Assembly (NCBI GenBank): GCA_964440305.1
Contig: CAYTRS010000002.1
Location: forward strand, 4,048-68,047
Reading direction: 5' to 3'
Length of the DNA: 64,000 nt
Source: an uncultured Bdellovibrionales bacterium
GTDB lineage: Bacteria > Patescibacteriota > Minisyncoccia > Moranbacterales > JAKLHP01
The position numbers were made by a program, and so were the translations under genes. The notes beneath the pieces were generated by a model. The model saw nothing but the letters and a program-made list of their open reading frames with translations, was not told where the DNA came from and did no database searches. Shown here piece by piece: positions 1 through 64,000 of the stretch (within the stretch, counting starts at the first letter, position 1; the number at the start of each line of letters is the position of its first letter).

Positions 1-3000
1 CTGATTCCGTTTTTCTCCTCCAACTGATCGATAAAATTTATCTGAGGTAGTTTGCAATATTTTTGACGGATCAATTACTTCCCGGCCAAATCCTCCGAGC
101 AAGCCATTTAATCCATAAGCCAATTTCATCGGTGAAACGCCCAAGGCTCGCCCCACGACCACTGCCGCATACGGCGTTTTATCGTCATATTGCTCCGTCG
201 GCGCAACCTGCTCAAGGCGTCGCGGCACTATCGGTCCTCCAGTGAAGAATGACTTATTGGTAGATAATTCTGCCGGCGTACGCAGGATTGGCGGTAATGC
301 TCCAGATAAAAACTGAGAGGCTGACAGTTCTCCATCCCGGGTAAACGGGATCGGCGCCAACTGACTCATCCATTCAAGCGCAAGCTTGGCAAAGTTATTC
401 GGTTCTCCCTTTCGCACATAGTCAAGAGAATATTCGATCGGATTATAGAAAATCTGGCCGACATCCCCTTTCGGGATAAGCACCATTTTCGGTATTCGAT
501 TACCGTCCGAATCCTTATCCTCTCCGACGATGATGGGAAAATAGGTATCTTTGATCCAGCGCGGTATGTCTTCATACAAATCCGGATAATTCAAAGCGTT
601 CCAAAAATAAGTCGTTACTCCCGGCGTAACAATCAAGGCTCCAGCCTTTACGGAAGATTTTACCGGACTCTCCTTGAAGACGCGTGCGGTATTGAGCAGT
701 GCCTGCCAGCGGGCATTTACAAAGGGCACCCACATATTGATGATTCTCATCTCTTGTCCGGCTTTGGCAAAATCAATCGTCGAGTTCCGAGCCTCAAATG
801 CGGCTTCCAGTGTTGATGCGCCATTTTTCAGAGCCCGTTTATAAACACCGAGACGCGGTGCGAGTTCCACTGCTTCTGCAAAATTACCTACAAGATCAAA
901 CGGATTGATAACAGCCTTGGTTCGTTTCCACCATATCGGTTCAAACAATTGATTTTTCACCCCGCTTATCTCCCTGGCTCCCTGGATAAAACCTCCAAAT
1001 CCTCCGCCATTCCGACCGAATTCTTCTATGAGTTTTGAATCCCACCCGAAGGCGCCTTTCAGCCCGTCTGCGAATCCCTTAACCCAATCAGCCGCATTGA
1101 ACCCGTACTTTGATGTCATGATAGTCATCTGTGCATCTCGCACGGCGTTGGAAAGAGAGAATGGAATATAGAGAGTCGTCGCTCCCTTGCGGAAAGCGGA
1201 GGATGTGAATTTGACAAAGTTGCCGAGTATGCCGGCTTCGACCTCGTTCATCTGATGCATCGCCCAGGAAAGCTCTTCCGGTACGATCCATTTTGTATTT
1301 ATTCCATCGGAAAACACGCTAATTGAACCCCAACCTTTCGGAACACGCTCGCTTTTTTCAAGCGGTTTTATGAATTCTTTCGCTTCAGGCATAATTTCCC
1401 TGATATTTATCAGTTTCTGAGCGACTTCATTGCGTTTGGTAAGATTTACCGCATTGCTTAATTTATCAATTATGGATTCGAAAGGATCGCGAATAATCTT
1501 TTCCGTTCCTTCCAGTTCATTTATTATACCCTGCCTTCCTACCGAAAATATCTCCGTGCCTTTCGGAAGAGCATCCAGAGCTGCCGGACCAGGCAACTCA
1601 TCTATCACATGAAATGGCATCCAATGCCTGTTTTTTGCAATAACCGAATTGTAGACATTTTCAGAAATGATTCCGGATTCAACAGCAGGTTTCAGAATTG
1701 CATCATCCGCCCATTTTTGAATCGCCTGCTCAGTCGCTTCGAATTTACTAAAGATCTCCGGGCCGACTTTCGCCTTAAGTTCTTCCACCGCTTGTCTTGC
1801 GGTATCGGATGTTACGCCTGCCGGATTGGCAAATCCTCTTTCCGCTCGCTCAAATGCGCGACGGGACAAAACAAAACGTGTAAAATCGGCACGCTCCTTG
1901 CTAAGAGGTGAAAGAATTTTTTGCAAATTGCCCAAATACGATTCGACTGTTCCCATGCGCCCGGCATACATGCGCGCAGCGATATAGGAACTTGAGTTGA
2001 TATCAATCGGTTTTCCAGCCATGTCACTGATCATTTCTTCGAAACGCTTGATAGGTGCAAACCGATCACTGAATGCTTCGGTAAATTTCTTGGGCGCACC
2101 TTTTATCCATTCAAGTAAATTTTTCGGCTTGCTGATTTTCCCAACCATGCCGTCAATAGCCTCAAGCGCGCTTCCTTCCGGAGAATCGGGAACATTCGAC
2201 AACGGAATTTCTGTCGGCGTCCTCGGAGGCGTTGGCGGAGGACTGATTTCATCCGTTCTTGGATTCTGCGGAGCGATTCTCTTTCCCTCTTTTATGACGG
2301 GATTCCCTTTTTCATTGATCGCTTCCAGCGCATTTTCCGATTTTGAAGTAAGATTGCGCGGACCGACAACTTGGAATTTTTCCGGATTCAAAATTTCAAC
2401 TTCGTCGCCGTAATGGACAGCATCATATCCTCGCTTTCTCAATTCATCCCTGGCAAGTTTTGATTCCTGAGCGTTTTTCGATTTTCCTACGGTCTGAGCC
2501 CATTCCTCACTGGATACGCTCAGTGTCTTTACTTCCTGGGTCGGTTTGACCTTGAGAATATTATTCCCGTACATGGAAGCTTCCTGCACTGTGGGCGCAA
2601 CATAGAAAGAATCTGGTGCTTCCGCGAACCCTTTTTTATTGAGACTTGTGTCGATTCCATTTTTCAGTATGGAGTCCGCATTCTCTTTCGTCGTTCCGTG
2701 ATATAAATCTTTTTCAAGTGTTTCCTTGTTTGCTCTCGCCACATCTATCAATTCCGTTTCTCTTTTTTCTATGCCATCCCTTATTGATCCGATCAAACCC
2801 GCATCTTTGCCTTCGGTCGCTATCTCAAATTTTCGCTTAAGCTCAGGCAAGGACAAATCGGCATTTTCAAATTCCATAAGATTCTTTCCTTCTTTTTCGA
2901 AATACTCAGCCGGCTTTACCGATTTAATTGTTTCTTCAATCTTTTCTACGGTTTGTTCGATAGGTTTTATTTCTTTGGCCAAACGGATGCCTGATTTCTC

Positions 3001-3567
3001 TAGAAGTTTTTCTCCGCCTTCTTTTAAAGTCTGCTCTGCGAAATTCTTTCCACCCTTTTCCATAATCATTTTTGCTACATCATCGCCATATCGTTTTATC
3101 AACTGTTCGCCAACTTCCTCAGCCACTTTTTTCTTTGGGATACCTGGAATAATATCAAGCGCAGTCATGGCAAATCCAAGAGGAAGTCCGTATTTCTGTG
3201 CGGTCTTCTGGCTTCCGCCGAATATTTGAATCGTCTCTTCGCCAGTACCTCGTATGTCCTTGATTGGTTTATCTCCGAAGAGAAACTTCTCAAATTTCGG
3301 CGCAACGCCGGCTCCGGGAATAAATTCCTTTTGATCTTCCACGGAAAGCGTAATCGATGCCGCGGCTCTTGGAGCTGCGCGAAGAACATCTTTGCCGAAA
3401 TTCAGAATGGATGTTCCGACTTTTTCCGTCGCTCCCGGAAGTTCACGCACAAAATCACGCGCCCGCACTTCATCGGGAACAGGCGCGAAAAAATCGCCTA
3501 AAGTCTTTTTTGTTTTTTCAGCTGCCTTTTTGAACGGCGCCGTTATTGTACTCCAAAAATTATTCAT
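1..3567 (-). CDS. Large phage virion-associated protein (>1189 aa, 3' end beyond window start); possible internal virion/ejection or minor head protein
   Basis: ATG at 3565-3567 (minus) opens a frame (coordinate mod 3 = 1) that no stop-containing ORF in the track occupies down to position 1. Hand translation gives MNNFWSTITAPFKKAAEKTKKTLGDFFAPVPDEVRARDFVREL and, around 2400-2640, NKKGFAEAPDSFYVAPTVQEASMYGNNILKVKPTQEVKTL...KRGYDAVHYGDE, which is protein-like. It lies at the distal end of the structural module. No motif I can name. Confidence 0.45.
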   Translation of the reverse strand, partial: MNNFWSTITAPFKKAAEKTKKTLGDFFAPVPDEVRARDFVRELPGATEKVGTSILNFGKDVLRAAPRAAASITLSVEDQKEFIPGAGVAPKFEKFLFGDKPIKDIRGTGEETIQIFGGSQKTAQKYGLPLGFAMTALDIIPGIPKKKVAEEVGEQLIKRYGDDVAKMIMEKGGKNFAEQTLKEGGEKLLEKSGIRLAKEIKPIEQTVEKIEETIKSVKPAEYFEKEGKNLMEFENADLSLPELKRKFEIATEGKDAGLIGSIRDGIEKRETELIDVARANKETLEKDLYHGTTKENADSILKNGIDTSLNKKGFAEAPDSFYVAPTVQEASMYGNNILKVKPTQEVKTLSVSSEEWAQTVGKSKNAQESKLARDELRKRGYDAVHYGDEVEILNPEKFQVVGPRNLTSKSENALEAINEKGNPVIKEGKRIAPQNPRTDEISPPPTPPRTPTEIPLSNVPDSPEGSALEAIDGMVGKISKPKNLLEWIKGAPKKFTEAFSDRFAPIKRFEEMISDMAGKPIDINSSSYIAARMYAGRMGTVESYLGNLQKILSPLSKERADFTRFVLSRRAFERAERGFANPAGVTSDTARQAVEELKAKVGPEIFSKFEATEQAIQKWADDAILKPAVESGIISENVYNSVIAKNRHWMPFHVIDELPGPAALDALPKGTEIFSVGRQGIINELEGTEKIIRDPFESIIDKLSNAVNLTKRNEVAQKLINIREIMPEAKEFIKPLEKSERVPKGWGSISVFSDGINTKWIVPEELSWAMHQMNEVEAGILGNFVKFTSSAFRKGATTLYIPFSLSNAVRDAQMTIMTSKYGFNAADWVKGFADGLKGAFGWDSKLIEEFGRNGGGFGGFIQGAREISGVKNQLFEPIWWKRTKAVINPFDLVGNFAEAVELAPRLGVYKRALKNGASTLEAAFEARNSTIDFAKAGQEMRIINMWVPFVNARWQALLNTARVFKESPVKSSVKAGALIVTPGVTTYFWNALNYPDLYEDIPRWIKDTYFPIIVGEDKDSDGNRIPKMVLIPKGDVGQIFYNPIEYSLDYVRKGEPNNFAKLALEWMSQLAPIPFTRDGELSASQFLSGALPPILRTPAELSTNKSFFTGGPIVPRRLEQVAPTEQYDDKTPYAAVVVGRALGVSPMKLAYGLNGLLGGFGREVIDPSKILQTTSDKFYRSVGGEKRNQ

Positions 3568-3575
3568 ATTGTTTT

Positions 3576-4661
3576 TTATACTCCGATGCGAAAAAGCCGA
3601 CCCAGAAACCCGCTGACGCCTGTAGCATTTTTAATATGCCACTCATCATCGATAATTTCCAAAGGAGATTTTTTCGAATCACTGAAACCCACATTGCCGT
3701 ATGATTGCTTAAGCTGCTCAGGACTGTAGCCCTCTTTCCACGCATCCCTGACTTCGCGCCTGAAAGTGCCCTCGGCCGTTATGCCTTTCTGAGCACTTGA
3801 AGCTGAATCTGTCTGAGGTGATTGTTTTTTGATATAATCCATTTCCGATTCCAGCTGCACCGCCAAATCTCCGGCATAGCCAAGCCGAGTGGGATCGGAA
3901 ACGCCTTGCACAATAAGCCGCTGAGCGGTCGCACGCATAGTCGGATCAGGTTCTAATCCCTGCTCAATGCGCGATGACAACGCGTTGCTTCCATTTTTTT
4001 CACGCTGATTGACTTCCTGCAATTTCAACATGAATTCTTTTTCCCAATGCTGTTCATTATCACTGCGTTCCAATTCGTTTTTTAGCAAATCTTTATAACT
4101 ATTCATCTGTTGAGTGAGATTGCCAAGGCCATATTTAAGCTCATCAACCTCGCGTTCTTTTTCGGCAGTTTCTGTAGCAACTTTTTTGGTTACTTCGTCG
4201 AGAGCGGAATTATAACTGCCAGCCAGGCTATTTCTTTCATCGACATAGTTATTAATTTTAGAATTAGCCAGCCGCTCAATTTCAGATGATTCTCCGGTAA
4301 TGGTTGCGGCTGAATAATATGGATTGAGACGAGTTTTACTGATTGATTCATCGCGGACTCCTTTCTCGCCGGCAATCCTAGAATCAACATCCGTTATTTT
4401 TGCCTTTATGTCTCCCAGCCCCTGTGACTTGTATTCTTGGTCGTATCGCGAGCTATAAAAATTTTTGAGTTTGCCTTGCGCTTTATCAAGCTTTTTCTGA
4501 ACGGTATCAATTTTTTTCTGGAGAGAAGAAAAATTTAATCCGGACGGAGAACCGGCCGTATCTGATGCGGATGTCGATTGAGCGCTGACGTTTCTTCCTA
4601 ATTGCTCCATCTGCTGACGAAATCCATCCCAGTCTATATTTGTTGCACTGTTATCTGCCAT
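3576..4661 (-). CDS. Phage structural protein, coiled-coil rich (361 aa)
   Basis: ORF track; long heptad-like segments (KKLDKAQGKLKNFY..., ELKYGLGNLTQQMNSYKDLLKNELE); packed between the tail fibre and the large virion protein. Confidence 0.4.
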   Translation of the reverse strand: MADNSATNIDWDGFRQQMEQLGRNVSAQSTSASDTAGSPSGLNFSSLQKKIDTVQKKLDKAQGKLKNFYSSRYDQEYKSQGLGDIKAKITDVDSRIAGEKGVRDESISKTRLNPYYSAATITGESSEIERLANSKINNYVDERNSLAGSYNSALDEVTKKVATETAEKEREVDELKYGLGNLTQQMNSYKDLLKNELERSDNEQHWEKEFMLKLQEVNQREKNGSNALSSRIEQGLEPDPTMRATAQRLIVQGVSDPTRLGYAGDLAVQLESEMDYIKKQSPQTDSASSAQKGITAEGTFRREVRDAWKEGYSPEQLKQSYGNVGFSDSKKSPLEIIDDEWHIKNATGVSGFLGRLFRIGV

Positions 4662-4665
4662 AAAT

Positions 4666-4881
4666 TTATGTACTCACTTTTTTGTTTTCCGTTATTTTCC
4701 CTGTTTTTAAATCAAAGATATATTCTTTCACGGGATCAAGACCGTATCTATGAAATCGACCTACAAGATATGTTTGCTTTTGCGTTTCAAGGGCCTGCGC
4801 AATAAGCGTATGTTGATGGATCATTTCCTGCCGTTTACGAAGCTCTTCGAGATCCGTTTTGTCTAATTTTTTTGTGAACAT
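4666..4881 (-). CDS. Small hypothetical protein (71 aa)
   Basis: ORF track; tightly packed in the structural module; ATTAAT-containing motif upstream. Confidence 0.3.
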   Translation of the reverse strand: MFTKKLDKTDLEELRKRQEMIHQHTLIAQALETQKQTYLVGRFHRYGLDPVKEYIFDLKTGKITENKKVST

Positions 4882-4920
4882 AAAAATGAGTTATTTTTTA
4901 TTAATTGCACCAAGCATTTT

Positions 4921-6000
4921 TTAAATGTCGTCATACCAAGCAACTCCATGCCAACTATAACCGTTATAAATCATCAGTCTTCCACCAGAACCCATACCGC
5001 TCGGATCTTTTTCCCAATACATTTGGCCTTCTACGGGATCGCTCGGCTGATCGCTTCCGATGCGCATTGATGTAAGGACATCTACGAATCCCCCGCCGAT
5101 TGCATTGTTTCCATAGAGACGCAGAATATCGTTTCCACTTGATGCTTTGAAAAAGATTCGATCATTACTTGTTGTATCGATAACAAGTGGACGGTTTCCC
5201 GATGTATCAATCCATATTCGAGCGTATCCGTTCGCTCCGTCATCAAGCATAAGCCCGTGTCCGGGACCAGCCTGAAGTCCGTAAGTGGAAACGCCGTTGA
5301 CCTGACGCAGATAACCGATTCGTATTCCGCCGTACGGCGTGGCCAAATATCCGGTCGAAGTCAGATTGATTGTTCCGGCCGTAATCTTGTCGGCACAGAC
5401 ATTGGCGATTTTGGCATTGTCTATGGCAAGATTGGCAATCTTCGCGTTAGTGACGGCCAAATTTTCAATATTGGCATTTTGCACTTCAGCCAAGCCGATC
5501 TTGGCTGACGTTATCTGTCCATCTCCGATTTTGGCATTAATAATTGCGCCGTCTACAATTTTTGCTGAGCTGATGACTGCATTTCCCAAATGCGCGTTTT
5601 GAATGACTCCCGTGCCAATATGCGCTCCGATTATTATCGCCGTATCAATTTGAGCCGATAGAGTCACCACCGCTTCGGTCTGAATAATCTTCGAGGCGTT
5701 AACTGCTCCGTTTCTTATTTTAGCCGTGGCTACCGCCGCATCGGCCAGTTTTTGTTCAGTCACTGACAATGCATCGAGATGCTGGCTGAGAATAGCACTG
5801 TCAATAATCTTGTTGGAGCTCACTGATTCATCCGCTAAAGCCGCTGTTCCGACCGCCCCGGATTTTATCTGAAGCGAATCAATGGAGGAAGGAGCTAATA
5901 ATGGTGAATTGTCCCCATCATGAGTATGCAATGGAGCTTCCGGGAAAGGCTGATCTTCCACTTCCTGATTGCCAAAAATTTTTTGCAAAAAATCGCTCAT
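4921..6000 (-). CDS. Phage tail fibre-like protein with short tandem peptide repeats
   Basis: Repeats such as NAKIGDGQITSAKIGLAEVQNANIENLAVTNAKIANLAIDNAKIAN (NAKI/xAxI periodicity) typical of fibre shafts. C-terminal globular part. Position in the tail region. Confidence 0.5.
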   Translation of the reverse strand: MSDFLQKIFGNQEVEDQPFPEAPLHTHDGDNSPLLAPSSIDSLQIKSGAVGTAALADESVSSNKIIDSAILSQHLDALSVTEQKLADAAVATAKIRNGAVNASKIIQTEAVVTLSAQIDTAIIIGAHIGTGVIQNAHLGNAVISSAKIVDGAIINAKIGDGQITSAKIGLAEVQNANIENLAVTNAKIANLAIDNAKIANVCADKITAGTINLTSTGYLATPYGGIRIGYLRQVNGVSTYGLQAGPGHGLMLDDGANGYARIWIDTSGNRPLVIDTTSNDRIFFKASSGNDILRLYGNNAIGGGFVDVLTSMRIGSDQPSDPVEGQMYWEKDPSGMGSGGRLMIYNGYSWHGVAWYDDI

Positions 6001-6008
6001 GATTTTTT

Positions 6009-7451
6009 TTATAGGATACCTATCGGTTCAAAATAAGTACTGGCTGCCACGATCTCCGGCGTGCTGTTTCCCGACGGATGCAAATCGAATGCGAGCTCGA
6101 ATGTCTCTCCCTTGCCTTTTTCTTCTCCTTCTTCGTCGCCGGTTTCAATGGTGAATACCACCTTCGTATTTCCTTCCCTGTCGAAACTATCTGCGCCGTC
6201 TTCCAGATATGCCTGCTTCCAATCGCCCTGCTCGTTGATTCGATAATATGCTTTTATCCAACATTGGGCTGAAAGCGGCTTAGTCAGGAGCTTGATGTGC
6301 CGAAATTCTTTTTGTAATTCCGGTTCGCCTGCGTCGAAGACCAATCCCTCATATCGAGCATCCGCTTTATTATTCAGATCGATCGTATCCACCCCGTAAA
6401 TTGAACCATCCTTCCATGAAACAAATACTTGATCTCCATAAACCGTCACTGCTCCGATTTCTACGTCAATAAGTTTTCCATGTGAAAGTATGTGTTCGAG
6501 ATTTAACGAATAAGGTTCATTTTTACTTAATCGTCCGTAAGAATAAAGTCCGCATTTGTCAGACCCCGTTACTCCGAAAAGTGCAACGCCTTTTTGATTG
6601 GCCACCGCTCCGGGATTCACCCATCCGCCTCCGGGAAATGCTTTGAAGCGAATAATATTTACCGTATCCCAATAATAGAGTCCTCCGCTGATACCAGCCT
6701 GCGCAATGATAAAGTCAGTCTGTATCATGGCGTTGATTCCCTTTTCGGCAATCATACGGCGCATAATCCATGAGGGCTGTTGCTTATCCCAAGTCCACAG
6801 CCAACCTTCCTCGATTTTGTCGCCCTTAGTCGAGCCGATGATAGCGATCTGATCTTGAGGCAATATAGTTTTTGTCCGATTGCCTGCAATAACATCTAGC
6901 GCTTGATTATTGAAATTACCCTCATAGTCAACCAGTGCAATGTATCGCCCATCACAAATCTGCAAAACTCCGACAGCCATAGTCATCGTGTGCCAAGCCG
7001 GATCACCATTCAGTGTTCCCAATGTTTGCACATCAGTACTCCAATTTCCTGAAAGCGGAATGCGTTTGATTTTTGTCTCAGTCGCCCAATATAAATATGC
7101 GATATAACTTCCTGATCCGTTATTGTTCGTATATTCGTCTGCACCACTGATTCTTCCGTCGGGATCGGTATATATAAGAGACCACGAAGAAGTTAGGGTA
7201 TCCTTGCGATAAATTCTGCCTGCATTCCCGAAACCATACAGTTTTCCATTCGAAGCCGGCACAAAAAATAAAATCAAATCCACAACGACATCCCCTGAGT
7301 CTTTTATGAGTGCTTGATTGCACTTTAGCGTATCCGCTCCGCCCCGAATATCCAGACCATAGCCGAAGCGGAAAGCTCCGGCAACGCCCTTATAGGCATC
7401 GTCTGAAATACCGCCGCGAAAACCTTTTATCCTGTATGCGTTAAGTCCCAT
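6009..7451 (-). CDS. Phage tail protein (480 aa), function unknown
   Basis: ORF track; beta-rich composition; lies between the lysin-containing tail protein and the fibre. Confidence 0.4.
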   Translation of the reverse strand: MGLNAYRIKGFRGGISDDAYKGVAGAFRFGYGLDIRGGADTLKCNQALIKDSGDVVVDLILFFVPASNGKLYGFGNAGRIYRKDTLTSSWSLIYTDPDGRISGADEYTNNNGSGSYIAYLYWATETKIKRIPLSGNWSTDVQTLGTLNGDPAWHTMTMAVGVLQICDGRYIALVDYEGNFNNQALDVIAGNRTKTILPQDQIAIIGSTKGDKIEEGWLWTWDKQQPSWIMRRMIAEKGINAMIQTDFIIAQAGISGGLYYWDTVNIIRFKAFPGGGWVNPGAVANQKGVALFGVTGSDKCGLYSYGRLSKNEPYSLNLEHILSHGKLIDVEIGAVTVYGDQVFVSWKDGSIYGVDTIDLNNKADARYEGLVFDAGEPELQKEFRHIKLLTKPLSAQCWIKAYYRINEQGDWKQAYLEDGADSFDREGNTKVVFTIETGDEEGEEKGKGETFELAFDLHPSGNSTPEIVAASTYFEPIGIL

Positions 7452-7454
7452 ATT

Positions 7455-8111
7455 TTATTGGTTGAAATCTTGCGGATTATTGTTTTTGTACAAGAAGCGC
7501 GAACTTGTCGCCTGTCCGACAAAACCGGCTTCTCCGCCTTCCTCATCCTGTCGGTCTTTTATTTGTTGAAGAATCGCTGTGGCTTCGAGAACCTGTCTGT
7601 CCGCGTCTGTGCTTCGGTTCGGTTCTTTCTTAAGACATATGCCGAGTGCGAATTTTATGATCGCTTCATCCATTTCCTCCGGCGTAATCGGTTCATCGGT
7701 ATCGTTCACAAGCGGAATAAGTCGCCGGCGATAATAAATATCGATGATTTTTCCATCTTCCACGGGAGTCGGTTTGATCAGATATTGATCACCCAAAAGA
7801 CAAAAAACGCTTTCCCACAAATGATTGCCGCTCTGATAATTCTCTATGCTCATTTTTGCATGCTCTTGTCCGTCAACCTTAAGAAACATCATTCCACCCG
7901 GTTTATAATCGAAAGGCAAAAAGTATGTTTCCACATCTTTCTCGGTCAGCTGAGTCGAATGGTGATTAAGAAAATTCCATTTGGCAAAATTACATGCGCG
8001 CACAATGGATTTATTGATCCATCTTTTTTTGTCTGCCTCGTTCCAAAATCCGGTTGTCTTGGCCGCCGACATACGTGCGTTTAGATCTTGTATAAATTCT
8101 TGTAATTGCAT
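7455..8111 (-). CDS. Hypothetical phage protein (218 aa)
   Basis: ORF track; 3-nt spacing to neighbours on both sides. Confidence 0.4.
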   Translation of the reverse strand: MQLQEFIQDLNARMSAAKTTGFWNEADKKRWINKSIVRACNFAKWNFLNHHSTQLTEKDVETYFLPFDYKPGGMMFLKVDGQEHAKMSIENYQSGNHLWESVFCLLGDQYLIKPTPVEDGKIIDIYYRRRLIPLVNDTDEPITPEEMDEAIIKFALGICLKKEPNRSTDADRQVLEATAILQQIKDRQDEEGGEAGFVGQATSSRFLYKNNNPQDFNQ

Positions 8112-8116
8112 ATGCG

Positions 8117-9763
8117 TTAAGGAATAAGTTTGCCCGTATCCCGATATTGATTTAAATATTCCATCAGATTATCGCCTGGGCAGTCGGTTGCATCGGGAAC
8201 TTCACGATGTCCGAGCACCCGGCATTTTGGAATACCGCGTTCTTTTCTGATTTTATCGAGAAGCTCCTGCAGAGTTGCCAGTTGCTCGGAACTGGGTTGC
8301 TCATTACCGCTCGTCGGATGAAAATTACCGCACACAGCGATACCAATCGATCGGTAATTCATTTTTTCGGTGTCGGCATGCGCACCGATCTTGTTTTCCG
8401 GACGCCCAATAATATGCGCTCCTAATCCATCCATCGCTCCCGCAATCCAGTGATGATAGGCGATATCTCCCCAACCGATTCCTATGTGATTATTTTTGAT
8501 CGTGCTGAAGCGAGTTGAGTCGCGTGGCGTTGCCGTGTGATGCACAATGATGAATTCGGGATAATTGGCTTTATCATATTTAGGCACATCTTTTTTCGTC
8601 GAACGAAAAGTGCGAAGCGTATCCCATACAACCACCAGTTTGGCTGCAAATTCCCCGTTGTTTTTTACATAGTCCCAAAGCAATTTATATTGCCCGCCCC
8701 ATGAAGATAAATTTTCCAAAACAAGACCGAGATTATTCGATGTGGTCCAGCCTTCACGATCGACAATCTCCTGAACTATTTCGCGCAAATCGGGCGATTC
8801 ATATACGCTATTGGCCGACCAGTGAATTCCTACGAATACGCCGTCGACCGTTTCACCAATCGTCCATTCTATTTGTGCTTTCGTTTTTATTCGTAATGAC
8901 GGTCGATTTGATCCGTCACTTGCAAATAGCGCCACATTATCTTCTGCGATTCCCTTTATAAGAAGATTCGGAAAACGATTGTTTTGGTCAGCTTGCGTGA
9001 GAAGAAGATGGGCGCCGATAATATTTGCGTAACGCGGAATATTCAATGCGCTGAATATGAAAGCGCCTTCATTTATTGAGATGCCGTCATTGCCAAGCGT
9101 GATAACATTGCCTGTCGGATTTGATTGCCAAGTGGTGCGATCTGTTTCCACGCCGTCACGATCCGTACCTGCAATCGTGCCAATGCTGACATTCTTAGTC
9201 GTGAACAGAACTTCCAATTCCGCTTCGTATCCCTTACCCTTACTGCTGTCATAGCATGTTGCGGCTTGATCGGAAGAAGATCCGTTATCCTCAATCGTCA
9301 GTGCCAGTGAATTGCCCGCCTTCCATCCGGTCTGCGCCACAATTTCTTCGATTATCAGTTTGAGATTCGGCGTTTGTGTCCATTCATGAACTTCCCATTT
9401 TTTGATAATGTGCCACGATACACTATTTACAGTCCTTGTTCGTTGACTTGGACGGGAAGTTTGCGTAAACGGTTTCGTGTCCGATTCTTTCATTCCTTTA
9501 ATAATCAGCTTTACATCCGGATCCACCGAATCGGTAACTGCGGGACGAATTTTTAATCGAGCCAAAACAATCTTGGCATTTCTCGGAATATCAATATTGC
9601 GAAAACGAAATGCTCCGAGATATAACGAACCGCTCATGTTTCCGAACGTGATAATATTACCGGCATTGCCGATGCCATTCCATGAAGTTGCGTCTTGCTC
9701 TCGTCCATCATCTATCGTTTCAGTAATCAGGGCGTTAATTTTGCCGATGTAATTCATTGGCAT
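8117..9763 (-). CDS. Tail/virion protein with C-terminal N-acetylmuramoyl-L-alanine amidase (amidase_2/PGRP, T7-lysozyme-like) domain; N-terminal part internally duplicated
   Basis: C-terminal IIVHHTATPRDS...GIGWGDIAYHHWI...GAHIIGRPENKIGAHADTE...IGIAVCGNFH...DCPG matches the amidase_2 zinc-amidase signature. N-terminal halves show a repeated pattern (NAKIVLARLKIRP.../ANIIGAHLLLTQ...; PNLKLIIEEIVAQTGWKAGNSLALTIEDNG / PDLREIVQEIVDREGWTTSNNLGLVLENLS). Confidence 0.65.
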   Translation of the reverse strand: MPMNYIGKINALITETIDDGREQDATSWNGIGNAGNIITFGNMSGSLYLGAFRFRNIDIPRNAKIVLARLKIRPAVTDSVDPDVKLIIKGMKESDTKPFTQTSRPSQRTRTVNSVSWHIIKKWEVHEWTQTPNLKLIIEEIVAQTGWKAGNSLALTIEDNGSSSDQAATCYDSSKGKGYEAELEVLFTTKNVSIGTIAGTDRDGVETDRTTWQSNPTGNVITLGNDGISINEGAFIFSALNIPRYANIIGAHLLLTQADQNNRFPNLLIKGIAEDNVALFASDGSNRPSLRIKTKAQIEWTIGETVDGVFVGIHWSANSVYESPDLREIVQEIVDREGWTTSNNLGLVLENLSSWGGQYKLLWDYVKNNGEFAAKLVVVWDTLRTFRSTKKDVPKYDKANYPEFIIVHHTATPRDSTRFSTIKNNHIGIGWGDIAYHHWIAGAMDGLGAHIIGRPENKIGAHADTEKMNYRSIGIAVCGNFHPTSGNEQPSSEQLATLQELLDKIRKERGIPKCRVLGHREVPDATDCPGDNLMEYLNQYRDTGKLIP

Positions 9764-9765
9764 AT

Positions 9766-10353
9766 CTATGCTTTACGCAAAGCGATAAGTGGAACAGGCA
9801 GACTCCAATCGGTCGGACTACCCGTCGGAAAAATCAAGGGCAATGCGCCATAAGTTTGCGTTATCGCATAGCCGAGATAAGGCGTGCCTGTCAGCCCGTT
9901 ATCTAATCCAAGGAATGAAGCGAAGGCATCCGCTGCCGGAATTGCGGCGACAGCTAACGATGCCGTGTCTTGACCTATCAAAGTGAGCCAGTACAGCTTC
10001 CCGCCTTTCAAAACTATATTTATTGCTTTTTCCTTGAGCCCGGTCGTGTTCACATCAACTTCGCCCGCATCAAGCGCGAGTGCGCCCGGATAAACACTTC
10101 CGTCTCCCTTGTCTTCATAAATACCAAGACGAACACGTGGCGTAGTGCCAGTGCCCGCAGTAGTCACGCGAATTGCAATTCGATCGAACTTCATTGTTCT
10201 CGGAACGAAAAACGGAAACGCGCGAAGAGAGTTCGCTGAAGATAACGCTTGCGTAGCAACCGTACCGCCCGTAAGAAACGACCCGAAATATCTGCCAGTC
10301 TTTCTTATTCGCAGAAAAGAGAAGTCTCCTTTTTGTGGGATGAATTCAGCCAT
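9766..10353 (-). CDS. Phage structural protein (195 aa; tail-tubular-A-like by position)
   Basis: ORF track; position after the capsid cluster; no motif. Confidence 0.4.
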   Translation of the reverse strand: MAEFIPQKGDFSFLRIRKTGRYFGSFLTGGTVATQALSSANSLRAFPFFVPRTMKFDRIAIRVTTAGTGTTPRVRLGIYEDKGDGSVYPGALALDAGEVDVNTTGLKEKAINIVLKGGKLYWLTLIGQDTASLAVAAIPAADAFASFLGLDNGLTGTPYLGYAITQTYGALPLIFPTGSPTDWSLPVPLIALRKA

Positions 10354-10358
10354 AAATA

Positions 10359-10652
10359 TTATTGTTCGACGATGATTTCGACTTTATCGCCACTTATTTC
10401 CGCGTCTATATATACTTTGTCCGCGTTGCTGATTCGGAGCTTCACCGCTTCGCCCGGCTCCAGAGTGAACTTTCCGGCTTGGGCTTGCACTTCCGACTCG
10501 CCGACCTTGATAATGCCGCTGTTGGTGCGCTTAGCTTTGACAATGAGCTCGCAAGCCTCGCCGACAGAAATATCCGGAAGTTGCACGGCAGTGCCCGCAG
10601 CAGCCACTGTCGCTTCGTTTACGGAAAATTTTGATTTGCTTTCTACTGCCAT
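10359..10652 (-). CDS. Small phage protein (97 aa)
   Basis: ORF track; TTAATTAAT 12 nt upstream of the ATG. Confidence 0.4.
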   Translation of the reverse strand: MAVESKSKFSVNEATVAAAGTAVQLPDISVGEACELIVKAKRTNSGIIKVGESEVQAQAGKFTLEPGEAVKLRISNADKVYIDAEISGDKVEIIVEQ

Positions 10653-10700
10653 AGCATTGTGTTTTTAATTAATCATGATCGTTCAATCGTGATCGATTCG

Positions 10701-11135
10701 CTAAAATTTAGCCTGCTTGCTTTTTGACTTTTCTTTTGTTCTTGCTTCCGTTCCCGCTGATGATTCCGATCCTTCTTCCCTGCCTTTAATTTCCATTTCC
10801 CGACGTTTTAAATCTTCTTCCTTGGCTTTCAACTCGGATTCTCGCTCGGCAAGCGATTTTGTGACGAGAGCTGAAGTTACTTCCTTCGTAACCTCCTGAT
10901 AATCGATGCCGGCGAACGAAGAATTTTCCAGAAATTCCTGTTCCTGCGGATCTTTGGTTTCATAAATGCCGTTTTTGAATTCAATTGTTTTTCCTGGACG
11001 CGTTATTGCGATTCCATTGATAACTTCTGTCACAGTGGGAAGCATCACAATGCTATAGTGCTGGCCATAACGCGTTGCAAAACGCTTGGCCGTTGTTTTT
11101 GATTTTTCGGGCACTGATGTTTTTGTCTTTGCCAT
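10701..11135 (-). CDS. Phage protein (144 aa) with charged C-terminal tail
   Basis: ORF track; immediately downstream of the capsid gene and its stem-loops. Confidence 0.4.
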   Translation of the reverse strand: MAKTKTSVPEKSKTTAKRFATRYGQHYSIVMLPTVTEVINGIAITRPGKTIEFKNGIYETKDPQEQEFLENSSFAGIDYQEVTKEVTSALVTKSLAERESELKAKEEDLKRREMEIKGREEGSESSAGTEARTKEKSKSKQAKF

Positions 11136-11160
11136 ACAAATTAGTTGCTATTTTTTTCTA

Positions 11161-11181
11161 TTAATTAATCGCGGGTCGACC
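11161..11181 (-). promoter_or_regulatory. ATTAATTAAT-containing candidate promoter upstream of the gene at 10701-11135
   Basis: Sense strand GGTCGACCCGCGATTAATTAAT, 24 nt upstream of the ATG. Confidence 0.35.
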
Positions 11182-11247
11182 TTATATCCCGCGAAAACCC
11201 TCAAGGGCTTTCCATTCGGTCAGGCGGGTTTGGAAAGCATGCCCGCC
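11170..11247 (-). terminator. Two GC-rich stem-loops downstream of the capsid gene (ggcggg…cccgcc and cgcggg…cccgcg)
   Basis: Seen directly, 33-110 nt after the capsid stop; no canonical U-tract. Confidence 0.35.
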
Positions 11248-11279
11248 CGACCGAAACTTGAAGGATTATCGAAAAACTC

Positions 11280-12458
11280 TTAGGCAAACTTAACAACTGC
11301 ATGTCGCTCCGGTTGCTCAAGTTGAAGTCCGCATTCCGTCAAATACTCATTGATGTTGGAATCTTCACCAGGCGCCTGTCTGTTTGTGAGAAGTTTCGTA
11401 TCACGATTTGAAAGATATCTGTATGTCAAAGCTTCCATATCCAATCCCACTGCGCTTTTGCCGTACAAATCCCCAGAAAGCAGATCATGCTTAATAATAT
11501 TGAGCGTTCCATGCGGAGAAAAGTATTTGATGATACTGAGCCCGAAGGTTTTCTCTCCCTGCAGAATTTGAAGTTTATCGTGCGCGAAACTGCCGATCTT
11601 ATCTACGACATATCCGGAAGCGAGAAGGTATTTTTCAGAATTTCCATGTGCGAACAAAGTCCTGAGATATCCGTTGAAATCATCGCGTGTCGTCACATTC
11701 GATACTACCTGAGAAATTCTTTGAAAAATTCCGCCAGTGAACCGTTTCGGATGAACACCGCTCATAATAAGTTCTTTCTTACCGAACATGAAAGCACGCT
11801 CCACATCGACTAAATGCTCAATACCCTTTTTTCGGGTTTGATAATCGAAATCACTTTCCTTTGTCCATCCCGTAGTATTGCGCGCGGTTTCAGTGATACC
11901 GATAGTAGTTCGAAAAATTTGGCAATAATTAAGAGCTTCTGCGATGGCCGTAGCCTTTATTTCCCGAATGCTCGCACCTTCCTCGTTGGCATTTCCAATG
12001 ATCCAGATAATATCATTTTGTTGAAGCAATCCTCCACCCAATGCGCTGTCTCCGACTTGGCGCGCCAGTGTCAATGTGTTGGTGTTTACGGCCGTAACAA
12101 GCATAACTTCGCCCGTCGGATTGCTTGTGCCCTGAGTTGACTTCACGCATAACAAAACGTCACCGACACTGAAGTATGATCCATTGGTCACGGCCAGTGA
12201 AGTCGCTCCACCTTGATTGCTTGCCACTATATCCTCGCGTGCTCCGAATTTATCCTCGAACCACTTGAATTCCGGATCTGTCGTTTCTTTTTTCTTAAGT
12301 GCATCGCCTTGCTTTGTCACAGGATCCTTGCCCGCATTCGTGAGAATGGCGAGCATCGGATAGCGAGCCACATCAAGAAGCGAAATTACATCAGCCACGT
12401 CATATTTGCGTGTGGCGCCAAGATTTGCTGTTCCCCTTATTCCATTTGCTGAAGGCAT
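11280..12458 (-). CDS. Putative major capsid protein (392 aa)
   Basis: Size, position directly after the scaffold-like gene, followed by strong stem-loops; no sequence motif I can verify by eye. Confidence 0.55.
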   Translation of the reverse strand: MPSANGIRGTANLGATRKYDVADVISLLDVARYPMLAILTNAGKDPVTKQGDALKKKETTDPEFKWFEDKFGAREDIVASNQGGATSLAVTNGSYFSVGDVLLCVKSTQGTSNPTGEVMLVTAVNTNTLTLARQVGDSALGGGLLQQNDIIWIIGNANEEGASIREIKATAIAEALNYCQIFRTTIGITETARNTTGWTKESDFDYQTRKKGIEHLVDVERAFMFGKKELIMSGVHPKRFTGGIFQRISQVVSNVTTRDDFNGYLRTLFAHGNSEKYLLASGYVVDKIGSFAHDKLQILQGEKTFGLSIIKYFSPHGTLNIIKHDLLSGDLYGKSAVGLDMEALTYRYLSNRDTKLLTNRQAPGEDSNINEYLTECGLQLEQPERHAVVKFA

Positions 12459-12477
12459 ATGTTTTTGTATTATTTTA

Positions 12478-12502
12478 AATTAATTAGTAGGAGGATTCGA
12501 CC
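12478..12502 (-). promoter_or_regulatory. ATTAATTA-containing candidate phage promoter upstream of the capsid gene
   Basis: Sense strand GGTCGAATCCTCCTACTAATTAATT, 20 nt upstream of the ATG. Confidence 0.35.
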
Positions 12503-12512
12503 TGTTTTGAGG

Positions 12513-13427
12513 TTAGACCCCCAAACCTCCCAAGGGACCTTTTGACCCGCTTGTTCCGAAGATTTCTTCGAGGCGGCGTTCTTCCGCGCCCTTGTCTTCG
12601 CCCGGCGAGGTCGGAGCACCCGCTCCTCTCTCAACTTGTGCTTTGGCTTTCTTTAGTCGAATCTTCTCGGTATCGGTAACTTTCGTTTCCCCTTTAACCT
12701 TTCCCGCAAATTCATCCACCTTCGCGCATGCGTCTTTCAATGATATGACCGTTCCTTTTTGAGAGGCGGTATCAATCAGCGACAGCACCAACTCCCTATA
12801 TTCCGGACTGGTTTTTAGAAGCGGATGGTCCTTCTGTGCCTCTCTTATTTCCTGGGTAACAGAATCCCGCATCTGACTTCGCGTATCATAAGTGTTGCTC
12901 ACCATATTTCTTACGGTCACAACCATCCACTCGGCAAATTGCCTAGGTGTCATTTTAGACAACTCTTCATCCGAAGGCACATTGACGCCGTCTCCCAAAT
13001 TTTCATCCTCTTTATCTTTGCTTTTTTTATCTTCAGAATTGGGAGATTTTATTTTGGTTAACGGCTTGTCATCAAGTTCTTCATACATTCGGATCACTTC
13101 TTCACGGCTTTTGCCGTGCCACTTATCTTTTTTATCAGGTGCTTCGCCTTCTTTGTCCTCTTCATCGCCGTCTTCATTTTCGTGATCTTCTGTTCCCTTG
13201 TCAGATTCATCTTCCTCATCATCCTCTTTTGATTTTTCCTTTTCGTCGTTTTTTCCGTCTTCTTCCTCGTCTTCATTTTTATTTTCTTTCGTTTCTGTTT
13301 CAGATTTTTTTATTTCATCATCTTTGGATTTCTCATCAATCTCCTCTTTATTTTCCTTGCCGTCTTTTTCCTCTTCCAAGTTTGTGTTGAGGAGCGTATC
13401 AAGCTCCTTTTTTCTATCTTTATTCAT
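12513..13427 (-). CDS. Putative scaffolding protein (304 aa, extremely acidic/K-rich low-complexity N-terminal half)
   Basis: Composition (EEKDGKENKEEIDEKSKDDE...) and position between portal and capsid. Confidence 0.5.
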   Translation of the reverse strand: MNKDRKKELDTLLNTNLEEEKDGKENKEEIDEKSKDDEIKKSETETKENKNEDEEEDGKNDEKEKSKEDDEEDESDKGTEDHENEDGDEEDKEGEAPDKKDKWHGKSREEVIRMYEELDDKPLTKIKSPNSEDKKSKDKEDENLGDGVNVPSDEELSKMTPRQFAEWMVVTVRNMVSNTYDTRSQMRDSVTQEIREAQKDHPLLKTSPEYRELVLSLIDTASQKGTVISLKDACAKVDEFAGKVKGETKVTDTEKIRLKKAKAQVERGAGAPTSPGEDKGAEERRLEEIFGTSGSKGPLGGLGV

Positions 13428-13456
13428 AAAGCGCTTTTATTAAATTTATATTTTTT

Positions 13457-13477
13457 ATTAATTAATTGGGATCGACC
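13457..13477 (-). promoter_or_regulatory. ATTAATTAA-containing candidate phage promoter upstream of the scaffold gene
   Basis: Sense strand GGTCGATCCCAATTAATTAAT, 29 nt upstream of the ATG. Confidence 0.35.
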
Positions 13478-13514
13478 TTGTTCCAATATTCTTATTTTTT
13501 TGCAGGCTGCAGCG

Positions 13515-13793
13515 CTACTCCCTATTCATCTCGTCTGCCGCTTCGTCCTTTTCGCGAACTGCGAATTCAACCATTGTGAGAACTTTCTCATAAGCATTCG
13601 CATTGGCGCGATGCTGAAGATACTCAGAGGCAATTTCCCCGTCTGTTTTGCTGGCAATATCAAATCCTCTAAGTTCCACGTATTCAATCGCCAGTTCCTC
13701 GCGAATCCTCCCTTCCAGCCACTTCCAACCGGAAGTTCTTATCATCTCCAATACCGCCAATCCCGTTTCGAATTTTTCTTCATTGGTCTGCAT
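13515..13793 (-). CDS. Hypothetical phage protein (92 aa)
   Basis: ORF track; tight spacing. Confidence 0.35.
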   Translation of the reverse strand: MQTNEEKFETGLAVLEMIRTSGWKWLEGRIREELAIEYVELRGFDIASKTDGEIASEYLQHRANANAYEKVLTMVEFAVREKDEAADEMNRE

Positions 13794-13799
13794 AATATT

Positions 13800-14150
13800 T
13801 TATTGCGCTTCTTCCTTAGAATTAGGCTCCGGCTCAGCTGGCAGATCCATCTGAGGACCGCCATAAAGACCGCCTAGTCCCGCACCATTTCCTTCATTGG
13901 CCAGTAAGTCCTGAAAGGTCGCCGCCATGCTCTCGACCACATCATGGAAGCTTGATTTTCCGGACTGATATATTTCTCTTGCGGCGCTCACGATACTTTC
14001 GATTTTTTTCCATTGCACATCCTCATCTTCTTCATTTGCATTATCGGATTTTTGCTTTTTGAGACCGATCTTTTTTTCAACCTCCTGATCCGCGCTTTCA
14101 TCTGCGTTTTCATCAATGACTCCTTTTTCTTTTATTGATTTTGTTTCCAT
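13800..14150 (-). CDS. Hypothetical acidic phage protein (116 aa)
   Basis: ORF track. Confidence 0.35.
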   Translation of the reverse strand: METKSIKEKGVIDENADESADQEVEKKIGLKKQKSDNANEEDEDVQWKKIESIVSAAREIYQSGKSSFHDVVESMAATFQDLLANEGNGAGLGGLYGGPQMDLPAEPEPNSKEEAQ

Positions 14151-14170
14151 ACGAATATTTATAAGATTAA

Positions 14171-14371
14171 TTATGATTTGGATTCTATATTTTCAAGCGT
14201 GATTTTGAGCTTGTATCCCAAATCTATTTTGGAAGACTCTTCACGAGAAAGGTAAACTGTATGCACTCGCCCCTGGTCTTCCTGCAGCGACACGATGCAA
14301 TCACTTCCGCTGAGCGTTTTGCTCAATACGGTAACCGCAACGGACTTTGTCAGGGAATTTATTTTCGCCAT
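14171..14371 (-). CDS. Small hypothetical protein (66 aa)
   Basis: ORF track; short, between portal and downstream genes. Confidence 0.25.
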   Translation of the reverse strand: MAKINSLTKSVAVTVLSKTLSGSDCIVSLQEDQGRVHTVYLSREESSKIDLGYKLKITLENIESKS

Positions 14372-14382
14372 AAATTTATTTT

Positions 14383-16242
14383 TTATTTTATTTTTGATCC
14401 TATAAATGGAATGCGAGACAATACTTTTTTTATAAAACTTGGCTGCGATTGCGGTAGCGTGGGCAGCGATTTTTCAGGCAAGGCCTCCACTTCGGCTGCG
14501 ACGGGCGATTCTTCTGATTTTCTTTCTGTCTGATTTTGTGCCGGCTCCTCCTTTTCTTCGCCGAGGAGTATTGCCCGATAAGCGTCCTTGTCCATTTCCT
14601 CGAGAATCATTTCCTGTATCACTCGCTTGCGTTTTTTCCATTGCTTCAATTCATCGATATTATCTGGATCCGGCTTATCCTGAGCCACTAATTTATCATA
14701 GAGAAGCAGTGTTTGATTCAATCTCATTTGCTGATCCGGCGGCACAACCGGATCAACCGCCACTACGGCATCCACTTTTATTTCCTTATCCGATGATGTA
14801 AATTCCTTGAAACTTACATCATCTCCGACTACGCGATAAAGCTTATCTTCTTCGATAAATTCCTGATTCATTTCAATCAGAATGTTTGCCAGCCTAGTGA
14901 GTGTTTCCGAAAGATTTTGAGCGAATGAGCTCAAGCGCAGATTGCTTTGGCCGATGAGCATTGCCACTTTGCCAAGCGATTCAGTGGATGATTTCGGCAC
15001 GCCTTGGACATATTCGGAAATGGCAAGCGTCTTTTCAATCTCGTCATGGAGCATCCTTTCTTCGTTCACTCCCATAAGAGAAATGTCAGGCAAGCGTTCA
15101 ACCACCACATCATCCATTTTGCGAAGCTCCCATTTTGCGCCGGGAGCGAAAATAATATCGTTTTTTGAGATGCCGGAATCTTTGCGGATTTTAATGACCG
15201 GATCAAGCATCAAAATGACATCATCCATGCGTTGATTCCTGAGATCGGCAATTTCCACGATAGTCGTCTCAACCGGTTCGATATGCCCGATAGCCCACAG
15301 TTCCCAGTTCACCTCATGATCATAAAGATTCAGAAAAATACGGCCGTGATTTACTTCTTGATAGGGATTTTCGTCATTACGCATCAAAATTTCACGGTTG
15401 CCGATCGTAATTAGTTTTCCCTCCTCGAAGTCGTAGCATTCCCATACCTCAATCAGCTTTTCCCGTTCATATTTTTCGCTTGAAACTTTAATGACAGAAT
15501 CGCCTTGCGCGCCTGATCCAGTGCTCTGAATTTGTCCCATCTTTTTGATATTGATGTCATAGCGCTCTTGTTTCCAATCCTCAATCTGCTTCGGCTGAAG
15601 TAAATTTATATTTTTATAAAGAGCATTCTCACCGCGAGCTTTTTCCTCGCGCTCGATCTTTTCCTTTGACTTAAGAACGCGCCGGATGAGCCAAGGGCAA
15701 TCTTCTTCCAAATCTTCAGTTTCGGGAGCGGGCAAAATGTCCCACAGGTCGCAAATCGCAAGAAATGGGTCGTCATGATCGACACTCTCGTCGGTAAGCC
15801 AAGTCACCATAGCGATGCCATTGCCGAAAGTTATCGCCGATTTCACCCACCGCGGAAGCTTTTTTTGGAGCTTCATAATGTCGAAATCATAATTGACAAG
15901 GTCATCCCACGCCTGAATCGATTTCGAATCAACATCTTTTTTCTCGCGTGGAAGTATTCTGGTCTTGCGCTTTGCCGTTACCATGCGGGAGGCCACTGTC
16001 TCCACGATCTGAAATGCAATCGGCGGCATAAGGCGTGTCTGATAGGCATAGTTCACTTTTTCCTGGTAAGCGCGATACAGTTTGTACATGCGAAGCCATT
16101 TTGCGCGATATGGGCGCAAATATGTCTCAGCCCGATTAAACCTCTTTTTCCATTTTTCAATGAGCGCCAATTCGTCGCTGGACGGAAGATATGTTTCATT
16201 GCCTGAAACCCCATCTTTTATTTGTTCATTTGATACCGCCAT
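14383..16242 (-). CDS. Putative portal protein (619 aa)
   Basis: Size and position at the head of the structural gene string (portal, scaffold, capsid order); acidic C-terminal tail. Confidence 0.55.
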   Translation of the reverse strand: MAVSNEQIKDGVSGNETYLPSSDELALIEKWKKRFNRAETYLRPYRAKWLRMYKLYRAYQEKVNYAYQTRLMPPIAFQIVETVASRMVTAKRKTRILPREKKDVDSKSIQAWDDLVNYDFDIMKLQKKLPRWVKSAITFGNGIAMVTWLTDESVDHDDPFLAICDLWDILPAPETEDLEEDCPWLIRRVLKSKEKIEREEKARGENALYKNINLLQPKQIEDWKQERYDINIKKMGQIQSTGSGAQGDSVIKVSSEKYEREKLIEVWECYDFEEGKLITIGNREILMRNDENPYQEVNHGRIFLNLYDHEVNWELWAIGHIEPVETTIVEIADLRNQRMDDVILMLDPVIKIRKDSGISKNDIIFAPGAKWELRKMDDVVVERLPDISLMGVNEERMLHDEIEKTLAISEYVQGVPKSSTESLGKVAMLIGQSNLRLSSFAQNLSETLTRLANILIEMNQEFIEEDKLYRVVGDDVSFKEFTSSDKEIKVDAVVAVDPVVPPDQQMRLNQTLLLYDKLVAQDKPDPDNIDELKQWKKRKRVIQEMILEEMDKDAYRAILLGEEKEEPAQNQTERKSEESPVAAEVEALPEKSLPTLPQSQPSFIKKVLSRIPFIGSKIK

Positions 16243-16568
16243 AATAAAAATAAAATAAGCCGAACCCTTTTAAGAGCTCGGCCTAGTTATTTTCAAGTCG
16301 TGCACATATCGCATCAATGCAAGGCCGAAGCCATAAAAGGATACGGTACTTTTTTTGGCGTCCGCTGACCAAACAAAAAACGAGACTACCACTTCGTGCC
16401 ATCAAAATCCGACCATTGAATTTGGTCAAAAGATTATTGATAACAGAAGTCGTAGCCCCGTCTCGTTTAGTTCCGATAAATCGGAACGCCGTCAGGCGAT
16501 TGCTTTCTGCATTTTTTGTATTTTTATTTTAACAAATGTGATTTAAGCTGTCAATGTCCATTTGATCA

Positions 16569-16835
16569 TTATTCCAAATCTTTCTTCATTTTTTCAAAAT
16601 CTTCTTTGGATATTTCTCCTTTGGCATAACGTTCTTTAAGAATATCCAGAGCGGTATTGCTTTTGTGTCCGTGTTCATCGTGATGATGCCCACCCCAACA
16701 GCCGTGTCCTCCCGCACCACGCACCAAGGCAACAATTCCCCAGATAATCAACCCCCAAAAGACCAACATAAAAATCCAGCCAAAGCCGAAACCTCCACCC
16801 CAGCCCATCATATTGCCCCAAGAATTCCACATCAT
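16569..16835 (-). CDS. SHOCT-domain membrane protein (Gly/Trp-rich N-term, HHHDEHGH, C-terminal [23 protein letters not shown])
   Basis: C-terminal SHOCT signature. His-rich segment. Adjacent to the copper ATPase. Confidence 0.6.
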
Positions 16836-17008
16836 ATATTTTTCTTAGATAAAACCCAGTGCCGATTCGCACTTTGCCAATAGTAATACGATTTATTCCT
16901 GCCTTTATTTCATTTGACTGACCGCATATCTTCTAGTAACAAAAGCGGCCAATGGAGTCAGGATTGTCAATTGCAAAACTGGAATCAAGCCAACTTTTGT
17001 ATACAGAA

Positions 17009-17335
17009 TTATTGGCATAATCTCACTGTATTTCCATCTACCAGTTGTAGGGGCATATTTTTCCACAATAACGGAAAAATGAATCCTAAAATTGTCGCCA
17101 GCACTAATGGCATTGCCTTATTTTTTACAATCCAACACACATCTCTTAAGAGTAATCTCATAAGAGCATAGATAATGAGAAAAATAATCACATCACCCAC
17201 TGTTGCTTTCAGATGGACAGAAACTGAATTCAATACGCCGTTGAAATGAGGTTCGTACAGTCCAGTCTGACTCACCTCCCAAATAAAATTAAGGATGAAT
17301 GAAATAACCAAATAGAAGATGGCGGTTTTTTTCAT
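17009..17335 (-). CDS. Small membrane protein (108 aa)
   Basis: Three hydrophobic helices. 4-nt spacing to the ATPase gene. Confidence 0.4.
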   Translation of the reverse strand: MKKTAIFYLVISFILNFIWEVSQTGLYEPHFNGVLNSVSVHLKATVGDVIIFLIIYALMRLLLRDVCWIVKNKAMPLVLATILGFIFPLLWKNMPLQLVDGNTVRLCQ

Positions 17336-17339
17336 CTAG

Positions 17340-19391
17340 CTATTTGTTAACTTTCAGCATCTTGGCATTTATCGCCACAATTACCGTGGAAAGGGACATA
17401 AAAATAGCTCCCACCGCTGGGGAAAGCAAAATTCCGGAACCTGCCAAAACTCCTGCTGCCAAAGGAATGGCGATGACATTGTAGCCTGTCGCCCAAGCCA
17501 GATTCTGAACCATTTTTTTGTAAGTGGCTTTGCCAAAAAGGACCAGCGACGCAATATCTTTCGGATTGCTGTTTACTAAAATTATATCCGCAGTTTCGGC
17601 GGCAATATCTGTTCCCGAACCGATAGCTATTCCCACATTGGCTTGAGCCAGAGCTGGAGCATCATTGATGCCGTCTCCCACCATTGCCACAAATTCGCCT
17701 TTGGCCTGAAGTTCTTTAACTTTCTCTTGTTTTTGATGAGGCAAAACTCCAGCAAAATATCCGTCCAGTTTTAATGCTTCCGCCACGCTTTTAGCCGAAC
17801 TTTCATTATCGCCAGTGAGCATCCACATCTTAATACCCTCTCTCCGGAGTAGTTTAACAGCATCATAAGACTCGTCTCGGATTGTATCAGAGAGATTCAA
17901 GGCACCAACCAAATTTAATCCGTTATTTTCAACCACCACAAATATCATTGTTCCCTCCACCTGATTCAATAAATCTGGGACGAATAATCCAAGTTCTTTC
18001 AGGTAGCCAGGACTGGCAACTATTATTTTTTTATTGTCCTCCATCGCTTCTATACCCTTGCCTTTAATTGCTTTGAAACTGGTCACTTCCAGTTTTCTAA
18101 TTTTCCTATTTTCCGCTTCGGCAATTATCGCTCTGGCAATGGGGTGTTCGGAGTTTTGTTCCAAGGCTGAAGCGATTTGTAAAATTTTGTTTTCACTGTA
18201 ATTATTACCCAAAGCATAAATTTTCTTTACGCTGAAAGTTCCTTTGGTGAGCGTCCCGGTCTTGTCAAAAATTATTGTCGTAATTTTTCTGGAATTTTCA
18301 AAGGCCGTTCTGTTTCTGATTAAGAGTCCGTTTTGAGCCGATAAGGCTGTGGAGATCGCCACGACCAATGGTACCGCTAATCCCAAAGCGTGAGGACAAG
18401 CGATAATAAGGACAGTAGCTGTTCGCTCAATGGCGAAAGCGATATTTTCGCCCAAAGCAAGCCAAGTTATGAACGTTATCGTGCCAATAGTGATGGCAAT
18501 AAGCGTGAGCCAAAAGGCTGCCTTGTCAGCCAAGAGTTGTGTTTTGGATTTTGAGGATTGAGCGTCTTTGACTAGTTTAATTACTTTAGAAAGATAAGCT
18601 TCCTCACCCACTCCTTCCACTCGTATTTCCAACGATCCTTCTTCCGTGATAGAGCCGCCAATAACTTTTGAACCTGTTTCCTTGGAGACCGGCTTGGCTT
18701 CGCCAGTAAGCATTGATTCATTCACGAAGCTCTCGCCCTTAACCACTATTCCATCTGTTGGAATTTTTTCGCCGGATTTTACTAGAATTATGTCGCCTTT
18801 TTTGAGTTCGCTCACATTCACCTCAACTATTTCACTGTCATTTTTCAAATGAGCTTTGTCTGGAATAAGAGCCGAAAGTTTTTCCAGTGCCATTGACGCA
18901 CCCATTACCGACCTCATTTCCAGCCAGTGCCCTAAAAGCATAATATCAATCAGCGTTGCCAGCTCCCAAAAAAATACTTCGCCCTTGAGTCCGAAAGTCA
19001 CCGCCGAACTATATAGATATGCCACAACGATAGCTAGTGAAATGAGGGTCATCATTCCTAGCGCCTTATTCTTAATTTCACTTAATGCTCCAATAAGAAA
19101 TGGACTGCCTCCAAAGAAAAATATAAAGGATGAAATTAAAAACAAGACCCACTGATCGCCTGGAAACTCAATAGAAATTCCCAATAATCCCTGAATAAAA
19201 GGTGAGAGAAGCAGGATTGGCAAAGTCAGAATAAGAGAAATATAAAATTTCCTTTTGAAATTTTCAATAGAATGCCCCGCGTGCTTATTATATCCGGCTT
19301 GATGATTGTGATCTGCATCTTTGTTGTACTCCATTCCGGCCATATTATGTATAGAATGATCCACCTGTTCGTGATTGTGATTATGTTCCAT
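17340..19391 (-). CDS. copB: Heavy-metal (copper) translocating P1B-type ATPase, CopB-like (His-rich N-terminus, CPH motif)
   Basis: DKTGTLT phosphorylation motif, GDGINDAPAL hinge, TGE actuator, membrane CPH motif (IIACPHALGLAVP), His-rich N-terminus (MEHNHNHEQVDHSIHN...). Confidence 0.9.
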   Translation of the reverse strand: MEHNHNHEQVDHSIHNMAGMEYNKDADHNHQAGYNKHAGHSIENFKRKFYISLILTLPILLLSPFIQGLLGISIEFPGDQWVLFLISSFIFFFGGSPFLIGALSEIKNKALGMMTLISLAIVVAYLYSSAVTFGLKGEVFFWELATLIDIMLLGHWLEMRSVMGASMALEKLSALIPDKAHLKNDSEIVEVNVSELKKGDIILVKSGEKIPTDGIVVKGESFVNESMLTGEAKPVSKETGSKVIGGSITEEGSLEIRVEGVGEEAYLSKVIKLVKDAQSSKSKTQLLADKAAFWLTLIAITIGTITFITWLALGENIAFAIERTATVLIIACPHALGLAVPLVVAISTALSAQNGLLIRNRTAFENSRKITTIIFDKTGTLTKGTFSVKKIYALGNNYSENKILQIASALEQNSEHPIARAIIAEAENRKIRKLEVTSFKAIKGKGIEAMEDNKKIIVASPGYLKELGLFVPDLLNQVEGTMIFVVVENNGLNLVGALNLSDTIRDESYDAVKLLRREGIKMWMLTGDNESSAKSVAEALKLDGYFAGVLPHQKQEKVKELQAKGEFVAMVGDGINDAPALAQANVGIAIGSGTDIAAETADIILVNSNPKDIASLVLFGKATYKKMVQNLAWATGYNVIAIPLAAGVLAGSGILLSPAVGAIFMSLSTVIVAINAKMLKVNK

Positions 19392-19463
19392 GATATTTAG
19401 TTTTAATATTTTCCAGTTTTAGTAATTATACCACAGCGGAACGGAGCAGATTGAGAAAAAACA

Positions 19464-20447
19464 TTACTTTAAATACTTCTCTATATTTGCCTGGTGTTCT
19501 TTAAAAGTTTTCACGCAATGGATTCGCCGATTATTATCGTGAAGATAGTACAAGCAATCCGTTTCGACGGGGTGCAGAACCGCTTCAATCGCCGCAAGAC
19601 TAGGGTTGTCGATTGGATGAGGAGGCAGTCCTTTATTTTTATATGTGTTATACGAAGAATTAATATTTTTTATATCTTCAGCCTTGATTGGCGCCCACCA
19701 GCCAGTATCGGTTTTTCCTCTGGCATACTGAACAGTTGCGTCTATTTCCAAATTCATTCCATCATTAAGTCTATTCCAAATTATTCCGGCAATGAGGGGC
19801 ATATCATCCTTTCCAGCCGCTTCCCGTTGAATGATTGACGCGAGTTTGAGTCCCGTCGTCCACACAATATTTTGCTCAGCAAACTGGCCGATATAGGGAG
19901 CGAATTTTTCATCAAAATTTCTTGTCATTCGCTCAGCGATTTTAAATCCACCTTCATTAACCGGAATAAGATAGGTATCGGGGAAATATGTTCCTTCAAT
20001 ATAATCTATCCTCATTTTGGTATATTCCGTATTCCATTTATCAATTTCTTCATTGCTCCAACCAAATGTATCTGCCAGTTTTTCGCCAATCTGTTCCTTT
20101 CTCCATCCTTCCGGAATCACCACCCATTTCATATCAGGATTATCAGTCAGTTTCTCTGCCAACTGCCAAGCATCCATATTTTTGGATATATTATAACCGC
20201 CCGGCTGTATCGCATCGTGCTTTCGATTGATGGACAACACGAAATTAAAAGCAGGCTTATTTCTTATGAACCCTTGGCTTTTTAGTTTATCCAAAATTTG
20301 CGCTTCATCCTGTTTTAATCCCACTGTAAAAACTTCGTTTTTTTCCTGTACTTGGGGTGCAGCAAAAAATAAACGCTGCGCCACAAATAAGACCGCAACA
20401 AAAATTATGCCCACTCCCAGAATTATACCGATTTTTTTCTTAGTCAT
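19464..20447 (-). CDS. mltG: Endolytic murein transglycosylase MltG (YceG-like)
   Basis: N-terminal TM anchor plus YceG-like domain pattern (…IPEGWRKEQIGEKLA…, …IIQREAAG…IWNRL…). Confidence 0.75.
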   Translation of the reverse strand: MTKKKIGIILGVGIIFVAVLFVAQRLFFAAPQVQEKNEVFTVGLKQDEAQILDKLKSQGFIRNKPAFNFVLSINRKHDAIQPGGYNISKNMDAWQLAEKLTDNPDMKWVVIPEGWRKEQIGEKLADTFGWSNEEIDKWNTEYTKMRIDYIEGTYFPDTYLIPVNEGGFKIAERMTRNFDEKFAPYIGQFAEQNIVWTTGLKLASIIQREAAGKDDMPLIAGIIWNRLNDGMNLEIDATVQYARGKTDTGWWAPIKAEDIKNINSSYNTYKNKGLPPHPIDNPSLAAIEAVLHPVETDCLYYLHDNNRRIHCVKTFKEHQANIEKYLK

Positions 20448-20966
20448 ATATCAAGTTTCTCATAAATGACCCTTCCAGTCAAAACGAATGCTGCTGTTTC
20501 TGACACTTGCGCGCAGTGGATAACTAAATGCTTGCAAAAAAATTACTGTGATTTTATGGCTTTAATATGCCAAATATCTGATTGAAAATATCCTTCCAAT
20601 AGCTCCATTCTTCTTACTTGACTTTACCTTTCAACTATCCTAACATCCGGACACTTCGGAGAAGTGGTGCCTATCGCCAAGCGGTTCAAAAAATTAACCA
20701 AAACTGCACGGCGTCTTTACAGAAACTTTACCGGCATTATTTTATACTGAAGTCACTAATTCAAGATTTGCGCGTTTGATCCATACGGCTATTTGGATGC
20801 CAGCCTGCAACAGCCCGCGATTCGATTGAGCTCATCGAAATCCGGCAAGCAGGTTTAAAAATCAGAGTCGCTTCAAAACAATGCGACTAAAAAATAAACT
20901 GATATTGGCGTCTGAATATCTCGAATGGAAAAATGCGCAAGTCGCATAATAATTAAAGTATTGCAT

Positions 20967-21728
20967 ATGAAAACACAATACTCAAAAAAGCAAATTCTGA
21001 AATTGGCGGGATTCGGTTCCCTTGCACTGATTTTGGGATTAGGCGTAACCAACGCATTCGCTTCCAATGGGGGCGGACAAAGCGTGCAGGAGAAAATCCA
21101 ATCCCTGTTGAGCAAGTTGCAAGTTGCATCACAGCAGGAACAAAAAAGCGGTCGGCTTGTTGATACTCCCCAAGGCAAAGTCTTTGTGGGAGAGTCAGCA
21201 AAAAAGATGGAAACGATGCACAATGACACACAGGCCGAGATAGATGCCTTGATCGCCCGACCGGAAAACGAAAGACAAAAGGCTATTTCTGAAATCAAAA
21301 AATTCTCGGGTAAATCAGACTTGGCCGTCAATTACAAAAACACAAGCAAGTCATCCTACAATGCCAATGTTTCGGCAGAAGTTTACACAACTGATTTTGA
21401 CCAATATGAGGTGGATGCGAGAAATAATCAGATCATCCAATTCGGTCCGAAACCTCTTGAGATTGGACAAGCGTCTAAGAAATTTGATACTACCGCCCGT
21501 TATTCAAAAGCTGAATTAGAAACGCTGGCTCGCCAATTCATCGCCAAAAACGCGCCTGATGTAAAAGTCGATGATCTCACCGCTAAATTCGGTGACAAAG
21601 ATGGCGTAAATTATTTCTTCCGTTGGGAAGATACATCCCGGGAAATCGAGGATATGCATCCGTTTATCCAGGTCGGATTTTCTCGCGGCGGCGACTTGCT
21701 AAGTTACACAAACTCTCTTGGACTTTAA
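20967..21728 (+). CDS. Secreted protein with signal peptide, possible PepSY-like repeats
   Basis: Start moved to the internal Met (MKTQYSKKQILKLAGFGSLALILGLGVTNAFA signal peptide). YEVDARNNQIIQF-type PepSY-like segments. Confidence 0.45.
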   Translation: MKTQYSKKQILKLAGFGSLALILGLGVTNAFASNGGGQSVQEKIQSLLSKLQVASQQEQKSGRLVDTPQGKVFVGESAKKMETMHNDTQAEIDALIARPENERQKAISEIKKFSGKSDLAVNYKNTSKSSYNANVSAEVYTTDFDQYEVDARNNQIIQFGPKPLEIGQASKKFDTTARYSKAELETLARQFIAKNAPDVKVDDLTAKFGDKDGVNYFFRWEDTSREIEDMHPFIQVGFSRGGDLLSYTNSLGL

Positions 21729-21750
21729 TTATTAATCTCAAAACAAAAAT

Positions 21751-22281
21751 ATGGGAAATTTAAAAACATCCAAGCGAGCAATGCTTTTCTCGATGATCGC
21801 AATGGTCGCGGTGCTCGCCGGAGGCGTCAAATCGGCGCACGCTCTTTCTGGAACCTACAACTACGCCAGCAGCGGTTCATACTATACGGAATATGGCCCT
21901 TCTGGGTACTGGCACACAACAACAAATGCGGGCTATTGCGGACACATCAGCGGGAGCTGCAGTCCGAACAGTATGAGATGGACTTATAACAACGGATGTT
22001 TTCCAAGCAACCAAGCTCAATGGAATAACATCGATTCGGCTCAAAACGGAACAGAAAAAGTTTTTATTCCAGGTAGCAGTGCAACAACTACCCGAGCGCC
22101 ATATACCATGACCTATAACGGAGCCAGTACGCACACCTTTACAATAAACCAAAATGCGTATTATGATACTTGGATTTTGGCCGGAACTTATTACGACATC
22201 CGTAACACCTGGCTTTCCGACGCAACCTGCGAAGGAAGTTCAACACAAGTTGGATTCGATGAAATTCGCATCATGTACTAG
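21751..22281 (+). CDS. Secreted Cys-rich protein (176 aa)
   Basis: Signal peptide; 8 Cys; followed by a strong terminator. Confidence 0.5.
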   Translation: MGNLKTSKRAMLFSMIAMVAVLAGGVKSAHALSGTYNYASSGSYYTEYGPSGYWHTTTNAGYCGHISGSCSPNSMRWTYNNGCFPSNQAQWNNIDSAQNGTEKVFIPGSSATTTRAPYTMTYNGASTHTFTINQNAYYDTWILAGTYYDIRNTWLSDATCEGSSTQVGFDEIRIMY

Positions 22282-22303
22282 AAAATTTACTGACTATCAG
22301 ACA

Positions 22304-22340
22304 AAAACAAAACGGGATTAATCCCGTTTTGTTTTTTATT
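22304..22340. terminator. Bidirectional rho-independent terminator
   Basis: acaaaaacaaaacgggattaatcccgttttgttttttatt: perfect stem AACGGGA/TCCCGTT flanked by an A-run and a T-run; sits between convergent genes ending at 22281 (+) and 22352 (-). Confidence 0.8.
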
Positions 22341-22351
22341 GAAGAATGTTT

Positions 22352-23746
22352 TTATTGATTCACAACTTCCCAAAATCCACCCTTATCCGGTCCGATTCTT
22401 TTTATAATTCCCTTGTCTTTTAAGACTTTGACATTATACTCCACTGTTTTTTTCGAAAGCTTGCCCTCTTTCATCATTTCTTCCTTGGAGATGTTTCTAT
22501 TTTTTTCAATCAGACTAACAATGATTTTCTGATTTTCCCTCAATTTTCCTACTCCCTTTTCTACCCCCCGTTCTACTCCCTTTTCTACCCCCTCTTTATA
22601 TTTCTCCATCCTTTGCTCAATGCTCATTTTCTGCAAGTCCGGTCTTTCAAAAGTGATGCTGAAGCGGACATCGCTGACATCCAGTTTTGGATGAGGTAGA
22701 AAATATTCATCCATCATCTCGCTCATTCTCATCAGTCCTGATCCGATCTTTTCCACCAATTCCATTCTTTGCATCAGTCCGAATAGCAGAGTATTTCTGG
22801 GAAAACTTTTTTTGTATAAATCTTCGACTTTGATGTTGCCAATCAAACTCCCCGGATTATCAATTTCTATCCTGTCAGAAAAAATACTGATCTGGATATT
22901 CCCGATGGAAAAATAATCCCTGTGAGCTATCGCATTCAGAAGCGCTTCCCTCAAGGCTTCCGCGGGCAACTCCAAGACTTCTTTTCTTGGACCGCCGCCC
23001 CTGATAATATATTCCGTATTTAATTTTGACTGCAAATAGTTGAAAGCTTCCTGGTAGTTCGCATACAAATCCGCGTCAAATTCTTTACTGTCGATTACCT
23101 TTGTTTTAGATTTGCCACGAAACAAGGCGCAAGTGATCGTGGCGCTGCTGATAAACCGCGAAGCTTTGTTGCAGAACATCAACACTCCTGCATTTTTCAG
23201 CTTATTATCTCCCAATAATTCTAAGTTTCGCAAAACTTCATCCCGGCTCAGTTTGGTCTCTATGCCTATTTTTTTCAAAAAGTTCCCATAAGCATCGTCA
23301 TTGAAATCCTTTTCCAGGTCGAACTTTTTATTCAATTTTTCATCGAAACGAATCAATCCTTCATCCATAAAAAGATCCCTGATTTCGTCTCTTGAGAGCT
23401 GCTGACTGTTGGCGCCTTGGCGCATATAAAATTTTCCTCCGGTTGAATAGGGTTTCTTTTTGCCTTCCGGCACATCAATAATCACCACACCTTCAAATTC
23501 GCTTATATCAACCGAAAAGATCGGATCGAATTTTCTGATCAAATCCTGAATTTCCGATTTCATCCTGTTGTTCAAAGTGACTGGTTTTATTTTACCGTCA
23601 TCAGTAACGCCGATCAAAACCTTGCCCCCATTGGCATTAGCCATGGCGCAGATTTCGCGAGCCAGATTGGAATTATAGCTTTCCTTAAATTCGAGGTTGA
23701 ATCCCTCGCCTTCCTGGATCAAAAAATCAAGTTCTTTATTGTTCAT
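22352..23746 (-). CDS. Schlafen/AlbA_2-domain protein with HATPase_c_4-like middle and C-terminal wHTH (RecG-C-like putative regulator family)
   Basis: N-terminal LIQEGEGFNLEFKESYNSN...ICAMANANGGKVLIGVTDDGKI matches AlbA_2/Schlafen. C-terminal wHTH (IIVSLIEKNRNISKEEMMKEGKLSKKTVEYNVKVLKDKGIIKR). GVEKGVERGVEKGV repeat. Confidence 0.6.
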   Translation of the reverse strand: MNNKELDFLIQEGEGFNLEFKESYNSNLAREICAMANANGGKVLIGVTDDGKIKPVTLNNRMKSEIQDLIRKFDPIFSVDISEFEGVVIIDVPEGKKKPYSTGGKFYMRQGANSQQLSRDEIRDLFMDEGLIRFDEKLNKKFDLEKDFNDDAYGNFLKKIGIETKLSRDEVLRNLELLGDNKLKNAGVLMFCNKASRFISSATITCALFRGKSKTKVIDSKEFDADLYANYQEAFNYLQSKLNTEYIIRGGGPRKEVLELPAEALREALLNAIAHRDYFSIGNIQISIFSDRIEIDNPGSLIGNIKVEDLYKKSFPRNTLLFGLMQRMELVEKIGSGLMRMSEMMDEYFLPHPKLDVSDVRFSITFERPDLQKMSIEQRMEKYKEGVEKGVERGVEKGVGKLRENQKIIVSLIEKNRNISKEEMMKEGKLSKKTVEYNVKVLKDKGIIKRIGPDKGGFWEVVNQ

Positions 23747-24230
23747 AAAATAAAATCATTTTATCCTTTTACTGAATTATATCAAAAAAATATACTTAAA
23801 GCCAGTCGAGATAATGCCAAAATTCGTCCAGATTTTGGTTCACGGGCGATTTTTATTCCACACTCGGACAAGATACCCTTTTAGTCGCACAAATTGCGAA
23901 ATTATCCCTATTTGTGATTTCATCTATTCTTCGGCTCAAAAGAGGCTTTATAGCGGTTATGAACAAGCATCAAATCATCCACTATTCCCTCTAGGATTTT
24001 ATCGTGTTTTTTATTCCATCCCTTAAGGCAAATGCTTTCTCTTACCAACTCCAATATCGTTGCCATTTGGATATGCAGATCATTATTTTTCATTTGAAAT
24101 TCCAGTTGTTTTTTTCGTTGATTACTCAAGGCTTTTACAGTTACCTGGTTAAAAAAATATACAAAAATGGTCTTCCGAACCGGACGACAATCCCTTTCGG
24201 AACTGCCCGATGACCCTTTCGGATCATCGA

Positions 24231-24277
24231 CTCACGTGAATAAGTGCCGGTCAGAAGACCGTTTTTATTCACGTGAG
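24231..24277. other. Long stem-loop (13-bp perfect stem, 21-nt loop with a nested 5-bp hairpin) in the divergent intergenic region
   Basis: ctcacgtgaataa (24231-24243) pairs with ttattcacgtgag (24265-24277); loop holds cggtc-agaa-gaccg; preceded by a direct repeat ccctttcgga x2 (24192-24223). Confidence 0.4.
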
Positions 24278-24538
24278 ATTTTCTATTGAGCCATGCCCGT
24301 GTACGAAGACATAAGTTTAGGCTATATTGTAAATCTATTCTATCGTTTTAAGTCGTATCGGTCAATTCAATTTTGGGTTTTTTCTTGTTGGACAAAATCA
24401 ATCTCTTTAAATTATCTTCCCCTTCCTAAGTCTCCACAATCCGGAAAACGCAGAGCAGAACGGAAAATTGGACCTTGACAAGCATTGAGAGCCCTGCTAA
24501 TGTAGTTATGTAATCTAATAATAAGCTAATATAATTAT

Positions 24539-24976
24539 ATGGAAAATAAAGATTCTTGTGAAAACCGCATTATTTCTTTGATTTTCACGGCCAGTCGTAA
24601 TCTTCGGCAAGAAAGCCGTGAGAATGAGCTTGACGAAGCCGAGCGTCTTTCTATGACTCAGTTGGAGACTCTGAAATTCATAGACGAACGAAAGAACCCC
24701 TTGATGAAAGATGTGGCGGACTATTTATTCATTGCTCCGCCCTCCATTACCCCACTCATTGATGGACTGGAAACAAGAAAATTAGTAAAAAGAGGCTCAT
24801 CCAAAAATGACCGACGAGCCATTCTTATTTCCCTGACTGATAAAGGCAAGGATATTTTAGAAAAGACTATGAATAAAAAAATGAAAAGGATGGGCGATGT
24901 CTTTAAGAAATTAACCAAAGAAGAACAAAAATCACTTATCAGGATATTAGAAAAACTGTCCGCTCCCAAGCAATAA
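24539..24976 (+). CDS. MarR-family transcriptional regulator
   Basis: wHTH pattern SMTQLETLKFIDERKNPLMKDVADYLFIAPPSITPLIDGLETRKLVKRGSSKNDRRAILISLTDKG. Confidence 0.8.
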   Translation: MENKDSCENRIISLIFTASRNLRQESRENELDEAERLSMTQLETLKFIDERKNPLMKDVADYLFIAPPSITPLIDGLETRKLVKRGSSKNDRRAILISLTDKGKDILEKTMNKKMKRMGDVFKKLTKEEQKSLIRILEKLSAPKQ

Positions 24977-24999
24977 TAATTTAATTAAACATAACTTCT

Positions 25000-26076
25000 A
25001 TGAATAGAATTAAAAACATTATCATACCTGTTTCCATCGTAGTATTGCTGGCTGTTTTGGCTGGAGTATCTTTTGCCAGTTCGCAAAGCAATCAAACATC
25101 CAATAAGACCTCTCCTCAAAGGGGCGATATTACCGACCAGCTTAAATTGTCGGGAAATATTCAACCTGAAAATACCTTGGATTTAGGTTTCGAAAGGGCT
25201 GGTAAAGTATCTAAAATTTATGTAAAGGTTGGAGATAATGTTAAAAAAGGGCAACTTTTGGCCGAACTTAATCCCGAAGAGACAAACATTTCTTACGCTC
25301 AGGCTATTAGTGACCAAAGAGTGGCGGAGGCTCAACTTGCACAGGCAAAGGATGACAAAGATGCTCAAAAAGCCAAGCTGAAAAGTGTGGAAAAATCTTC
25401 CACTGCCAATAAGTATGACGAGAAAGCTCAGAAAGAAGTGGTGAATCAATCTGATTCCAATATTAATGCCAAAGAAGCCTTGCTTCAAAAAGCCAATGAG
25501 GCGGTGCAAAACACCAAGGTGCAAGGTGGTAAGACTAAGCTTTATGCACCGACAAATGGAACTATTACCAAGCAATCGCTGGAAGAAGGGGAGATTATTT
25601 CTTCCTATACATCAGCCATATCTTTAATAGGAGACGGCACACTGGAGATTCAGGCATATGTTTCGGAAATTGAAGTGGCAAAAATTTCTTTAGGCGCAAA
25701 AGCTATGATTAAAATTGATGCCAATCAGAAAGAAAATTTGGACGCTACTGTTTCGGCGATTGACCCCGTGGAAACAAATTCTGCCAATGTTTCTTCGTAT
25801 AAAGTCACTCTGATTCCATCTTTTTCTATTGATAAGCTGAAGTCTGGTATGATGGTGGATATAATTCTGAATTTAGGAGAAAAGAAAAATACTCTTATTA
25901 TCCCGACCCAATCTGTTTTTGAAGAAAATGGAAAATCATTCGTGCTGACAATAGCTAATGGTATTCAAACTAAAAAAGAAATCCAACTGGGGGCAAATGA
26001 CCAAGCCGGCAAAGTGGAGGTTTTGTCAGGGATTGGAGAGCAAGATGAAATAGTTTCATTTAATCAGTCTAAATAA
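25000..26076 (+). CDS. Efflux transporter periplasmic adaptor (HlyD/MFP family)
   Basis: N-terminal TM, biotin-lipoyl-like hairpin (…VKVGDNVKKGQLLAEL…), long coiled coil, beta-barrel C-term. Operon with MarR and MFS. Confidence 0.7.
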   Translation: MNRIKNIIIPVSIVVLLAVLAGVSFASSQSNQTSNKTSPQRGDITDQLKLSGNIQPENTLDLGFERAGKVSKIYVKVGDNVKKGQLLAELNPEETNISYAQAISDQRVAEAQLAQAKDDKDAQKAKLKSVEKSSTANKYDEKAQKEVVNQSDSNINAKEALLQKANEAVQNTKVQGGKTKLYAPTNGTITKQSLEEGEIISSYTSAISLIGDGTLEIQAYVSEIEVAKISLGAKAMIKIDANQKENLDATVSAIDPVETNSANVSSYKVTLIPSFSIDKLKSGMMVDIILNLGEKKNTLIIPTQSVFEENGKSFVLTIANGIQTKKEIQLGANDQAGKVEVLSGIGEQDEIVSFNQSK

Positions 26077-26089
26077 TAGAAATAATCAT

Positions 26090-26761
26090 ATGGAGCAAAT
26101 TAAGTCAGCAGAATTTTCGGAAAAGAAAGAACCGAAAAAAATGTTCAAAAGGAAAATGGATAGAAAAATCGCTATTGGCAGTCTTATCCTTATCGTGGCG
26201 ATAGCTATTGGCGGATACGCTTATTGGAGGACAACTTCCAGTCGGATTTACATTGAAAAAGGAGAAGTTTCAGCTCCGCAAATTGACCTGTCTTCCCAAA
26301 ACGGGGGAATTTTGGAAACGCTTTGGGTCAAAGAAGGAGATACTATTTCCAGAAATCAGCCCGTCGCTCAGGTTGGAGATGAGATTATCAGAAGCCGTGA
26401 AGACGGGTTGGTGGTCAAAGTTCAAAATGAAATTGGCAGAAATTTCAATCGGGGCGAAGCGATAGTTGGGATTATAAAACCTTCTGATTTGCGGGTTTTA
26501 GGGACGATTGAAGAAAATAAAGGGCTAAGCGATATCCAGGTGGGACAAAGAGTTATCTTTACGGCTGACGCATATGGATCCAAAGAATACCAAGGCTTTG
26601 TCGATGAAATCAGTCCTAGTTCAAAAGATAAAGGTTTAGCCTTCAGTATTTCTGACAAAAGAGCTACCAGCGAATTTGTAATAAAAGTTCGTTTCAACAA
26701 TGAGGCATATCCCGAGCTTAAAAATGGGATGTCAGCTAAAATCTGGGTATATAAAAATTAA
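26090..26761 (+). CDS. HlyD-family secretion/adaptor protein (short)
   Basis: N-terminal TM plus lipoyl-like motifs (…VKEGDTISRNQPVAQV…, …GQRVIFTADAYG…). Confidence 0.6.
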   Translation: MEQIKSAEFSEKKEPKKMFKRKMDRKIAIGSLILIVAIAIGGYAYWRTTSSRIYIEKGEVSAPQIDLSSQNGGILETLWVKEGDTISRNQPVAQVGDEIIRSREDGLVVKVQNEIGRNFNRGEAIVGIIKPSDLRVLGTIEENKGLSDIQVGQRVIFTADAYGSKEYQGFVDEISPSSKDKGLAFSISDKRATSEFVIKVRFNNEAYPELKNGMSAKIWVYKN

Positions 26762-26779
26762 GGAGTTTCATATACCTTT

Positions 26780-28285
26780 ATGGAAGAAAAAAATTCAGAA
26801 AAACCCCAAAAACATTCGCCTTGGATGGTTCTCATCACGGTTATGGTCGGGACATTGCTTATCGGACTGGATAGGACAGTAGTCAATCTGGGTTTGCCTA
26901 AGATGATTGCTGATTTTGGAATTTCCGTTTCCTTAGCTGGCTGGATTGCCACCGCCTATATTCTTTCCAACGCGGTTTTCGTGCCTGTTTTTGGAAAACT
27001 TGGTGATATGATAGGAGACCGAAAGATTTATCTTTGGAGCTTTGTCGCCTTTATCGGCACTTCGGTTTTGGCAGGACTTTCCTGGAACATTTCCTCAATG
27101 ATATTTTTTAGGGCTTTGCAGGGGCTGGTAGGAGCCGCCGTTTATCCAACAGCAATGTCTCTGATTGTCAAAAATTTTCCTGACCAAAAAGCGCGCGCGC
27201 AAGCATTGGGAATTTGGTCGGCCTCTTTTGCGGCTTCGGCCGTCTTTGGACCTCTGGTTGGTGGACCGCTGATTGACCTTTATTCTTGGCGGATGTTGTT
27301 TTATATCAATCTTCCTATTGGTATCATCGGTATTTTTATGGTGCTTTTCTATCTTCCGAATGACAAAGGAAAAGAGAAAAAAGGCTTTGATATTTATGGA
27401 GCTATCACGCTTGCCATTGCCCTTTCTAGTCTGGTTCTAGTTTTGGAAAAGGGACGAGAATGGGAATGGACATCGCTTACCAGTATCTTATGTTATGTGC
27501 TGGTTCTAACTTTTGGATTTTGGTTTGTCCAGATTGAGAAAAAACATCCCAGCCCGATGGTGGATTTGAAATTTTTTAAAAATCCAACTTTTGTTTCCGC
27601 TCTGCTGGTTTCTTTTATTTCCTTCGGAGGAATGATGGGCGCAATGTTTTTGCTTCCTATCTTTGTCCAGACCTATTTGGGTTTTGACGCTACTCAAACA
27701 GGATTCCTATTTCTGCCAATGGCTTTGACTATGTTTGTGGCCGCTCCGCTTGGAGCAAAACTTGCTCAGAAAATTCATGTTCGGTATAGTGTTTCATTAG
27801 GAATGCTCCTAGTGGCGTTGGCTATTTATCTTCTCACTGGGCTGGATGCCAGAACTACAGCCTCGGAACTCACACTTCCCTTGATGGTATTGGCTGTCGG
27901 AATGGGCATCGGAATGGCTCCGCTTACCAATGCGGTTGCCAGTTCGGTGCCTGCTCACGAAGTAGGCATTGCCTCAGCTGTCCTTAATCTGACAAGAAAT
28001 ATCGCTGGGGCGGTAGCAATCGCGCTTTTTGGAACACTGCTTAGTAATGTGACCGAGTCAAAAGTTTTGGAAGTTGGAGCTAATACAATAATCAATGATC
28101 CTAAATTTGCTTCACTTTTGCCAGCATTGGTCATACTTAAATCCCAAATTCTAGCTTATCGTGAAGTATTTCTTGTCGCTTCGCTTGTGACGGTAGTCGG
28201 GGCTTTTGTCGCCTTGACGCTCAGGGATTCAAGCAAGATTAAGGATGAAAAAAATGAGTTTGTTCACTTAGAGGGAGGCACTTAA
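26780..28285 (+). CDS. MFS transporter, DHA2 (EmrB-like, 14-TMS) drug efflux
   Basis: 14 predicted TM helices; MFS motif GKLGDMIGDRKIY; EmrB-like topology. Confidence 0.85.
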   Translation: MEEKNSEKPQKHSPWMVLITVMVGTLLIGLDRTVVNLGLPKMIADFGISVSLAGWIATAYILSNAVFVPVFGKLGDMIGDRKIYLWSFVAFIGTSVLAGLSWNISSMIFFRALQGLVGAAVYPTAMSLIVKNFPDQKARAQALGIWSASFAASAVFGPLVGGPLIDLYSWRMLFYINLPIGIIGIFMVLFYLPNDKGKEKKGFDIYGAITLAIALSSLVLVLEKGREWEWTSLTSILCYVLVLTFGFWFVQIEKKHPSPMVDLKFFKNPTFVSALLVSFISFGGMMGAMFLLPIFVQTYLGFDATQTGFLFLPMALTMFVAAPLGAKLAQKIHVRYSVSLGMLLVALAIYLLTGLDARTTASELTLPLMVLAVGMGIGMAPLTNAVASSVPAHEVGIASAVLNLTRNIAGAVAIALFGTLLSNVTESKVLEVGANTIINDPKFASLLPALVILKSQILAYREVFLVASLVTVVGAFVALTLRDSSKIKDEKNEFVHLEGGT

Positions 28286-28334
28286 GAGTAATCTTCTTAA
28301 ATTTACCACGAGTCACCTCCTTTCTAGGGAAATA

Positions 28335-28349
28335 CGGTTGAGACCTCCG
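28335..28349. terminator. Weak hairpin between convergent operons
   Basis: ctccgattttcggag hairpin without a good U-run. Confidence 0.25.
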
Positions 28350-28480
28350 ATTTTCGGAGTTAAGAACCCATATGGTCGTTATAGACTTTAGCATCAGGGC
28401 AACCGCAAAAGTTTGCTATAAAAACAAAGACATTATTTCCGATCGTTTCTTTTTTGAAAAAATATCAACCATCTTCCGAT

Positions 28481-30214
28481 TTACTTGCCTTTTTTAACAG
28501 CTTGTTCATTTAGTCTTTCAATGTATTTGATAACATTTTTTATTTTATCCCATCGCAAAACCTCATCAGTTATTTCGTTTGTATGCATTACCGGATTTCT
28601 TACCGGATTTATTTCTTTAGCATCATTATTCAAGCCTTTTTGATTTTTTTTCTTTTTATTCTGAACTTTATGTATTTTCATGTCTATGATCCCGGCTAAG
28701 CCACAAAGATCTAAATAATTCAAATAACTTTCATTCTTAATGATTTTTCCTTTCAGGGCGTGCCTCTCTTCGTCTTCTTCTCTGAATTTCTTTATCATAT
28801 TAAGACTATCCAAAACATCTTTTTCCTCTTCCACTGACACATCTAAATCGCCTTCCTCAATACCTTTTATTTTTATGTATTCTCTAAAAATATTTTCAAG
28901 GATGAAAAGATCCTGATAAACAAGGGTGTTTTTGTAAGAGAGCAACTTGAGTCTATTTTTTAATTTCTTCTTTGCGTCACTGTCACTAATGGTTGCATTC
29001 AACTTATCTTGAAAATCTTTCTCGCGTCGATTTCGACTCTCTTCCATCCTCACCTCGTACCCAGGTCTGGAATCTTGGTCTATATCAACATCTTGTCGTA
29101 ACTCGCGCCTCCACGGAGTCCAATCTTGTACTATCGTGAATAAGATCTTATTTAGTTCTTTCAAAAATTCTTGATACAAAGGATCACTTTTGATAATCCC
29201 TTCGCGAGAACTTGTAAATCTATCAATTTTCTCATCCTCAAATCCATCGACGTGAATTTCTCCATATAAATATTCTTCGGTAACCGTTTGTCTCGTCACC
29301 TCTTCAAAAATATCTTCCTGCCTCAAGCGACCATTAGTAAACAAGTTAACACTTGCCTTAAAATCGCCCTTGGAACCCCTGAGGAGTATTTGCTTAGCGT
29401 GTTCAACAGAAGCAACAAATCCTTTTATTTGAATCTCTTTTCCATCAAATTTAAAAGAAGTATCTTTGATAGTTTTCTCTCTTTTTAAATTTTTATACCT
29501 GTCTGCAAATCGTTTGTCTTTTGTCCCAATATACCAAATAAACTGAGTATTGGTGTTTAGCTCCTCCAGATCCTTTAGTGTTACTGGTTTATCATTTACC
29601 TTTATAACAAATGAGTCGCCTTTTTTTAGGCTAAAAATAAAATTAAATTGAGTGGCGAGATATTTTCTTATTACATCCTCACTATTGAGTCTTATGTTAA
29701 TCGTGTTGAAAATGATTTTCGTTCCACTCTTTTTGTTTGAAGGAAATAATTTATTTTTCTGATGGTCAGTCAAATTCTCAAGTAAATAGTTACCGCGTTT
29801 TTTAATTTCATCATCAAGTTCAGTGTTGTTTATAATCCCCCCCGTGGTTTCTAATCCACTCTTTTTCGATACTATCGTTACCTTATCGGAAATGGACAAC
29901 ATGGCTAATTTACCTATACCTTTTCTGCCAATTACTTTGCGTTTTGATTTATTGTCTTTGTCATCCCGTCTTGAATATCCAACATTTAAAAACTTGCCCT
30001 GAAAGTCATGGGAATCCATTCCCTTGCCATTGTCTTCAACCACGAGTTGATTTTTACTGATTGTTACTTCGACAACCTTTGCTTCCGCATCCCAGGCGTT
30101 CGAAATAGCCTCTGCGATAACGGTTGCGAAACTCCTATAGAGACCTCTTCCCAAATGGTTTAGAACCTCAAGAGAGAACTCGAACTTAAAAGATTCATCT
30201 TGTACTTCTTTCAT
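28481..30214 (-). CDS. GHKL (HATPase_c_3/MORC-like) ATPase with C-terminal HEPN-like RNxxxH motif; putative effector partner of the adjacent m5C methyltransferase
   Basis: Bergerat-fold motifs: N-box EAISNAWDA, G1 VEDNGKGM, G2 GRKGIGKLA. C-terminal …NPVRNPVMHTNEITDEVLRWDKIKNVIKYIERL contains R-N-x3-H within 30 aa of the end (HEPN-like). Overlaps the Dcm gene by 20 nt. Confidence 0.6.
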   Translation of the reverse strand: MKEVQDESFKFEFSLEVLNHLGRGLYRSFATVIAEAISNAWDAEAKVVEVTISKNQLVVEDNGKGMDSHDFQGKFLNVGYSRRDDKDNKSKRKVIGRKGIGKLAMLSISDKVTIVSKKSGLETTGGIINNTELDDEIKKRGNYLLENLTDHQKNKLFPSNKKSGTKIIFNTINIRLNSEDVIRKYLATQFNFIFSLKKGDSFVIKVNDKPVTLKDLEELNTNTQFIWYIGTKDKRFADRYKNLKREKTIKDTSFKFDGKEIQIKGFVASVEHAKQILLRGSKGDFKASVNLFTNGRLRQEDIFEEVTRQTVTEEYLYGEIHVDGFEDEKIDRFTSSREGIIKSDPLYQEFLKELNKILFTIVQDWTPWRRELRQDVDIDQDSRPGYEVRMEESRNRREKDFQDKLNATISDSDAKKKLKNRLKLLSYKNTLVYQDLFILENIFREYIKIKGIEEGDLDVSVEEEKDVLDSLNMIKKFREEDEERHALKGKIIKNESYLNYLDLCGLAGIIDMKIHKVQNKKKKNQKGLNNDAKEINPVRNPVMHTNEITDEVLRWDKIKNVIKYIERLNEQAVKKGK

Positions 30215-31247
30215 ATTCTTTTATATGCTCTTTAATCGCCTTACCTATTATGACCCCCAGTTGTGGAGGCACTGCATTTCCTATGTGACGACACAGCTGA
30301 GTCATCGGTAAATTCCCGAAATCATACGAAACGGGAAATGTTTGCAACATTGCTCCTTCCCTCAAAGAAATCGCCCTATCCTGCTCCGGATGTCCGAAGC
30401 GACCCGATCCGTAACTGGCAAATTGCGTCGTGATTGTGGGAGAGACTTCATTCCATCGCATGCGACCGTAGACCGATGTATATGTTTGACCGCTGTCTTT
30501 CTTGTAACATTCAGGTAACAATTTTTTATCCCAATCCTTCCAAGAGCCGCCCGGCTTGGATTGGTTGATTCTCTTCATATTAGTTTCGGAAAGACTTTTG
30601 GCTTGATGCATCGGATCTTTTTTGTCCTTTTGCCCGGCTTTCAGTTTCGGTAATTTTTTTATTATATCACCCACCGTAACATAATTTTCTTTCGAATGTG
30701 TTTCTTTGGGGACTTTGATTTCCCCAAGCCGCGAGGCAAGCAATATGAGACGGCTTCTGTTTTGCGGCACTCCGTAATCAGGTGCATACACAACCTTGTA
30801 ATCAACCTTATATCGCATTTCTTCTAATCTCTTCACGAAATTTTCAAAGACATCCTCTTTTGTCACGCCGCGCACATTTTCCATCGATACCAAATCCGGC
30901 TTTACGACTTCAATCGCTCGCACGAAGTGATCCAACATATTCCACCTTTCATCCTTACCTTTCTTTCGCTGCTTGAATGCATGCGATGAAAACGGCTGAC
31001 ATGGCGCGCATCCTACCAAAACTTTGTAACTGTCCTTGGAAAACATTTTTTTCAACTCCTTGAAATCGTACTTTGAAACATCGGCTAATATGAATTCCGC
31101 TTTGTTGTTTTTTTTATAGGCGACGGCACAAGACTCGTCATTGTCAAGACCGGCCAAAACATCAATTCCCGCCTTTTTCAGACCATAGGTAAGTCCGCCT
31201 ATGCCGCTGAACAAATCTATTGCTTCTATTTTTGTTTTATTTCTCAT
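30195..31247 (-). CDS. DNA (cytosine-5)-methyltransferase
   Basis: Motif I DLFSGIGG, motif IV GCAPCQPFS, motif VI ENV, C-terminal GNAVPPQL (motif X). Confidence 0.85.
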   Translation of the reverse strand: MRNKTKIEAIDLFSGIGGLTYGLKKAGIDVLAGLDNDESCAVAYKKNNKAEFILADVSKYDFKELKKMFSKDSYKVLVGCAPCQPFSSHAFKQRKKGKDERWNMLDHFVRAIEVVKPDLVSMENVRGVTKEDVFENFVKRLEEMRYKVDYKVVYAPDYGVPQNRSRLILLASRLGEIKVPKETHSKENYVTVGDIIKKLPKLKAGQKDKKDPMHQAKSLSETNMKRINQSKPGGSWKDWDKKLLPECYKKDSGQTYTSVYGRMRWNEVSPTITTQFASYGSGRFGHPEQDRAISLREGAMLQTFPVSYDFGNLPMTQLCRHIGNAVPPQLGVIIGKAIKEHIKEYERSTR

Positions 31248-31330
31248 TGATGATTGTTTTTAATTTTGTGACTACTTGCCATTTTAGGTTCAAACTCTTA
31301 CCTTCTTTAATTTTACTCTTAATCGGTCGC

Positions 31331-31456
31331 AGAGTAAAGAAAAACGGCCCGTATTTCGTCAAATTTCGCCCACAGGGGCGACTTTCGCGTCGAAAGGGTA
31401 TGGAAGTGCCAATATGCCAGAAACCGGAGTAAACCACTCCGGTTTGGCTGATTTCA
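31331..31456 (-). repeat. Conserved intergenic element copy 1 (upstream of the Dcm/GHKL operon), with extra hairpin ccggagtaaaccactccgg
   Basis: agtaaagaaaaacggcccgtatttcgtcaaatttcgcccacaggggcgactttcgcgtcgaaagggt is homologous to sequences at 35876-35935 and 42625-42700; internal hairpin cgccc-acag-gggcg. Confidence 0.55.
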
Positions 31457-31558
31457 TATAAGCGTCGCGAATCTGTCCCAACATTCGCATTTATTAACCG
31501 TCATGCGCTCATTGCGCTCACTTGCAATAAGCATAATCTTTGTTATGCCTACACAAAG

Positions 31559-32671
31559 TCATGCCTTTTTTATGGCAGACTCAATTAAATCATCGAAAGA
31601 TAGTTCGCCTTTTTTATAGGCGTCAAATGCAGCATCAAGTTCTTTATTTGTAAGAAATCCGTCATATCTAAGTTTTGGAACTGAATCAAAATTATTCTTC
31701 TTGGCTACAACTTTCATAACTTGTCTATTAAATTCATGAATCAAATATGATCTCATTGTATTTAAAAACTTTTTGTATCTCATGACTCTATATACATCAT
31801 AATATTGAGTCATTTTTAAATTATTTCCTTCTGTAAGGTAATGGAAGATAGTTCTTATCTTACTTTTTGCAAGATCATATTTTCTATTTTCGTCTGCATA
31901 GGCTACATATCTTGTTTTTTCAACAGAAAGCGCATGATCATCAGGATCCGCTCCGCTTTTAGCCTTATCCAAACCGAAATCCCAGAATTTTTTTATTTGC
32001 TTTAAATATTTCAAACTCGCTTTTGCTGGAGAATCGCTTGAAATAGGATATTTGCAATAAAAAACTTCTTCTGGCAAAAAGCTAACTTTTCTTGGGATTT
32101 CCTTGTCGCCGTATCCTTTAAAGTAATTCTTATTGGTAAAATAATAAGTTATAATACTATACTTCTGTAAATATTCAGCAATATGTCCATTTCTTTTTTT
32201 GATTTTCATTGTAGAATCACGCAAATAATCAAAATCTACTGGAAGGACATACTTATTGCTCTTAACATCAATCTCATCCCAGCATGTTCTATAAAAAGAA
32301 ATACCAGTGACCATGAGTTGATAAGCAATCATATTTAAAAACCCTCCAAGATCATCACCATTCCCATATAAATTGTCTCGGTATCGGGAATATTTATCAG
32401 TAAAATATTTTTCTAAATCTTCTTTTATTGTTAGGTTGTCACATTCAAATGAAAAATAATCTCTTTCATGCGTTATATATCCTGGTCTATCTGAAACTGG
32501 CACATCGCGAAGTGGAAATAATGAATTTCTTATAAACATTGTTTCGTTAAATAAGCCCATGGAATCACGAGAAGCAGCTTCTAGCCTAGAGTAGCCCTTG
32601 ATATAGCTCAAGAATGGATCGTCGATTGAGCTTCCATCTTTATCAAATATAGTTTTATTTCTTCGTTTCAT
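31559..32671 (-). CDS. Hypothetical protein (370 aa), third gene of an uncharacterized three-gene operon
   Basis: ORF track; 17-nt overlap with the upstream gene; no recognisable motif. Confidence 0.5.
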   Translation of the reverse strand: MKRRNKTIFDKDGSSIDDPFLSYIKGYSRLEAASRDSMGLFNETMFIRNSLFPLRDVPVSDRPGYITHERDYFSFECDNLTIKEDLEKYFTDKYSRYRDNLYGNGDDLGGFLNMIAYQLMVTGISFYRTCWDEIDVKSNKYVLPVDFDYLRDSTMKIKKRNGHIAEYLQKYSIITYYFTNKNYFKGYGDKEIPRKVSFLPEEVFYCKYPISSDSPAKASLKYLKQIKKFWDFGLDKAKSGADPDDHALSVEKTRYVAYADENRKYDLAKSKIRTIFHYLTEGNNLKMTQYYDVYRVMRYKKFLNTMRSYLIHEFNRQVMKVVAKKNNFDSVPKLRYDGFLTNKELDAAFDAYKKGELSFDDLIESAIKKA

Positions 32672-35126
32672 TGATTTTTGATAATACGGTTACAAAGCTT
32701 AAAACCTCCTCTCTTCTTTTTATAAATTCTACAAATTTTTCAACGCTATCATCTTCAATATTTCCAAGTCCATAACTAACTTCTCTGATAAATTTACTAG
32801 GATGATTGGCTACTTCCTGCATTCCAGAATAAAACCTAACATGGTCATATGTTTTTGGCATCTCAAGTATTTTATGATGAATCTGCGTATACCAATTGTG
32901 ATATTTCGTGGTTTCCCACTGGATAAGCTTAGTGGTTAAGTCAATGCCTCCAATGTTTCTTGCGTCTCCAAGGATTTCTATGGATTTTATGAAATAGCCT
33001 GGTCTGTAAGATTTTTCAAAAATTTTCACATACTCAATGAGCATTTTTTTATTTTGCTCCAATTCTGAGTGCAGAAACAAAAATCCTCCCAAGATAACTA
33101 CTAATCGATTTCTTAATATAAACATATCCGTGTTTGTTTCATTCACATTAAGCACGGATATTATTAGCGATAATATCTTGGATAGCTCTACAAATAATGC
33201 CTTTCTTTTTTTAAGAATAGATTGAAAAATAATCTTTTCTATTTCTTCAAGCAACTCGAGTTTAATGAGTATTTCTTTTGGGATGGTAAGTATGTAGGCA
33301 GCACACTTCGAAATGTCCTGAGAAAATTCATTTGCAAGAGTGAATTTATTTAGGTAAAACATTCTACTAATCCACTCGAATCTGATCTTTATAAAATGCG
33401 CACAATTTTCGTAATCTTTCTTCTTGATTAAATCAATTATGACATCTTCTTGATGATGAAGCATTTCACTAAAAAACTTCTTAAAAAGTTCTTTTTCTCT
33501 GCTTTTGACGCTACCCAACATTTCTTCCTCAAGATTTTTTACAGGAGTCATGATTTTGCCTTCGCACCCTTGTTCCAATTCCAAACGTTTCCAATAATCT
33601 ATAAATTGTTCATAGAAAATTGATGGCAGATCAATATTTTCTACAAAACCCTGACCATTTGAAAGCTTTCCATCATTACCAACTAAGGATCTGATGATCT
33701 CCTTGTATTTCTTGTATTTGAACCCGTCTATCAATACCAGTCCTGTTGTAAAATATGCATTCAAATAATCGTTTAGGTCTTCTTGCTTGGTTATATTTTT
33801 ATACAAATCCAAAAATGATCTAAAGAATTTATCATAAGTTTCAATTTCTTGATTTTCATAGATTCCATAAATCTTTTTCTGTCCACTATTAGTTTTTGAA
33901 TAATCACCACTTAATATGGTTTGATAAGATTTGATAACATGACTTAACAAATCTGGATTACTATTTATTGCATGGGATTGAATCTTTTGAAAAAGGGTAA
34001 AAGCATTATCTTCAAACCATGATAAATCTGGTTTTGGTAAAAATAACGGTCCAGTTCCTTGTAGCTCATAGTTGAGTTTTATAATGCTTTCAGATGAGCT
34101 ACCAGATTTTGCCAAATCGTGCTTTTGGTAAAACCACCATCCATTCTCCCTATCTATATACTTTTTATTTCCCGCGTACTCCGTAATGACAAAAGCAAGC
34201 ACAGTTGGAGCATAGATCGCATCACTATTGTTTTTAATTTTCAACAAATCATCAAATAAATTTTCGAGTAATCGCAACAATTTTCTAGTATTATTTCGAG
34301 CGTGCTGTACAAGGCTCCAACTTTTATACTTATAGGAAGATTTATCAGAAGCCGTTTTTATATTATCTCGAATATCACTCCAAAGTCTTTCAAATAGATG
34401 CTTGGGCTTAATTGTAACTATATAATGACTTTTGAAAATTATAATTCCCAATAAAGAAATAACGACCATCAAGCAAGCTATGGCAAAGCTAAATATTGGT
34501 TCAGGATAATCAAAAAATTCTGTTCGCAATAAAACAGAGATAGCCAGTAAATCAGTGAACACTAAAAGTTTAAAATAAAAGCTACCGACAGTTTCCTCAT
34601 TAACATAATCAGATACTTCCGATGAATATTTATCTGTACTTAATTGGAAGCCAACGGCGTATAAGGCAAATAATAAACCGAGAACCGCCGATATTGCACC
34701 AATAGATATCTCCAAAAACAACTCGATAAAATCTCGCCCAGGCACTCTGATGAAAGACAGGCTATTTGAAAATCCTTGTAATTGATCAAGTCCGATTAGC
34801 CATGCGGATGTTTTTGAAATAAGCAAGTCAATCGCAAATGAAACAACTATAAAAATAATAATCAGTGATATGATTTCACCCGACAACCTCACTATTTCAT
34901 TAACAATTTTATACTCCTTAATGCGCAATTGAAGTTTGAAGCTACTGACCCTAAAGCCCTCCTTCCTTTTTTGAAATTGATAATAAATAAATCCAAACAA
35001 TCTTGAAAAAAATTGATAAAATATATTACCATTTTCATCGCCAGGGTATGAATACTTTTTCTTTCTCTTTATCAGTCTGCTGATAAAGAGGAGCAAGAGG
35101 TATTTTATTGTTTTTAGATATCGCAT
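32655..35126 (-). CDS. Hypothetical 823-aa protein: N-terminal about 4 TM helices plus large helical cytoplasmic domain
   Basis: Hydrophobic segments about aa 75-230 (IISLIIIFIVVSFAIDLL, IGAISAVLGLLFALYAV, LLAISVLL, IACLMVVISLLGIIIF); rest K/E/L/I/F-rich helical; no NTPase or nuclease motif seen. Confidence 0.5.
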   Translation of the reverse strand: MRYLKTIKYLLLLFISRLIKRKKKYSYPGDENGNIFYQFFSRLFGFIYYQFQKRKEGFRVSSFKLQLRIKEYKIVNEIVRLSGEIISLIIIFIVVSFAIDLLISKTSAWLIGLDQLQGFSNSLSFIRVPGRDFIELFLEISIGAISAVLGLLFALYAVGFQLSTDKYSSEVSDYVNEETVGSFYFKLLVFTDLLAISVLLRTEFFDYPEPIFSFAIACLMVVISLLGIIIFKSHYIVTIKPKHLFERLWSDIRDNIKTASDKSSYKYKSWSLVQHARNNTRKLLRLLENLFDDLLKIKNNSDAIYAPTVLAFVITEYAGNKKYIDRENGWWFYQKHDLAKSGSSSESIIKLNYELQGTGPLFLPKPDLSWFEDNAFTLFQKIQSHAINSNPDLLSHVIKSYQTILSGDYSKTNSGQKKIYGIYENQEIETYDKFFRSFLDLYKNITKQEDLNDYLNAYFTTGLVLIDGFKYKKYKEIIRSLVGNDGKLSNGQGFVENIDLPSIFYEQFIDYWKRLELEQGCEGKIMTPVKNLEEEMLGSVKSREKELFKKFFSEMLHHQEDVIIDLIKKKDYENCAHFIKIRFEWISRMFYLNKFTLANEFSQDISKCAAYILTIPKEILIKLELLEEIEKIIFQSILKKRKALFVELSKILSLIISVLNVNETNTDMFILRNRLVVILGGFLFLHSELEQNKKMLIEYVKIFEKSYRPGYFIKSIEILGDARNIGGIDLTTKLIQWETTKYHNWYTQIHHKILEMPKTYDHVRFYSGMQEVANHPSKFIREVSYGLGNIEDDSVEKFVEFIKRREEVLSFVTVLSKINETKK

Positions 35127-35130
35127 GACC

Positions 35131-35838
35131 TTATTTCAATCTAGCATATTCTTCTTTTAATCTGATTAACATCTCCGGATAATACCGAAAAAAGCTTTGT
35201 ATCTTTTTGATATCGCCGTTGGAAATTTTCCCTTTTTTCATACTGTCAAACTCCAATGTATTTATATCGAACCGCGCATCAATATTTCTTTGCTTTGAAA
35301 TTACATGGAAATGTGCAGGCGGGTGGTCTTTCGGATGCAACTCCATTCTTAAATCACCGGCAGCAGCTATAAATCTTTTTATTTTATAGACCGTGCCATC
35401 CGGCAACACCTGCGTCGAATCAAGGTGTACTTCCAATAAGTCCGCGACACTCCTCTTTAATCTTGGCGCGATTAACTCATCCCTCGTGTTATCCTTGGTA
35501 TTGGTTTTGTCGTCGAGAGTGAGAGCTAGCTCTTTCGGATCAAGATATTTCTTGCAATCTGACCATATAGTGTTTTTATTTCCCTTTTTAAAATTTTCAA
35601 ATTCGGATTCGACTTCAAATAATCCCACAACGACACCAAGCGCGTATTCACCGTCTTTTAATCGAAATACTTCTCCGTAAAAAACAGTGCCGACATGTTT
35701 GTCCCAATCATGCTCTATGAGATAAGGAATATATTTGCTATTGATCTGGTCGGCCATACCCTCAAGCGCATTTTTGGACATACGTTCTCCATGCCTGTCC
35801 ACATGGGTAGTGCTCATTATTCCAGTAATAATCCTCAT
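35131..35838 (-). CDS. Fusion protein: unknown N-terminal domain (~150 aa) plus C-terminal DUF4160 (HxPxHFH) domain
   Basis: C-terminal LRMELHPKDHPPAHFHVISKQRNIDARFDINTLEFDSMKKGKISNGDIKKIQSFFRYYPEMLIRLKEEY matches the DUF4160 pattern (…RDHNPPHFHA…G…I…L…W). 5-nt gap to the next gene. Confidence 0.5.
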   Translation of the reverse strand: MRIITGIMSTTHVDRHGERMSKNALEGMADQINSKYIPYLIEHDWDKHVGTVFYGEVFRLKDGEYALGVVVGLFEVESEFENFKKGNKNTIWSDCKKYLDPKELALTLDDKTNTKDNTRDELIAPRLKRSVADLLEVHLDSTQVLPDGTVYKIKRFIAAAGDLRMELHPKDHPPAHFHVISKQRNIDARFDINTLEFDSMKKGKISNGDIKKIQSFFRYYPEMLIRLKEEYARLK

Positions 35839-35875
35839 TTTTTATAAATGTCAAATCAATTAACCTTAGCTAGGC

Positions 35876-35935
35876 TCTATTTCGCCAAATTTCGCCCACA
35901 GGGGCGATTACCACCCGAAAGCGTCCGAACATGCT
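35876..35935 (-). repeat. Conserved intergenic element copy 2 (upstream of the three-gene operon)
   Basis: ctatttcgccaaatttcgcccacaggggcgattaccacccgaaagcg: 33/34-nt identity with copy 1 core. Confidence 0.55.
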
Positions 35936-35977
35936 TATTTACTGGAAATCGGTCCAAACTCGCTCAAAGCCAAAAAG

Positions 35978-36715
35978 CTATCTTATCGAATTCCAATTAT
36001 CCAAAAAGTAGTCCATCTCATGATCCATATTCCCGAGGTATACGTGATTGTCTCTGAATTTTATATTCACGCGATAGCGTTTGCCTTGTCCCACTTCCAA
36101 TATTGCTTTTTCATGTACCTTCTTTTCTATCTCAAGAAAAGGCAAGATTAAAAAATGATTCTGTTTTTCTCCATGTAAAACAAAAATGTAAAATACACTG
36201 CCACTATTGTGACGTTCGAATGATACTTTTCTGATATCGAAAACATAGGCATCAAAACGGTTTAGGTTGGAGGTTTTCACTTGTATTCCAAAAAGTTGAG
36301 TTCCTTTTACTGCCACGATATCCATTCCGACATCTACGCTCATAATACTGGCGTTGAAACCGCGAAAAAGCAGTTCGCTGCAAACCAAGTGCTCGCCGCC
36401 TTTCCCTGTGAATCCACTTTCTACAACCAGTCTCTCTTCCGCCTCTTTTTCGGCTTCTATAATTTTCGGCGTTTGCTTTACCTCTTTTTTATCATGATTA
36501 AGCGTAAAAGTTCCGGGTGCGGTTTTCATGAAATCCGAGCCCTTGCCCTTGTTTTTAATATCTACCGTAATTTGGGCGTTCATTGAAGCTTCAGGCGTTG
36601 CTCCTTCGGTCTCTAAAATTCCCGATTCCAAAGCCAACCGCGTGATTTCGGTGTAATGCAAAGACTTTCCTGCTTTTTTCAGCACTTTGATTGCTGATTG
36701 TTTGAATGTGTTCAT
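35978..36715 (-). CDS. Mrr_N/HARE-type winged-helix plus Hjc-like PD-(D/E)xK nuclease fusion (putative restriction-type endonuclease), last gene of the Type I R-M operon
   Basis: N-terminal SAIKVLKKAGKSLHYTEITRLALESGILETEGATPEASMNAQI (Mrr N-terminal-like wHTH). C-terminal GEHLVCSELLFRGFNASIMSVDVGMDIVAVKGTQLFGIQVKTSN resembles archaeal Hjc (…ER.L…L…GF.A.R…PDI.A.K……IE.K.S) with E…D…(I/V)QVK. 3-nt gap to hsdR. Confidence 0.5.
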   Translation of the reverse strand: MNTFKQSAIKVLKKAGKSLHYTEITRLALESGILETEGATPEASMNAQITVDIKNKGKGSDFMKTAPGTFTLNHDKKEVKQTPKIIEAEKEAEERLVVESGFTGKGGEHLVCSELLFRGFNASIMSVDVGMDIVAVKGTQLFGIQVKTSNLNRFDAYVFDIRKVSFERHNSGSVFYIFVLHGEKQNHFLILPFLEIEKKVHEKAILEVGQGKRYRVNIKFRDNHVYLGNMDHEMDYFLDNWNSIR

Positions 36716-36718
36716 ATT

Positions 36719-39700
36719 TTATTCTGTAAATTTACCACCCGATATATCAAAGAATCTTTCAAAGAAATTCGTGAGTTTCGTTAAAACACTCTCACGCTTT
36801 TTGGAACGCTCGCCGGTCGGAGAAAAGCGGGATACAGGAGGCAAGACCTTAGTAATAGCAGTACCGGTTGTCGCTACACTACCGTCACGGAAAGCATTTT
36901 TTACAAACGCATAAGTTGCATCGTGATCCAAACCTTCATTGTCAATAATTTTTTCAAGCTCCTCAATCTTTTTCTTATTCACGAATTTCTGCCAATCATC
37001 ATCAACCACCGAATGAATATCAAGTGAAGTGATAAACTGATTAATGAGATCTTTCTTATTGCGTAGTTCAATGCTTGAGTCTATTGCTTTATTAATATCA
37101 ACCAAAATCTCGCGATTTTTATTGTGGTCTTCGTGATATTTCTTGATGAGTCCCAACACAAAGTCAATATTTATTTCTACCTGCTTGATAAGCTCCATCT
37201 CAAACACTAAATCATCGTTAATATTTTCCTGATCAATGTCTGCATTTTTACGAAATTCATTGTACAGATCAATGTACATACTATGATAATCTTGAATATC
37301 GCGCTCAGTTAAAATCTCATTGCCGGCAAACTCATCAAAAGTTGTCAAAATGTTACGAACTCGTAATATCCCGCCATAGAGCTTGATAAAATCTTTCTGT
37401 TTTTGTTCGCCAATGATTTGCTCACCGACTGGGAATTTTTCCAGGAGCTCTGCCACTAAACCTGTATATCCGCGCACTTCCTTGTTACCGTCTTTGTAGC
37501 CGTTATAATACTCCTCGTATGATTTAAGAAGTACAATACCGCCCGCTTCTTTATCGCCAAATAGAGCTATGGATTCGTTTGTCGCTTTCTCTAGGTTACG
37601 GAAGCAAACAATGTTTCCAAAGGTCTTTACGCTATTTAAAATACGATTGGTACGCGAAAATGCCTGCAAGAGTCCATGCAGTCTCAAGTTTTTATCCACC
37701 CAAAGCGTGTTCAGCGTTGTGGCGTCAAAGCCGGTCAAAAACATATTGACCACAATCAGGACATCAATCTCGCGGTTTTTCACTCTCAAACTCACGTCTT
37801 TGTAATAATTTTGAAACTTATCCGATGAAGTATCAAAAGACGTTCCAAACATCGCATTGTAATCAATAATTGCATTATCAAGAAAATCTCTTGAACTCAC
37901 ATCGAGTCCGCTCGTATCTTCTGAGTTTTCGTCTATCATTCCATCGGCGTCTTCATCATTCACGCCGAAGCTATAAATTGTTGCTATCTTGAGTTGTTTG
38001 TCACTCGGTACATTTGTGAGTTGTTTTTTAAATTCGGCATAATACTTTTTTGCGACATCAATGGACGAAACCGCAAATATAGAATTAAAGCCTGCTAATC
38101 TTCTGTCCTTCAGTTTATAAAAACTGTTACGCTTGGTCTTTTGGTCAAAATGTTCGCGAATGTAGCTGACGATATTTGCTAAGCGCTCTGGCGAAGCAAG
38201 TACCGCCTCTCGATCGATATCACTGACTTTCTTATCTTCAATATTTTCAGCTTCACGAACAGTAGAAACATAATCCACTTTAAACGGCAAAACATTTTTA
38301 TCAGCGATGGCATTTACAATGGTGTAGGTATGCAGTTTTTCACCAAAGGCTTGCTCGGTGGTTTTCAAGTCCGGTCGTCCGCTAGAAGACGCGTTCATGG
38401 CAAAAATTGGTGTACCGGTAAAACCAAAGAGGTTGTAATTCTTGAATGTTTTGGTAATAGCGGCGTGCATATCGCCAAACTGTGAACGGTGACATTCGTC
38501 AAAGATAAGCACTACATGCCCATCAAAAATAGTATGCCCGGAATTGCGCCCAATAAAACGATCGAGTTTCTGGATAGTGGTGATGATAATTCGTGCGTTC
38601 GGATTTTCCAATTGTTTCTTCAAAATCGCCGTACTGGTATTACTATTGGCCGCACCTTTCTCAAACTTATCGTATTCTCGCATGGTCTGATAGTCCAAGT
38701 CCTTGCGGTCAACCACAAACATCACCTTATCCACATACGTCAATCTACTCACGAGCTGGGCAGTCTTGAAACTGGTCAAAGTTTTTCCCGATCCGGTCGT
38801 GTGCCAAATGTACCCTCCAGCCTCAACCGTGCCAAGTTTCTTGTAGTTCGTGCTGACTTCAATGCGACTCAATATTCTCTCTGTCGCCACTATCTGATAT
38901 GGTCGCATCGCCAAAAGCTGTCGTTCAGTGGTAAAAACACAATAGCGGGTCAAAATATTTAAAAGCGCGTGTTTGGCAAAAAATGTCTTGACAAAATCCA
39001 TCAGATCCGTAATTGGTCGATTGGTAGCATCTGCCCACCAACTGGTAAATTCAAAACTGCTGCTAGAGCGCTTACCTTTTTTCACCGCACCCTCACTGGC
39101 TTCTTTGATATGCTCCGAACGGACGGTGTTGCTATAATATTTTGTATGCGTGCCATTGGAAATTATAAATAGTTGAACATATTCAAAAAGCCCCGCCGAA
39201 GCCCAAAAACTTTCGCGTTGATAACGGTTAATCTGATTGAATGCCTCGGCAATAGCGACTCCACGGCGCTTGAGCTCGACATGCACCATCGGCAAACCAT
39301 TAACAAGAATCGTTACATCATAGCGATTAGCGCGTTGCCCATCTTCAGTCGCATATTGATTGATGACCTGCAAGCTATTGTCGTGAATGTTGTCTTTTTT
39401 TATAAGATACACATTTTTGACTGTTCCGTCCTCGCGCGTCAGGTTTCTAATATGATCTTCTTGGATCGTTGCTGTTTTTTCTGCAATGCTTTGGTTTGGA
39501 TTGGCAATTTCACTTGCAAAGAAATTCTCCCATTCAGCATCAGCAAAAGTAAACCCATTGAGTTTCTCCAATTGCAAACGGAGGTTCGATACCAAATCAG
39601 ATTCAGATGTGATAGCTAGATATTCGTACGCTTGCGTTTCGAGTTGTTTTATAAAAGCACGCTCCAGATCCGCCTCGCTTTGATAAGAAACACCATCCCG

Positions 39701-39793
39701 TACCCGATCTGCGAGCTTATAATACTCAGCGACAACGGTGCTTTGAGGATTTTCTGCAACTAGATTGTATTTTTTATTATTTGGCATATTCAT
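36719..39793 (-). CDS. hsdR: Type I restriction enzyme R subunit (HsdR)
   Basis: 1024 aa; SF2 helicase motifs TTGSGKTLTSF (Walker A), DECHRSQ (DEAH); HsdR_N-like N-terminus; operon with hsdM/hsdS. Confidence 0.9.
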   Translation of the reverse strand: MNMPNNKKYNLVAENPQSTVVAEYYKLADRVRDGVSYQSEADLERAFIKQLETQAYEYLAITSESDLVSNLRLQLEKLNGFTFADAEWENFFASEIANPNQSIAEKTATIQEDHIRNLTREDGTVKNVYLIKKDNIHDNSLQVINQYATEDGQRANRYDVTILVNGLPMVHVELKRRGVAIAEAFNQINRYQRESFWASAGLFEYVQLFIISNGTHTKYYSNTVRSEHIKEASEGAVKKGKRSSSSFEFTSWWADATNRPITDLMDFVKTFFAKHALLNILTRYCVFTTERQLLAMRPYQIVATERILSRIEVSTNYKKLGTVEAGGYIWHTTGSGKTLTSFKTAQLVSRLTYVDKVMFVVDRKDLDYQTMREYDKFEKGAANSNTSTAILKKQLENPNARIIITTIQKLDRFIGRNSGHTIFDGHVVLIFDECHRSQFGDMHAAITKTFKNYNLFGFTGTPIFAMNASSSGRPDLKTTEQAFGEKLHTYTIVNAIADKNVLPFKVDYVSTVREAENIEDKKVSDIDREAVLASPERLANIVSYIREHFDQKTKRNSFYKLKDRRLAGFNSIFAVSSIDVAKKYYAEFKKQLTNVPSDKQLKIATIYSFGVNDEDADGMIDENSEDTSGLDVSSRDFLDNAIIDYNAMFGTSFDTSSDKFQNYYKDVSLRVKNREIDVLIVVNMFLTGFDATTLNTLWVDKNLRLHGLLQAFSRTNRILNSVKTFGNIVCFRNLEKATNESIALFGDKEAGGIVLLKSYEEYYNGYKDGNKEVRGYTGLVAELLEKFPVGEQIIGEQKQKDFIKLYGGILRVRNILTTFDEFAGNEILTERDIQDYHSMYIDLYNEFRKNADIDQENINDDLVFEMELIKQVEINIDFVLGLIKKYHEDHNKNREILVDINKAIDSSIELRNKKDLINQFITSLDIHSVVDDDWQKFVNKKKIEELEKIIDNEGLDHDATYAFVKNAFRDGSVATTGTAITKVLPPVSRFSPTGERSKKRESVLTKLTNFFERFFDISGGKFTE

Positions 39794-40952
39794 TGAATGT
39801 TAGAAGCTTTCCTTGATAGTATTCATATTGTTGTCTGCGAGCAGAAAGTTCTGCTGGCAAACCAATTGAGATGTCGTTCACCAGCGCTTCAAGTTTATCA
39901 AGTATAGCCACAACGCTGTTCTGATGTGATAGATCAGGAATTTGCACAGTCGCTTTCTTTAAAATATCGTATGAAATAAAGGGCTGTGAACCTGCATGTG
40001 CTTGTGATCTAAAATCTTGTAAAAGTAAAAGATAATAACCATACCTTGGATTAATATTTGTCTTAATTTTACAGATTACTCCGTTATATGTAACAAAGTG
40101 TTTTCCCTTAACCCAATTAACAATACCCGCATATGCGCCAATATGGCCTATTACAGGCGCATCCTCACTATTATATTGATCATGTTGACCAGCTAAACGA
40201 TTACCACCATATACTGGATATTTTCCTCCTGTGTTCGGGATAGTATTGCCTTCGCCATATTGAAAATCGTAAATATCACCTAATGCTTTCCAATCCCCCT
40301 TATTGCTAGACAGCATTAAATCTTTTCTATAATACTCATACTGTTTCTTTCTTGCTTCTAGCTCTGCTTCTAGCTCTGCTTCTAGCTCTGTGAAATTATT
40401 AAGTACCTTAATAATTTCCTCTTGCACCGCAATCGGCGGGAGAGGTATTATAATTTTTGCAAAACGCTTTTTTGAAACATTAAATCGCGTTACACCACTT
40501 GCAGTTTTTGCAATTTGTTTTCTCATCTGTTCATCCCTAAATAAATATTTTGAAAATTCTGGTAAAAGCAGATTGGTATTATGAAAACGAAAACCAAAAC
40601 AGAAACTATTTAGATACAATGAACCATCGGCTTCTTTAGTTAAAACAGATGACATTCCGCACTCGTTCGGTGTTTCGGACGATCCTGTAAATAACACGTC
40701 CCCGTATTCAATTTTGTTCTGGTTTTCATCTTTACTCACCTTTACAAAAGTATTAATATCAGTATTGACTGCAATATTAGAAAAGATATTCATGTAGGTA
40801 ACAAATTTTGCGTTACCATTACTAAAATCATCCTTGCTCTTTCCAGACAGTCCGCCATAAAAATCGCCGAGTTTTCCCAACTCCTTAAACTCCACCCCAT
40901 TCGGGCAGAGTTCGGCGATCAGCTTTTCGATTTTGCTTACATGTTTAGTCAT
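39777..40952 (-). CDS. hsdS: Type I restriction-modification specificity subunit (HsdS), two target-recognition domains
   Basis: Start placed at the in-frame ATG at 40950-40952 (MTKHVSKIEKL…), 1 nt after the hsdM stop. Central conserved coiled-coil ELEAELEAELEARKKQYEYYRKDLM and C-terminal …RRQQYEYYQGKLLTF. Confidence 0.8.
   Translation of the reverse strand: MTKHVSKIEKLIAELCPNGVEFKELGKLGDFYGGLSGKSKDDFSNGNAKFVTYMNIFSNIAVNTDINTFVKVSKDENQNKIEYGDVLFTGSSETPNECGMSSVLTKEADGSLYLNSFCFGFRFHNTNLLLPEFSKYLFRDEQMRKQIAKTASGVTRFNVSKKRFAKIIIPLPPIAVQEEIIKVLNNFTELEAELEAELEARKKQYEYYRKDLMLSSNKGDWKALGDIYDFQYGEGNTIPNTGGKYPVYGGNRLAGQHDQYNSEDAPVIGHIGAYAGIVNWVKGKHFVTYNGVICKIKTNINPRYGYYLLLLQDFRSQAHAGSQPFISYDILKKATVQIPDLSHQNSVVAILDKLEALVNDISIGLPAELSARRQQYEYYQGKLLTFNEYAK
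40351..40390 (-). repeat. 12-bp tandem repeat (GAGCTAGAAGCA)x3 encoding (ELEA)x3 in the HsdS central spacer
   Basis: Plus-strand cttctagctctg repeated three times at 40361-40390. Confidence 0.7.
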
Positions 40953-40953
40953 A

Positions 40954-42564
40954 TTATTTTGTTCCTTCAATATCAGCCACAATTTTATCAATTGAAATAC
41001 GCAGTTCATTTTGCCTTGCGACAATCTGAGCAATTTTTGAGTTGAGAGAAGTGATGTCCACCACCTCACGCATGTCCTCCCTCACAACATAGCTTGATAC
41101 AGCGATATTGTAGTCGTTCTCAGTAATAGCTTTGTTTTCAACAAGTTTGGTAAAATAGTCTGTGTCTTTACGAGTCGTAAACGCTTCCAAAATCTTGAGG
41201 CGATTTGCCTCGCTCAATTTGTTTTTATTGCCACCACGAACAAATTCGGCAGATGCATCAATAAAAAGTGTTTTATTATCCTTCTTACTTTTTTTGAGAA
41301 CGATGATGCAGGTGGCGATAGTAGTGCCGAAAAAGAGATCAGGCGGCAGTTGAATGACCGCATCAACATAATTATTGTCTATCAGATACTTTCGAATTTT
41401 ACCCTCTGCACCACCACGATAAAGAACGCCAGGAAATTCAACAATCGCCGCCGTTCCGCTCGTTGATAGCCATGCAAGCATATGCATGGTAAAAGCGAGG
41501 TCGGCTTTGCTCTTTGGTGCTAATACTCCTGCTGGCGAGAAACGAGGATCGTTAATGAGAAGAGGATTCGCGTCACCCTCCCAATGAATTGAATACGGCG
41601 GATTGGAAACGATAGCATCAAACGGCTCGTCATCCCAATGCTTTGGATCTATGAGTGTATCACCGTGAGCAATATCAAAATTGTTGTAGTTGATGTCGTG
41701 CAGGAACATGTTAATACGACAAAGATTGTAGGTGGTGAGGTTAATTTCCTGTCCAAAAAAGCCTTGCCTAACATTTTCTCTGCCTAGGACCTTGGCAAAC
41801 TTGAGAAGCAAGGAGCCAGAACCACAAGCTGGATCATAGACCTTGTTCACTTCTTTTTTGCCAACCGTTGTGATTTCAGCCAGAAGTTCACTGACTTCCT
41901 GGGGAGTATAAAATTCACCACCAGACTTACCGGCGTTTGAAGCATACATGGTCATCAAAAACTCATACGCATCACCGAAAGCATCTATGGTATTGTCTGA
42001 ATAGTCACCAAGTCGTAGATCGCCAATAGATTCAAAAAGTTTTGTAAGTTTCTGATTTCTTTTTTCTACCGTACCACCAAGTTTATTGGAATTTACATCA
42101 AGATCTGCAAACAACCCTTTGATGTCATCTTCGCTGTCTGCACCCTTTGCGGAATTTTCAATATTTCTAAAAACGGCGGTAAGCGTTTCGTTAAGATTGG
42201 CATCATTACGAGCGTTCTTACGAACATTAATAAAAAGCTCACTCGGTAAAATATAAAACCCTTTTTCTACTACGGTATCGGATCGACCGAACTCTGCTTC
42301 TTTATTGGAAAGTGTGGCATAGTCAAAATCTTTTTTACCAGCACGATGTTCTTCAGTATTAATATGATTGGTCAAATTCTCACTTATGAAGCGATAAAAG
42401 AGTATTCCAAGCACATACTGCTTAAAGTCCCAACCGTCCACGCTTCCACGCAAATCATTGGCAATCTGCCAAATAGCACGATGTAATTCTGAGCGCTCTT
42501 GCTCCTTGGTCATGTTCAAATCTTTATCTTTTTTGCTCATAAAATTATTTTTTTCTAAACGCAA
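40954..42564 (-). CDS. hsdM: Type I R-M N6-adenine DNA methyltransferase subunit (HsdM)
   Basis: NPPY motif (VSNPPYSIHWEG), SAM motif DPACGSGSLL, HsdM N-terminal domain. Confidence 0.9.
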   Translation of the reverse strand: MRLEKNNFMSKKDKDLNMTKEQERSELHRAIWQIANDLRGSVDGWDFKQYVLGILFYRFISENLTNHINTEEHRAGKKDFDYATLSNKEAEFGRSDTVVEKGFYILPSELFINVRKNARNDANLNETLTAVFRNIENSAKGADSEDDIKGLFADLDVNSNKLGGTVEKRNQKLTKLFESIGDLRLGDYSDNTIDAFGDAYEFLMTMYASNAGKSGGEFYTPQEVSELLAEITTVGKKEVNKVYDPACGSGSLLLKFAKVLGRENVRQGFFGQEINLTTYNLCRINMFLHDINYNNFDIAHGDTLIDPKHWDDEPFDAIVSNPPYSIHWEGDANPLLINDPRFSPAGVLAPKSKADLAFTMHMLAWLSTSGTAAIVEFPGVLYRGGAEGKIRKYLIDNNYVDAVIQLPPDLFFGTTIATCIIVLKKSKKDNKTLFIDASAEFVRGGNKNKLSEANRLKILEAFTTRKDTDYFTKLVENKAITENDYNIAVSSYVVREDMREVVDITSLNSKIAQIVARQNELRISIDKIVADIEGTK

Positions 42565-42624
42565 ATTAACAACGCGTCTCTCGTCATTTCAATATTTTAA
42601 TAATACTCCCGAACGACGATAAAG

Positions 42625-42700
42625 TAAAGAAAAACAGCCCTTATTCGGCCAAATTCGGTCCAACGGGCGATTTTTATGCCGAAAGGGTGCAACTACCCCG
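42625..42700 (-). repeat. Conserved intergenic element copy 3 (upstream of hsdM)
   Basis: agtaaagaaaaacagcccttattcggccaaattcggtccaacgggcgatttttatgccgaaagggtg aligns with copy 1. Confidence 0.55.
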
Positions 42701-42747
42701 AAGCCGGGATTCTTTCTGCCACGCCCTCAATTTTTCCTTCAGCCCTT

Positions 42748-44712
42748 TTACCTGTATTCTTCCAAAAATTCCAGCATTTCTTTCTGCTCGGCAAGAGCTT
42801 CTTTGGCTGAATTTTCGACGGATGCGAGCATGCCTTCAAAAGCCGTCTTATTTTCCATTACGGTTATATCTAGCAAATGCTTCCGAGCCTTCTTGACGTG
42901 AAAAAGTGTTTTGTCGCACATTTCCTGAATCACTTCGTACCAAAATATTTTTTGCAATTCCTTGATTTCTTTTTTCAGATCCAATTCTTTTGTGCTTTTG
43001 TTTCCCCTTCGTCTTGAATGCTTCTTCAAAACCGCCACCACCGTCGGGCTCAGCTGTCCTTTTTTGAGATCATCTTCCCAGTCATGTGCGTCATCATTGA
43101 GCTGCCGGGCGATTATATAATTTTCAAAAAATGCCATCAGCTTTTTTATTTCTGAAGATTCGACATTTCCGATACGAAGATACAGCACGGCCACTGGTCC
43201 TAGTGCATGGCCGATGGAACGATCGGCAAGTCTTTCCAATTTTCCAAAATCAGGCAATTGATTTGGGATCGTCACATGTGATCCGGATATTTTCGCCCGG
43301 CAGTTACTCGTCTCCCAAGCATTGGCCGAATCAATCCTATCCATCGTGTTCTTGAAAAATTGCAAAAATTTTTCATTCTTCGCAAAATTATCGCCGTATA
43401 TTGATGTCAGTTCACGAAGGCAGATATTGGCCAAGGAAAGAAGTTCCCGATTACCCTCGCCATCAAAAAAGTCATCATATATCGTGTATGCCATCCAGCC
43501 ATAGAGACTGGCTGCTCCCAACTCCACCAAGATATTTTCATTCACGGCCTTATTGTTCTTCAATGATTTTTGAAAATAATATGGCAAGAGCGTTATTTGA
43601 TTTGCCCTGTCTCCTTTCAATATCTTTTTTCTGACAGCCAAAAATTTTTCATTGAGCTCAGGGTTGAAATTGGAGAACCTTCGGTCGGTAAAATTGATTA
43701 TTTTCCTGTGTATCTTTTTCGGCTTGTCGTCTATTCCTGCTTTTCGTTTGTTTTCTATCAATTTATCTTTAGCTGAAAATTTCCCCAAAGCCTCTAGGCA
43801 GAATGCTGTTGTAAGCTCTGCGCTGCCTGAATAATGTTTTTGTTTATTTTTAACCAATTCAATTATCAACGGGCATGCCCGCCATTCCCCCTCAATTTGA
43901 TTTTTTAATATATACCCGATGCTTTTCTCTAGTTTTTCTTTTTCGTATCCGAAGTTAATAAGCGCACTGACAGCCAAAGCGGTTTCCAAGGGATTGCCCC
44001 AGGAATCATTCTCAAGCCTCTTTTTCAAAAGGTATGAGATTATTTTGTCTTTCTTCTTTCCCTTGTACCAGCGGGAAATAAAATAAATGACAGAATATTG
44101 AGAATGGTAATACGGAGAAGCGTATTCTCCGGAATCAATCGCTTTTTCAGTGAGCGCGATCAGGCTTTTCAAGGTCACTTCCTGAAGCGAAAGAAAAAAA
44201 GCGATGTTACTGTTGACCGCTAAATCAATGTCTTTCCAGCCCTTGTCCGCATCCGGCGGAGTAAGCCAGCTATAATACGGCCCGCCCTCTTTGCTTTCGC
44301 AAAATGTGAGCAAATTGACGACCTTGGAAACCGCTTTGATAGAAATGCTTTTTGGATCATGCTTAATCAGCGCAACCATGGCGCAACAAGTATCATCCAA
44401 GTCGTCCGGGTACGGCGCGTCCTTGCTTTCAGGGGAATTTCTTTTCCAATAATTCCATGACCAAAAATCGCTTTTTTGACTCAGCAGAAATTTTGCGGAT
44501 TTGCTTTTTACCTTCCCGAGAACCTTTGACTGAGGAAGACTGTCAAGACTCGCCAGGATCAGGCATGCCGGAAATATGGATCGGTTCTCTTTGGGATTTT
44601 CAAAACGCTTCGAGACTGAAATGAAATTGGAAAAACTCCCGTCTTCCTTTTGGGTGCGGGACAGATACTTGATGCCTGATTTTATCGCTTCGCTTACATC
44701 GCTATGATTCAT
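42748..44712 (-). CDS. Terpene cyclase/synthase-like protein: N-terminal squalene-cyclase-like domain (QW motifs, YPDDLDDTCCAMVAL) plus C-terminal helical domain with two DDxxD motifs
   Basis: Start moved to the internal Met (MNHSDV…) to avoid an 89-nt overlap with the kinase. KSGIKYLSRTQKEDGSFS and KSIGYILKNQIEGEW fit the QW motif. YPDDLDDTCCAMVAL matches the squalene-hopene cyclase catalytic segment. IYDDFFDGEG and, about 148 aa later, LNDDAHDWEDD are Asp-rich class I/prenyltransferase-like motifs. Confidence 0.45.
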   Translation of the reverse strand: MNHSDVSEAIKSGIKYLSRTQKEDGSFSNFISVSKRFENPKENRSIFPACLILASLDSLPQSKVLGKVKSKSAKFLLSQKSDFWSWNYWKRNSPESKDAPYPDDLDDTCCAMVALIKHDPKSISIKAVSKVVNLLTFCESKEGGPYYSWLTPPDADKGWKDIDLAVNSNIAFFLSLQEVTLKSLIALTEKAIDSGEYASPYYHSQYSVIYFISRWYKGKKKDKIISYLLKKRLENDSWGNPLETALAVSALINFGYEKEKLEKSIGYILKNQIEGEWRACPLIIELVKNKQKHYSGSAELTTAFCLEALGKFSAKDKLIENKRKAGIDDKPKKIHRKIINFTDRRFSNFNPELNEKFLAVRKKILKGDRANQITLLPYYFQKSLKNNKAVNENILVELGAASLYGWMAYTIYDDFFDGEGNRELLSLANICLRELTSIYGDNFAKNEKFLQFFKNTMDRIDSANAWETSNCRAKISGSHVTIPNQLPDFGKLERLADRSIGHALGPVAVLYLRIGNVESSEIKKLMAFFENYIIARQLNDDAHDWEDDLKKGQLSPTVVAVLKKHSRRRGNKSTKELDLKKEIKELQKIFWYEVIQEMCDKTLFHVKKARKHLLDITVMENKTAFEGMLASVENSAKEALAEQKEMLEFLEEYR

Positions 44713-46192
44713 CTCTAATTGGAATTTCAATGATAAATTTGCTGCCCTGTCCCCAGACGCTCTCAACCTTGATTGTTCCGCCAAAATCATTCTCGACTAT
44801 GTTTTTGACTGTCGTAAGTCCGATTCCGGTTCCCTTTTGCGGACCCTTGGTGGTAAAAAACGGCTCGAATATTTTTTCTTGAATATCTTCGGAAATTCCG
44901 CCGGCCCAGTCTTCAATGGAGATAATCGCCTTTTTGCCGAGCCTGTCCAATTTTACATCTATTTCTTTTTCCCCTTCATCGCTTATTTCATAAGCATCCA
45001 AGGCGTTGAGAATAATATTGATTATCACATGGTTGAACCTCACATCGTTCCCGTAAGTGATGATATCGAAGTCGCCTTTCAAATTTATTTTGACTTTTTC
45101 TGTCGTTAATTTGTAATTTAACAGTTTGGTGATATTTAAAATTTCTTTTTTCATGGAAAACAATGAATCCACTTTTTGATTTTGAAATTGTTTTTTGACG
45201 GCTTCGATATATTCCACCAATAAATCTTTGGTTTCATTGGCTTGTTTCAGATATTCTTTCGTCTGAGTATGCTCCTTCTCGCCAGCATCATTGGCTTTTT
45301 CGATATCAAAAAACAAAAATGTTATATGATTTATCAAATCGTGGAAAAGTCCGGAGGAAATTTTTCCGAACTCGATAAACCTGGCTGTCTGGTTTATTTT
45401 TTCCATTTGGGATTTTTCCAATTCTTTTGTTCTTTCTTGAACTCTCACTTCCAGCGTATCCCTTTCTTCCTTAAGCTCCGCCTCGGATTTTCTAGCGCGC
45501 TTCAATGATCTTTCGATTTCGCGGTTCGACAACCATGAAACGACGGCGATAATGGAAAATATTATAGAATGCCCGATAGGGTCGTTCATTTGAAATAATT
45601 CTGTCTTCCAATAAACTTTAGGGGAAATAATGTGATTCAACTGAAGATAACCAAGAATAAGAGTCACCAAAAGAATAATAAAATTTATCTCAAAAGCGAA
45701 TCGGGTACTGATAAGTATTCCTGATATTACTATCAGAAGGGCAAAAGTCAGTAATGCCATAGGTAAATCTACGCCCCATACATACACGGCATAACTCGCC
45801 GTAATCAAATAAGCATAAACGAAAATATAAGAAGCGATAACAAAAAATCCCTTTCTTGAAAGATAGTGCAAGAACACAAAAAAACAGAACAGCACCAGGG
45901 GCACCAGAGGAGAAATCGCTCTGTCATTATGCCTGACCAAAGAATGGTATAACGAAAAAAGGCTGAATACGCAAAAGAGAACACTTGATCCTGACACTAT
46001 AACATTAAAAATGAACTCTTGACGTTTCAAATCTTCTCCGTTCGATTTCGGTAATAAAAGTTTTCCATATAAAAAACGAGTAACCATAATTAAAAAGCTA
46101 TACTTTCCCTCCTCTTTTGACATATGGTTACTCGTTAAATATCTAAGCGACATCAGTCCACGGATTTGCGACACTGGCCATTGAAACAACAA
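44702..46192 (-). CDS. Sensor histidine kinase (multi-TM sensor, HisKA + HATPase_c)
   Basis: 6-7 N-terminal TM helices; H-box FGKISSGLFHDLINHITFL; G-boxes …GTGIGLTTVKNIV… and GQGSKFIIEIP. Confidence 0.8.
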   Translation of the reverse strand: MLFQWPVSQIRGLMSLRYLTSNHMSKEEGKYSFLIMVTRFLYGKLLLPKSNGEDLKRQEFIFNVIVSGSSVLFCVFSLFSLYHSLVRHNDRAISPLVPLVLFCFFVFLHYLSRKGFFVIASYIFVYAYLITASYAVYVWGVDLPMALLTFALLIVISGILISTRFAFEINFIILLVTLILGYLQLNHIISPKVYWKTELFQMNDPIGHSIIFSIIAVVSWLSNREIERSLKRARKSEAELKEERDTLEVRVQERTKELEKSQMEKINQTARFIEFGKISSGLFHDLINHITFLFFDIEKANDAGEKEHTQTKEYLKQANETKDLLVEYIEAVKKQFQNQKVDSLFSMKKEILNITKLLNYKLTTEKVKINLKGDFDIITYGNDVRFNHVIINIILNALDAYEISDEGEKEIDVKLDRLGKKAIISIEDWAGGISEDIQEKIFEPFFTTKGPQKGTGIGLTTVKNIVENDFGGTIKVESVWGQGSKFIIEIPIRDES

Positions 46193-46370
46193 AAGCGCTC
46201 AATGCCACCGCCCTCCTGATCTTCTTGCACATTAGAATTTTTTTTATGATTTTCTTTTTCATTTCTTTTTTCGTTTAGGTTTTGATAAAAAATAATCCCT
46301 CGACCTGGAATTATAGCCTGCCTGAATTATATCAAAATCAGGTAAAGAAAAAGTAAAGGAATTGTAAAGA

Positions 46371-47042
46371 CTATTCCGGCTCCATTTTATATCCCCTGCC
46401 GTTGACTGTCTGAATGATGCTTGTTTTCCTTCCGCCGTCTATCTTGGCGCGCAGATTCCTGACATGCGATTTCAAAGTCTGAGAAAAAGAATCCAATTCC
46501 ATATCCCACACGTGCTCCATTATATCTATTTGCGTCAATGTTCGTCCGGCATTCTTGGCCAGATACTCGAGAAGCATGAATTCTTTTCGTGTCAAACCGA
46601 TGTTCTTTTTTCCCCGCGTCACTTCGTGATTATTGGTGTTAATAATCAAATCACCGATCTTTATCACTTCTTCGGTCGAAACGGTTGGGCGACGAAGCAA
46701 TGCTTTTACTCTCGACAAAAGCTCCCGAAAAGAAAAAGGTTTGGTCAGATAATCGTCCGCGCCGTTGTCCAAGAGATCCACTTTAGTCGTTATATCCGAA
46801 AGCGCCGAAAGCATTATAATTTTTACCCCTTTCTTTTTCTCGCGAATCTCCCTACAGACTTCCAACCCGTTTTTCTTCGGCAACACGTTATCCAGAACGA
46901 TCAAGTCATAATCGTTGCAGCGGCCGAGGTACGCGCCCTTCTCACCGTCCGTCGCTACATCGACGGCAAAAAGCTCCGCCTCGAGATTGTTCTTGAGAAA
47001 GTCGGAAATTTTCGGATCATCATCTATAACCAAAATTCGCAT
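46371..47042 (-). CDS. OmpR-family response regulator (REC + winged-helix)
   Basis: MRILVIDDDPK…D…LIVLDNVLP (phospho-acceptor Asp); C-terminal trans_reg_C (…LTRKEFMLLEYLAKNAGRTLTQIDIMEHVW…TVNGRGYKM). Confidence 0.85.
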   Translation of the reverse strand: MRILVIDDDPKISDFLKNNLEAELFAVDVATDGEKGAYLGRCNDYDLIVLDNVLPKKNGLEVCREIREKKKGVKIIMLSALSDITTKVDLLDNGADDYLTKPFSFRELLSRVKALLRRPTVSTEEVIKIGDLIINTNNHEVTRGKKNIGLTRKEFMLLEYLAKNAGRTLTQIDIMEHVWDMELDSFSQTLKSHVRNLRAKIDGGRKTSIIQTVNGRGYKMEPE

Positions 47043-47173
47043 ACCTTTGGAATGCTTAATGTTTCACTGGACAGCTATATTCTAAAGTCTAATATTAATT
47101 TTCTCACATTAGTTAAGTAATCTGCATAAGAAATTATTTTAGACAAATTTCGTGACAAATATTCAATCTTACT

Positions 47174-47521
47174 TTATCTTTTCATGTTTCTTTCGGATCT
47201 TCTTTCTCGTATGCGCACTATATTTTCTTCTCTTCTTGACAAGTATCGGCCGCCTATAATGGTAATTGCGGCAATACTGATTGATACACCTACTAAAATA
47301 AAAAATACCGTGAACAAGCGGCTCATTTCACTGGTAGGATGTAAATCTCCATAGCCAACAGTAGTTAGTGTTGCAACAGTGAAATATAGAGCATCTATCC
47401 ATGTCCACTTTTCCAGAAAATGATAAGCAACAGTCCCAATTATCAACAGCGAAGCTAACGCGCTGGCAGCAGCGATAAAATATGTGCTGATTTTCACATT
47501 TTCTTCGGTGTTTTTTTTCAT
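47174..47521 (-). CDS. Minimal 2-TM KcsA-like potassium channel (115 aa)
   Basis: Selectivity-filter signature TVGYGD preceded by pore helix WIDALYFTVATLT and flanked by two TM helices. Confidence 0.7.
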   Translation of the reverse strand: MKKNTEENVKISTYFIAAASALASLLIIGTVAYHFLEKWTWIDALYFTVATLTTVGYGDLHPTSEMSRLFTVFFILVGVSISIAAITIIGGRYLSRREENIVRIRERRSERNMKR

Positions 47522-47586
47522 ATGATAGACAATAATACAATCACGGAATCTTTTTATTGATTTAATTATATCACAAACTTGCCAGC

Positions 47587-48300
47587 TTATCCTTTTAACG
47601 ATTCATCCCCGTCATTAAAACCGACTCGTATATGAGTAGCATCACAAAACGGCTTATTCGCAGACTTGCCGCAACGGCAAAGTGTTACGCGATTTCTTTT
47701 TTCATAAATATGCCCGTCCGATGATTCCACCTGCACTTTTCCTTTGACCCAAATCGGTCCACTGGCTTGAGCTTGGGGATCTTCTACGACACTTAATGAT
47801 TCATTAAATTCAGGTTCGTAAGCTTTTTTTGTTTTTTTATCCCAAGTCACCAGTCTGCCCGAAGGACAATTGCAAGATTGTCCTATTGCCATTTTTTTCT
47901 TCTGCGGGTCATTGGAATTTTCCGTAAGATTCCATGTGCCTTCTTTTCTGTCGCAAAAACGTCCGCTGGAACAAAGGCTTTGTACGTCGGTAAGCTCAAG
48001 TTCCGGACCTTCTATTTTCAAATCCACCTGCTCAAGATATTTTTTTCTGCCAGCCGTTTCTGTCCCGTCAAAGTTGTCAGCCACGTGCGAACCATCGCAA
48101 TATGGTTTGTTTTTTGATTTTCCGCAACGGCAGAGAGCGTATGCTTCCTGATCTGGATATTTTTCCCCTTTTTTCCACTCGTAGGAAAAACCTTCCTCGT
48201 CAGGCATAATTATTTCTTTTTCCAAAGGCAATTTTCCCGAAACAATATACGGTCCGTTCTTCGAAATAACGACCTTTCCTTTTTTAATTTCTTTTTTCAT
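47587..48300 (-). CDS. CDGSH iron-sulfur domain protein (two CDGSH motifs)
   Basis: CRCGKSKNKPYCDGSH and CRCGKSANKPFCDATH fit C-x-C-x2-S-x3-P-x-C-D-G-(S/A)-H. Extra Cys cluster CNCPSGR. Confidence 0.7.
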   Translation of the reverse strand: MKKEIKKGKVVISKNGPYIVSGKLPLEKEIIMPDEEGFSYEWKKGEKYPDQEAYALCRCGKSKNKPYCDGSHVADNFDGTETAGRKKYLEQVDLKIEGPELELTDVQSLCSSGRFCDRKEGTWNLTENSNDPQKKKMAIGQSCNCPSGRLVTWDKKTKKAYEPEFNESLSVVEDPQAQASGPIWVKGKVQVESSDGHIYEKRNRVTLCRCGKSANKPFCDATHIRVGFNDGDESLKG

Positions 48301-48426
48301 ACTTCTGCCTTTTTAATTGATTAAAATTTATTGATACAGCTTATGCGCTAACTACATCTCGTTTTGTGAGCTGGCGACAGATTCCGTAAACTGATCTATT
48401 TGCTGACTTCAATTCAAATTTTTATT

Positions 48427-48846
48427 TCATCTAATCTTTTCTTTAATTTCAGCCAAATCAACAGCCATTTTTTTAATTTCTTTTTTGATGTTTTCCACCT
48501 CTTCCATTTCCTCTTGAATTTCGATTTCAGTTTTTTCAGTGATTTTCTTTTCTCCTTTAATCCCAGAAATAATTATTTCATTTCCGATAAATGTTGAGAC
48601 CATGAGCCCTGTGAGAAGAAGAATAAATATCCCAATTAATACAGAAAGGGGTCCATCCCACCAAGGAGAATCTGTAATCGGTTGCTTGTTCAAAAAACCG
48701 ACAATCGCATCCATCGTATGCCAGATTCCTCTCCAAAATATAACCACCCCCATTCCACCGACTAAAGCATAAAAAATCGGACTATGACTCAGCCAAGCCC
48801 TTATTTTGTCTTCAAATTTATCAAAAAATTTTATTACTTCTTTCAT
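48427..48846 (-). CDS. Membrane protein with C-terminal coiled coil (139 aa)
   Basis: Two hydrophobic helices plus EIEIQEEMEEVENIKKEIKK. Confidence 0.4.
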   Translation of the reverse strand: MKEVIKFFDKFEDKIRAWLSHSPIFYALVGGMGVVIFWRGIWHTMDAIVGFLNKQPITDSPWWDGPLSVLIGIFILLLTGLMVSTFIGNEIIISGIKGEKKITEKTEIEIQEEMEEVENIKKEIKKMAVDLAEIKEKIR

Positions 48847-49043
48847 TTTTTTAACAACTTAAATAAATTTTTGGAGAAGTTCTACTGCACACAAAAGTTA
48901 ATTTAGTATCTGATAAATCTTGAGTTTTTTTGTTTCTTTCCTGAATTTTTTCCAAAAATGCAATCCCCTTCTTCTTCATCAGAAGTCCGTATTTTTTTCT
49001 AAGCTGTAAATATTTTTTAACGCTTTATTTAATGAGTCTATGT

Positions 49044-50087
49044 TTATTGCTCGGCTATAATTTTCTCGTAAACTGAAACATAATCCTCGGCCATTTTTTC
49101 CGAAGAAAAATTTTTCTTAACATGTTCGAAGCAAGCTTTTCGGTCGATCTCGCCAACTCTTTTTATTTTCTCCGCCATCTCGTCCACACTATCACAAATA
49201 AAGCCGGTTTTTTCGTCTATTACAATTTCCGGAACCGATCCTCGTCTCATTGCAAATACTGGCGCTCCGCAAGCCATCGCTTCGGTAAAAAACAAACCGA
49301 AAGGTTCTTCCCATTGAATCGGAGCAATCAAAGCCTTGGCATTTCCGAGAAGCTCCACTTTTTCTTCGTGGTCAACTTCCCCGATAAATTTAATTCGCTC
49401 TCCATCAATCAGTGGTTCCACTTCTTTTTTAAAATATTCTTCGTCAACTAAATCAACTTTGGCTGCCATAATTAGTTTTACCCCAGCTTTTTTTGCCACT
49501 TCTATAGCCTGAACCGGTCCTTTTTCTGGGGACATTCTGCCAAGAAACGCAAAATAATCTTTTGGCTTGTAATTTTGCTTGAATTTTTCCATATCCAGAC
49601 CGTTGTAAGCGTTAGCCACGAAATTGAGTTCGGGCATCGGTTTTCTCTGATTCATGCTGATACTTATGTAATTTGCCTGACTGAATTCGCCGTAAACTTT
49701 TTGCTGATAAGGAACATCCAGTGGCCCGTGAAGAGTTGTAACCACTGGACATTTGATAATTTTTTCAAAAGGAAGCAATCGCCAGCCTATATGATTATGA
49801 ACAATATCAAAATTATTCCCGTTCAAATATGTAACCACTTTTCCTATTCCCATAAACTTATATGCTTCTCTCAGTTTCATATCGGTAAGATCGGGAATAC
49901 TTCGGAGTGATCTCTTGAAAATAATTTCCAACTTGGCGCTTGTTTGGGAATCTCCGGTTGCGATAAGAGTAACGTTATGACCCGTCTTAACCAGCTGTTC
50001 CGTTAAATTATAGACGACGAGTTCCGTTCCGCCATATTTATGCGGAGGGACTCTTTCCTCAAATGGCGCTACTATTGCAATTTTCAT
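49044..50087 (-). CDS. Glycosyltransferase family 4
   Basis: GT-B signature EPFGLFFTEAMACGAPV; N-terminal GGTE motif. Confidence 0.75.
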   Translation of the reverse strand: MKIAIVAPFEERVPPHKYGGTELVVYNLTEQLVKTGHNVTLIATGDSQTSAKLEIIFKRSLRSIPDLTDMKLREAYKFMGIGKVVTYLNGNNFDIVHNHIGWRLLPFEKIIKCPVVTTLHGPLDVPYQQKVYGEFSQANYISISMNQRKPMPELNFVANAYNGLDMEKFKQNYKPKDYFAFLGRMSPEKGPVQAIEVAKKAGVKLIMAAKVDLVDEEYFKKEVEPLIDGERIKFIGEVDHEEKVELLGNAKALIAPIQWEEPFGLFFTEAMACGAPVFAMRRGSVPEIVIDEKTGFICDSVDEMAEKIKRVGEIDRKACFEHVKKNFSSEKMAEDYVSVYEKIIAEQ

Positions 50088-51334
50088 TTTTTTGTTTTGC
50101 TTATTAACTGATTAAAAAAATTTTCATATTGGTCGGCTATTTTTTCCCATCGAAATTCATCGCTGATCCGTTTCAAACAGTTTCTGACATAAAAGTCTTT
50201 TCTATTTTTTAGAACAATGTTTATTTTTTCGGCTAAATCTACATAGTTTCTCGGTTTAAAAAGATGTCCTGTTATTTTGTCTTTTACGGTATACTGCAAT
50301 CCTCCGGTACGGGAAGCAATCACGGGAGTTCCGCAGGTCATTGATTCCAAAGGAACTATTCCGAATGGTTCATAATACGAGGGAACAACGCATACGTCGG
50401 CAGCTGAATAATATTTATATAATTCGTTCTGCTTCTTGGGTCCTAAAAAGCTTACCCTCTTTTCTATTCCCAGTTCTTGAGAGATTTTTTTCAGTCGCTC
50501 ATGTTCGGCATCTTCCAGCTTTCTTGCCGATTTGCTTCTGCCTCCGCCGATAATATACAGCTTGGCATTCGGGTGATTTTTAATAACTTCGCGAAAAGCA
50601 TAAAGCAAAGTTCCGATTCCTTTTCTCCATTCGATTCTGCCAACATAAAGAATGACTTTCCCTTTATTTTCCATTCTTGCTAGTTTTCTAGCTCTTTCGG
50701 TTTTGATCGGCCTGAATATTTTTGTATCCACCCCGATAGTTATGGTTTTTATTTTTTCCCCGCTGATTCCGAAAAGATTTTTTATAATTTCTTTTTCCAC
50801 CGGACTGGTCGTAATTATCCGGTCCGCTTTTTGGGCTATTTCCTTTTCGGAAATTGTTCTTTGCTTGAAAAATTTGTTATTGATTTCCTGAAGTTTGTAA
50901 TTCTTCAGGCTTTCAAATCTGACTTGTCCGATAGAATGATAAATATGAACAAGCGGTTTTTTAATTTCTTTGGTAACTCTTAAGCCGATAAGTCCTGAAA
51001 ACCAGTAGTTTGTATGAATTATATCATAATTTATCTTTTCTTTTTTTATTCTTTTTAATATATTGCCCGTAAATTCATCCACAACACCCAAGAAATTATC
51101 TCTGGGCATATACTTTTTCGGACCCGCCTTCACCCTTATGATTCTCAAATGATTGTTAAATTTAACAATTTCGTTTTTGTTTTTTCTGTCCCAGCGGGTA
51201 TATACATCCACCAAAATTCCCAACCGGCATAAAAATTTTGCCAGGTAAAAAACATAGATATTTTGTCCCCCGGCTTCTTTTGATCCGATTTCCGCCAATG
51301 GATCGGCGTGATCGGAGATTAGAAGAATACGCAT
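50084..51334 (-). CDS. Glycosyltransferase family 4 (MshA/BshA/SPS-like N-terminus GGQNIYV)
   Basis: EPFGIVPLESMTCGTPVIASRTGGL; N-terminal EAGGQNIYV; 4-nt overlap with the downstream GT4. Confidence 0.75.
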   Translation of the reverse strand: MRILLISDHADPLAEIGSKEAGGQNIYVFYLAKFLCRLGILVDVYTRWDRKNKNEIVKFNNHLRIIRVKAGPKKYMPRDNFLGVVDEFTGNILKRIKKEKINYDIIHTNYWFSGLIGLRVTKEIKKPLVHIYHSIGQVRFESLKNYKLQEINNKFFKQRTISEKEIAQKADRIITTSPVEKEIIKNLFGISGEKIKTITIGVDTKIFRPIKTERARKLARMENKGKVILYVGRIEWRKGIGTLLYAFREVIKNHPNAKLYIIGGGRSKSARKLEDAEHERLKKISQELGIEKRVSFLGPKKQNELYKYYSAADVCVVPSYYEPFGIVPLESMTCGTPVIASRTGGLQYTVKDKITGHLFKPRNYVDLAEKINIVLKNRKDFYVRNCLKRISDEFRWEKIADQYENFFNQLISKTKK

Positions 51335-51417
51335 AAAGTAAATTTAATCCCAGAAAATACTTTTTGAGTCATGCTTTTAATACGCTTTAGAAACTATTTT
51401 AGCGCGATAATTTTTTA

Positions 51418-52416
51418 TTATTTCTCTATCGCTATCTGATCGCCTTCCTTGAGTCCTGAAACCACTTCCGCCATTCCATCGTCTCCTTCCAGTCCGGTTT
51501 GTATTTCTCTTTTCTCCACAGTTTTTTCTTTAGCATCAGTTAGAATGGTAACGAATTTTTTGTCTCCGTCTTTTTCTATTACTCCCTTGGGAATCATAAG
51601 CACATTGTCTTTTTGGGCCACTTTATCATAAATTGTGCAGTTCATGCCGTATCTGAAACCTACATCCGGATTGTCAACCTGCATTTTGACCACATAATAA
51701 ACGACATTCTGGACGGTAACCGGAGTCGGATCTATTTCTGTTACCCCTGCATCAAATCTTTGATTTTCCGGATAAGCATCAAATTTGACACTTATTTTCT
51801 GGCCGACTCTGACTCCGGCAATATCCACTTCCGGAACCCTGGCTTCAATTCTCATTTCGTCTTCCCTGACAATCTTAATCACCGGGCTTCCGGCCTGGAC
51901 TATTTCTCCTATATTCACATTTTTTTCAGCCACTGTTCCGCTAATCGGCGCATTGATATTGGCATATTGAAATTGTTTGGAAATTTCATCAACAACAGCC
52001 TCGGCTTGTTGGACCGCCGCCTTTTGAGCACTGCGTTGATCCTTAGTATATAAATCATCCTTATCTTTTTGATAAGCCAAAGTTTTTTTCTGGATCGTAA
52101 CCGCTTTTTTTGCTTGTTCCAATTTTTCCGTTAAAGTGCCCGTATCAACACTGGCTAAAAATTGTCCCTGTTTCACTTTGTCCCCAACATCCACTTTAAC
52201 GTTGATGAGCGGTCCGGATATTCGAAAACTGACATTAGCTTCGTCTTTAGATAAATATTCTCCGTTGGCTGAAATGGTCCGGGTTAGCGTCCCCTTGCTA
52301 ACCGGAGTAAGTGTATAATCCGCTTTCTTGTTCTTATTTCCCCAAATTATGGATCCTATCGTTATCACAATAGCGACAACAATGATCCAATAAATTGCTT
52401 TCTTAACTTTTGGCAT
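51418..52416 (-). CDS. Efflux ABC/RND periplasmic adaptor subunit (MacA/HlyD-like)
   Basis: N-terminal TM, lipoyl-like hairpins, coiled coil, beta-barrel; follows the ABC ATPase and permease. Confidence 0.65.
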   Translation of the reverse strand: MPKVKKAIYWIIVVAIVITIGSIIWGNKNKKADYTLTPVSKGTLTRTISANGEYLSKDEANVSFRISGPLINVKVDVGDKVKQGQFLASVDTGTLTEKLEQAKKAVTIQKKTLAYQKDKDDLYTKDQRSAQKAAVQQAEAVVDEISKQFQYANINAPISGTVAEKNVNIGEIVQAGSPVIKIVREDEMRIEARVPEVDIAGVRVGQKISVKFDAYPENQRFDAGVTEIDPTPVTVQNVVYYVVKMQVDNPDVGFRYGMNCTIYDKVAQKDNVLMIPKGVIEKDGDKKFVTILTDAKEKTVEKREIQTGLEGDDGMAEVVSGLKEGDQIAIEK

Positions 52417-52445
52417 ATTTTTTAATTTATAAATTTAAAAATTAT

Positions 52446-53117
52446 TTATTGTAAAATCCCGTCTTTCATATGGATTACCCTATCAACATATTCCTCATCT
52501 TCCGATTCATGAGTTACCAAAATCACGGTTTGATTAAGTTCTTTGTTGAGTTTTCTAAAAAGTTCCAATATTACGGTTGACGTTTCCGAATCCAAGTTGG
52601 CACAAGGTTCGTCGGCAAAAAGAATTTTCGGATTATTGACCAAGGCCCTGGCAACCGCCACTCTTTGTTGTTCGCCTCCTGACATTTCGGACGGAAAATG
52701 TTTTATCCGATCACCAAGTTGAACCATCTCAAGTATTTCTCTGGCACGTTTTTTGCTTTCCCGTATGGAGCAACCTTGCAAAATAAGGGGCAAACTGACG
52801 GCTTCTTCGGCACTGAATCCCGGCAGGAGAGCGTATTCCTGAAAAACATAACCGAAGTGTTGAAGACGAAATTTTGTTTTTTCGCTGTCTGAAAGGGCAG
52901 TCAGTTCTTGCCCTTCAACAATTATTTCTCCTTCGTCCGCGTTATCCAAAAGGCTAAGTTGATGAAGCAAGGTGGATTTTCCACTGCCGCTTCTGCCCAT
53001 AATCGCCACAAATTCCCCTTCCTTTACAGAAAAACTCACGCCCTTAAGAACATGCAGCGGAACTTCCCCTGAATAAGTTTTGTGCAAATTTTTTACGGTT
53101 ATAATATCTTTCTCCAT
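52446..53117 (-). CDS. ABC transporter ATP-binding protein (MacB/LolD-type)
   Basis: Walker A GRSGSGKSTL, signature LSGGEQQRVAVARAL, Walker B ILFADEP, H-loop VTHE. Confidence 0.85.
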   Translation of the reverse strand: MEKDIITVKNLHKTYSGEVPLHVLKGVSFSVKEGEFVAIMGRSGSGKSTLLHQLSLLDNADEGEIIVEGQELTALSDSEKTKFRLQHFGYVFQEYALLPGFSAEEAVSLPLILQGCSIRESKKRAREILEMVQLGDRIKHFPSEMSGGEQQRVAVARALVNNPKILFADEPCANLDSETSTVILELFRKLNKELNQTVILVTHESEDEEYVDRVIHMKDGILQ

Positions 53118-53121
53118 TGTT

Positions 53122-54354
53122 TTATTTGAATATTGAATCTAAAATATTTTTTCTGGCAATTTGAACGGATGGGATGAATCCGGCAATAAGCGATACGACT
53201 ACCATGCTTATTTCCGTGCGCATAAGATCAAGGCTTTCAATATTAAGGCTGATATATCCGATAGGAAGCTCCAGCGGGTGCTTGAGAAAATATGGAGAGA
53301 TTGCGTATTCAAGCAGGAATCTTCCCAAAATCACCCCCATAAGTCCATAAAAAAATGCTTGCAATACATAGGAAATAACAATAGTTTTGCTTTCCATTCC
53401 GATCGCTTTCAAGATTCCGATTTGTTTTTTCTGATTAAGCAAGTCGATATAGATGATTATGAAAATGCTGGCGCCGGAAACAGCCAGTCCGATAGCGTAA
53501 AAAATTAATTTTACAAAATCAAAGCTGTTTGTAACGGTTGACATGGCGCCCAAAAAATCGCTCCAGATATAAAGTTTCAGTTTTTGCTCCAATACATTTT
53601 CTATTTTTGAAATATACTTATTCTCATCTCCCATAGTTGCAGTTTTTACAATTATCTCGTCGGCCAGGTCATGCTGTCCCAAAACATCTTCCATTTCATC
53701 TTTTGTTACATAAGCCTGCGCATCAGCCAGGAAACTCTTGGTAGCAAAAATTCCAGCTACCGTATATTTTCGGCTTATTCCATTGGGATAATAAACATAA
53801 ACTTCATCTCCAACTCGGACCCCTCCCAAAGATGCTCTTTCAAGAGTAGCTTCGAAGCCTCCGCTGATTTCCCGTCCGAGAAGTATCTTGCCTCGATCTC
53901 CATCTTCCAGATATCTTCCGGAAACAATTTTTGAATTTATTTTAAGAACATTTGATTCCTCTGAAGGGATTACGGAATATAAGTATCCGCTGAAGTCTTT
54001 AACGTTAGTTCCTTCTTTCTTCTGATCATATGTGATTTTGACGCCTTCTTTATAGTGCTCTACCGCCCCAATAACACCTGGTATGCTTCTGATGTCATTT
54101 AATGTTTGATTCGCTTGTTTAATATAGTTGTCACTTTCACTTTCCTTGGTCGGTTCGATTACAATGTTTCCGTATTGATAATCTATAACCTGATTGTTTA
54201 TAGTTTTTATAAGTCCGGACATCATGGACGCGATAAAAAGAATATTGATGAAAAGTAAACTTACCACCACTATGGTCATCACGACACTTTTCTTGTTGCT
54301 GCGTGTTAGCTGTTTAAAGCTGAACCAGCAGGCGATGAAAAAATTTCTAAGCAT
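53122..54354 (-). CDS. ABC transporter permease, FtsX/MacB-type
   Basis: TM1, about 200-aa extracytoplasmic domain, then 3 TMs (…IGILKAIGMESKTIVISYVLQAFFYGLMGVILG…). Confidence 0.75.
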   Translation of the reverse strand: MLRNFFIACWFSFKQLTRSNKKSVVMTIVVVSLLFINILFIASMMSGLIKTINNQVIDYQYGNIVIEPTKESESDNYIKQANQTLNDIRSIPGVIGAVEHYKEGVKITYDQKKEGTNVKDFSGYLYSVIPSEESNVLKINSKIVSGRYLEDGDRGKILLGREISGGFEATLERASLGGVRVGDEVYVYYPNGISRKYTVAGIFATKSFLADAQAYVTKDEMEDVLGQHDLADEIIVKTATMGDENKYISKIENVLEQKLKLYIWSDFLGAMSTVTNSFDFVKLIFYAIGLAVSGASIFIIIYIDLLNQKKQIGILKAIGMESKTIVISYVLQAFFYGLMGVILGRFLLEYAISPYFLKHPLELPIGYISLNIESLDLMRTEISMVVVSLIAGFIPSVQIARKNILDSIFK

Positions 54355-54359
54355 TTTGA

Positions 54360-55205
54360 TTATAATTTAAGAAAATCTAAAAACTTACTCAGAACGTCCT
54401 TGTTTTCCCGATGTATCGATTCTTTCAATTGTGATAATTTTATTTTTGTCGCTTTTTCTCCAGCTGAAATTATATCTTTTCCGTCCAGAAATTTTCCCCA
54501 ATGCGCATTTCCAACCCTGGGACTGATAACAATGTCGGCATTTTCGACATTTCGATAGGCCAGGTGATGCCGCAGGAGATTGATTGAATTTTCAGCCATT
54601 TTATAAAAACCGAATTTATTGTTTTCGCTGTTGTTGTCGGCAAAGTAATCGGCATCCAAATTAACCGCTATTACCAAATCCGCTCCCATTTTTCTCACCA
54701 CTTCGACTGGAACGGGCAAAGATAATCCTCCGTCGACCAATAATTTTCCTTCCCTTTCCACGGGCCTAAAAACCAATGGCAAAGAAATACTGGCTCTGAT
54801 TGCCGAGGCAACGTCGCCTTTGTTTATAACAACCGCGTCGCCGTTCTTAAAATTTGTCGCTACTACCGAAAGGGGAACTTTTAAATCCTTAAAATCCATT
54901 TTGTCGATATGATCTTCGATAAAATTGTTTACCTTTTTACCTCCCAGCAATCCCTGGCGAAAAGAAGGATCTATCAATGCTAAAATCATTTTCCAGTTAG
55001 TTCCCAACGCTATCTTTTCCACTTGTCCTATATCTTTGGTAGCGGCATAAAATCCGCCGACCATAGCGCCGATACTTGAACCGGCGATAAAATCGATCGG
55101 AATATTATTTTCTTTCAGAACTTTGATTACGCCGATATGCGCCAGCCCCCTGGGACCGCCGCTTCCCAACGCCAAACCGATTTTAGGTCGTTTTAGTTTT
55201 GCCAT
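54360..55205 (-). CDS. Patatin-like phospholipase
   Basis: GSGGPRG oxyanion motif, GxSxG nucleophile GSSIGAMVGG, DGG(L) catalytic Asp. Confidence 0.8.
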   Translation of the reverse strand: MAKLKRPKIGLALGSGGPRGLAHIGVIKVLKENNIPIDFIAGSSIGAMVGGFYAATKDIGQVEKIALGTNWKMILALIDPSFRQGLLGGKKVNNFIEDHIDKMDFKDLKVPLSVVATNFKNGDAVVINKGDVASAIRASISLPLVFRPVEREGKLLVDGGLSLPVPVEVVRKMGADLVIAVNLDADYFADNNSENNKFGFYKMAENSINLLRHHLAYRNVENADIVISPRVGNAHWGKFLDGKDIISAGEKATKIKLSQLKESIHRENKDVLSKFLDFLKL

Positions 55206-55209
55206 AATT

Positions 55210-56313
55210 TTAATCTGATTCTGCGGGATTATTTTTTACGTTGCCTACCAAAGCCGAAGCCTTATTCTTCATAGACGAAATAACCCGGCTCGCTGTTTTT
55301 CCTATTTCATCTCTGATATATTTTGCATTGTTATATTGCGATGGATAACCGACTAGTTCCATAAAACCAACACCGTTTACTTTTTTATCTTCGAATAATC
55401 CGCTGACCGTAAGCGGTCCCTCCCAATAATTGATTGAACCGAACAGCATTTCCTGATTTTCAATTTTTGCCGACAGAAGCAGATGTATATTTTTTGCCGG
55501 TATTTTGATTTCCCATAACATCGGATAAATAGCCTTGCTTTTAGGGCTTGTCCAATGTCCTTTCAGGGGAATAATTTTAATATTGTCATAATGCTCTTGC
55601 GTATTATCCGGATAAGAGATACTGGCCAAATAAGTTTTTTTCTGGCCGTCATCATACATAAAGCAAACCATTTCCGTATTATTGTCCAATTGCACCGAGA
55701 ACCAATCCCACCTGTCTTTGGAATAACTGGCATCCGCCCACTGATGATCCACCCATGACTTGCCGGTAATATTCACCCATTTATCTTTAATTTTTATTCT
55801 GCCTTCTGTTTTCAGGTTGGTTAAGGAATAATAATAGGTTGCTTTAGAATGAAGATCAAGAAAACCCTTCCCGCCTTCCAGCAAGGGCTTTTTAATTGAA
55901 GTTAATATCAAATCCATATCTTCATTTTTTAAGCGGTATTTTGATTCGTCTGTTTTTTCAATAGCGCAGTTAGTATAACCGTTCTTAATTTCCGGATTGA
56001 TGTAATTTATATGAAGCAGGGATTTGGAAAAACTGTCATCAGAAACAACAGAAAAGGGAGATATCCTATGCTGAAAACTTTTATTATTTATGTCTGAAAC
56101 GAGTGAATGTGAGAAGTAGGATGTTTTAAGCGGAATCTTACTTAAAAAAGGTATTTTTACTTTTTTGACATCCACTTTGAACAGGCAATCCATATATGAA
56201 TATTCGTTGCCATATTTGTCTTTAAGATGGCCGTTAAAATACCACCATTCAACAATGGCGTCATGAGCCGATTCGTCTTCTGGGAACTTTATAGGTTCAT
56301 ATTCTTTATACAT
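55210..56313 (-). CDS. CrtC/AttH-like lipocalin-fold protein (hydroxyneurosporene-synthase-like/secreted hydrolase family)
   Basis: N-terminal FPEDESAHDAIVEWWYFNGHL matches the CrtC/AttH hallmark FPxDHxxHxxxxxEWWYxTGxL. 4-nt spacing to patatin. Confidence 0.45.
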   Translation of the reverse strand: MYKEYEPIKFPEDESAHDAIVEWWYFNGHLKDKYGNEYSYMDCLFKVDVKKVKIPFLSKIPLKTSYFSHSLVSDINNKSFQHRISPFSVVSDDSFSKSLLHINYINPEIKNGYTNCAIEKTDESKYRLKNEDMDLILTSIKKPLLEGGKGFLDLHSKATYYYSLTNLKTEGRIKIKDKWVNITGKSWVDHQWADASYSKDRWDWFSVQLDNNTEMVCFMYDDGQKKTYLASISYPDNTQEHYDNIKIIPLKGHWTSPKSKAIYPMLWEIKIPAKNIHLLLSAKIENQEMLFGSINYWEGPLTVSGLFEDKKVNGVGFMELVGYPSQYNNAKYIRDEIGKTASRVISSMKNKASALVGNVKNNPAESD

Positions 56314-56599
56314 AAATTGCTTTCAAATTATTAAAATCATTAAAAGACGCTCCATTTATTAGTTTAGATAGCTACGAAAATGAAGCGCCCAAAATGCTTT
56401 ACATATTATCAAATGGCGGCTTTTTTTCTTGCCAAGCCCACACTAGATATCCGGCAATAGCAATAACCGCGACGACTCCAATTCCGATTCCAATTGTCAT
56501 GGGACTTGACCAATCAATGTTTGCTAGAAAATTTGTTGGCATATTTTTATTTTTATTAACTCATTTATTAAGTCCTTGAGGCGGACTGGTCCTCGACCT

Positions 56600-57187
56600 T
56601 TAAAATAAAGCGGCAATAATTTGATCTGATATTTTTGCCGAATTTATTTTTTTATTAAGAAACGAATATTCCAAAAGCAATCCGTCCATCATGCCGGTAA
56701 GCATGGAAGTTAGAAGTTGGCTATCAACTTTACCGGTTAGTTTCTTACTTGCGAAAGCTTCTTCAATTATTGGTTGAATCAGATCAGCAACCCGTTCTCT
56801 TAATTGAGTAATGTGTTTTGTTATCTGTCTATCGGCCGGCGATAATTTTAACACTATAGATTTGATAAGATTTTTTTCTCTAAATCCAAACTCTAAGTAA
56901 TTCTTAATCAGTTTGTGTAATTTTTTATCAATCGTGGTTTCGTTCATCGCTTCGGTAATAGCCAAACTCAAATCATCAAAAACTTCATCCAGTACTTTTT
57001 CATAAATTTCGGCTTTACCAGTGAAATGATAGTAAAGCGCAGCTTTGGTTATATCCAGTTTTTTGGCGATATCGCTCATAGAAACACCCAAATAACTATA
57101 TTCGGAAAAAAACTGGCGGGCTGTGTCAACAATATATTTCTTGGTGTCTTGAATAACGTCTTCTGGTTGTTTTGCGATTGTTTTCAT
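56600..57187 (-). CDS. TetR/AcrR-family transcriptional regulator
   Basis: HTH ARQFFSEYSYLGVSMSDIAKKLDITKAALYYHFTGK. Confidence 0.8.
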   Translation of the reverse strand: MKTIAKQPEDVIQDTKKYIVDTARQFFSEYSYLGVSMSDIAKKLDITKAALYYHFTGKAEIYEKVLDEVFDDLSLAITEAMNETTIDKKLHKLIKNYLEFGFREKNLIKSIVLKLSPADRQITKHITQLRERVADLIQPIIEEAFASKKLTGKVDSQLLTSMLTGMMDGLLLEYSFLNKKINSAKISDQIIAALF

Positions 57188-57211
57188 GCTTTCTTGGTTA
57201 CTTCTTATTTA

Positions 57212-57227
57212 CTTACCGATAGGTAAG
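57212..57227. promoter_or_regulatory. Candidate TetR operator palindrome cttacc-gata-ggtaag
   Basis: Perfect 6-bp inverted arms with a 4-nt spacer, 25 nt upstream of the tetR start. Confidence 0.45.
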
Positions 57228-57387
57228 CTATTTTCAGTATGCCTTAGGTGCAATTATTTGTCAAGCACATGTACGGGTTTAGGCACAGGGTTTTAGATCA
57301 TAAATAAAAAAAGAAACACTTGTAATTAACAAGAGCTTCTTTTATCAGACTGAAACTAATTTGATAACCTATAAGTTATTGATACGA

Positions 57388-57430
57388 CTACAAAGAAAGG
57401 CGCGCACTCCGAAGAGTATTTTCTTTGTAG
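57388..57430. other. Stem-loop with 11-bp perfect inverted repeat (ctacaaagaaa/tttctttgtag) and 21-nt GC-rich loop
   Basis: Seen directly; lies in a 500-nt non-coding stretch between the cargo genes and the terminase module; no U-run. Confidence 0.4.
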
Positions 57431-57677
57431 AGCATTCATGTCGGAATGAGAATTGCTATGTGATTGATATCATGAATATATTTTGATGAAGTTAAGAATT
57501 ATATTTTTCCTGGACATTCGGTCTCTGTCGACCCCCTCTTGCATTTCTCCTCAAATACTCCAAGCAAAGACCTGATTATATTTCCAGGAATCTTAATCGG
57601 CTGAAACAATTATATCTCGGAGCGCGATAAGTTACGGTAAAAATCCGGTAAAGATTTCGTCAATTTTGCAGAGCACT

Positions 57678-57893
57678 TCAATAATCGATATTCTTCATCT
57701 TTTTGAAAAAACTGCGCCGGGTGCGCGACGCCACTTTCCACCAATTGACTATTTGTTTGTTTTTTATTTCAATCACCACTCTGCCGAATCCTTCTTTCTC
57801 GATGGATGCAAGATCTCTCGCAATCTCCGAAAGCAGTAGGTTGCGTTCCTGCTCGTCCGACATATTCGTTTTTCGTTTATTTGTTCGGTTCAT
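57678..57893 (-). CDS. Small basic hypothetical protein (71 aa)
   Basis: ORF track; overlaps the terminase stop by 17 nt. Confidence 0.3.
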   Translation of the reverse strand: MNRTNKRKTNMSDEQERNLLLSEIARDLASIEKEGFGRVVIEIKNKQIVNWWKVASRTRRSFFKKMKNIDY

Positions 57894-59439
57894 ACTTCAT
57901 TCTTTTTTTAAAAGCTATATGCCAATAAATCAGGGCGTGCCAAGCGTGATCCGTGCCGGTCGTCGATTCCCATTCCCGCTTTTCCTGTCCGAATTGATTG
58001 GTGACAGTTCGAGCATACATTGTCTGGGCGTGGTCTATCAGCATACGGAAAGTCGCATTATCCGGTTTCATGGCGAACTTTATTTCGCCGCGCCGCAGAG
58101 AAGAAATTGTGTCGTCGATGATGCGATTGCGCGAAGAGAGCACTTTGACTTCTTCCTCGAAAGCTTTGTCGTCCTCTTCTTTCTCGTCATTCCACCGGAT
58201 CACTTCCAGCATCTTCGGATCTTCCTTGTAAAAATTTACGTATACGCGGTACGGAAATTGGCGGGCCAGACGCAGAGCCTCCTCCGTCCATGGCATAGCG
58301 TCGATAACGCATACCCGCACGTCATAGAATTGGATAAGTTCCGCCATATATTCCCAGCGCGTTTTGTTCGGATGATCTTTTATTTTACCGATCCAAAAAA
58401 TTCCCTTGGCATTGCCGATTACGATGTGATTCTCATCCCCGGTATCCGCGCCCATCACATTCCAGCCGGATGTTTCAACTTCTTCATTTGTAATATTGCG
58501 AAGAAACAAGCTTTGTGAAACTTTTTGATCCGATGCGATATATGGCAATCCGAGGACGAAATTGTAGAAATATTTTTGGTCTTCGGCGCTGGCTTCTTCA
58601 TCAAGAAGATCGGCCGCACTGCGCCATGGACATATCATCTGGCTGATCCAATATCCGCTTATTGGCTCTCCCGGATACCGGGCTTTCCATCGGCCGGTAT
58701 CGCAGACCCAGCGAGGAGTGATTTCCTTCCGACATTTCTGGCAGACATAAATCCTTCGCTCGCGATCGACATTCTTTTCCCAATCCATATGCTGTTCATA
58801 ATCGCAATGAGGACAATTAAACCGCCAGTGTTTTTGGTCTGATTGTCCGAACAGACGATCTATTCCTACATCCGGAACTGTCGGGGTTGAAAAATAATGC
58901 TGGCTTCTTATTTTCGAAAATCCCATACGGCTGGTATAGTCGCGAATGACCTCGGGCTTGGATTTGTCGAGTTCATCATGAATGTTGCGGTCCGAGGTAA
59001 GCATAATGGCTTCCTTTTCTGTATATGTCCCCTTAAAAAACAGGAATGATTTTCCGATCTGTTTTTGCTCTATTGAATCCACATCTCTTCCGCTCACTCC
59101 TTCCAAAACGCAAGGATTTGTTTTCACGATCCTGTTCACTTTGCTTTTTACAAACTCGGCCACGTCATCCGCCGTCGGCAAAGTGTAAATTTGATTGATA
59201 CCCCAGAAGCGCGCCGCGTGGATCGCCCGCAAAATTTCCATCGTGCTCGCTCCGATCTGCGAACCTTTGCGTATGGCTTGCATCGGGGTTCTGTCCGAAT
59301 AAATATCCAGCATAAAACGGTGGTCAGAAAATTCGATTGGTTCTCCGCTTTCGCTTTTTATTTTATTCCGCTTGATCCAATACAGAATGCTACTTTTTTG
59401 TTTTTCCTTTTCGTCCATAGAAATCTTTGATGGTTTCAT
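57877..59439 (-). CDS. Phage terminase large subunit (GpA/lambda-like family)
   Basis: N-terminal ATPase region (…IRKGSQIGASTMEI…), Zn-ribbon-like CPHCDYEQ…CQKCRKEI, C-terminal nuclease region with acidic residues; 520 aa. Confidence 0.65.
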   Translation of the reverse strand: MKPSKISMDEKEKQKSSILYWIKRNKIKSESGEPIEFSDHRFMLDIYSDRTPMQAIRKGSQIGASTMEILRAIHAARFWGINQIYTLPTADDVAEFVKSKVNRIVKTNPCVLEGVSGRDVDSIEQKQIGKSFLFFKGTYTEKEAIMLTSDRNIHDELDKSKPEVIRDYTSRMGFSKIRSQHYFSTPTVPDVGIDRLFGQSDQKHWRFNCPHCDYEQHMDWEKNVDRERRIYVCQKCRKEITPRWVCDTGRWKARYPGEPISGYWISQMICPWRSAADLLDEEASAEDQKYFYNFVLGLPYIASDQKVSQSLFLRNITNEEVETSGWNVMGADTGDENHIVIGNAKGIFWIGKIKDHPNKTRWEYMAELIQFYDVRVCVIDAMPWTEEALRLARQFPYRVYVNFYKEDPKMLEVIRWNDEKEEDDKAFEEEVKVLSSRNRIIDDTISSLRRGEIKFAMKPDNATFRMLIDHAQTMYARTVTNQFGQEKREWESTTGTDHAWHALIYWHIAFKKRMKYEPNK

Positions 59440-59962
59440 CTATTGCCAATCCCAATTCCTCTTCTTCCGCAGTCGGCGGCTTTTGCTCTTCTTCCTTGAT
59501 GCTCAATTCATGTTTGCCGAGGGACTCGCCCATCTCGGTGCGGAACATTTCCCATAGCTTTTTTATCTCATCCACCGTCGACCCCTCTCCCTTTTTTATC
59601 TGTTTTTTGAGAACCTGCAATTTTTCCCAAAATATCTCAGCAATAACACCAACTTTCTTCTGTTTAATTTCCTGGGCCTTTTTATGAAGACTCTCCAAAT
59701 CTTCGGTTAGTTTCAGGTCTTTTCGTTCGACCCAGCGAAATTTTGAAGACCATTCGGCAATAGTTCTGAGTGTCGGCGGAGCTCCTAATCGCCCCCTGAG
59801 ACCGGCCATTTCCGATGAAGAGTCAATGAAGCCTTGATGAAGTCCTTCCCACATGCGGTGGAGCTTCTCCAAGCTCCCTGATTCGCAATACAAAAGCCAG
59901 GCAGTGTATTGCTGTTCTGTCTCTTTCGGCATTTTGGAGGTTGTAAGAATTGGCTTGCTCAT
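59390..59962 (-). CDS. Putative terminase small subunit / DNA-packaging protein (by position)
   Basis: 190 aa; overlaps the TerL start by 50 nt; charged C-terminal half; preceded by direct repeats. Confidence 0.35.
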   Translation of the reverse strand: MSKPILTTSKMPKETEQQYTAWLLYCESGSLEKLHRMWEGLHQGFIDSSSEMAGLRGRLGAPPTLRTIAEWSSKFRWVERKDLKLTEDLESLHKKAQEIKQKKVGVIAEIFWEKLQVLKKQIKKGEGSTVDEIKKLWEMFRTEMGESLGKHELSIKEEEQKPPTAEEEELGLAIDETIKDFYGRKGKTKK

Positions 59963-59977
59963 AATCGACCGGAGACC

Positions 59978-60028
59978 ATGGTGAACCCTGGTGAAAATTA
60001 ACCAGAGGTCATAGTGAACCCGGGTGCT
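59978..60028. repeat. Two direct repeats CAT(G/A)GTGAACCC(T/G)GGTG flanking a small inverted repeat ctggtgaaaattaaccag; candidate pac/TerS-binding site
   Basis: catggtgaaccctggtg (59978-59994) and catagtgaacccgggtg (60010-60026), immediately upstream of the TerS-like gene. Confidence 0.4.
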
Positions 60029-61300
60029 TTAGTTTTTTATTTTGACTTTTTCCCAACGCTTTCTGATCACATCGCACCAGCGCGGATCCAGCTCCAACAG
60101 ATAGCATGTTCGACCCAATTTATTGGCGGCAAAAAGCGTGCTGCCCGATCCGCCGAAAAAATCGACGACAGTGTTTCCGACCCGACTGGAATTTTTGATG
60201 GCTCGCATGATGAGCCACTCCGGTTTTTCGGTCGGATGCGCCATCTTGGTGACAGCCTTTCTCGGCATATCCCATACGTCGCTTTCGTTGTTGTCTCCAT
60301 AGAAATAATGTCGCTCTCCCTTTTTCCAGCCGTACATAATCGGCTGAGCTTTCGTTTTGCTTTTGCTTCTTTTAGCCTTCATGATTTGCTCGTATTGCTT
60401 CTTGTAGTCGCCCCAGCCGATGGAAAAAGACGGTTTCACCCATACGAGTGTCGATGAAAATTCAAAACCTGAATTGAGCATCTCGTAGTACCACAGAGAA
60501 TAACTGGTATAGCCGGTGCAGACATAAATCACTGCGCCCGGCTTCAGAATTTCATGATAATTTTCAAACACCTTTTTGCTGAATGCCTCGAAATCTTCCT
60601 GACTTTGCTGATCGCCAAGAATCCTGCCCTGCTCGGTCGGAAATTTTCCTTTCTTTTCATGACTGATGTGATCCACATTGTATGGCGGATCGGTAAAGAC
60701 CATATCGGCTTTTACCTCCCCCATTAGTTTTTTTACATCTTCGATTTTCGTCGCGTCTCCGCACATGAGACGATGCTTTCCGAGTTTATAAATTTCGCCA
60801 TACTTCGATTCCGGCTTTTTTATTTCCTCGTATTCTTCTTCGACAGTTTTCTCCTCTTCATCAAGCTCATCAAGTATCCGACTGTCAAGAAGATTGCTGA
60901 TTTCCACTTCATTGAAACCGGTAACCGAAAGATCAAAATCTGAATGGTTAAGTTCCACCATGAGATCGGCCAACTTCTCATCATTCCAATCTCGCCGCTC
61001 GGCAATCTTATTCAAGGCTAGACTCAGCGCCTTTTCTTCTTCTTCAGGCAAATCCACCAAATCCACATTTTCCTTCGGTATCGTTTCCCAGCCCAACTCC
61101 TTGAGAACCATGACGGTCATATTACCGCCAATAATGAATCCTGTGCGGTTTTTATGAGCATTGACCGTTATCAATCCTCGGAGTCCGAATCTTTCGACTG
61201 ATTTCTTCAATGCATCTATATCTTCTTGTTTGATATCCCGCGGATTGTAAGGCGGATGTTTGAGATCAGATATTTTTATTGTTTTCGTATTTTTATCCAT
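60029..61300 (-). CDS. ParB-like nuclease domain + DNA N6-adenine/N4-cytosine methyltransferase fusion (phage-type)
   Basis: N-terminal ParBc pattern (…HPPYNPRD…ALKKSVERFGL…); methyltransferase motif IV VFTDPPYN; C-terminal SAM-binding …VVDFFGGSGSTL. Confidence 0.8.
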   Translation of the reverse strand: MDKNTKTIKISDLKHPPYNPRDIKQEDIDALKKSVERFGLRGLITVNAHKNRTGFIIGGNMTVMVLKELGWETIPKENVDLVDLPEEEEKALSLALNKIAERRDWNDEKLADLMVELNHSDFDLSVTGFNEVEISNLLDSRILDELDEEEKTVEEEYEEIKKPESKYGEIYKLGKHRLMCGDATKIEDVKKLMGEVKADMVFTDPPYNVDHISHEKKGKFPTEQGRILGDQQSQEDFEAFSKKVFENYHEILKPGAVIYVCTGYTSYSLWYYEMLNSGFEFSSTLVWVKPSFSIGWGDYKKQYEQIMKAKRSKSKTKAQPIMYGWKKGERHYFYGDNNESDVWDMPRKAVTKMAHPTEKPEWLIMRAIKNSSRVGNTVVDFFGGSGSTLFAANKLGRTCYLLELDPRWCDVIRKRWEKVKIKN

Positions 61301-61521
61301 AGGCGTGTTAAAAATAATTTAAAACGAATCCTTGTGCGCACCCACTTCGGAAGATCAGTGAATCTTTCCACAATATTTTCTCGCTGGATCAATTCTATGC
61401 GTCTTCTCCGTGCTTCAACCAGCAAGGCAGAAGGGATGCGAATATCTTCCGATGGACTATTCCCCCTTTGAGGAAGGATCTTCCTTCGGTAAAATTTTGG
61501 TTCTGACATATTCTTCTTCAA
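61276..61521 (-). CDS. Small basic hypothetical protein (81 aa)
   Basis: ORF track; overlapping arrangement in the phage module. Confidence 0.3.
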   Translation of the reverse strand: MKKNMSEPKFYRRKILPQRGNSPSEDIRIPSALLVEARRRRIELIQRENIVERFTDLPKWVRTRIRFKLFLTRLWIKIRKQ

Positions 61522-61753
61522 TTAATTTTTTTGTTGTTAGGATGGCGTGTTCGACTTTTTCGGTTCGCTCGTTATATTCTGCCACCATTTCCTTCTTGGT
61601 TTTTTGACCGTCTAAATTGAATGGAGTCAAACGAGGAATCACCACGTCATCATCTTCGCGGTCTTCAAGATTGCGAATCGCAATTTCCAACCGCAACATT
61701 TCTTCCAATAGCGAGTCGTGAATCGACTCTAAAATTTCAAGTCTGGTTTTCAT
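61457..61753 (-). CDS. Hypothetical protein (98 aa, helical)
   Basis: ORF track. Confidence 0.3.
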   Translation of the reverse strand: MKTRLEILESIHDSLLEEMLRLEIAIRNLEDREDDDVVIPRLTPFNLDGQKTKKEMVAEYNERTEKVEHAILTTKKLIEEEYVRTKILPKEDPSSKGE

Positions 61754-62055
61754 ATTGTTGTAATTTCGAACTTATCTGTTTTCTCATTCCAACGCCAATA
61801 TTCTTTTGATGTATGCGGAGGTCTTGGAAATGCAAACATTCGTTCCTGGTCAGCTCTTGATCGGGAACTGAAGCGCTCCGAACTGACTTGAATAAAACGA
61901 ATTTCTTTTTTCCCCACTGCTACCAAATCCCAACACCCAAAAAGATCCTGCGGTTGAAATTTTGCAACACGGGCTTTTTCGATCCAATAGCCTTCCTGAG
62001 AAATAATATCCTGCGCTTTTTTCTCGATAATTTTTCCTTTTTGAGTTCGATTCAT
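61750..62055 (-). CDS. Small PD-(D/E)xK-like nuclease candidate (101 aa)
   Basis: …EGYWIEKARVAKFQPQDLFGCWDLVAVGKKEIRFIQVSS… resembles an E…D…(E/Q)VK core; weak. Confidence 0.3.
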   Translation of the reverse strand: MNRTQKGKIIEKKAQDIISQEGYWIEKARVAKFQPQDLFGCWDLVAVGKKEIRFIQVSSERFSSRSRADQERMFAFPRPPHTSKEYWRWNEKTDKFEITTI

Positions 62056-62120
62056 AATTATTTAATATGGCGGATTTTGTTTTTTTGTCCCGCCCTTAGC
62101 GGCAAGGCCGCCGATGCCTG

Positions 62121-62402
62121 TTAAAGTCCGACTGACGTCGGTCTGGCACTGCGCGGAAGTTCCGGCACGTCAAGCCGAACACTGACTCGAGCTTTGCTTC
62201 TGCGACCGACAAGATTCATGATCGAGCGTATCGCTTTGATAGCGCGTCCGTCTTTCCCGATCACGATTCCCGCATCGCCTTCGCCAAGCTTCACTGAAAG
62301 GAGAACGCCCATCTCATCAACATGCCTTGCTACCTGCACCTGTTCCGGATAAGTAACAATGGCCTGCAAAATCGCCTCCAATAAATTTTGATCTTGTTCC
62401 AT
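62121..62402 (-). CDS. KH-domain RNA-binding protein (KhpA-like)
   Basis: …LGEGDAGIVIGKDGRAIKAIRSIMNLVG… KH GXXG-loop signature. Confidence 0.6.
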   Translation of the reverse strand: MEQDQNLLEAILQAIVTYPEQVQVARHVDEMGVLLSVKLGEGDAGIVIGKDGRAIKAIRSIMNLVGRRSKARVSVRLDVPELPRSARPTSVGL

Positions 62403-62506
62403 AGCTTTTTTCTTTATGATTTTTTATCTTTTAGCCGCCTGTCGACCGCAGGCAGAAATGTGGATTAGCCACACTTGGAGAGTCAGACTTTCCGATTCCG
62501 AACACC

Positions 62507-63787
62507 TCAGGTGTCGCCAATGCTTTCTTCGGTTTTTCTTATTGCTCTCATAATCTCAATTGCCACTTGCGGGACAATCGCATTTCCGAGAGCCTTCAGT
62601 CTCTCTATCCGATGTCTTGATTTTGACAATTCAAGTCCGTCCAGTTCTGCGGATAGCCCATCATCCACTCCACAAAGTTCGGTTGCAACCTCAAGCCAGG
62701 AGCGTTCCCAACTTTTTCTCTCAAATTTGAACACCCACCTTTTTTTGCCTGATCGCTTCTTTCTTCCGGCTTTCTGATATCGTTCCGCATATCCATCACG
62801 CTCGGAGTGGGAAGCATGGCCAATACATCTTTTACTTTCACACCGAATCTCACTCCTTTTCGATTTACTCTGCTCCATCGTCCGTTTTTCAATTCCGCGT
62901 TCTTTACCGGCGACCCTTCTTTTTCGCTCACTCTCGGTGTCGGAAGCAACGCATTTATCGCTTCCTGAACTTGTTCTCCCATATTGTGTTTTCCCCTGTC
63001 TCTCATCGCCGCTCGACTGTCTTGCGCCTTCGGCGTTCCCAAAAGCTGCGGCCACAAGCGAGTTTTTCTCAAATCGCTCGCCCCTCCCGCCAAAAGCTGT
63101 TCGTAAAGATTGCCGGGCGGAACCGTGTTGCGCCCTGACTTGTTTCTGTTTGCCTGACGCTTCAGATAGCTTTCCGGATTTTTTCTTTCTATCGGCCGTA
63201 TCGCCGACGGCGTGAGCAACAAACCAGATTCGGTCTCTTCGGTGCGGAGCGTTGACGGCGACAGCTGGAATAATAAACGGCTGGATTTCGTAACCGGAAT
63301 TTTCCAGGTCAAGACACACTTGCTCGAATACCATTCCGTTTTGCATAGTAAACAATCCGCGCACATTTTCAGCGATGACCCAGCGCGGTTTTGTAAGGCG
63401 GATGACTCGAAGCATTTCCGGCCAGAGATAGCGGTCGTCATCGGTTCCCCGTCTTTTTCCGGCTTGGGAGAACGGTTGACACGGAAAGCCGCCCGTGAGG
63501 AGGTCAATACATCCCAAATTTCTGGATTGCTCAACACAAAATTCGTTGCTCCTTTTGCTTTCCAACTCTTGCTTGTTTTTCGTTGTATGTGGTCGCTTGC
63601 CGAAGGAGTTGGCAATAGATTTGATTTCTTTGATGTCCTCATATATTTTTGAATTTGGAAATCTTAATTTCAATAATCTCTGGCAGTAGGAATCGTTATC
63701 GCAAAAAACATGTTCCGAATTGGGCCAGACTTCTTCGACTGCCAGAGCGAAGCCGCCGATGCCTGAAAATAAATCAAGATGTTTCAT
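62507..63787 (-). CDS. DNA (cytosine-5)-methyltransferase whose conserved motifs are split across two overlapping reading frames (possible frameshift, pseudogene or recoding)
   Basis: Frame A (426-aa ORF): motif I DLFSGIGG, motif IV GGFPCQPFSQAG, motif VI ENVRGL, motif VIII-like APHRRDRIWFVA, then about 190 aa of R/K/E/S low-complexity, then C-terminal motif X LKALGNAIVPQV. Frame B (ORF 62605-63642): LLPTPSASD / LLLTPSAIRP / LLPTPRVSE / MLPTPSVMD repeats and motif-IX-like FVEWMMGYPQNWT. Confidence 0.55.
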   Translation of the reverse strand: MKHLDLFSGIGGFALAVEEVWPNSEHVFCDNDSYCQRLLKLRFPNSKIYEDIKEIKSIANSFGKRPHTTKNKQELESKRSNEFCVEQSRNLGCIDLLTGGFPCQPFSQAGKRRGTDDDRYLWPEMLRVIRLTKPRWVIAENVRGLFTMQNGMVFEQVCLDLENSGYEIQPFIIPAVAVNAPHRRDRIWFVAHAVGDTADRKKKSGKLSEASGKQKQVRAQHGSARQSLRTAFGGRGERFEKNSLVAAAFGNAEGARQSSGDERQGKTQYGRTSSGSDKCVASDTESERKRRVAGKERGIEKRTMEQSKSKRSEIRCESKRCIGHASHSERDGYAERYQKAGRKKRSGKKRWVFKFERKSWERSWLEVATELCGVDDGLSAELDGLELSKSRHRIERLKALGNAIVPQVAIEIMRAIRKTEESIGDT

Positions 63788-63799
63788 ATGCTTTTCTTT

Positions 63800-64000
63800 T
63801 TATTTTCGCGAAATACTGAATGATTCCTTCAGCTTCTTGAGCGCCTCGACCATTACGCTCATCGCGTTCGCTTCATTTTCGGTTTTCAGTTTTCTGCCAT
63901 TGCCATACTGCAAAGCAATTCTTTCCAGGTTTCCGTAGAAACCATATTCTCGGGAACTTGCTTTGATGAAATCCCTGATCACTTCTTTGCAAAGCGCCGC
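63800..64000 (-). CDS. Hypothetical protein, probably 5'-truncated by the window end
   Basis: ORF 63800-63982 (60 aa) in the track; a longer true gene beyond the window is possible. Confidence 0.25.
   Translation of the reverse strand, partial: AALCKEVIRDFIKASSREYGFYGNLERIALQYGNGRKLKTENEANAMSVMVEALKKLKESFSISRK

What the first reader, a model, noticed from the sequence alone, without database searches (positions are those of the whole stretch)
42748..44712. Protein combining a squalene-cyclase-like DxDDT/QW domain with a two-DDxxD isoprenoid-synthase-like domain
The N-terminal ~330 aa carry two QW-type motifs (KSGIKYLSRTQKEDGSFS; KSIGYILKNQIEGEW) and YPDDLDDTCCAMVAL. The latter matches the catalytic DxDDTA segment of squalene-hopene cyclase (YPDVDDTAVVVWAL), a class II protonation-type cyclase.

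The C-terminal ~330 aa are helical and carry IYDDFFD and, about 148 residues later, NDDAHDWEDD. Two Asp-rich motifs at that spacing typify class I terpene synthases and trans-prenyltransferases.

A fused class II/class I-like terpenoid enzyme is not expected in a low-GC, apparently streamlined bacterium. Here it sits at the edge of a defense island next to a two-component system. It may be a genuine specialised-metabolite enzyme, or an alpha/alpha-toroid protein re-purposed, for example for lipid or cell-wall modification.
Basis: partly seen in the sequence, partly recalled or inferred. Interest (0 to 1): 0.65.

Follow-up and report, generated by a model that had tools for sequence, protein, structure and literature searches.

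The report
Terpene cyclase-prenyltransferase in a peptide-signalling operon
The two-domain terpenoid enzyme is real, but it is the last gene of a four-gene module (regulator, 39-residue tryptophan peptide, membrane kinase, enzyme) conserved across the tiny-celled CPR bacteria, and it most likely attaches and cyclises a terpene on that peptide to make a signalling molecule.

Summary
Window 42748..44712 (-) encodes a 654-aa protein, identical to a Candidatus Moranbacteria MAG protein.

- **N-domain:** a single-barrel class II terpene cyclase. Its acid motif and tyrosine partner (D104, D106, Y202) align with the catalytic D331/D333/Y427 of drimenol synthase AsDMS.
- **C-domain:** folds like trans-isoprenyl diphosphate synthases. 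Both DDxxD motifs are kept in 229/229 relatives, but the IPP-site residues are missing.

In 74 of 78 loci, from Moranbacteria to Saccharibacteria, a multi-pass membrane histidine kinase lies immediately upstream. In 71 of 72, an unannotated 31-40 aa ORF sits between the response regulator and the kinase. That peptide has a conserved leader, one Trp 1-6 residues from its end, and a fixed Arg-to-Trp spacing. Polyprenyl diphosphate synthases are frequent neighbours.

The best reading is a ComQXPA-like module. The C-domain would prenylate the peptide's Trp, and the N-domain would cyclise the prenyl chain, as reported for the fused maturases ChrPC and NctPC. All chemistry is inferred. The adjoining defence island is incidental.

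I rate it a new variant of a known kind, with high interest.

The parts
46371..47042 (-). Response regulator, OmpR type (receiver domain plus Trans_reg_C); first gene of the module
   Evidence: Pfam Response_reg E = 1.7e-27 and Trans_reg_C E = 3e-22. A homologue lies upstream on the same strand in 55 of 66 eligible loci.
46143..46262 (-). Unannotated small ORF of 39 aa, MKKKIIKKILMCKKIRRAVALSAFVVSMASVANPWTDVA: the putative precursor peptide (leader, variable spacer, C-terminal PW core)
   Evidence: Translation. An equivalent ORF is present in 71 of 72 loci and in L090 and L091. M, L, R and W are invariant in 43 aligned peptides. There is a single Trp in 70/73, Pro before Trp in 63/73, 1-6 residues after Trp, and an Arg-to-Trp spacing of 18-19 in 62/73. 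A profile finds 77 proteins of 34-52 aa, with E-values down to 9e-12 in 5.8 billion sequences. No Pfam or NCBIfam family matches.
44702..46123 (-). Sensor histidine kinase, 473 aa. The N-terminal part has 5-6 membrane-spanning segments and no large outside domain. Its stop codon overlaps the start of the enzyme gene by 11 nt.
   Evidence: HATPase_c E = 2.9e-21. Hydropathy segments. Gene calls. A homologue lies immediately upstream on the same strand in 74 of 78 loci. Natural in-frame kinase-enzyme fusions P0249 and P0229 exist.
42748..44712 (-). The finding itself: a 654-aa two-domain protein (class II terpene cyclase domain plus trans-IPPS-like domain)
43765..44712 (-). N-domain, residues 1-316: a single alpha/alpha-barrel class II terpene cyclase (TC-beta) domain
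   Evidence: Profile against PDB: AsDMS 9mhs, E = 2.5e-12 over residues 11-311. Foldseek: 9mhs E = 2.5e-12, 8pak/8paj, MstE 6sbg E = 1.4e-6.
44368..44412 (-). YPDDLDDTCCAMVAL: the class II general-acid motif. D104 and D106 correspond to AsDMS D331 and D333.
   Evidence: Alignment. Roles of the AsDMS residues from PMC12365925. D104 in 221/229 and D106 in 219/229.
44107..44118 (-). SPYY: Y202 corresponds to AsDMS Y427, the hydrogen-bond partner of the catalytic Asp
   Evidence: Y202 in 220/229.
44629..44682 (-). QW-like segment 1 (KSGIKYLSRTQKEDGSFS)
   Evidence: Sub-threshold SQHop_cyclase_C match over residues 7-29. Q21 and G25 are invariant in A1.
43882..43926 (-). QW-like segment 2 (KSIGYILKNQIEGEW)
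   Evidence: Read directly from the sequence. Conserved only as a majority consensus.
43732..43764 (-). Inter-domain linker, residues 317-327
   Evidence: The only segment with pLDDT below 50. Variable in length in the alignment.
42751..43731 (-). C-domain, residues 328-654: all-helical trans-isoprenyl diphosphate synthase fold; the putative prenyl-diphosphate-ionising transferase
   Evidence: Domain model pLDDT 94. All top 50 Foldseek hits are trans-IPPS enzymes, E from 1.6e-5, TM 0.6-0.7. It is a discrete family of 1662 representatives with no tail into canonical synthases.
43462..43482 (-). IYDDFFD: first Asp-rich motif (D413, D417), at the end of the long helix 392-416
   Evidence: 229/229. 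Aligns with the FARM motif of neighbouring polyprenyl synthases, with the RRG that normally follows deleted.
43069..43104 (-). QLNDDAHDWEDD: invariant Gln plus the second Asp-rich motif (Q537, D540, D541, H543, D544, D548)
   Evidence: 229/229 for Q537, D540, D544 and D548. Aligns with the SARM motif FQxxDDxxD. A Gln upstream of SARM is a shared feature of Trp prenyltransferases of this fold (PMC13290415).
42635..42651 (-). Weak terminator-like hairpin after the enzyme gene; a possible operon end
   Evidence: The number of such sites equals the chance expectation, so the evidence is weak.

Best explanation
The 654-aa protein is the modifying enzyme of a four-gene peptide-signalling module: response regulator, about 37-aa precursor peptide, multi-pass membrane histidine kinase, enzyme. 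The module is conserved across CPR (Patescibacteria) bacteria.

**Proposed mechanism (inferred)**
1. The C-terminal domain has a trans-IPPS fold. It binds a C10-C20 prenyl diphosphate through Mg2+ at its two invariant Asp-rich motifs and ionises it.
2. It transfers the prenyl group to the single conserved Trp near the C-terminus of the small peptide. The conserved leader, at a fixed distance from the Trp, would position the peptide.
3. The N-terminal class II cyclase domain protonates the distal double bond of the peptide-bound prenyl chain through D106, which is backed by D104 and Y202. This cyclises the chain.
4. The lipidated peptide, probably after removal of the leader, is released and sensed by the membrane kinase. 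The kinase signals to the OmpR-type regulator.

**Shown here:** the folds, the catalytic-residue conservation, the absence of IPP-site and diphosphate-clamp residues, the gene module and the peptide family.

**Inferred:** every chemical step, the export route and the signalling role.
For: **Enzyme, N-domain**
- It is homologous to the AsDMS cyclase domain (E = 2.5e-12). D104, D106 and Y202 sit on the catalytic D331, D333 and Y427.
- It also matches MstE, a single-domain cyclase that acts on a prenyl chain attached to an aromatic head group.
- AsDMS holds the diphosphate with R378, R380 and R425. Here the equivalents are W159, D161 and P200. This fits a substrate that is not a diphosphate.

**Enzyme, C-domain**
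- It has a trans-IPPS fold.
- D413, D417, Q537, D540, D544 and D548 are invariant in 229/229.
- It has no RRG after the first motif, no GK loop, and no conserved basic residue in residues 328-432. It is therefore not a chain-elongating enzyme.
- The pocket is rich in aromatic residues.

**Module**
- The kinase is adjacent in 74/78 loci. Stop and start codons overlap or abut. In-frame kinase-enzyme fusions exist.
- The peptide ORF is present in 71/72 loci. It has an invariant Trp and a constant Arg-to-Trp spacing. It is a discrete family of 34-52-aa proteins.
- About 10 of 229 relatives have lost the cyclase acid, yet they keep the peptide and every C-domain invariant. So the peptide goes with the C-domain.
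- Canonical polyprenyl synthases lie inside or next to the module in 15/83 loci, plus L091.

**Precedent**
- ComQ/ComX/ComP/ComA (PMC5331326).
- PalQ/PalX with the kinase PalP (PMC10853753).
- StheQ/StheX.
- ChrPC and NctPC: a Trp prenyltransferase fused to an MstE-like cyclase that cyclises the prenyl group on a ribosomal peptide (PMC13290415).
- Drimentines: prenyltransfer to a Trp diketopiperazine, then class II cyclisation (PMC6173783).
Against: - There is no biochemical evidence of any kind.
- The C-domain has no sequence-detectable relation to ComQ, Ord1, StheQ or PF00348.
- Its second motif is a full Q-x-x-D-D-x-x-D. ComQ and StheQ have Q-x-x-N-D there, bind no metal at that site, and an Asn-to-Asp change cuts ComQ activity by about 90%. 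Three invariant Asp at i, i+4 and i+8 (D540, D544, D548) would also suit a class I terpene synthase that ionises a free diphosphate.
- The regulator is OmpR type, not ComA type, and the gene order differs from comQXPA.
I could not compare with ChrPC, because no sequence was available and the primary paper is not held.
- No exporter or leader protease is conserved next to the module.
- No isoprenoid supply gene lies in this 64-kb window. The mevalonate pathway is reported in only a few Parcubacteria (PMC6107057).
- The small peptide could instead be a kinase accessory.
Confidence: 0.6

Rival explanations
1. The protein is a bifunctional free-terpenoid synthase. The class II domain cyclises a polyprenyl diphosphate (FPP, GGPP or longer). 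The C-domain then ionises the diphosphate, as a class I synthase does, to release a cyclic terpene or membrane lipid. The two-component system merely regulates the gene or senses the membrane state, as DesK/DesR do for the desaturase. The small peptide is an unrelated kinase accessory.
For: Both catalytic motif sets are intact. D540, D544 and D548 lie at i, i+4, i+8, like an NSE/DTE-type metal triad (inference from helix periodicity). The C-domain pocket is rich in aromatic residues. Polyprenyl synthases are neighbours. The kinase has 5-6 membrane segments and no outside domain, which suits membrane sensing.
Against: It does not explain a peptide with an invariant Trp and a fixed leader-to-Trp spacing in 71/72 loci. 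The N-domain lacks the AsDMS diphosphate-binding arginines. No class I cyclase appears among the top 50 structural matches, and no terpene synthase HMM hits. Relatives that lost the cyclase acid keep the peptide and the C-domain.
Confidence: 0.2
2. The protein is a non-catalytic or regulatory partner of the kinase. The C-domain binds an isoprenoid diphosphate, for example the lipid-carrier pool, and reports it to the kinase, in the way PII reports to NtrB.
For: Translational coupling and natural kinase-enzyme fusions suggest physical association. The C-domain motifs are more strictly conserved than the cyclase acid.
Against: The class II acid, its partner Asp and the Tyr are kept in about 96% of members, which argues for catalysis. 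This reading gives no role to the Trp peptide. No precedent is known to me (own knowledge).
Confidence: 0.08
3. The protein is an assembly-line enzyme like fungal PvCPS. The C-domain is a true chain-elongating prenyltransferase that makes the diphosphate substrate, which the class II domain then cyclises.
For: The closest structures are FPP, GGPP, hexaprenyl and octaprenyl synthases. It has two DDxxD motifs with the Gln of FQxxDDxxD. PvCPS combines a prenyltransferase with a class II cyclase (PMC12393454).
Against: There is no PF00348 match. The RRG after the first motif and the GK loop are deleted, and no basic residue is conserved where the IPP site lies. Separate canonical synthases sit next to the gene. 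The N-domain lacks a diphosphate clamp.
Confidence: 0.05
4. This is the first reader's alternative: an alpha/alpha-toroid protein re-purposed for cell-wall or lipid modification, unrelated to terpene cyclisation.
For: Curated cyclase HMMs are far below threshold. Glycosyltransferases and MurJ-like genes occur near some loci.
Against: There is specific homology to a characterised class II cyclase, with all three catalytic residues in register and conserved. The neighbours other than the module genes are not conserved.
Confidence: 0.04

Closest known systems
ChrPC and NctPC: fused prenyltransferase-terpene cyclase maturases of ribosomal peptides (Hubrich et al., Chem 2024, as described in review PMC13290415)
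   Same: One polypeptide joins a prenyltransferase domain (trans-IDS-like in ChrPC) to a single-domain, MstE-like class II cyclase. The acceptor is a Trp of a ribosomal peptide. The cyclase then cyclises the attached prenyl chain. The protein here has the same two folds, the conserved Gln before the second Asp motif, and a Trp peptide encoded alongside.
   Different: I could not test the sequence relationship, because no ChrPC sequence was available and the primary paper is not held. Here the cyclase domain is N-terminal. The precursor is only about 37 aa. The module is wired to a kinase and a regulator. The hosts are CPR bacteria.
ComQXPA quorum sensing of Bacillus, and its relatives PalQ/PalX/PalP and StheQ/StheX
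   Same: Four adjacent same-strand genes encode an IPPS-fold enzyme with an Asp-rich first motif, a short precursor with the modified Trp near its C-terminus, a multi-pass membrane histidine kinase and a response regulator. The Trp position matches: 2nd-7th from the end here, against 2nd-4th for ComX and 2nd for StheX.
   Different: There is no detectable sequence homology to ComQ or PF00348. The second Asp motif is full, where ComQ and StheQ have the pseudo-SARM NDxxx. A fused class II cyclase is present. The regulator is OmpR type rather than NarL type. The gene order is regulator-peptide-kinase-enzyme. The leader is strongly conserved, whereas ComX has none.
AsDMS drimenol synthase (HAD phosphatase plus TC-beta) and the single-domain cyclase MstE
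   Same: They share a single alpha/alpha-barrel class II cyclase domain working without a gamma domain. The DxD(D/T)T acid motif and the Tyr partner are in register.
   Different: The partner domain is IPPS-like, not a HAD phosphatase. The AsDMS diphosphate-binding arginines are replaced (R378 to W159, R380 to D161, R425 to P200). An invariant GGPY insertion (143-146) is absent from AsDMS.
Drimentine pathway (DmtC1 prenyltransferase plus DmtA1 membrane class II cyclase)
   Same: The logic is the same: an isoprenoid-synthase-fold transferase prenylates a Trp-derived indole, and a protonation-type cyclase then cyclises the chain (PMC6173783).
   Different: The enzymes are separate. The acceptor is a diketopiperazine made by a cyclodipeptide synthase, not a ribosomal peptide. 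The cyclase is an integral membrane protein.
Canonical trans-isoprenyl diphosphate synthases (PF00348), and PvCPS-type prenyltransferase/class II fusions
   Same: They share the fold, two DDxxD motifs on facing helices, and the Gln of FQxxDDxxD.
   Different: There is no HMM match. The IPP-site residues are missing. A profile search of 1.84 billion representatives shows a closed family with no tail into the synthases.

Membership tests
Class II terpene cyclases (SHC/OSC superfamily; single TC-beta domain type, AsDMS/MstE) | alpha/alpha-barrel (beta-domain) fold | tested here: met
   AlphaFold model pLDDT 90. Foldseek: 9mhs E = 2.5e-12, 8pak/8paj, 6sbg, SHC 3sqc.
Class II terpene cyclases (SHC/OSC superfamily; single TC-beta domain type, AsDMS/MstE) | DxDD / DxDTT general-acid motif | tested here: met
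   D104-L-D106-D107-T108 aligns with AsDMS D331-L-D333-T-T. D104 in 221/229 and D106 in 219/229.
Class II terpene cyclases (SHC/OSC superfamily; single TC-beta domain type, AsDMS/MstE) | Tyr hydrogen-bonded to the catalytic Asp (AsDMS Y427) | tested here: met
   Y202 aligns with Y427. Conserved in 220/229.
Class II terpene cyclases (SHC/OSC superfamily; single TC-beta domain type, AsDMS/MstE) | Passes the curated family HMMs (PF13243, TIGR01787) | tested here: not met
   20.6 bits against a cut-off of 26.1; 25.2 bits against 322.7.
Class II terpene cyclases (SHC/OSC superfamily; single TC-beta domain type, AsDMS/MstE) | Protonation-initiated cyclisation activity | not testable with these tools
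   Needs an enzyme assay with a D106N control.
HAD-TC-beta drimenol synthases (AsDMS type) | N-terminal HAD phosphatase domain, and an Arg/Tyr clamp for the diphosphate (Y373, R378, Y426) | tested here: not met
   There is no HAD domain. R378 corresponds to W159 and R380 to D161. Only Y426 is kept, as Y201.
trans-Isoprenyl diphosphate synthases (PF00348) | All-helical IPPS fold with two facing Asp-rich motifs (FARM, and SARM preceded by Gln) | tested here: met
   All top 50 Foldseek hits are IPPS enzymes. D413-D417 and Q537-x-x-D540-D541-x-x-D544 are invariant and collinear with FARM and SARM of neighbouring synthases.
trans-Isoprenyl diphosphate synthases (PF00348) | IPP-binding residues (GKxxR region, RRG after FARM, Lys loop after SARM) and a family HMM match | tested here: not met
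   No PF00348 hit at E < 1. RRG and the GK loop are deleted in the hhalign alignment. No conserved Lys or Arg lies in residues 328-432. The family is closed in a search of 1.84 billion representatives.
Class I terpene cyclases | DDxxD plus the NSE/DTE triad (N/D)Dxx(S/T)xxxE; a terpene synthase HMM or fold match | tested here: inconclusive
   DDxxD is present. The second motif gives D540, D544 and D548 at i, i+4, i+8, but it is not the canonical triad. No Terpene_synth HMM hits. No class I cyclase is in the top 50 structural hits.
ComQXPA-type prenyl-peptide signalling systems | Adjacent same-strand genes for an IPPS-fold enzyme, a short pre-peptide, a membrane histidine kinase and a response regulator | tested here: met
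   Kinase in 74/78 loci, peptide in 71/72, regulator on the same strand in 55/66. The gene order differs from comQXPA.
ComQXPA-type prenyl-peptide signalling systems | Precursor with the acceptor Trp close to the C-terminus | tested here: met
   Single Trp in 70/73 peptides, 1-6 residues from the end. For ComX the Trp is 3rd-4th from the end.
ComQXPA-type prenyl-peptide signalling systems | ComQ-family enzyme: FARM plus the pseudo-SARM NDxxx; sequence membership in IPR033965/PF00348 | tested here: not met
   FARM is present, but the second motif is a full DDxxD, with D540 where ComQ and StheQ have Asn. There is no sequence match.
ComQXPA-type prenyl-peptide signalling systems | Trp prenylation of the peptide, and sensing of the product by the kinase | not testable with these tools
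   Needs reconstitution and mass spectrometry.
Fused prenyltransferase-cyclase RiPP maturases (ChrPC/NctPC) | One polypeptide with a Trp prenyltransferase domain and an MstE-like single-domain class II cyclase; a precursor peptide encoded nearby; a conserved Gln upstream of SARM | tested here: met
   Both folds. Q537 in 229/229. Peptide gene within the operon. Family description from PMC13290415.
Fused prenyltransferase-cyclase RiPP maturases (ChrPC/NctPC) | Sequence relatedness to ChrPC or NctPC | not tested
   No ChrPC or NctPC sequence was available. The primary paper is not held.

The most novel reading that the evidence does not exclude
CPR/Patescibacteria, organisms with minimal genomes that live attached to hosts, widely carry a dedicated cell-to-cell (or symbiont-to-host) signalling system. 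Its pheromone would be a short ribosomal peptide bearing a cyclised terpene on tryptophan. A previously unrecognised cyclase-prenyltransferase family would make it, and a co-translated, sometimes fused, membrane kinase would read it. This would be the first defined pheromone system of the radiation, and it would extend terpene-cyclised peptides from secondary metabolism to signalling.
Probability: 0.45. Interest if true: 0.88.

Novelty: new variant of a known kind. Interest (0 to 1): 0.74.

Why it matters
- **Biology of CPR bacteria.** They make up a large part of bacterial diversity, are mostly uncultured, and are thought to have very little regulatory or biosynthetic capacity. A four-gene module kept from Moranbacteria to Saccharibacteria is therefore likely to be central to how they live. 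It pairs a terpenoid enzyme with a tryptophan peptide and a two-component system, and may serve population sensing or host sensing.
- **Enzymology.** It would be a new sequence family of peptide prenyltransferase-cyclase. Unlike ComQ, it keeps a full second metal motif. It has a natural subclade that lost the cyclase step. Both features help in working out how prenyl synthases were converted into peptide-modifying enzymes.
- **Testability.** The hypothesis can be tested directly with two or three genes expressed in E. coli.
- **Annotation.** At least 1157 protein clusters are now labelled 'hypothetical' or 'terpene cyclase/mutase family'. The small peptide has no curated family at all.

Tried and rejected
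- **Curated HMMs.** Pfam and NCBIfam scans of the protein gave only sub-threshold cyclase hits.
- **Sequence against PDB.** The single sequence found only noise. The C-domain profile also found nothing.
- **hhalign of the C-domain against neighbouring polyprenyl synthases.** The alignment is collinear, but the probability is only 1.9%. I used it for motif register only, not as proof of homology.
- **'Stand-alone' C-domain proteins of about 370 aa**. Those I checked start inside the cyclase domain, and the one whose contig could be looked up fills a 1.1-kb contig, so I read them as contig-end fragments. I rejected them as evidence for an independent C-domain.
- **Isoprenoid supply genes.** Neither the search with polyprenyl synthase queries nor the Pfam scans of the window's ORFs found one.
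- **Promoter and terminator scan.** Counts were at chance level.
- **The defence-island context** was rejected as meaningful, because the downstream neighbours differ in all other genomes.
- **Record titles** naming Gammaproteobacteria, Methylomirabilota, Vitreimonas and others were not taken as evidence of spread outside CPR. Nearly all of the loci checked have 35-44% GC (one has 54%), and they carry CPR-like peptides.
- **Literature.** Searches for this family in CPR found nothing. The key primary paper on fused maturases could not be read.
- **The peptide** has no Pfam or NCBIfam family.


Full report
**1. The observation**

The ORF lies on the minus strand at 42748..44712 and encodes 654 aa. 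A longer reading from 44790 exists. However, gene callers and all homologues begin at MNHSDV, and the upstream kinase gene ends 11 nt inside the gene.

The only correction is that the two Asp-rich motifs are 127 residues apart, not about 148.

The protein is identical to one annotated 'terpene cyclase/mutase family protein' in Candidatus Moranbacteria MAGs.

**2. The N-domain**

Curated HMMs give only sub-threshold cyclase matches. A profile of 43 family members is much more informative. It hits the class II cyclase (TC-beta) domain of the marine drimenol synthase AsDMS at E = 2.5e-12 over residues 11-311, with fPDDLDtT aligned to YPDDLDDT.

The AlphaFold model is confident (pLDDT 90). Its best PDB matches for the N-domain are:
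- AsDMS
- two small squalene-hopene-cyclase-like proteins
- drimenyl diphosphate synthase
- MstE
- squalene-hopene cyclase (SHC)

AsDMS catalysis needs D331, D333 and Y427 (PMC12365925). Here these map to D104, D106 and Y202, conserved in 221, 219 and 220 of 229 diverse full-length relatives.

In contrast, AsDMS clamps the diphosphate with R378, R380 and R425. These map to W159, D161 and P200. I infer from this alignment that the cyclase machinery is intact but the diphosphate-binding site of the closest characterised relative is not.

**3. The C-domain**

Modelled alone it is very confident (pLDDT 94). All 50 best PDB matches are trans-isoprenyl diphosphate synthases: FPP, GGPP, hexaprenyl, heptaprenyl and octaprenyl synthases (E from 1.6e-5, TM 0.6-0.7). 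No class I cyclase is among them.

At the sequence level the domain stands apart:
- It has no PF00348 hit.
- Its profile finds nothing in the PDB.
- A profile search of 1.84 billion representatives returns a closed family: 1662 hits at E ≤ 1e-3, of which 1157 are at E ≤ 1e-30. Among the 150 listed hits the domain almost always sits at the C-terminus of proteins of about 650 aa.

An hhalign comparison with polyprenyl synthases from related loci is weak (probability 1.9%) but collinear:
- DDFFD lies on the first Asp-rich motif (FARM).
- Q-x-x-DDAHD lies on the second (SARM), FQxxDDxxD.
- The RRG after the first motif and the Lys-bearing loop after the second are deleted.

No basic residue is conserved in residues 328-432, where the IPP site of real synthases lies. 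The pocket-lining positions are rich in conserved aromatics. D413, D417, E467, Q537, D540, D544 and D548 are invariant in 229/229.

So the domain probably binds and ionises a prenyl diphosphate but does not elongate it.

**4. Context: the main new result**

The type I restriction-modification genes and other defence-like genes downstream are not conserved elsewhere. What is conserved lies upstream.

I examined 83 non-redundant loci from metagenomes and from species-representative genomes. They include Moranbacteria, Parcubacteria, Microgenomates lineages, Doudnabacteria, CPR2 and Saccharibacteria, among them a complete genome.
- A homologous histidine kinase lies immediately upstream on the same strand in 74 of 78 eligible loci.
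- An OmpR-type regulator lies upstream of that in 55 of 66.
- The kinase stop and the enzyme start overlap or abut.
- Two representatives, P0249 and P0229, are in-frame kinase-enzyme fusions.
- The kinase has 5-6 membrane segments and no outside domain.
- A canonical polyprenyl synthase (PF00348; best matches short-chain and GGPP synthases) lies between the regulator and the kinase, or just after the enzyme, in 15 of 83 loci and in L091.

**5. The small ORF**

Between the regulator and the kinase, 71 of 72 loci carry a 31-40-aa ORF. In the window it is 46143..46262 (-): MKKKIIKKILMCKKIRRAVALSAFVVSMASVANPWTDVA.

Features of 73 such peptides:
- The consensus is M-x-x-[LV]-[IL]-K-K-[IV]-L-T-D-K-x-x-R, then a variable stretch, then [SAG]-P-W, then 1-6 residues.
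- M, L, R and W are invariant in 43 aligned peptides.
- 70 of 73 have exactly one Trp.
- Pro precedes the Trp in 63.
- The leader Arg and the Trp are 18-19 residues apart in 62.

A profile of the peptides finds 77 proteins, all 34-52 aa, with E-values down to 9e-12 in a database of 5.8 billion sequences. None has a name other than 'hypothetical protein'. The peptide matches no Pfam or NCBIfam family.

**6. A natural experiment**

About 10 of 229 relatives have lost the class II acid and part of the barrel; both kinase fusions are among them. They keep every C-domain invariant. The two of their loci I could examine, L090 and L091, still encode the peptide.

The peptide therefore travels with the C-domain and the kinase. 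The cyclase step looks like an add-on that can be lost.

**7. Comparison with what is known**

- *ComQXPA.* In Bacillus comQXPA, an IPPS-like enzyme (ComQ) prenylates a Trp 3-4 residues from the C-terminus of ComX. The multi-pass kinase ComP senses the product and signals to ComA (PMC5331326, PMC4008528).
- *PalQ and StheQ.* PalQ/PalX sit with a kinase, PalP (PMC10853753). StheQ/StheX extend the theme to Chloroflexi.
- *Fused maturases.* A 2026 review describes ChrPC and NctPC. These are fused enzymes in which a Trp prenyltransferase domain (trans-IDS-like in ChrPC) is joined to an MstE-like single-domain cyclase, which cyclises the prenyl group on a ribosomal peptide. The review also notes that Trp prenyltransferases of this fold share a Gln just upstream of the second Asp motif (PMC13290415). 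Q537 is invariant here.
- *Drimentines.* Their biosynthesis uses the same two-step logic on a Trp diketopiperazine (PMC6173783).
- *CPR background.* Squalene-hopene cyclases were reported absent from CPR (PMC7306690). I found no paper describing this CPR module.

**8. Best explanation and its limits**

The enzyme most likely matures the small peptide. The C-domain would transfer a prenyl group to the Trp. The N-domain would cyclise the chain. The kinase and regulator would read the product.

This one model accounts for:
- the missing IPP site
- the missing diphosphate clamp in the cyclase domain
- the peptide
- the kinase coupling and the fusions
- the neighbouring prenyl synthases
- the subclade that lost the cyclase acid

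Against it:
- There is no biochemistry.
- There is no sequence link to ComQ, Ord1 or StheQ.
- The second Asp motif is full, where ComQ and StheQ have Asn and bind no metal. That would also fit a class I type lyase acting on a free diphosphate.
- No conserved exporter or leader protease is evident.
- There is no isoprenoid supply gene in this window, and the mevalonate pathway is reported in only a few Parcubacteria (PMC6107057).
- I could not model the enzyme-peptide complex (cap reached).
- I could not compare with ChrPC (no sequence; primary paper not held).

I put the peptide-maturase model at 0.6. The rivals are a free-terpenoid synthase at 0.2, and a regulatory-adaptor, an elongating-prenyltransferase and a re-purposed-toroid reading at 0.17 together.

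**9. Verdict**

Its context was misjudged, and the decisive neighbour, the peptide gene, was missed.

The system is best filed as a new variant of known kinds. It combines fused prenyltransferase-cyclase peptide maturases with ComQXPA-type signalling. It is carried by a new sequence family and is spread widely across CPR bacteria.

Noticed in passing
window 3576..16242 (-): A block of phage structural and lysis genes: SU10-type major capsid protein (11280..12458), portal-like protein (14383..16242), SU10 adaptor (7455..8111) and an N-acetylmuramoyl-L-alanine amidase (8117..9763). GC is about 0.45, against about 0.39 in the middle of the window. It is probably a prophage or prophage remnant of a CPR bacterium.
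   Followed up: partly
window 57877..59439 (-), and the region 58000..64000: A GpA-type terminase large subunit sits in a second stretch of higher GC (0.43-0.47) at the other end of the window. I did not examine whether the two phage-like ends belong to one element.
   Followed up: no
window 52446..56313 (-): A CrtC-like double-lipocalin protein (55210..56313) lies next to a patatin-like phospholipase (54360..55205) and a MacB-type ABC/FtsX/HlyD transporter (51418..54354). This could be a lipid-scavenging set in an organism that cannot make lipids.
   Followed up: no
P0249 (locus L090 1548..4604) and P0229: The histidine kinase and the enzyme are read as one polypeptide (1018 aa in P0249). In these proteins the cyclase barrel is degenerate and the DxDD acid is gone, while the C-domain motifs are intact.
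   Followed up: yes
L006 5292..6329, L018 397..1419, L046 3329..4372, L091 2193..3266: A subgroup of polyprenyl synthases is inserted inside the module, between the regulator and the peptide. The three sequences read (L006, L018, L046) have unusual motifs: LIHDD(V/I/F)ED...ERR(H/S), and a second motif DDxMN in place of DDxxD. It may be a dedicated donor synthase.
   Followed up: partly
L006 1080..1919 (-): A Caroten_synth (PF04240) family gene lies 3 kb from the module in one Patescibacteria genome.
   Followed up: no
loci L019, L022, L027, L033, L041, L051, L052, L056, L060, L082: The record titles assign these MAG contigs to Gammaproteobacteria, Methylomirabilota, Sulfotelmatobacter, Vitreimonas or Dormiibacterota. 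Nine of the ten have 35-44% GC (L082 has 54%). All ten carry the CPR-type module and peptide. The labels are probably wrong.
   Followed up: partly
window 28481..42564 (-): A defence-type island lies directly downstream of the enzyme: type I restriction-modification HsdM/HsdS/HsdR, a HARE-HTH protein, a DUF4160 protein, an 823-aa DUF2254-like protein, a C5 cytosine methylase and a 577-aa HATPase_c_3 protein. The HsdS length differs between strains that otherwise carry the identical enzyme.
   Followed up: partly
window 47174..48300 (-): A 115-aa two-helix potassium-channel-like protein, and a 237-aa protein with two CDGSH iron-sulfur domains plus a Fer4_19 domain, lie just upstream of the regulator. 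They are not conserved next to the module in other genomes.
   Followed up: no
window 22352..23746 (-): A Schlafen/AlbA_2 plus HATPase_c_4 protein, a candidate defence or regulatory ATPase.
   Followed up: no
enzyme residues 139-149 (window 44266..44298): An E139...G143-G144-P145-Y146...W149 segment is invariant or nearly so, with Y146 in 229/229. It is kept even in relatives that lost the cyclase acid, and it is an insertion relative to AsDMS. Its role is unexplained; it might form the domain interface or the peptide portal.
   Followed up: partly

What the first reader, a model, noticed from the sequence alone, without database searches (positions are those of the whole stretch)
62507..63787. 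m5C methyltransferase gene with catalytic motifs in one frame and TRD/motif-IX-like sequence in an overlapping second frame, around a locally GC-rich, low-complexity stretch
Frame A (426-aa ORF) holds motifs I-VIII in the first ~195 aa (DLFSGIGG, GGFPCQPFS, ENVRGL, APHRRDRIWFVA) and motif X (LKALGNAIVPQV) at the extreme C-terminus. In between is about 190 aa of R/K/E/S/G low-complexity text that looks like an out-of-frame read.

The overlapping frame B (62605-63642) encodes four LLPTPxxxD-type repeats and FVEWMMGYPQNWT, which resembles the motif-IX region (…LMGFP..W) that should lie between the target-recognition domain (TRD) and motif X.

So the intact protein would need A to B at about 63200-63225 and B to A at about 62600-62640. 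Options: (i) two compensating indels, from assembly or sequencing error in a GC-rich patch (62900-63250 is visibly GC-rich compared with its flanks); (ii) a methyltransferase inactivated by frameshifts, i.e. a pseudogene; (iii) programmed frameshifting; (iv) frame A is real with a low-complexity TRD and frame B is a nested or accidental ORF.
Basis: seen in the sequence. Interest (0 to 1): 0.55.

Follow-up and report, generated by a model that had tools for sequence, protein, structure and literature searches.

The report
Nested two-gene cytosine methyltransferase
A prophage DNA cytosine-methyltransferase gene holds a second complete gene in its +1 reading frame: the outer protein supplies the catalytic domain and the inner one the missing DNA-recognition part, a rare but already described layout (M.EcoHK31I) that is conserved in many phages and is not a sequencing error or a broken gene.

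Summary
ORF A (62507-63787, minus strand, 426 aa) has m5C motifs I-VIII and X. ORF B (62605-63642, 345 aa) is nested in the +1 frame and has LLPTP-headed modules and the motif-IX-like block.

It is not an error or a pseudogene. An independent metagenome contig is identical over 907 nt, and the identical A protein is on record from 15 contigs.

The same layout holds in 83 of 84 related loci. Frame A is never interrupted across the B-specific stretch in 67 unique loci (0 stops against about 299 expected). Frame B is open across motifs IV-VIII in 67 of 67, while the third frame is closed everywhere.

Substitutions follow frame A at both ends and frame B in the middle. A's synonymous sites are constrained where the frames overlap.

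B usually starts at an ATG inside motif III, often behind a Shine-Dalgarno-like motif, and its first module lies upstream of motif IV. No conserved slippery site was found.

Best reading: two polypeptides, as in M.EcoHK31I. Alpha is the catalytic large domain with two disordered spacers, and beta is the recognition modules plus motif IX.

Frameshifting is not needed. The arrangement is known, but it is much more widespread than annotation suggests.

The parts
62507..63787 (-). ORF A, the 'alpha' polypeptide (426 aa): large catalytic domain of an m5C methyltransferase with motifs I-VIII and X, interrupted by two spacers
   Evidence: The AF2 model is confident for residues 1-55, 91-102, 121-198 and 395-425. 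Foldseek matches M.HhaI, M.HaeIII and DNMT1 over about 200 columns, E 1e-11 to 1e-12. An identical protein, P0121, is on 15 contigs.
62605..63642 (-). ORF B, the 'beta' polypeptide (345 aa), nested in the +1 frame: N-terminal module, core domain, four more modules and a motif-IX block
   Evidence: There are 423 database homologues, almost all called as separate proteins with no Pfam domain. The profile finds 39,666 cluster representatives at E<=1e-3.
63632..63646 (-). Alpha motif III (IYEDI) that contains the beta start codon (tAT GAG GAC ATC read as ATG AGG ACA TC = M-R-T-S)
   Evidence: in most of the 67 loci the first ATG of B is the +1 reading of I-Y-[GED]-D-I; the beta consensus start is MxTSxxxxLLPTP.
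63752..63775 (-). Alpha motif I (DLFSGIGG)
63500..63628 (-). Alpha spacer 1 (residues 54-96, between motifs III and IV). In frame B it encodes the first module (head LLPTPSASD at 63592-63618)
   Evidence: AF2 pLDDT is below 50 for alpha residues 59-71 and 78-89. The distance from the beta ATG to PCQ varies from 11 to 107 codons among loci. Module type 25 is mostly N-terminal in homologues.
63467..63493 (-). Alpha motif IV (GGFPCQPFS, catalytic Cys)
63223..63453 (-). Beta core domain (about residues 64-140, MTTAISGRKC...WYS..C.LTWK...RLLFQL.PS), dual-coded with alpha motifs IV-VIII
   Evidence: Near-invariant beta G74, C77, L98, W104, S106, L111, W113, R122 and L127, with fixed alpha codon choices. 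Alpha 4-fold site diversity is 0.49 here against 0.70 in alpha-only parts. B is open in 67 of 67 loci against 10.7 expected.
63353..63370 (-). Alpha motif VI (ENVRGL)
63215..63250 (-). Alpha motif VIII (APHRRDRIWFVA). Its 3' end read in +1 is the second module head, LLLTPSAIR (63196-63222)
62606..63193 (-). Alpha spacer 2 (residues 199-394): an R/K/E/S/G-rich, predicted disordered stretch that is the -1 reading of beta's module and motif-IX coding sequence. It is kept free of stops so that motif X is reached
   Evidence: pLDDT is 31-43 for residues 199-384. There are 0 stops against about 299 expected over 67 loci. Against L092, substitutions at alpha codon positions 1/2/3 number 70/24/17, with 66 synonymous in B and 19 in A.
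63019..63045 (-). Beta module head 3 (LLGTPKAQD)
   Evidence: type 21
62923..62949 (-). Beta module head 4 (LLPTPRVSE), which starts the most common module type (…SPVKN.E..NG.WSRVN.KGVRFGVKVKDV)
   Evidence: type 1, 49 modules in 49 proteins. AF2 pLDDT is up to 93 for beta residues 245-280.
62791..62817 (-). Beta module head 5 (MLPTPSVMD)
   Evidence: type 12, found both before and after the core domain in other proteins
62632..62697 (-). Beta motif-IX-like block (GLRLQPNFVEWMMGYPQNWTDL). In frame A it reads ...ELCGVDDGLSAELDG...
   Evidence: Nearly invariant in 107 beta proteins. It aligns to the in-frame LAPAFSEWMMGWPAGW of the single-chain Mycobacterium phage Rita methylase (E 4e-7). Alpha 4-fold diversity is lowest here, 0.11-0.14.
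62564..62599 (-). Alpha motif X (LKALGNAIVPQV), downstream of the beta stop codon (62605-62607)
   Evidence: The frame-A codon signature returns here, with diversity at positions 1/2/3 of 0.36/0.25/0.65.

Best explanation
The locus encodes a DNA cytosine-5 methyltransferase made of two polypeptides from two overlapping genes on one stretch of DNA.

Alpha (frame A) is the large catalytic domain: the AdoMet-binding and catalytic motifs I-VIII, plus motif X. It carries two unstructured spacers whose sequence is only the by-product of beta's coding sequence. Selection keeps these spacers free of stop codons so that translation reaches motif X.

Beta (frame B, +1) starts at its own ATG inside alpha's motif III. 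It provides what alpha lacks: the variable DNA-recognition region, built from LLPTP-headed modules, and motif IX. Together these are the 'small domain' of a canonical m5C enzyme. Beta also has a conserved core domain that is dual-coded with alpha motifs IV-VIII.

The two chains are inferred to assemble into the active enzyme, as shown experimentally for M.EcoHK31I.

What is shown here: both frames are conserved, open and under purifying selection; the layout is the rule in relatives; alpha's ordered part is an m5C large domain; and beta's C-terminal part is homologous to the in-frame variable region and motif IX of a single-chain relative.

What is inferred: independent initiation of beta in this organism, assembly of alpha and beta, and that the modules read the target sequence. 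The gene lies in a prophage-like segment, so the enzyme probably protects phage DNA from host restriction.
For: 1. Layout. In 83 of 84 loci B is in frame A+1. In 83 of 84 the matches to alpha's N-terminal motifs and to motif X lie in one uninterrupted A ORF. All 72 complete cases are nested. Paenibacillus, Bacteroides, Salmonella epsilon15 and Rhizobium phages share the layout.

2. Frame A is kept open. There are 0 stops against about 299 expected over 67 unique loci, and the window's P(open) is below 1/300. The third frame has 670 stops there.

3. Frame B is kept open across the fixed motif IV-VIII region in 67 of 67 loci (10.7 expected). The third frame is open in 0 of 67.

4. Codon-position signatures. 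Alpha-only ends have position-3 diversity of 0.65-0.66. In the spacer the highest diversity is at alpha position 1, which is beta position 3. In the overlap, position 3 drops to 0.47 and 4-fold sites to 0.49 against 0.70.

5. Window against its closest relative L092. In the spacer, 66 substitutions are synonymous in B and 19 in A. In motifs IV-VIII, 17 are synonymous in A and 7 in B, at half the substitution rate.

6. Beta's start. The ATG lies in motif III in most loci. Shine-Dalgarno-like 5-mers lie upstream in 22 of 67 loci against a 6% background, p 2e-11. A module is encoded upstream of motif IV, which makes no sense for a frameshift fusion at motif VIII.

7. No conserved slippery site.

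8. The alpha AF2 model gives a confident large domain that matches M.HhaI and M.HaeIII, with both spacers at pLDDT below 50.

9. Beta residues 199-335 align with the in-frame modules and motif IX of the phage Rita methylase.

10. Precedent. [quoted passage not shown] Alpha has motifs I-VIII and X, beta has motif IX, and both are required (PMC2836561; PMC3404938). Phage MM1 is annotated with nested alpha and beta subunits.
Against: There is no direct evidence that beta is translated in this organism. The window has no Shine-Dalgarno-like motif before beta's ATG, although alpha's start has none either and both leaders are A-rich.

Beta alone gives a poor AF2 model (pLDDT 63, pTM 0.29) with no fold or sequence match in the PDB, so its role as the small domain rests on sequence homology to one single-chain relative and on the motif-IX signature.

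Sequence homology to M.EcoHK31I itself could not be tested.

In M.EcoHK31I the TRD is reported to be in alpha, unlike here.

A short beta-like ORF also occurs in phage enzymes whose alpha is complete (MM1 and Javan374), so the beta core domain must have a role beyond supplying motif IX.

Five of 120 beta-type database proteins are fused in frame to motifs I-III.

Low-level frameshifting that yields some single-chain product cannot be excluded.
Confidence: 0.8

Rival explanations
1. Programmed recoding: ribosomes, or the RNA polymerase by slippage, shift +1 near the end of motif VIII and -1 just before motif X. This would yield one canonical chain with motifs I-VIII, the variable region, motif IX and motif X.
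For: The order of motifs along the DNA is the canonical one. Single-chain relatives with the same modules in frame exist, such as phage Rita. In variant L085 only one shift would be needed. An A6 run lies at 63179-63184.
Against: Frame A has no stop after the supposed shift site in any of 67 loci, although about 299 are expected. Recoding would not select for that.

Frame B is open and conserved for about 140 codons upstream of the supposed shift site, back to an ATG in motif III, with modules upstream of motif IV.

Canonical -1 heptamers occur near the B stop in only 15 of 67 loci and not in the window. No long homopolymers occur there. The A6 run lies after the first module head.

Two efficient opposite shifts in one gene would be unprecedented.
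Confidence: 0.07
2. Both frames are translated, but beta is not a subunit of the methyltransferase. It is an overprinted protein with another role, for example a regulator, a DNA-binding factor or an anti-restriction factor. Alpha would work alone or with a host factor.
For: Short beta-like ORFs covering only motifs IV-VIII are conserved in phage enzymes whose alpha has its own TRDs, motif IX and motif X. Examples are MM1 and Javan374, with at least 80% coverage in 94 phage records. Beta has no Pfam or NCBIfam model.
Against: Alpha here has no motif IX or ordered variable region at all. The only motif-IX-like sequence is in beta, and it is homologous to the in-frame one of phage Rita. M.EcoHK31I shows that exactly such a beta is required for activity.
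Confidence: 0.08
3. Artefact or decay: two compensating indels from assembly or sequencing, or a frameshifted pseudogene.
For: On its own, the window looks like a gene whose middle is out of frame. A few relatives are truly broken (L002, L043, L064, L086).
Against: An independent JGI contig is identical over 907 nt. The identical alpha protein is on 15 contigs from several sources. The layout is conserved in 83 of 84 loci, and both frames are under purifying selection.
Confidence: 0.01
4. Only frame A is functional. Its low-complexity middle is a novel TRD, and frame B is a fortuitous ORF in a T-poor sequence.
For: The coding strand is purine-rich, which lowers stop-codon frequency. NCBI annotates only frame A.
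Against: In the middle region, substitutions are synonymous in B, 66 against 19 in A. Diversity peaks at beta position 3. The third frame is full of stops, 670 in 67 loci. The A middle is predicted disordered. B carries the near-invariant motif-IX block.
Confidence: 0.02

Closest known systems
M.EcoHK31I (E. coli, target YGGCCR), a heterodimeric C5 methyltransferase
   Same: [quoted passage not shown] Both chains are needed for activity, and internal ATGs of beta can initiate (PMC2836561; PMC3404938).
   Different: In M.EcoHK31I the TRD is reported to lie in alpha, and beta (a 23-kDa construct, 'C23') contributes only motif IX. Here the alpha stretch between motifs VIII and X is an overprinted, disordered spacer, and beta (345 aa) carries five LLPTP-headed modules, one of them encoded upstream of motif IV. 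M.EcoHK31I belongs to a restriction-modification pair, whereas this gene is in a prophage-like segment. Sequence homology could not be tested because no sequence was available.
M.AquI (target CYCGRG), a two-subunit C5 methyltransferase
   Same: It is a natural split of an m5C enzyme within the variable region into two polypeptides that reassemble (PMC3404938). Relative L085 of the window gene has this split: alpha stops after motif VIII, and beta carries the modules, motif IX and motif X.
   Different: In M.AquI motif X is on the small subunit. That the M.AquI genes are consecutive rather than nested is from my own knowledge. In the window, motif X stays on alpha and beta is fully nested.
Streptococcus phage MM1 orf13/orf14, annotated 'C5 methyltransferase alpha subunit / beta subunit' (DQ113772.1)
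   Same: A nested +1 ORF over motifs IV-VIII of a phage C5-methyltransferase gene, already annotated as a beta subunit. It weakly matches the same PHROG as the window's beta (phrog_1008, E 5e-4).
   Different: The MM1 beta has 141 aa and covers only the motif IV-VIII overlap. In the close relative Javan374, alpha carries its own APTLT-type TRDs, motif IX and motif X in frame. No functional data could be read.
Single-chain phage methylases with in-frame LLPTP modules (Mycobacterium phage Rita gp76, ShiLan gp70)
   Same: The same LLPTP-headed modules and the SEWMMGWPxGW motif-IX block lie between motifs VIII and X.
   Different: All of this is in one reading frame with the catalytic motifs. A 153-aa +1 ORF still covers motifs IV-VIII and ends in two further modules.
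Multispecific C5 methyltransferases of Bacillus phages (SPR, phi3T, rho11s, H2), cited from my own knowledge of the Trautner-laboratory work
   Same: Tandem, exchangeable recognition modules lie between motifs VIII and IX. In the beta family each module type occurs at most once per protein, and module types change position between proteins.
   Different: These enzymes are a single polypeptide. No sequence similarity was detected between the beta profile and an SPR-like enzyme (hhalign E 0.16). Multispecificity of beta is untested.

Membership tests
Nested two-polypeptide C5 methyltransferase (M.EcoHK31I type) | The small-subunit ORF lies entirely inside the large-subunit ORF, on the same strand and in a different frame | tested here: met
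   B (62605-63642) lies inside A (62507-63787) in the +1 frame. The same holds in all 72 complete related loci.
Nested two-polypeptide C5 methyltransferase (M.EcoHK31I type) | The large subunit has motifs I-VIII and X but no motif IX | tested here: met
   The motifs are located. Alignment to M.HhaI covers only residues 2-47 and 91-191. Residues 199-384 are disordered in the AF2 model.
Nested two-polypeptide C5 methyltransferase (M.EcoHK31I type) | The small subunit carries motif IX | tested here: met
   The block GLRLQPNFVEWMMGYPQNWT is nearly invariant in 107 homologues. It aligns to the in-frame motif-IX region of the single-chain Rita methylase. No direct profile match to canonical motif IX was obtained.
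Nested two-polypeptide C5 methyltransferase (M.EcoHK31I type) | Both reading frames are functional, meaning maintained by selection | tested here: met
Nested two-polypeptide C5 methyltransferase (M.EcoHK31I type) | Two separate polypeptides are made, and both are required for methylation | not testable with these tools
   This needs expression and activity assays. The only indirect support is Shine-Dalgarno-like enrichment before the beta ATG in relatives.
Nested two-polypeptide C5 methyltransferase (M.EcoHK31I type) | Sequence homology to M.EcoHK31I alpha and beta | not tested
   No sequence was available. Lee et al. 1995 is not held, there is no supplement, and there is no DNA match in E. 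coli genomes.
Programmed ribosomal frameshift gene | A conserved slippery site at the frame junction | tested here: not met
   A -1 heptamer lies near the B stop in 15 of 67 loci and not in the window. No homopolymers occur there.
Programmed ribosomal frameshift gene | The zero frame terminates soon after the shift site, and the shifted frame is closed upstream of it | tested here: not met
   Frame A is open to motif X in 67 of 67 loci, and frame B is open upstream to motif III.
C5 cytosine methyltransferase (Pfam PF00145) | The catalytic large domain, with FxGxG, PCQ and ENV motifs and the fold | tested here: met
   Pfam E 8e-42. TIGR00675 scores 124.9 bits against a cut-off of 100.65. Foldseek matches M.HhaI and M.HaeIII.
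Multispecific phage C5 methyltransferases (SPR type) | Tandem TRDs, each conferring a separate target specificity | tested here: inconclusive
   The modules are discrete types, occur once per protein and shuffle in position. There is no sequence similarity to an SPR-like enzyme, and specificity cannot be tested.

The most novel reading that the evidence does not exclude
Beta may be a plug-in specificity subunit. Its LLPTP-headed modules are interchangeable recognition units: at least 12 recurrent types, each present at most once per protein, placed before or after the core domain. Phages could then re-assort the set of sequences they methylate while the catalytic alpha stays constant.

The roughly 80-residue beta core domain, read in the +1 frame of motifs IV-VIII, may be an ancient overprinted domain. 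It is shared by a large fraction of phage C5-methyltransferase genes, including ones whose alpha is already complete. Its function, perhaps docking to alpha or regulation, is unknown.
Probability: 0.3. Interest if true: 0.7.

Novelty: new member of a known kind. Interest (0 to 1): 0.45.

Why it matters
It explains a gene that looks broken. Annotation pipelines see one methyltransferase with a junk middle (NCBI calls only frame A) or one unnamed 'hypothetical protein' (metagenome callers often call only frame B). In fact about 1 kb of DNA is read in two frames to make one enzyme.

The layout, known experimentally from a single E. coli enzyme, turns out to be the rule for a very large set of phage and prophage C5 methyltransferases, with tens of thousands of beta-like cluster representatives.

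There are three consequences. Both ORFs should be annotated. Such genes should not be 'corrected' or scored as pseudogenes. Specificity prediction for these enzymes should look at beta and not at alpha.

The locus is also a clean natural example of long same-strand dual coding under selection. If the modules are recognition units, it is a natural scaffold for split, re-targetable methyltransferases.

Tried and rejected
1. The AF2 model of beta alone (107-sequence alignment) was poor, with mean pLDDT 63 and pTM 0.29. A Foldseek search of the PDB gave nothing at E<=0.001, and a PDB sequence search with the beta profile gave nothing. There is therefore no structural proof that beta is the small domain.

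2. hhalign of the beta profile against the SPR-like alpha of Streptococcus phage Javan374 gave no similarity. My idea that LLPTP corresponds to the 'APTLT' TRD motif has no sequence support.

3. The attempt to place M.EcoHK31I in this family failed. blastn of the gene against all complete E. coli genomes found no match. The 1995 paper and the MM1 genome paper are not held. PMC2836561 has no supplementary text.

4. Literature searches for a description of the phage-wide nested arrangement found none. The Paenibacillus phage paper lists two cytosine-methyltransferase genes without comment.

5. The first clustering of modules, which included the LLPTP head, merged nearly everything. It was redone on the tails only.

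6. The first test of frame-B openness was circular, because the region was defined by the ORF itself (second part). It was replaced by a fixed motif IV-VIII region with the third frame as a control.

7. A chimeric A-B-A structure prediction was considered and dropped, because no alignment could be supplied for it.

8. One PHROG query (L090) was translated in the wrong frame and is ignored.
Full report
**What is there**

On the minus strand, ORF A (62507-63787, 426 aa) and ORF B (62605-63642, 345 aa) overlap over the whole length of B. B is in the +1 frame of A.

A is a C5 cytosine methyltransferase by Pfam (PF00145, E 8e-42) and by TIGR00675. It aligns with M.HhaI only over residues 2-47 and 91-191. 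Its motifs I, III, IV, VI, VIII and X were located.

A residues 201-394 are R/K/E/S/G-rich and only 16% hydrophobic.

B matches a phage family labelled 'DNA methyltransferase' (phrog_1008, E 2e-26). It has no Pfam or NCBIfam family.

The extra one, at B residues 9-17, lies upstream of motif IV. B also has the block GLRLQPNFVEWMMGYPQNWTDL.

The GC rise at 62900-63250 is real but modest.

**Not an error and not a pseudogene**

A JGI contig from another sample (L094) is identical to the window over all 907 aligned positions of the gene. The identical A protein (P0121) is on record from 15 contigs and several sources. NCBI names it as a methyltransferase of a Candidatus Omnitrophota MAG, and 60-94% identical full-length relatives come from Patescibacteria-type MAGs.

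The same two-frame layout is present in Paenibacillus phage Bloom, where both nested CDSs are annotated. It is also present in two Bacteroides phages, Salmonella phage epsilon15, a Rhizobium phage and an uncultured podovirus.

I took 80 IMG/VR loci retrieved with the B family, plus four phage loci and the window.
- In 83 of 84, B is in frame A+1.
- In 83 of 84, the N-terminal motifs and motif X of A lie in one uninterrupted ORF.
- All 72 complete cases are nested.

**Both frames are maintained by selection**

I shuffled B's codons synonymously in the stretch from the end of motif VIII to the B stop. This predicts about 299 frame-A stop codons over 67 unique loci, and none is observed. For the window alone 9.5 are expected, and none of 300 shuffles left A open.

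In the fixed region between motifs IV and VIII, frame B is open in 67 of 67 loci against 10.7 expected. The third frame is open in 0 of 67, with 357 stops. In the spacer region the third frame has 670 stops.

Nucleotide diversity by codon position has a frame-A signature before the B start (0.39/0.31/0.66) and after the B stop (0.36/0.25/0.65). Between motif VIII and the B stop, the most variable position is A position 1, which is B position 3.

Where B overlaps motifs IV-VIII, A's four-fold synonymous sites are markedly less variable: 0.49 against 0.70, with local minima of 0.27-0.36. Near-invariant B residues such as W104, S106 and W113 fix A's codon choices.

For the window against its nearest relative L092, the spacer has 111 substitutions. 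By A codon position they number 70, 24 and 17, and 66 are synonymous in B against 19 in A. In motifs IV-VIII the rate is about half, and 17 substitutions are synonymous in A against 7 in B.

**Two polypeptides rather than recoding**

Recoding would not select for an open frame A after the shift site, nor for an open, conserved frame B upstream of it. Both are observed.

In most loci the first ATG of B is the +1 reading of motif III (I-Y-x-D-I read as M-x-T-S). Most B proteins begin MxTS..LLPTP.

The distance from that ATG to the PCQ motif varies from 11 to 107 codons. Alpha tolerates insertions there that encode B's N-terminal modules.

Shine-Dalgarno-like pentamers lie 5-18 nt upstream of B's ATG in 22 of 67 loci, against 6% of background positions (p 2e-11). 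The window has none for either start, and both leaders are A-rich.

Canonical -1 heptamers near the B stop occur in only 15 of 67 loci and not in the window. No long homopolymers mark that junction.

**What the two products are**

An AF2 model of A built with 88 homologues is confident for residues 1-55, 91-102, 121-198 and 395-425. It is disordered (pLDDT 31-50) for residues 59-89 and 199-384, which are exactly the stretches where B's modules are encoded. Its ordered part matches M.HhaI, M.HaeIII and DNMT1 over about 200 columns.

According to PMC3404938, the large domain of C5 enzymes holds most of the conserved motifs. The small domain holds the variable region and motif IX.

B residues 199-335 align (E 4e-7) with the LLPTP modules and the SEWMMGWPAGW block of Mycobacterium phage Rita's methylase. 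There these elements lie in frame between motifs VIII and X.

Alpha is therefore the large domain, and beta supplies the small-domain elements.

B alone modelled poorly and gave no PDB match. This part rests on sequence homology.

**Comparison with what is known**

M.EcoHK31I is described as a natural heterodimer. [quoted passage not shown] Alpha has motifs I-VIII and X plus the TRD, beta has motif IX, and both are needed (PMC2836561; PMC3404938).

M.AquI is split into a subunit with motifs I-VIII and one with motifs IX-X. Relative L085 has this split.

Streptococcus phage MM1 is annotated with a nested 'C5 methyltransferase alpha subunit' and 'beta subunit'.

The window gene meets the topological and motif criteria of the M.EcoHK31I type. 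The biochemical criterion cannot be tested here, and sequence homology to M.EcoHK31I could not be checked.

It differs from the published description in three ways.
- Alpha's region between motifs VIII and X is an overprinted spacer.
- Beta carries all the recognition-type modules.
- One module is encoded upstream of motif IV.

The beta profile finds 39,666 representatives at E<=1e-3 and 3,467 at E<=1e-30 among 1.84 billion clusters. Some of the weak hits may be single-chain enzymes with in-frame LLPTP modules. I found no paper that describes this breadth.

**Further observations**

The LLPTP-headed modules fall into at least 12 recurrent types. Each occurs at most once per protein, and many are found on either side of the core domain. 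This is what exchangeable recognition units would look like. However, there is no detectable similarity to the TRDs of an SPR-like enzyme.

A short beta-like ORF that covers only motifs IV-VIII is conserved in streptococcal and related phages whose alpha is complete. The beta core domain therefore has a role that I cannot name.

**Verdict**

This is an intact, conserved, dual-coded locus that encodes a two-polypeptide C5 methyltransferase of the M.EcoHK31I kind, in a prophage-like segment next to a terminase and a ParB-fused N6/N4 methyltransferase. My confidence in this reading is 0.8. Frameshifting, artefact and pseudogene are unlikely.

Noticed in passing
L087 301-1470 (Mycobacterium phage Rita gp76): The LLPTP modules, motif IX and motif X are in frame with motifs I-VIII, so this is a single-chain enzyme. 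Even so, the +1 frame over motifs IV-VIII is a 153-aa ORF that ends in two more LLPTP modules. The frame that carries the modules switches at different points in different lineages. In this GC-rich phage the open +1 frame could be partly chance.
   Followed up: partly
L095 1050-2207 and 1201-1626 (Streptococcus phage MM1); L091 (Javan374): A short nested +1 ORF (141 aa, phrog_16143) is annotated as the 'beta subunit'. It overlaps only motifs IV-VIII. In the close relative Javan374 (L091), alpha carries its own APTLT-type TRDs, motif IX and motif X in frame. The Javan374-type ORF is at least 80% covered in 94 phage records. Its C-terminal 'CSLSDILE' is the +1 reading of motif VIII, RERVFIVGH. 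Its function is unknown.
   Followed up: partly
L085 55-1110 and 81-299: In this variant alpha stops four codons after motif VIII, and beta carries the modules, motif IX and motif X in one frame. This is an M.AquI-like split with overlapping genes.
   Followed up: partly
L086 421-1675: This is a decayed relative. An in-frame stop follows 'LTGGFP', where the catalytic Cys codon should be. Alpha is broken, and the motif-IX-like sequence lies in a third frame.
   Followed up: no
P0006, P0008, P0068, P0099, P0117 (database proteins): In five of 120 beta-type proteins, motifs I-III are fused in frame to the beta sequence and the catalytic motifs are skipped. The DNA for P0008 could not be fetched. 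These could be frameshifted copies or another arrangement.
   Followed up: partly
window 62632-62697 (alpha codons about 361-380): This is the lowest synonymous diversity in the whole alpha ORF (0.11-0.14). Beta 'EWMMGYP' and alpha 'GVDDGLS' are both conserved, and a '(V/L)xDG(L/I)(S/P)..LD' motif recurs in alpha about 25 residues before motif X in distant relatives. Both frames may be functionally constrained here.
   Followed up: partly
window 57877-62402: This is a prophage-like gene set beside the methyltransferase: terminase large subunit (57877-59439), a ParB-N-terminal domain fused to an N6/N4 DNA methyltransferase (60029-61300), and a KhpA/B-type KH-domain protein (62121-62402). The same KH gene follows the methyltransferase in L092 and L094. 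No tRNA was found in 54000-64000. The element runs off the window end.
   Followed up: partly
window 36719-42564: A complete type I restriction-modification system: hsdR (36719-39793), hsdS (39777-41069) and hsdM (40954-42564), about 20 kb from the prophage-like segment.
   Followed up: no
L043, L033, L064, L002: These are the few exceptions to the intact layout among the retrieved loci. L043 has a frame change between motifs VI and VIII. In L033, B is interrupted by one stop. In L064, A is interrupted by one stop. L002, from a deep-sea phage, has a broken N-terminal part.
   Followed up: no
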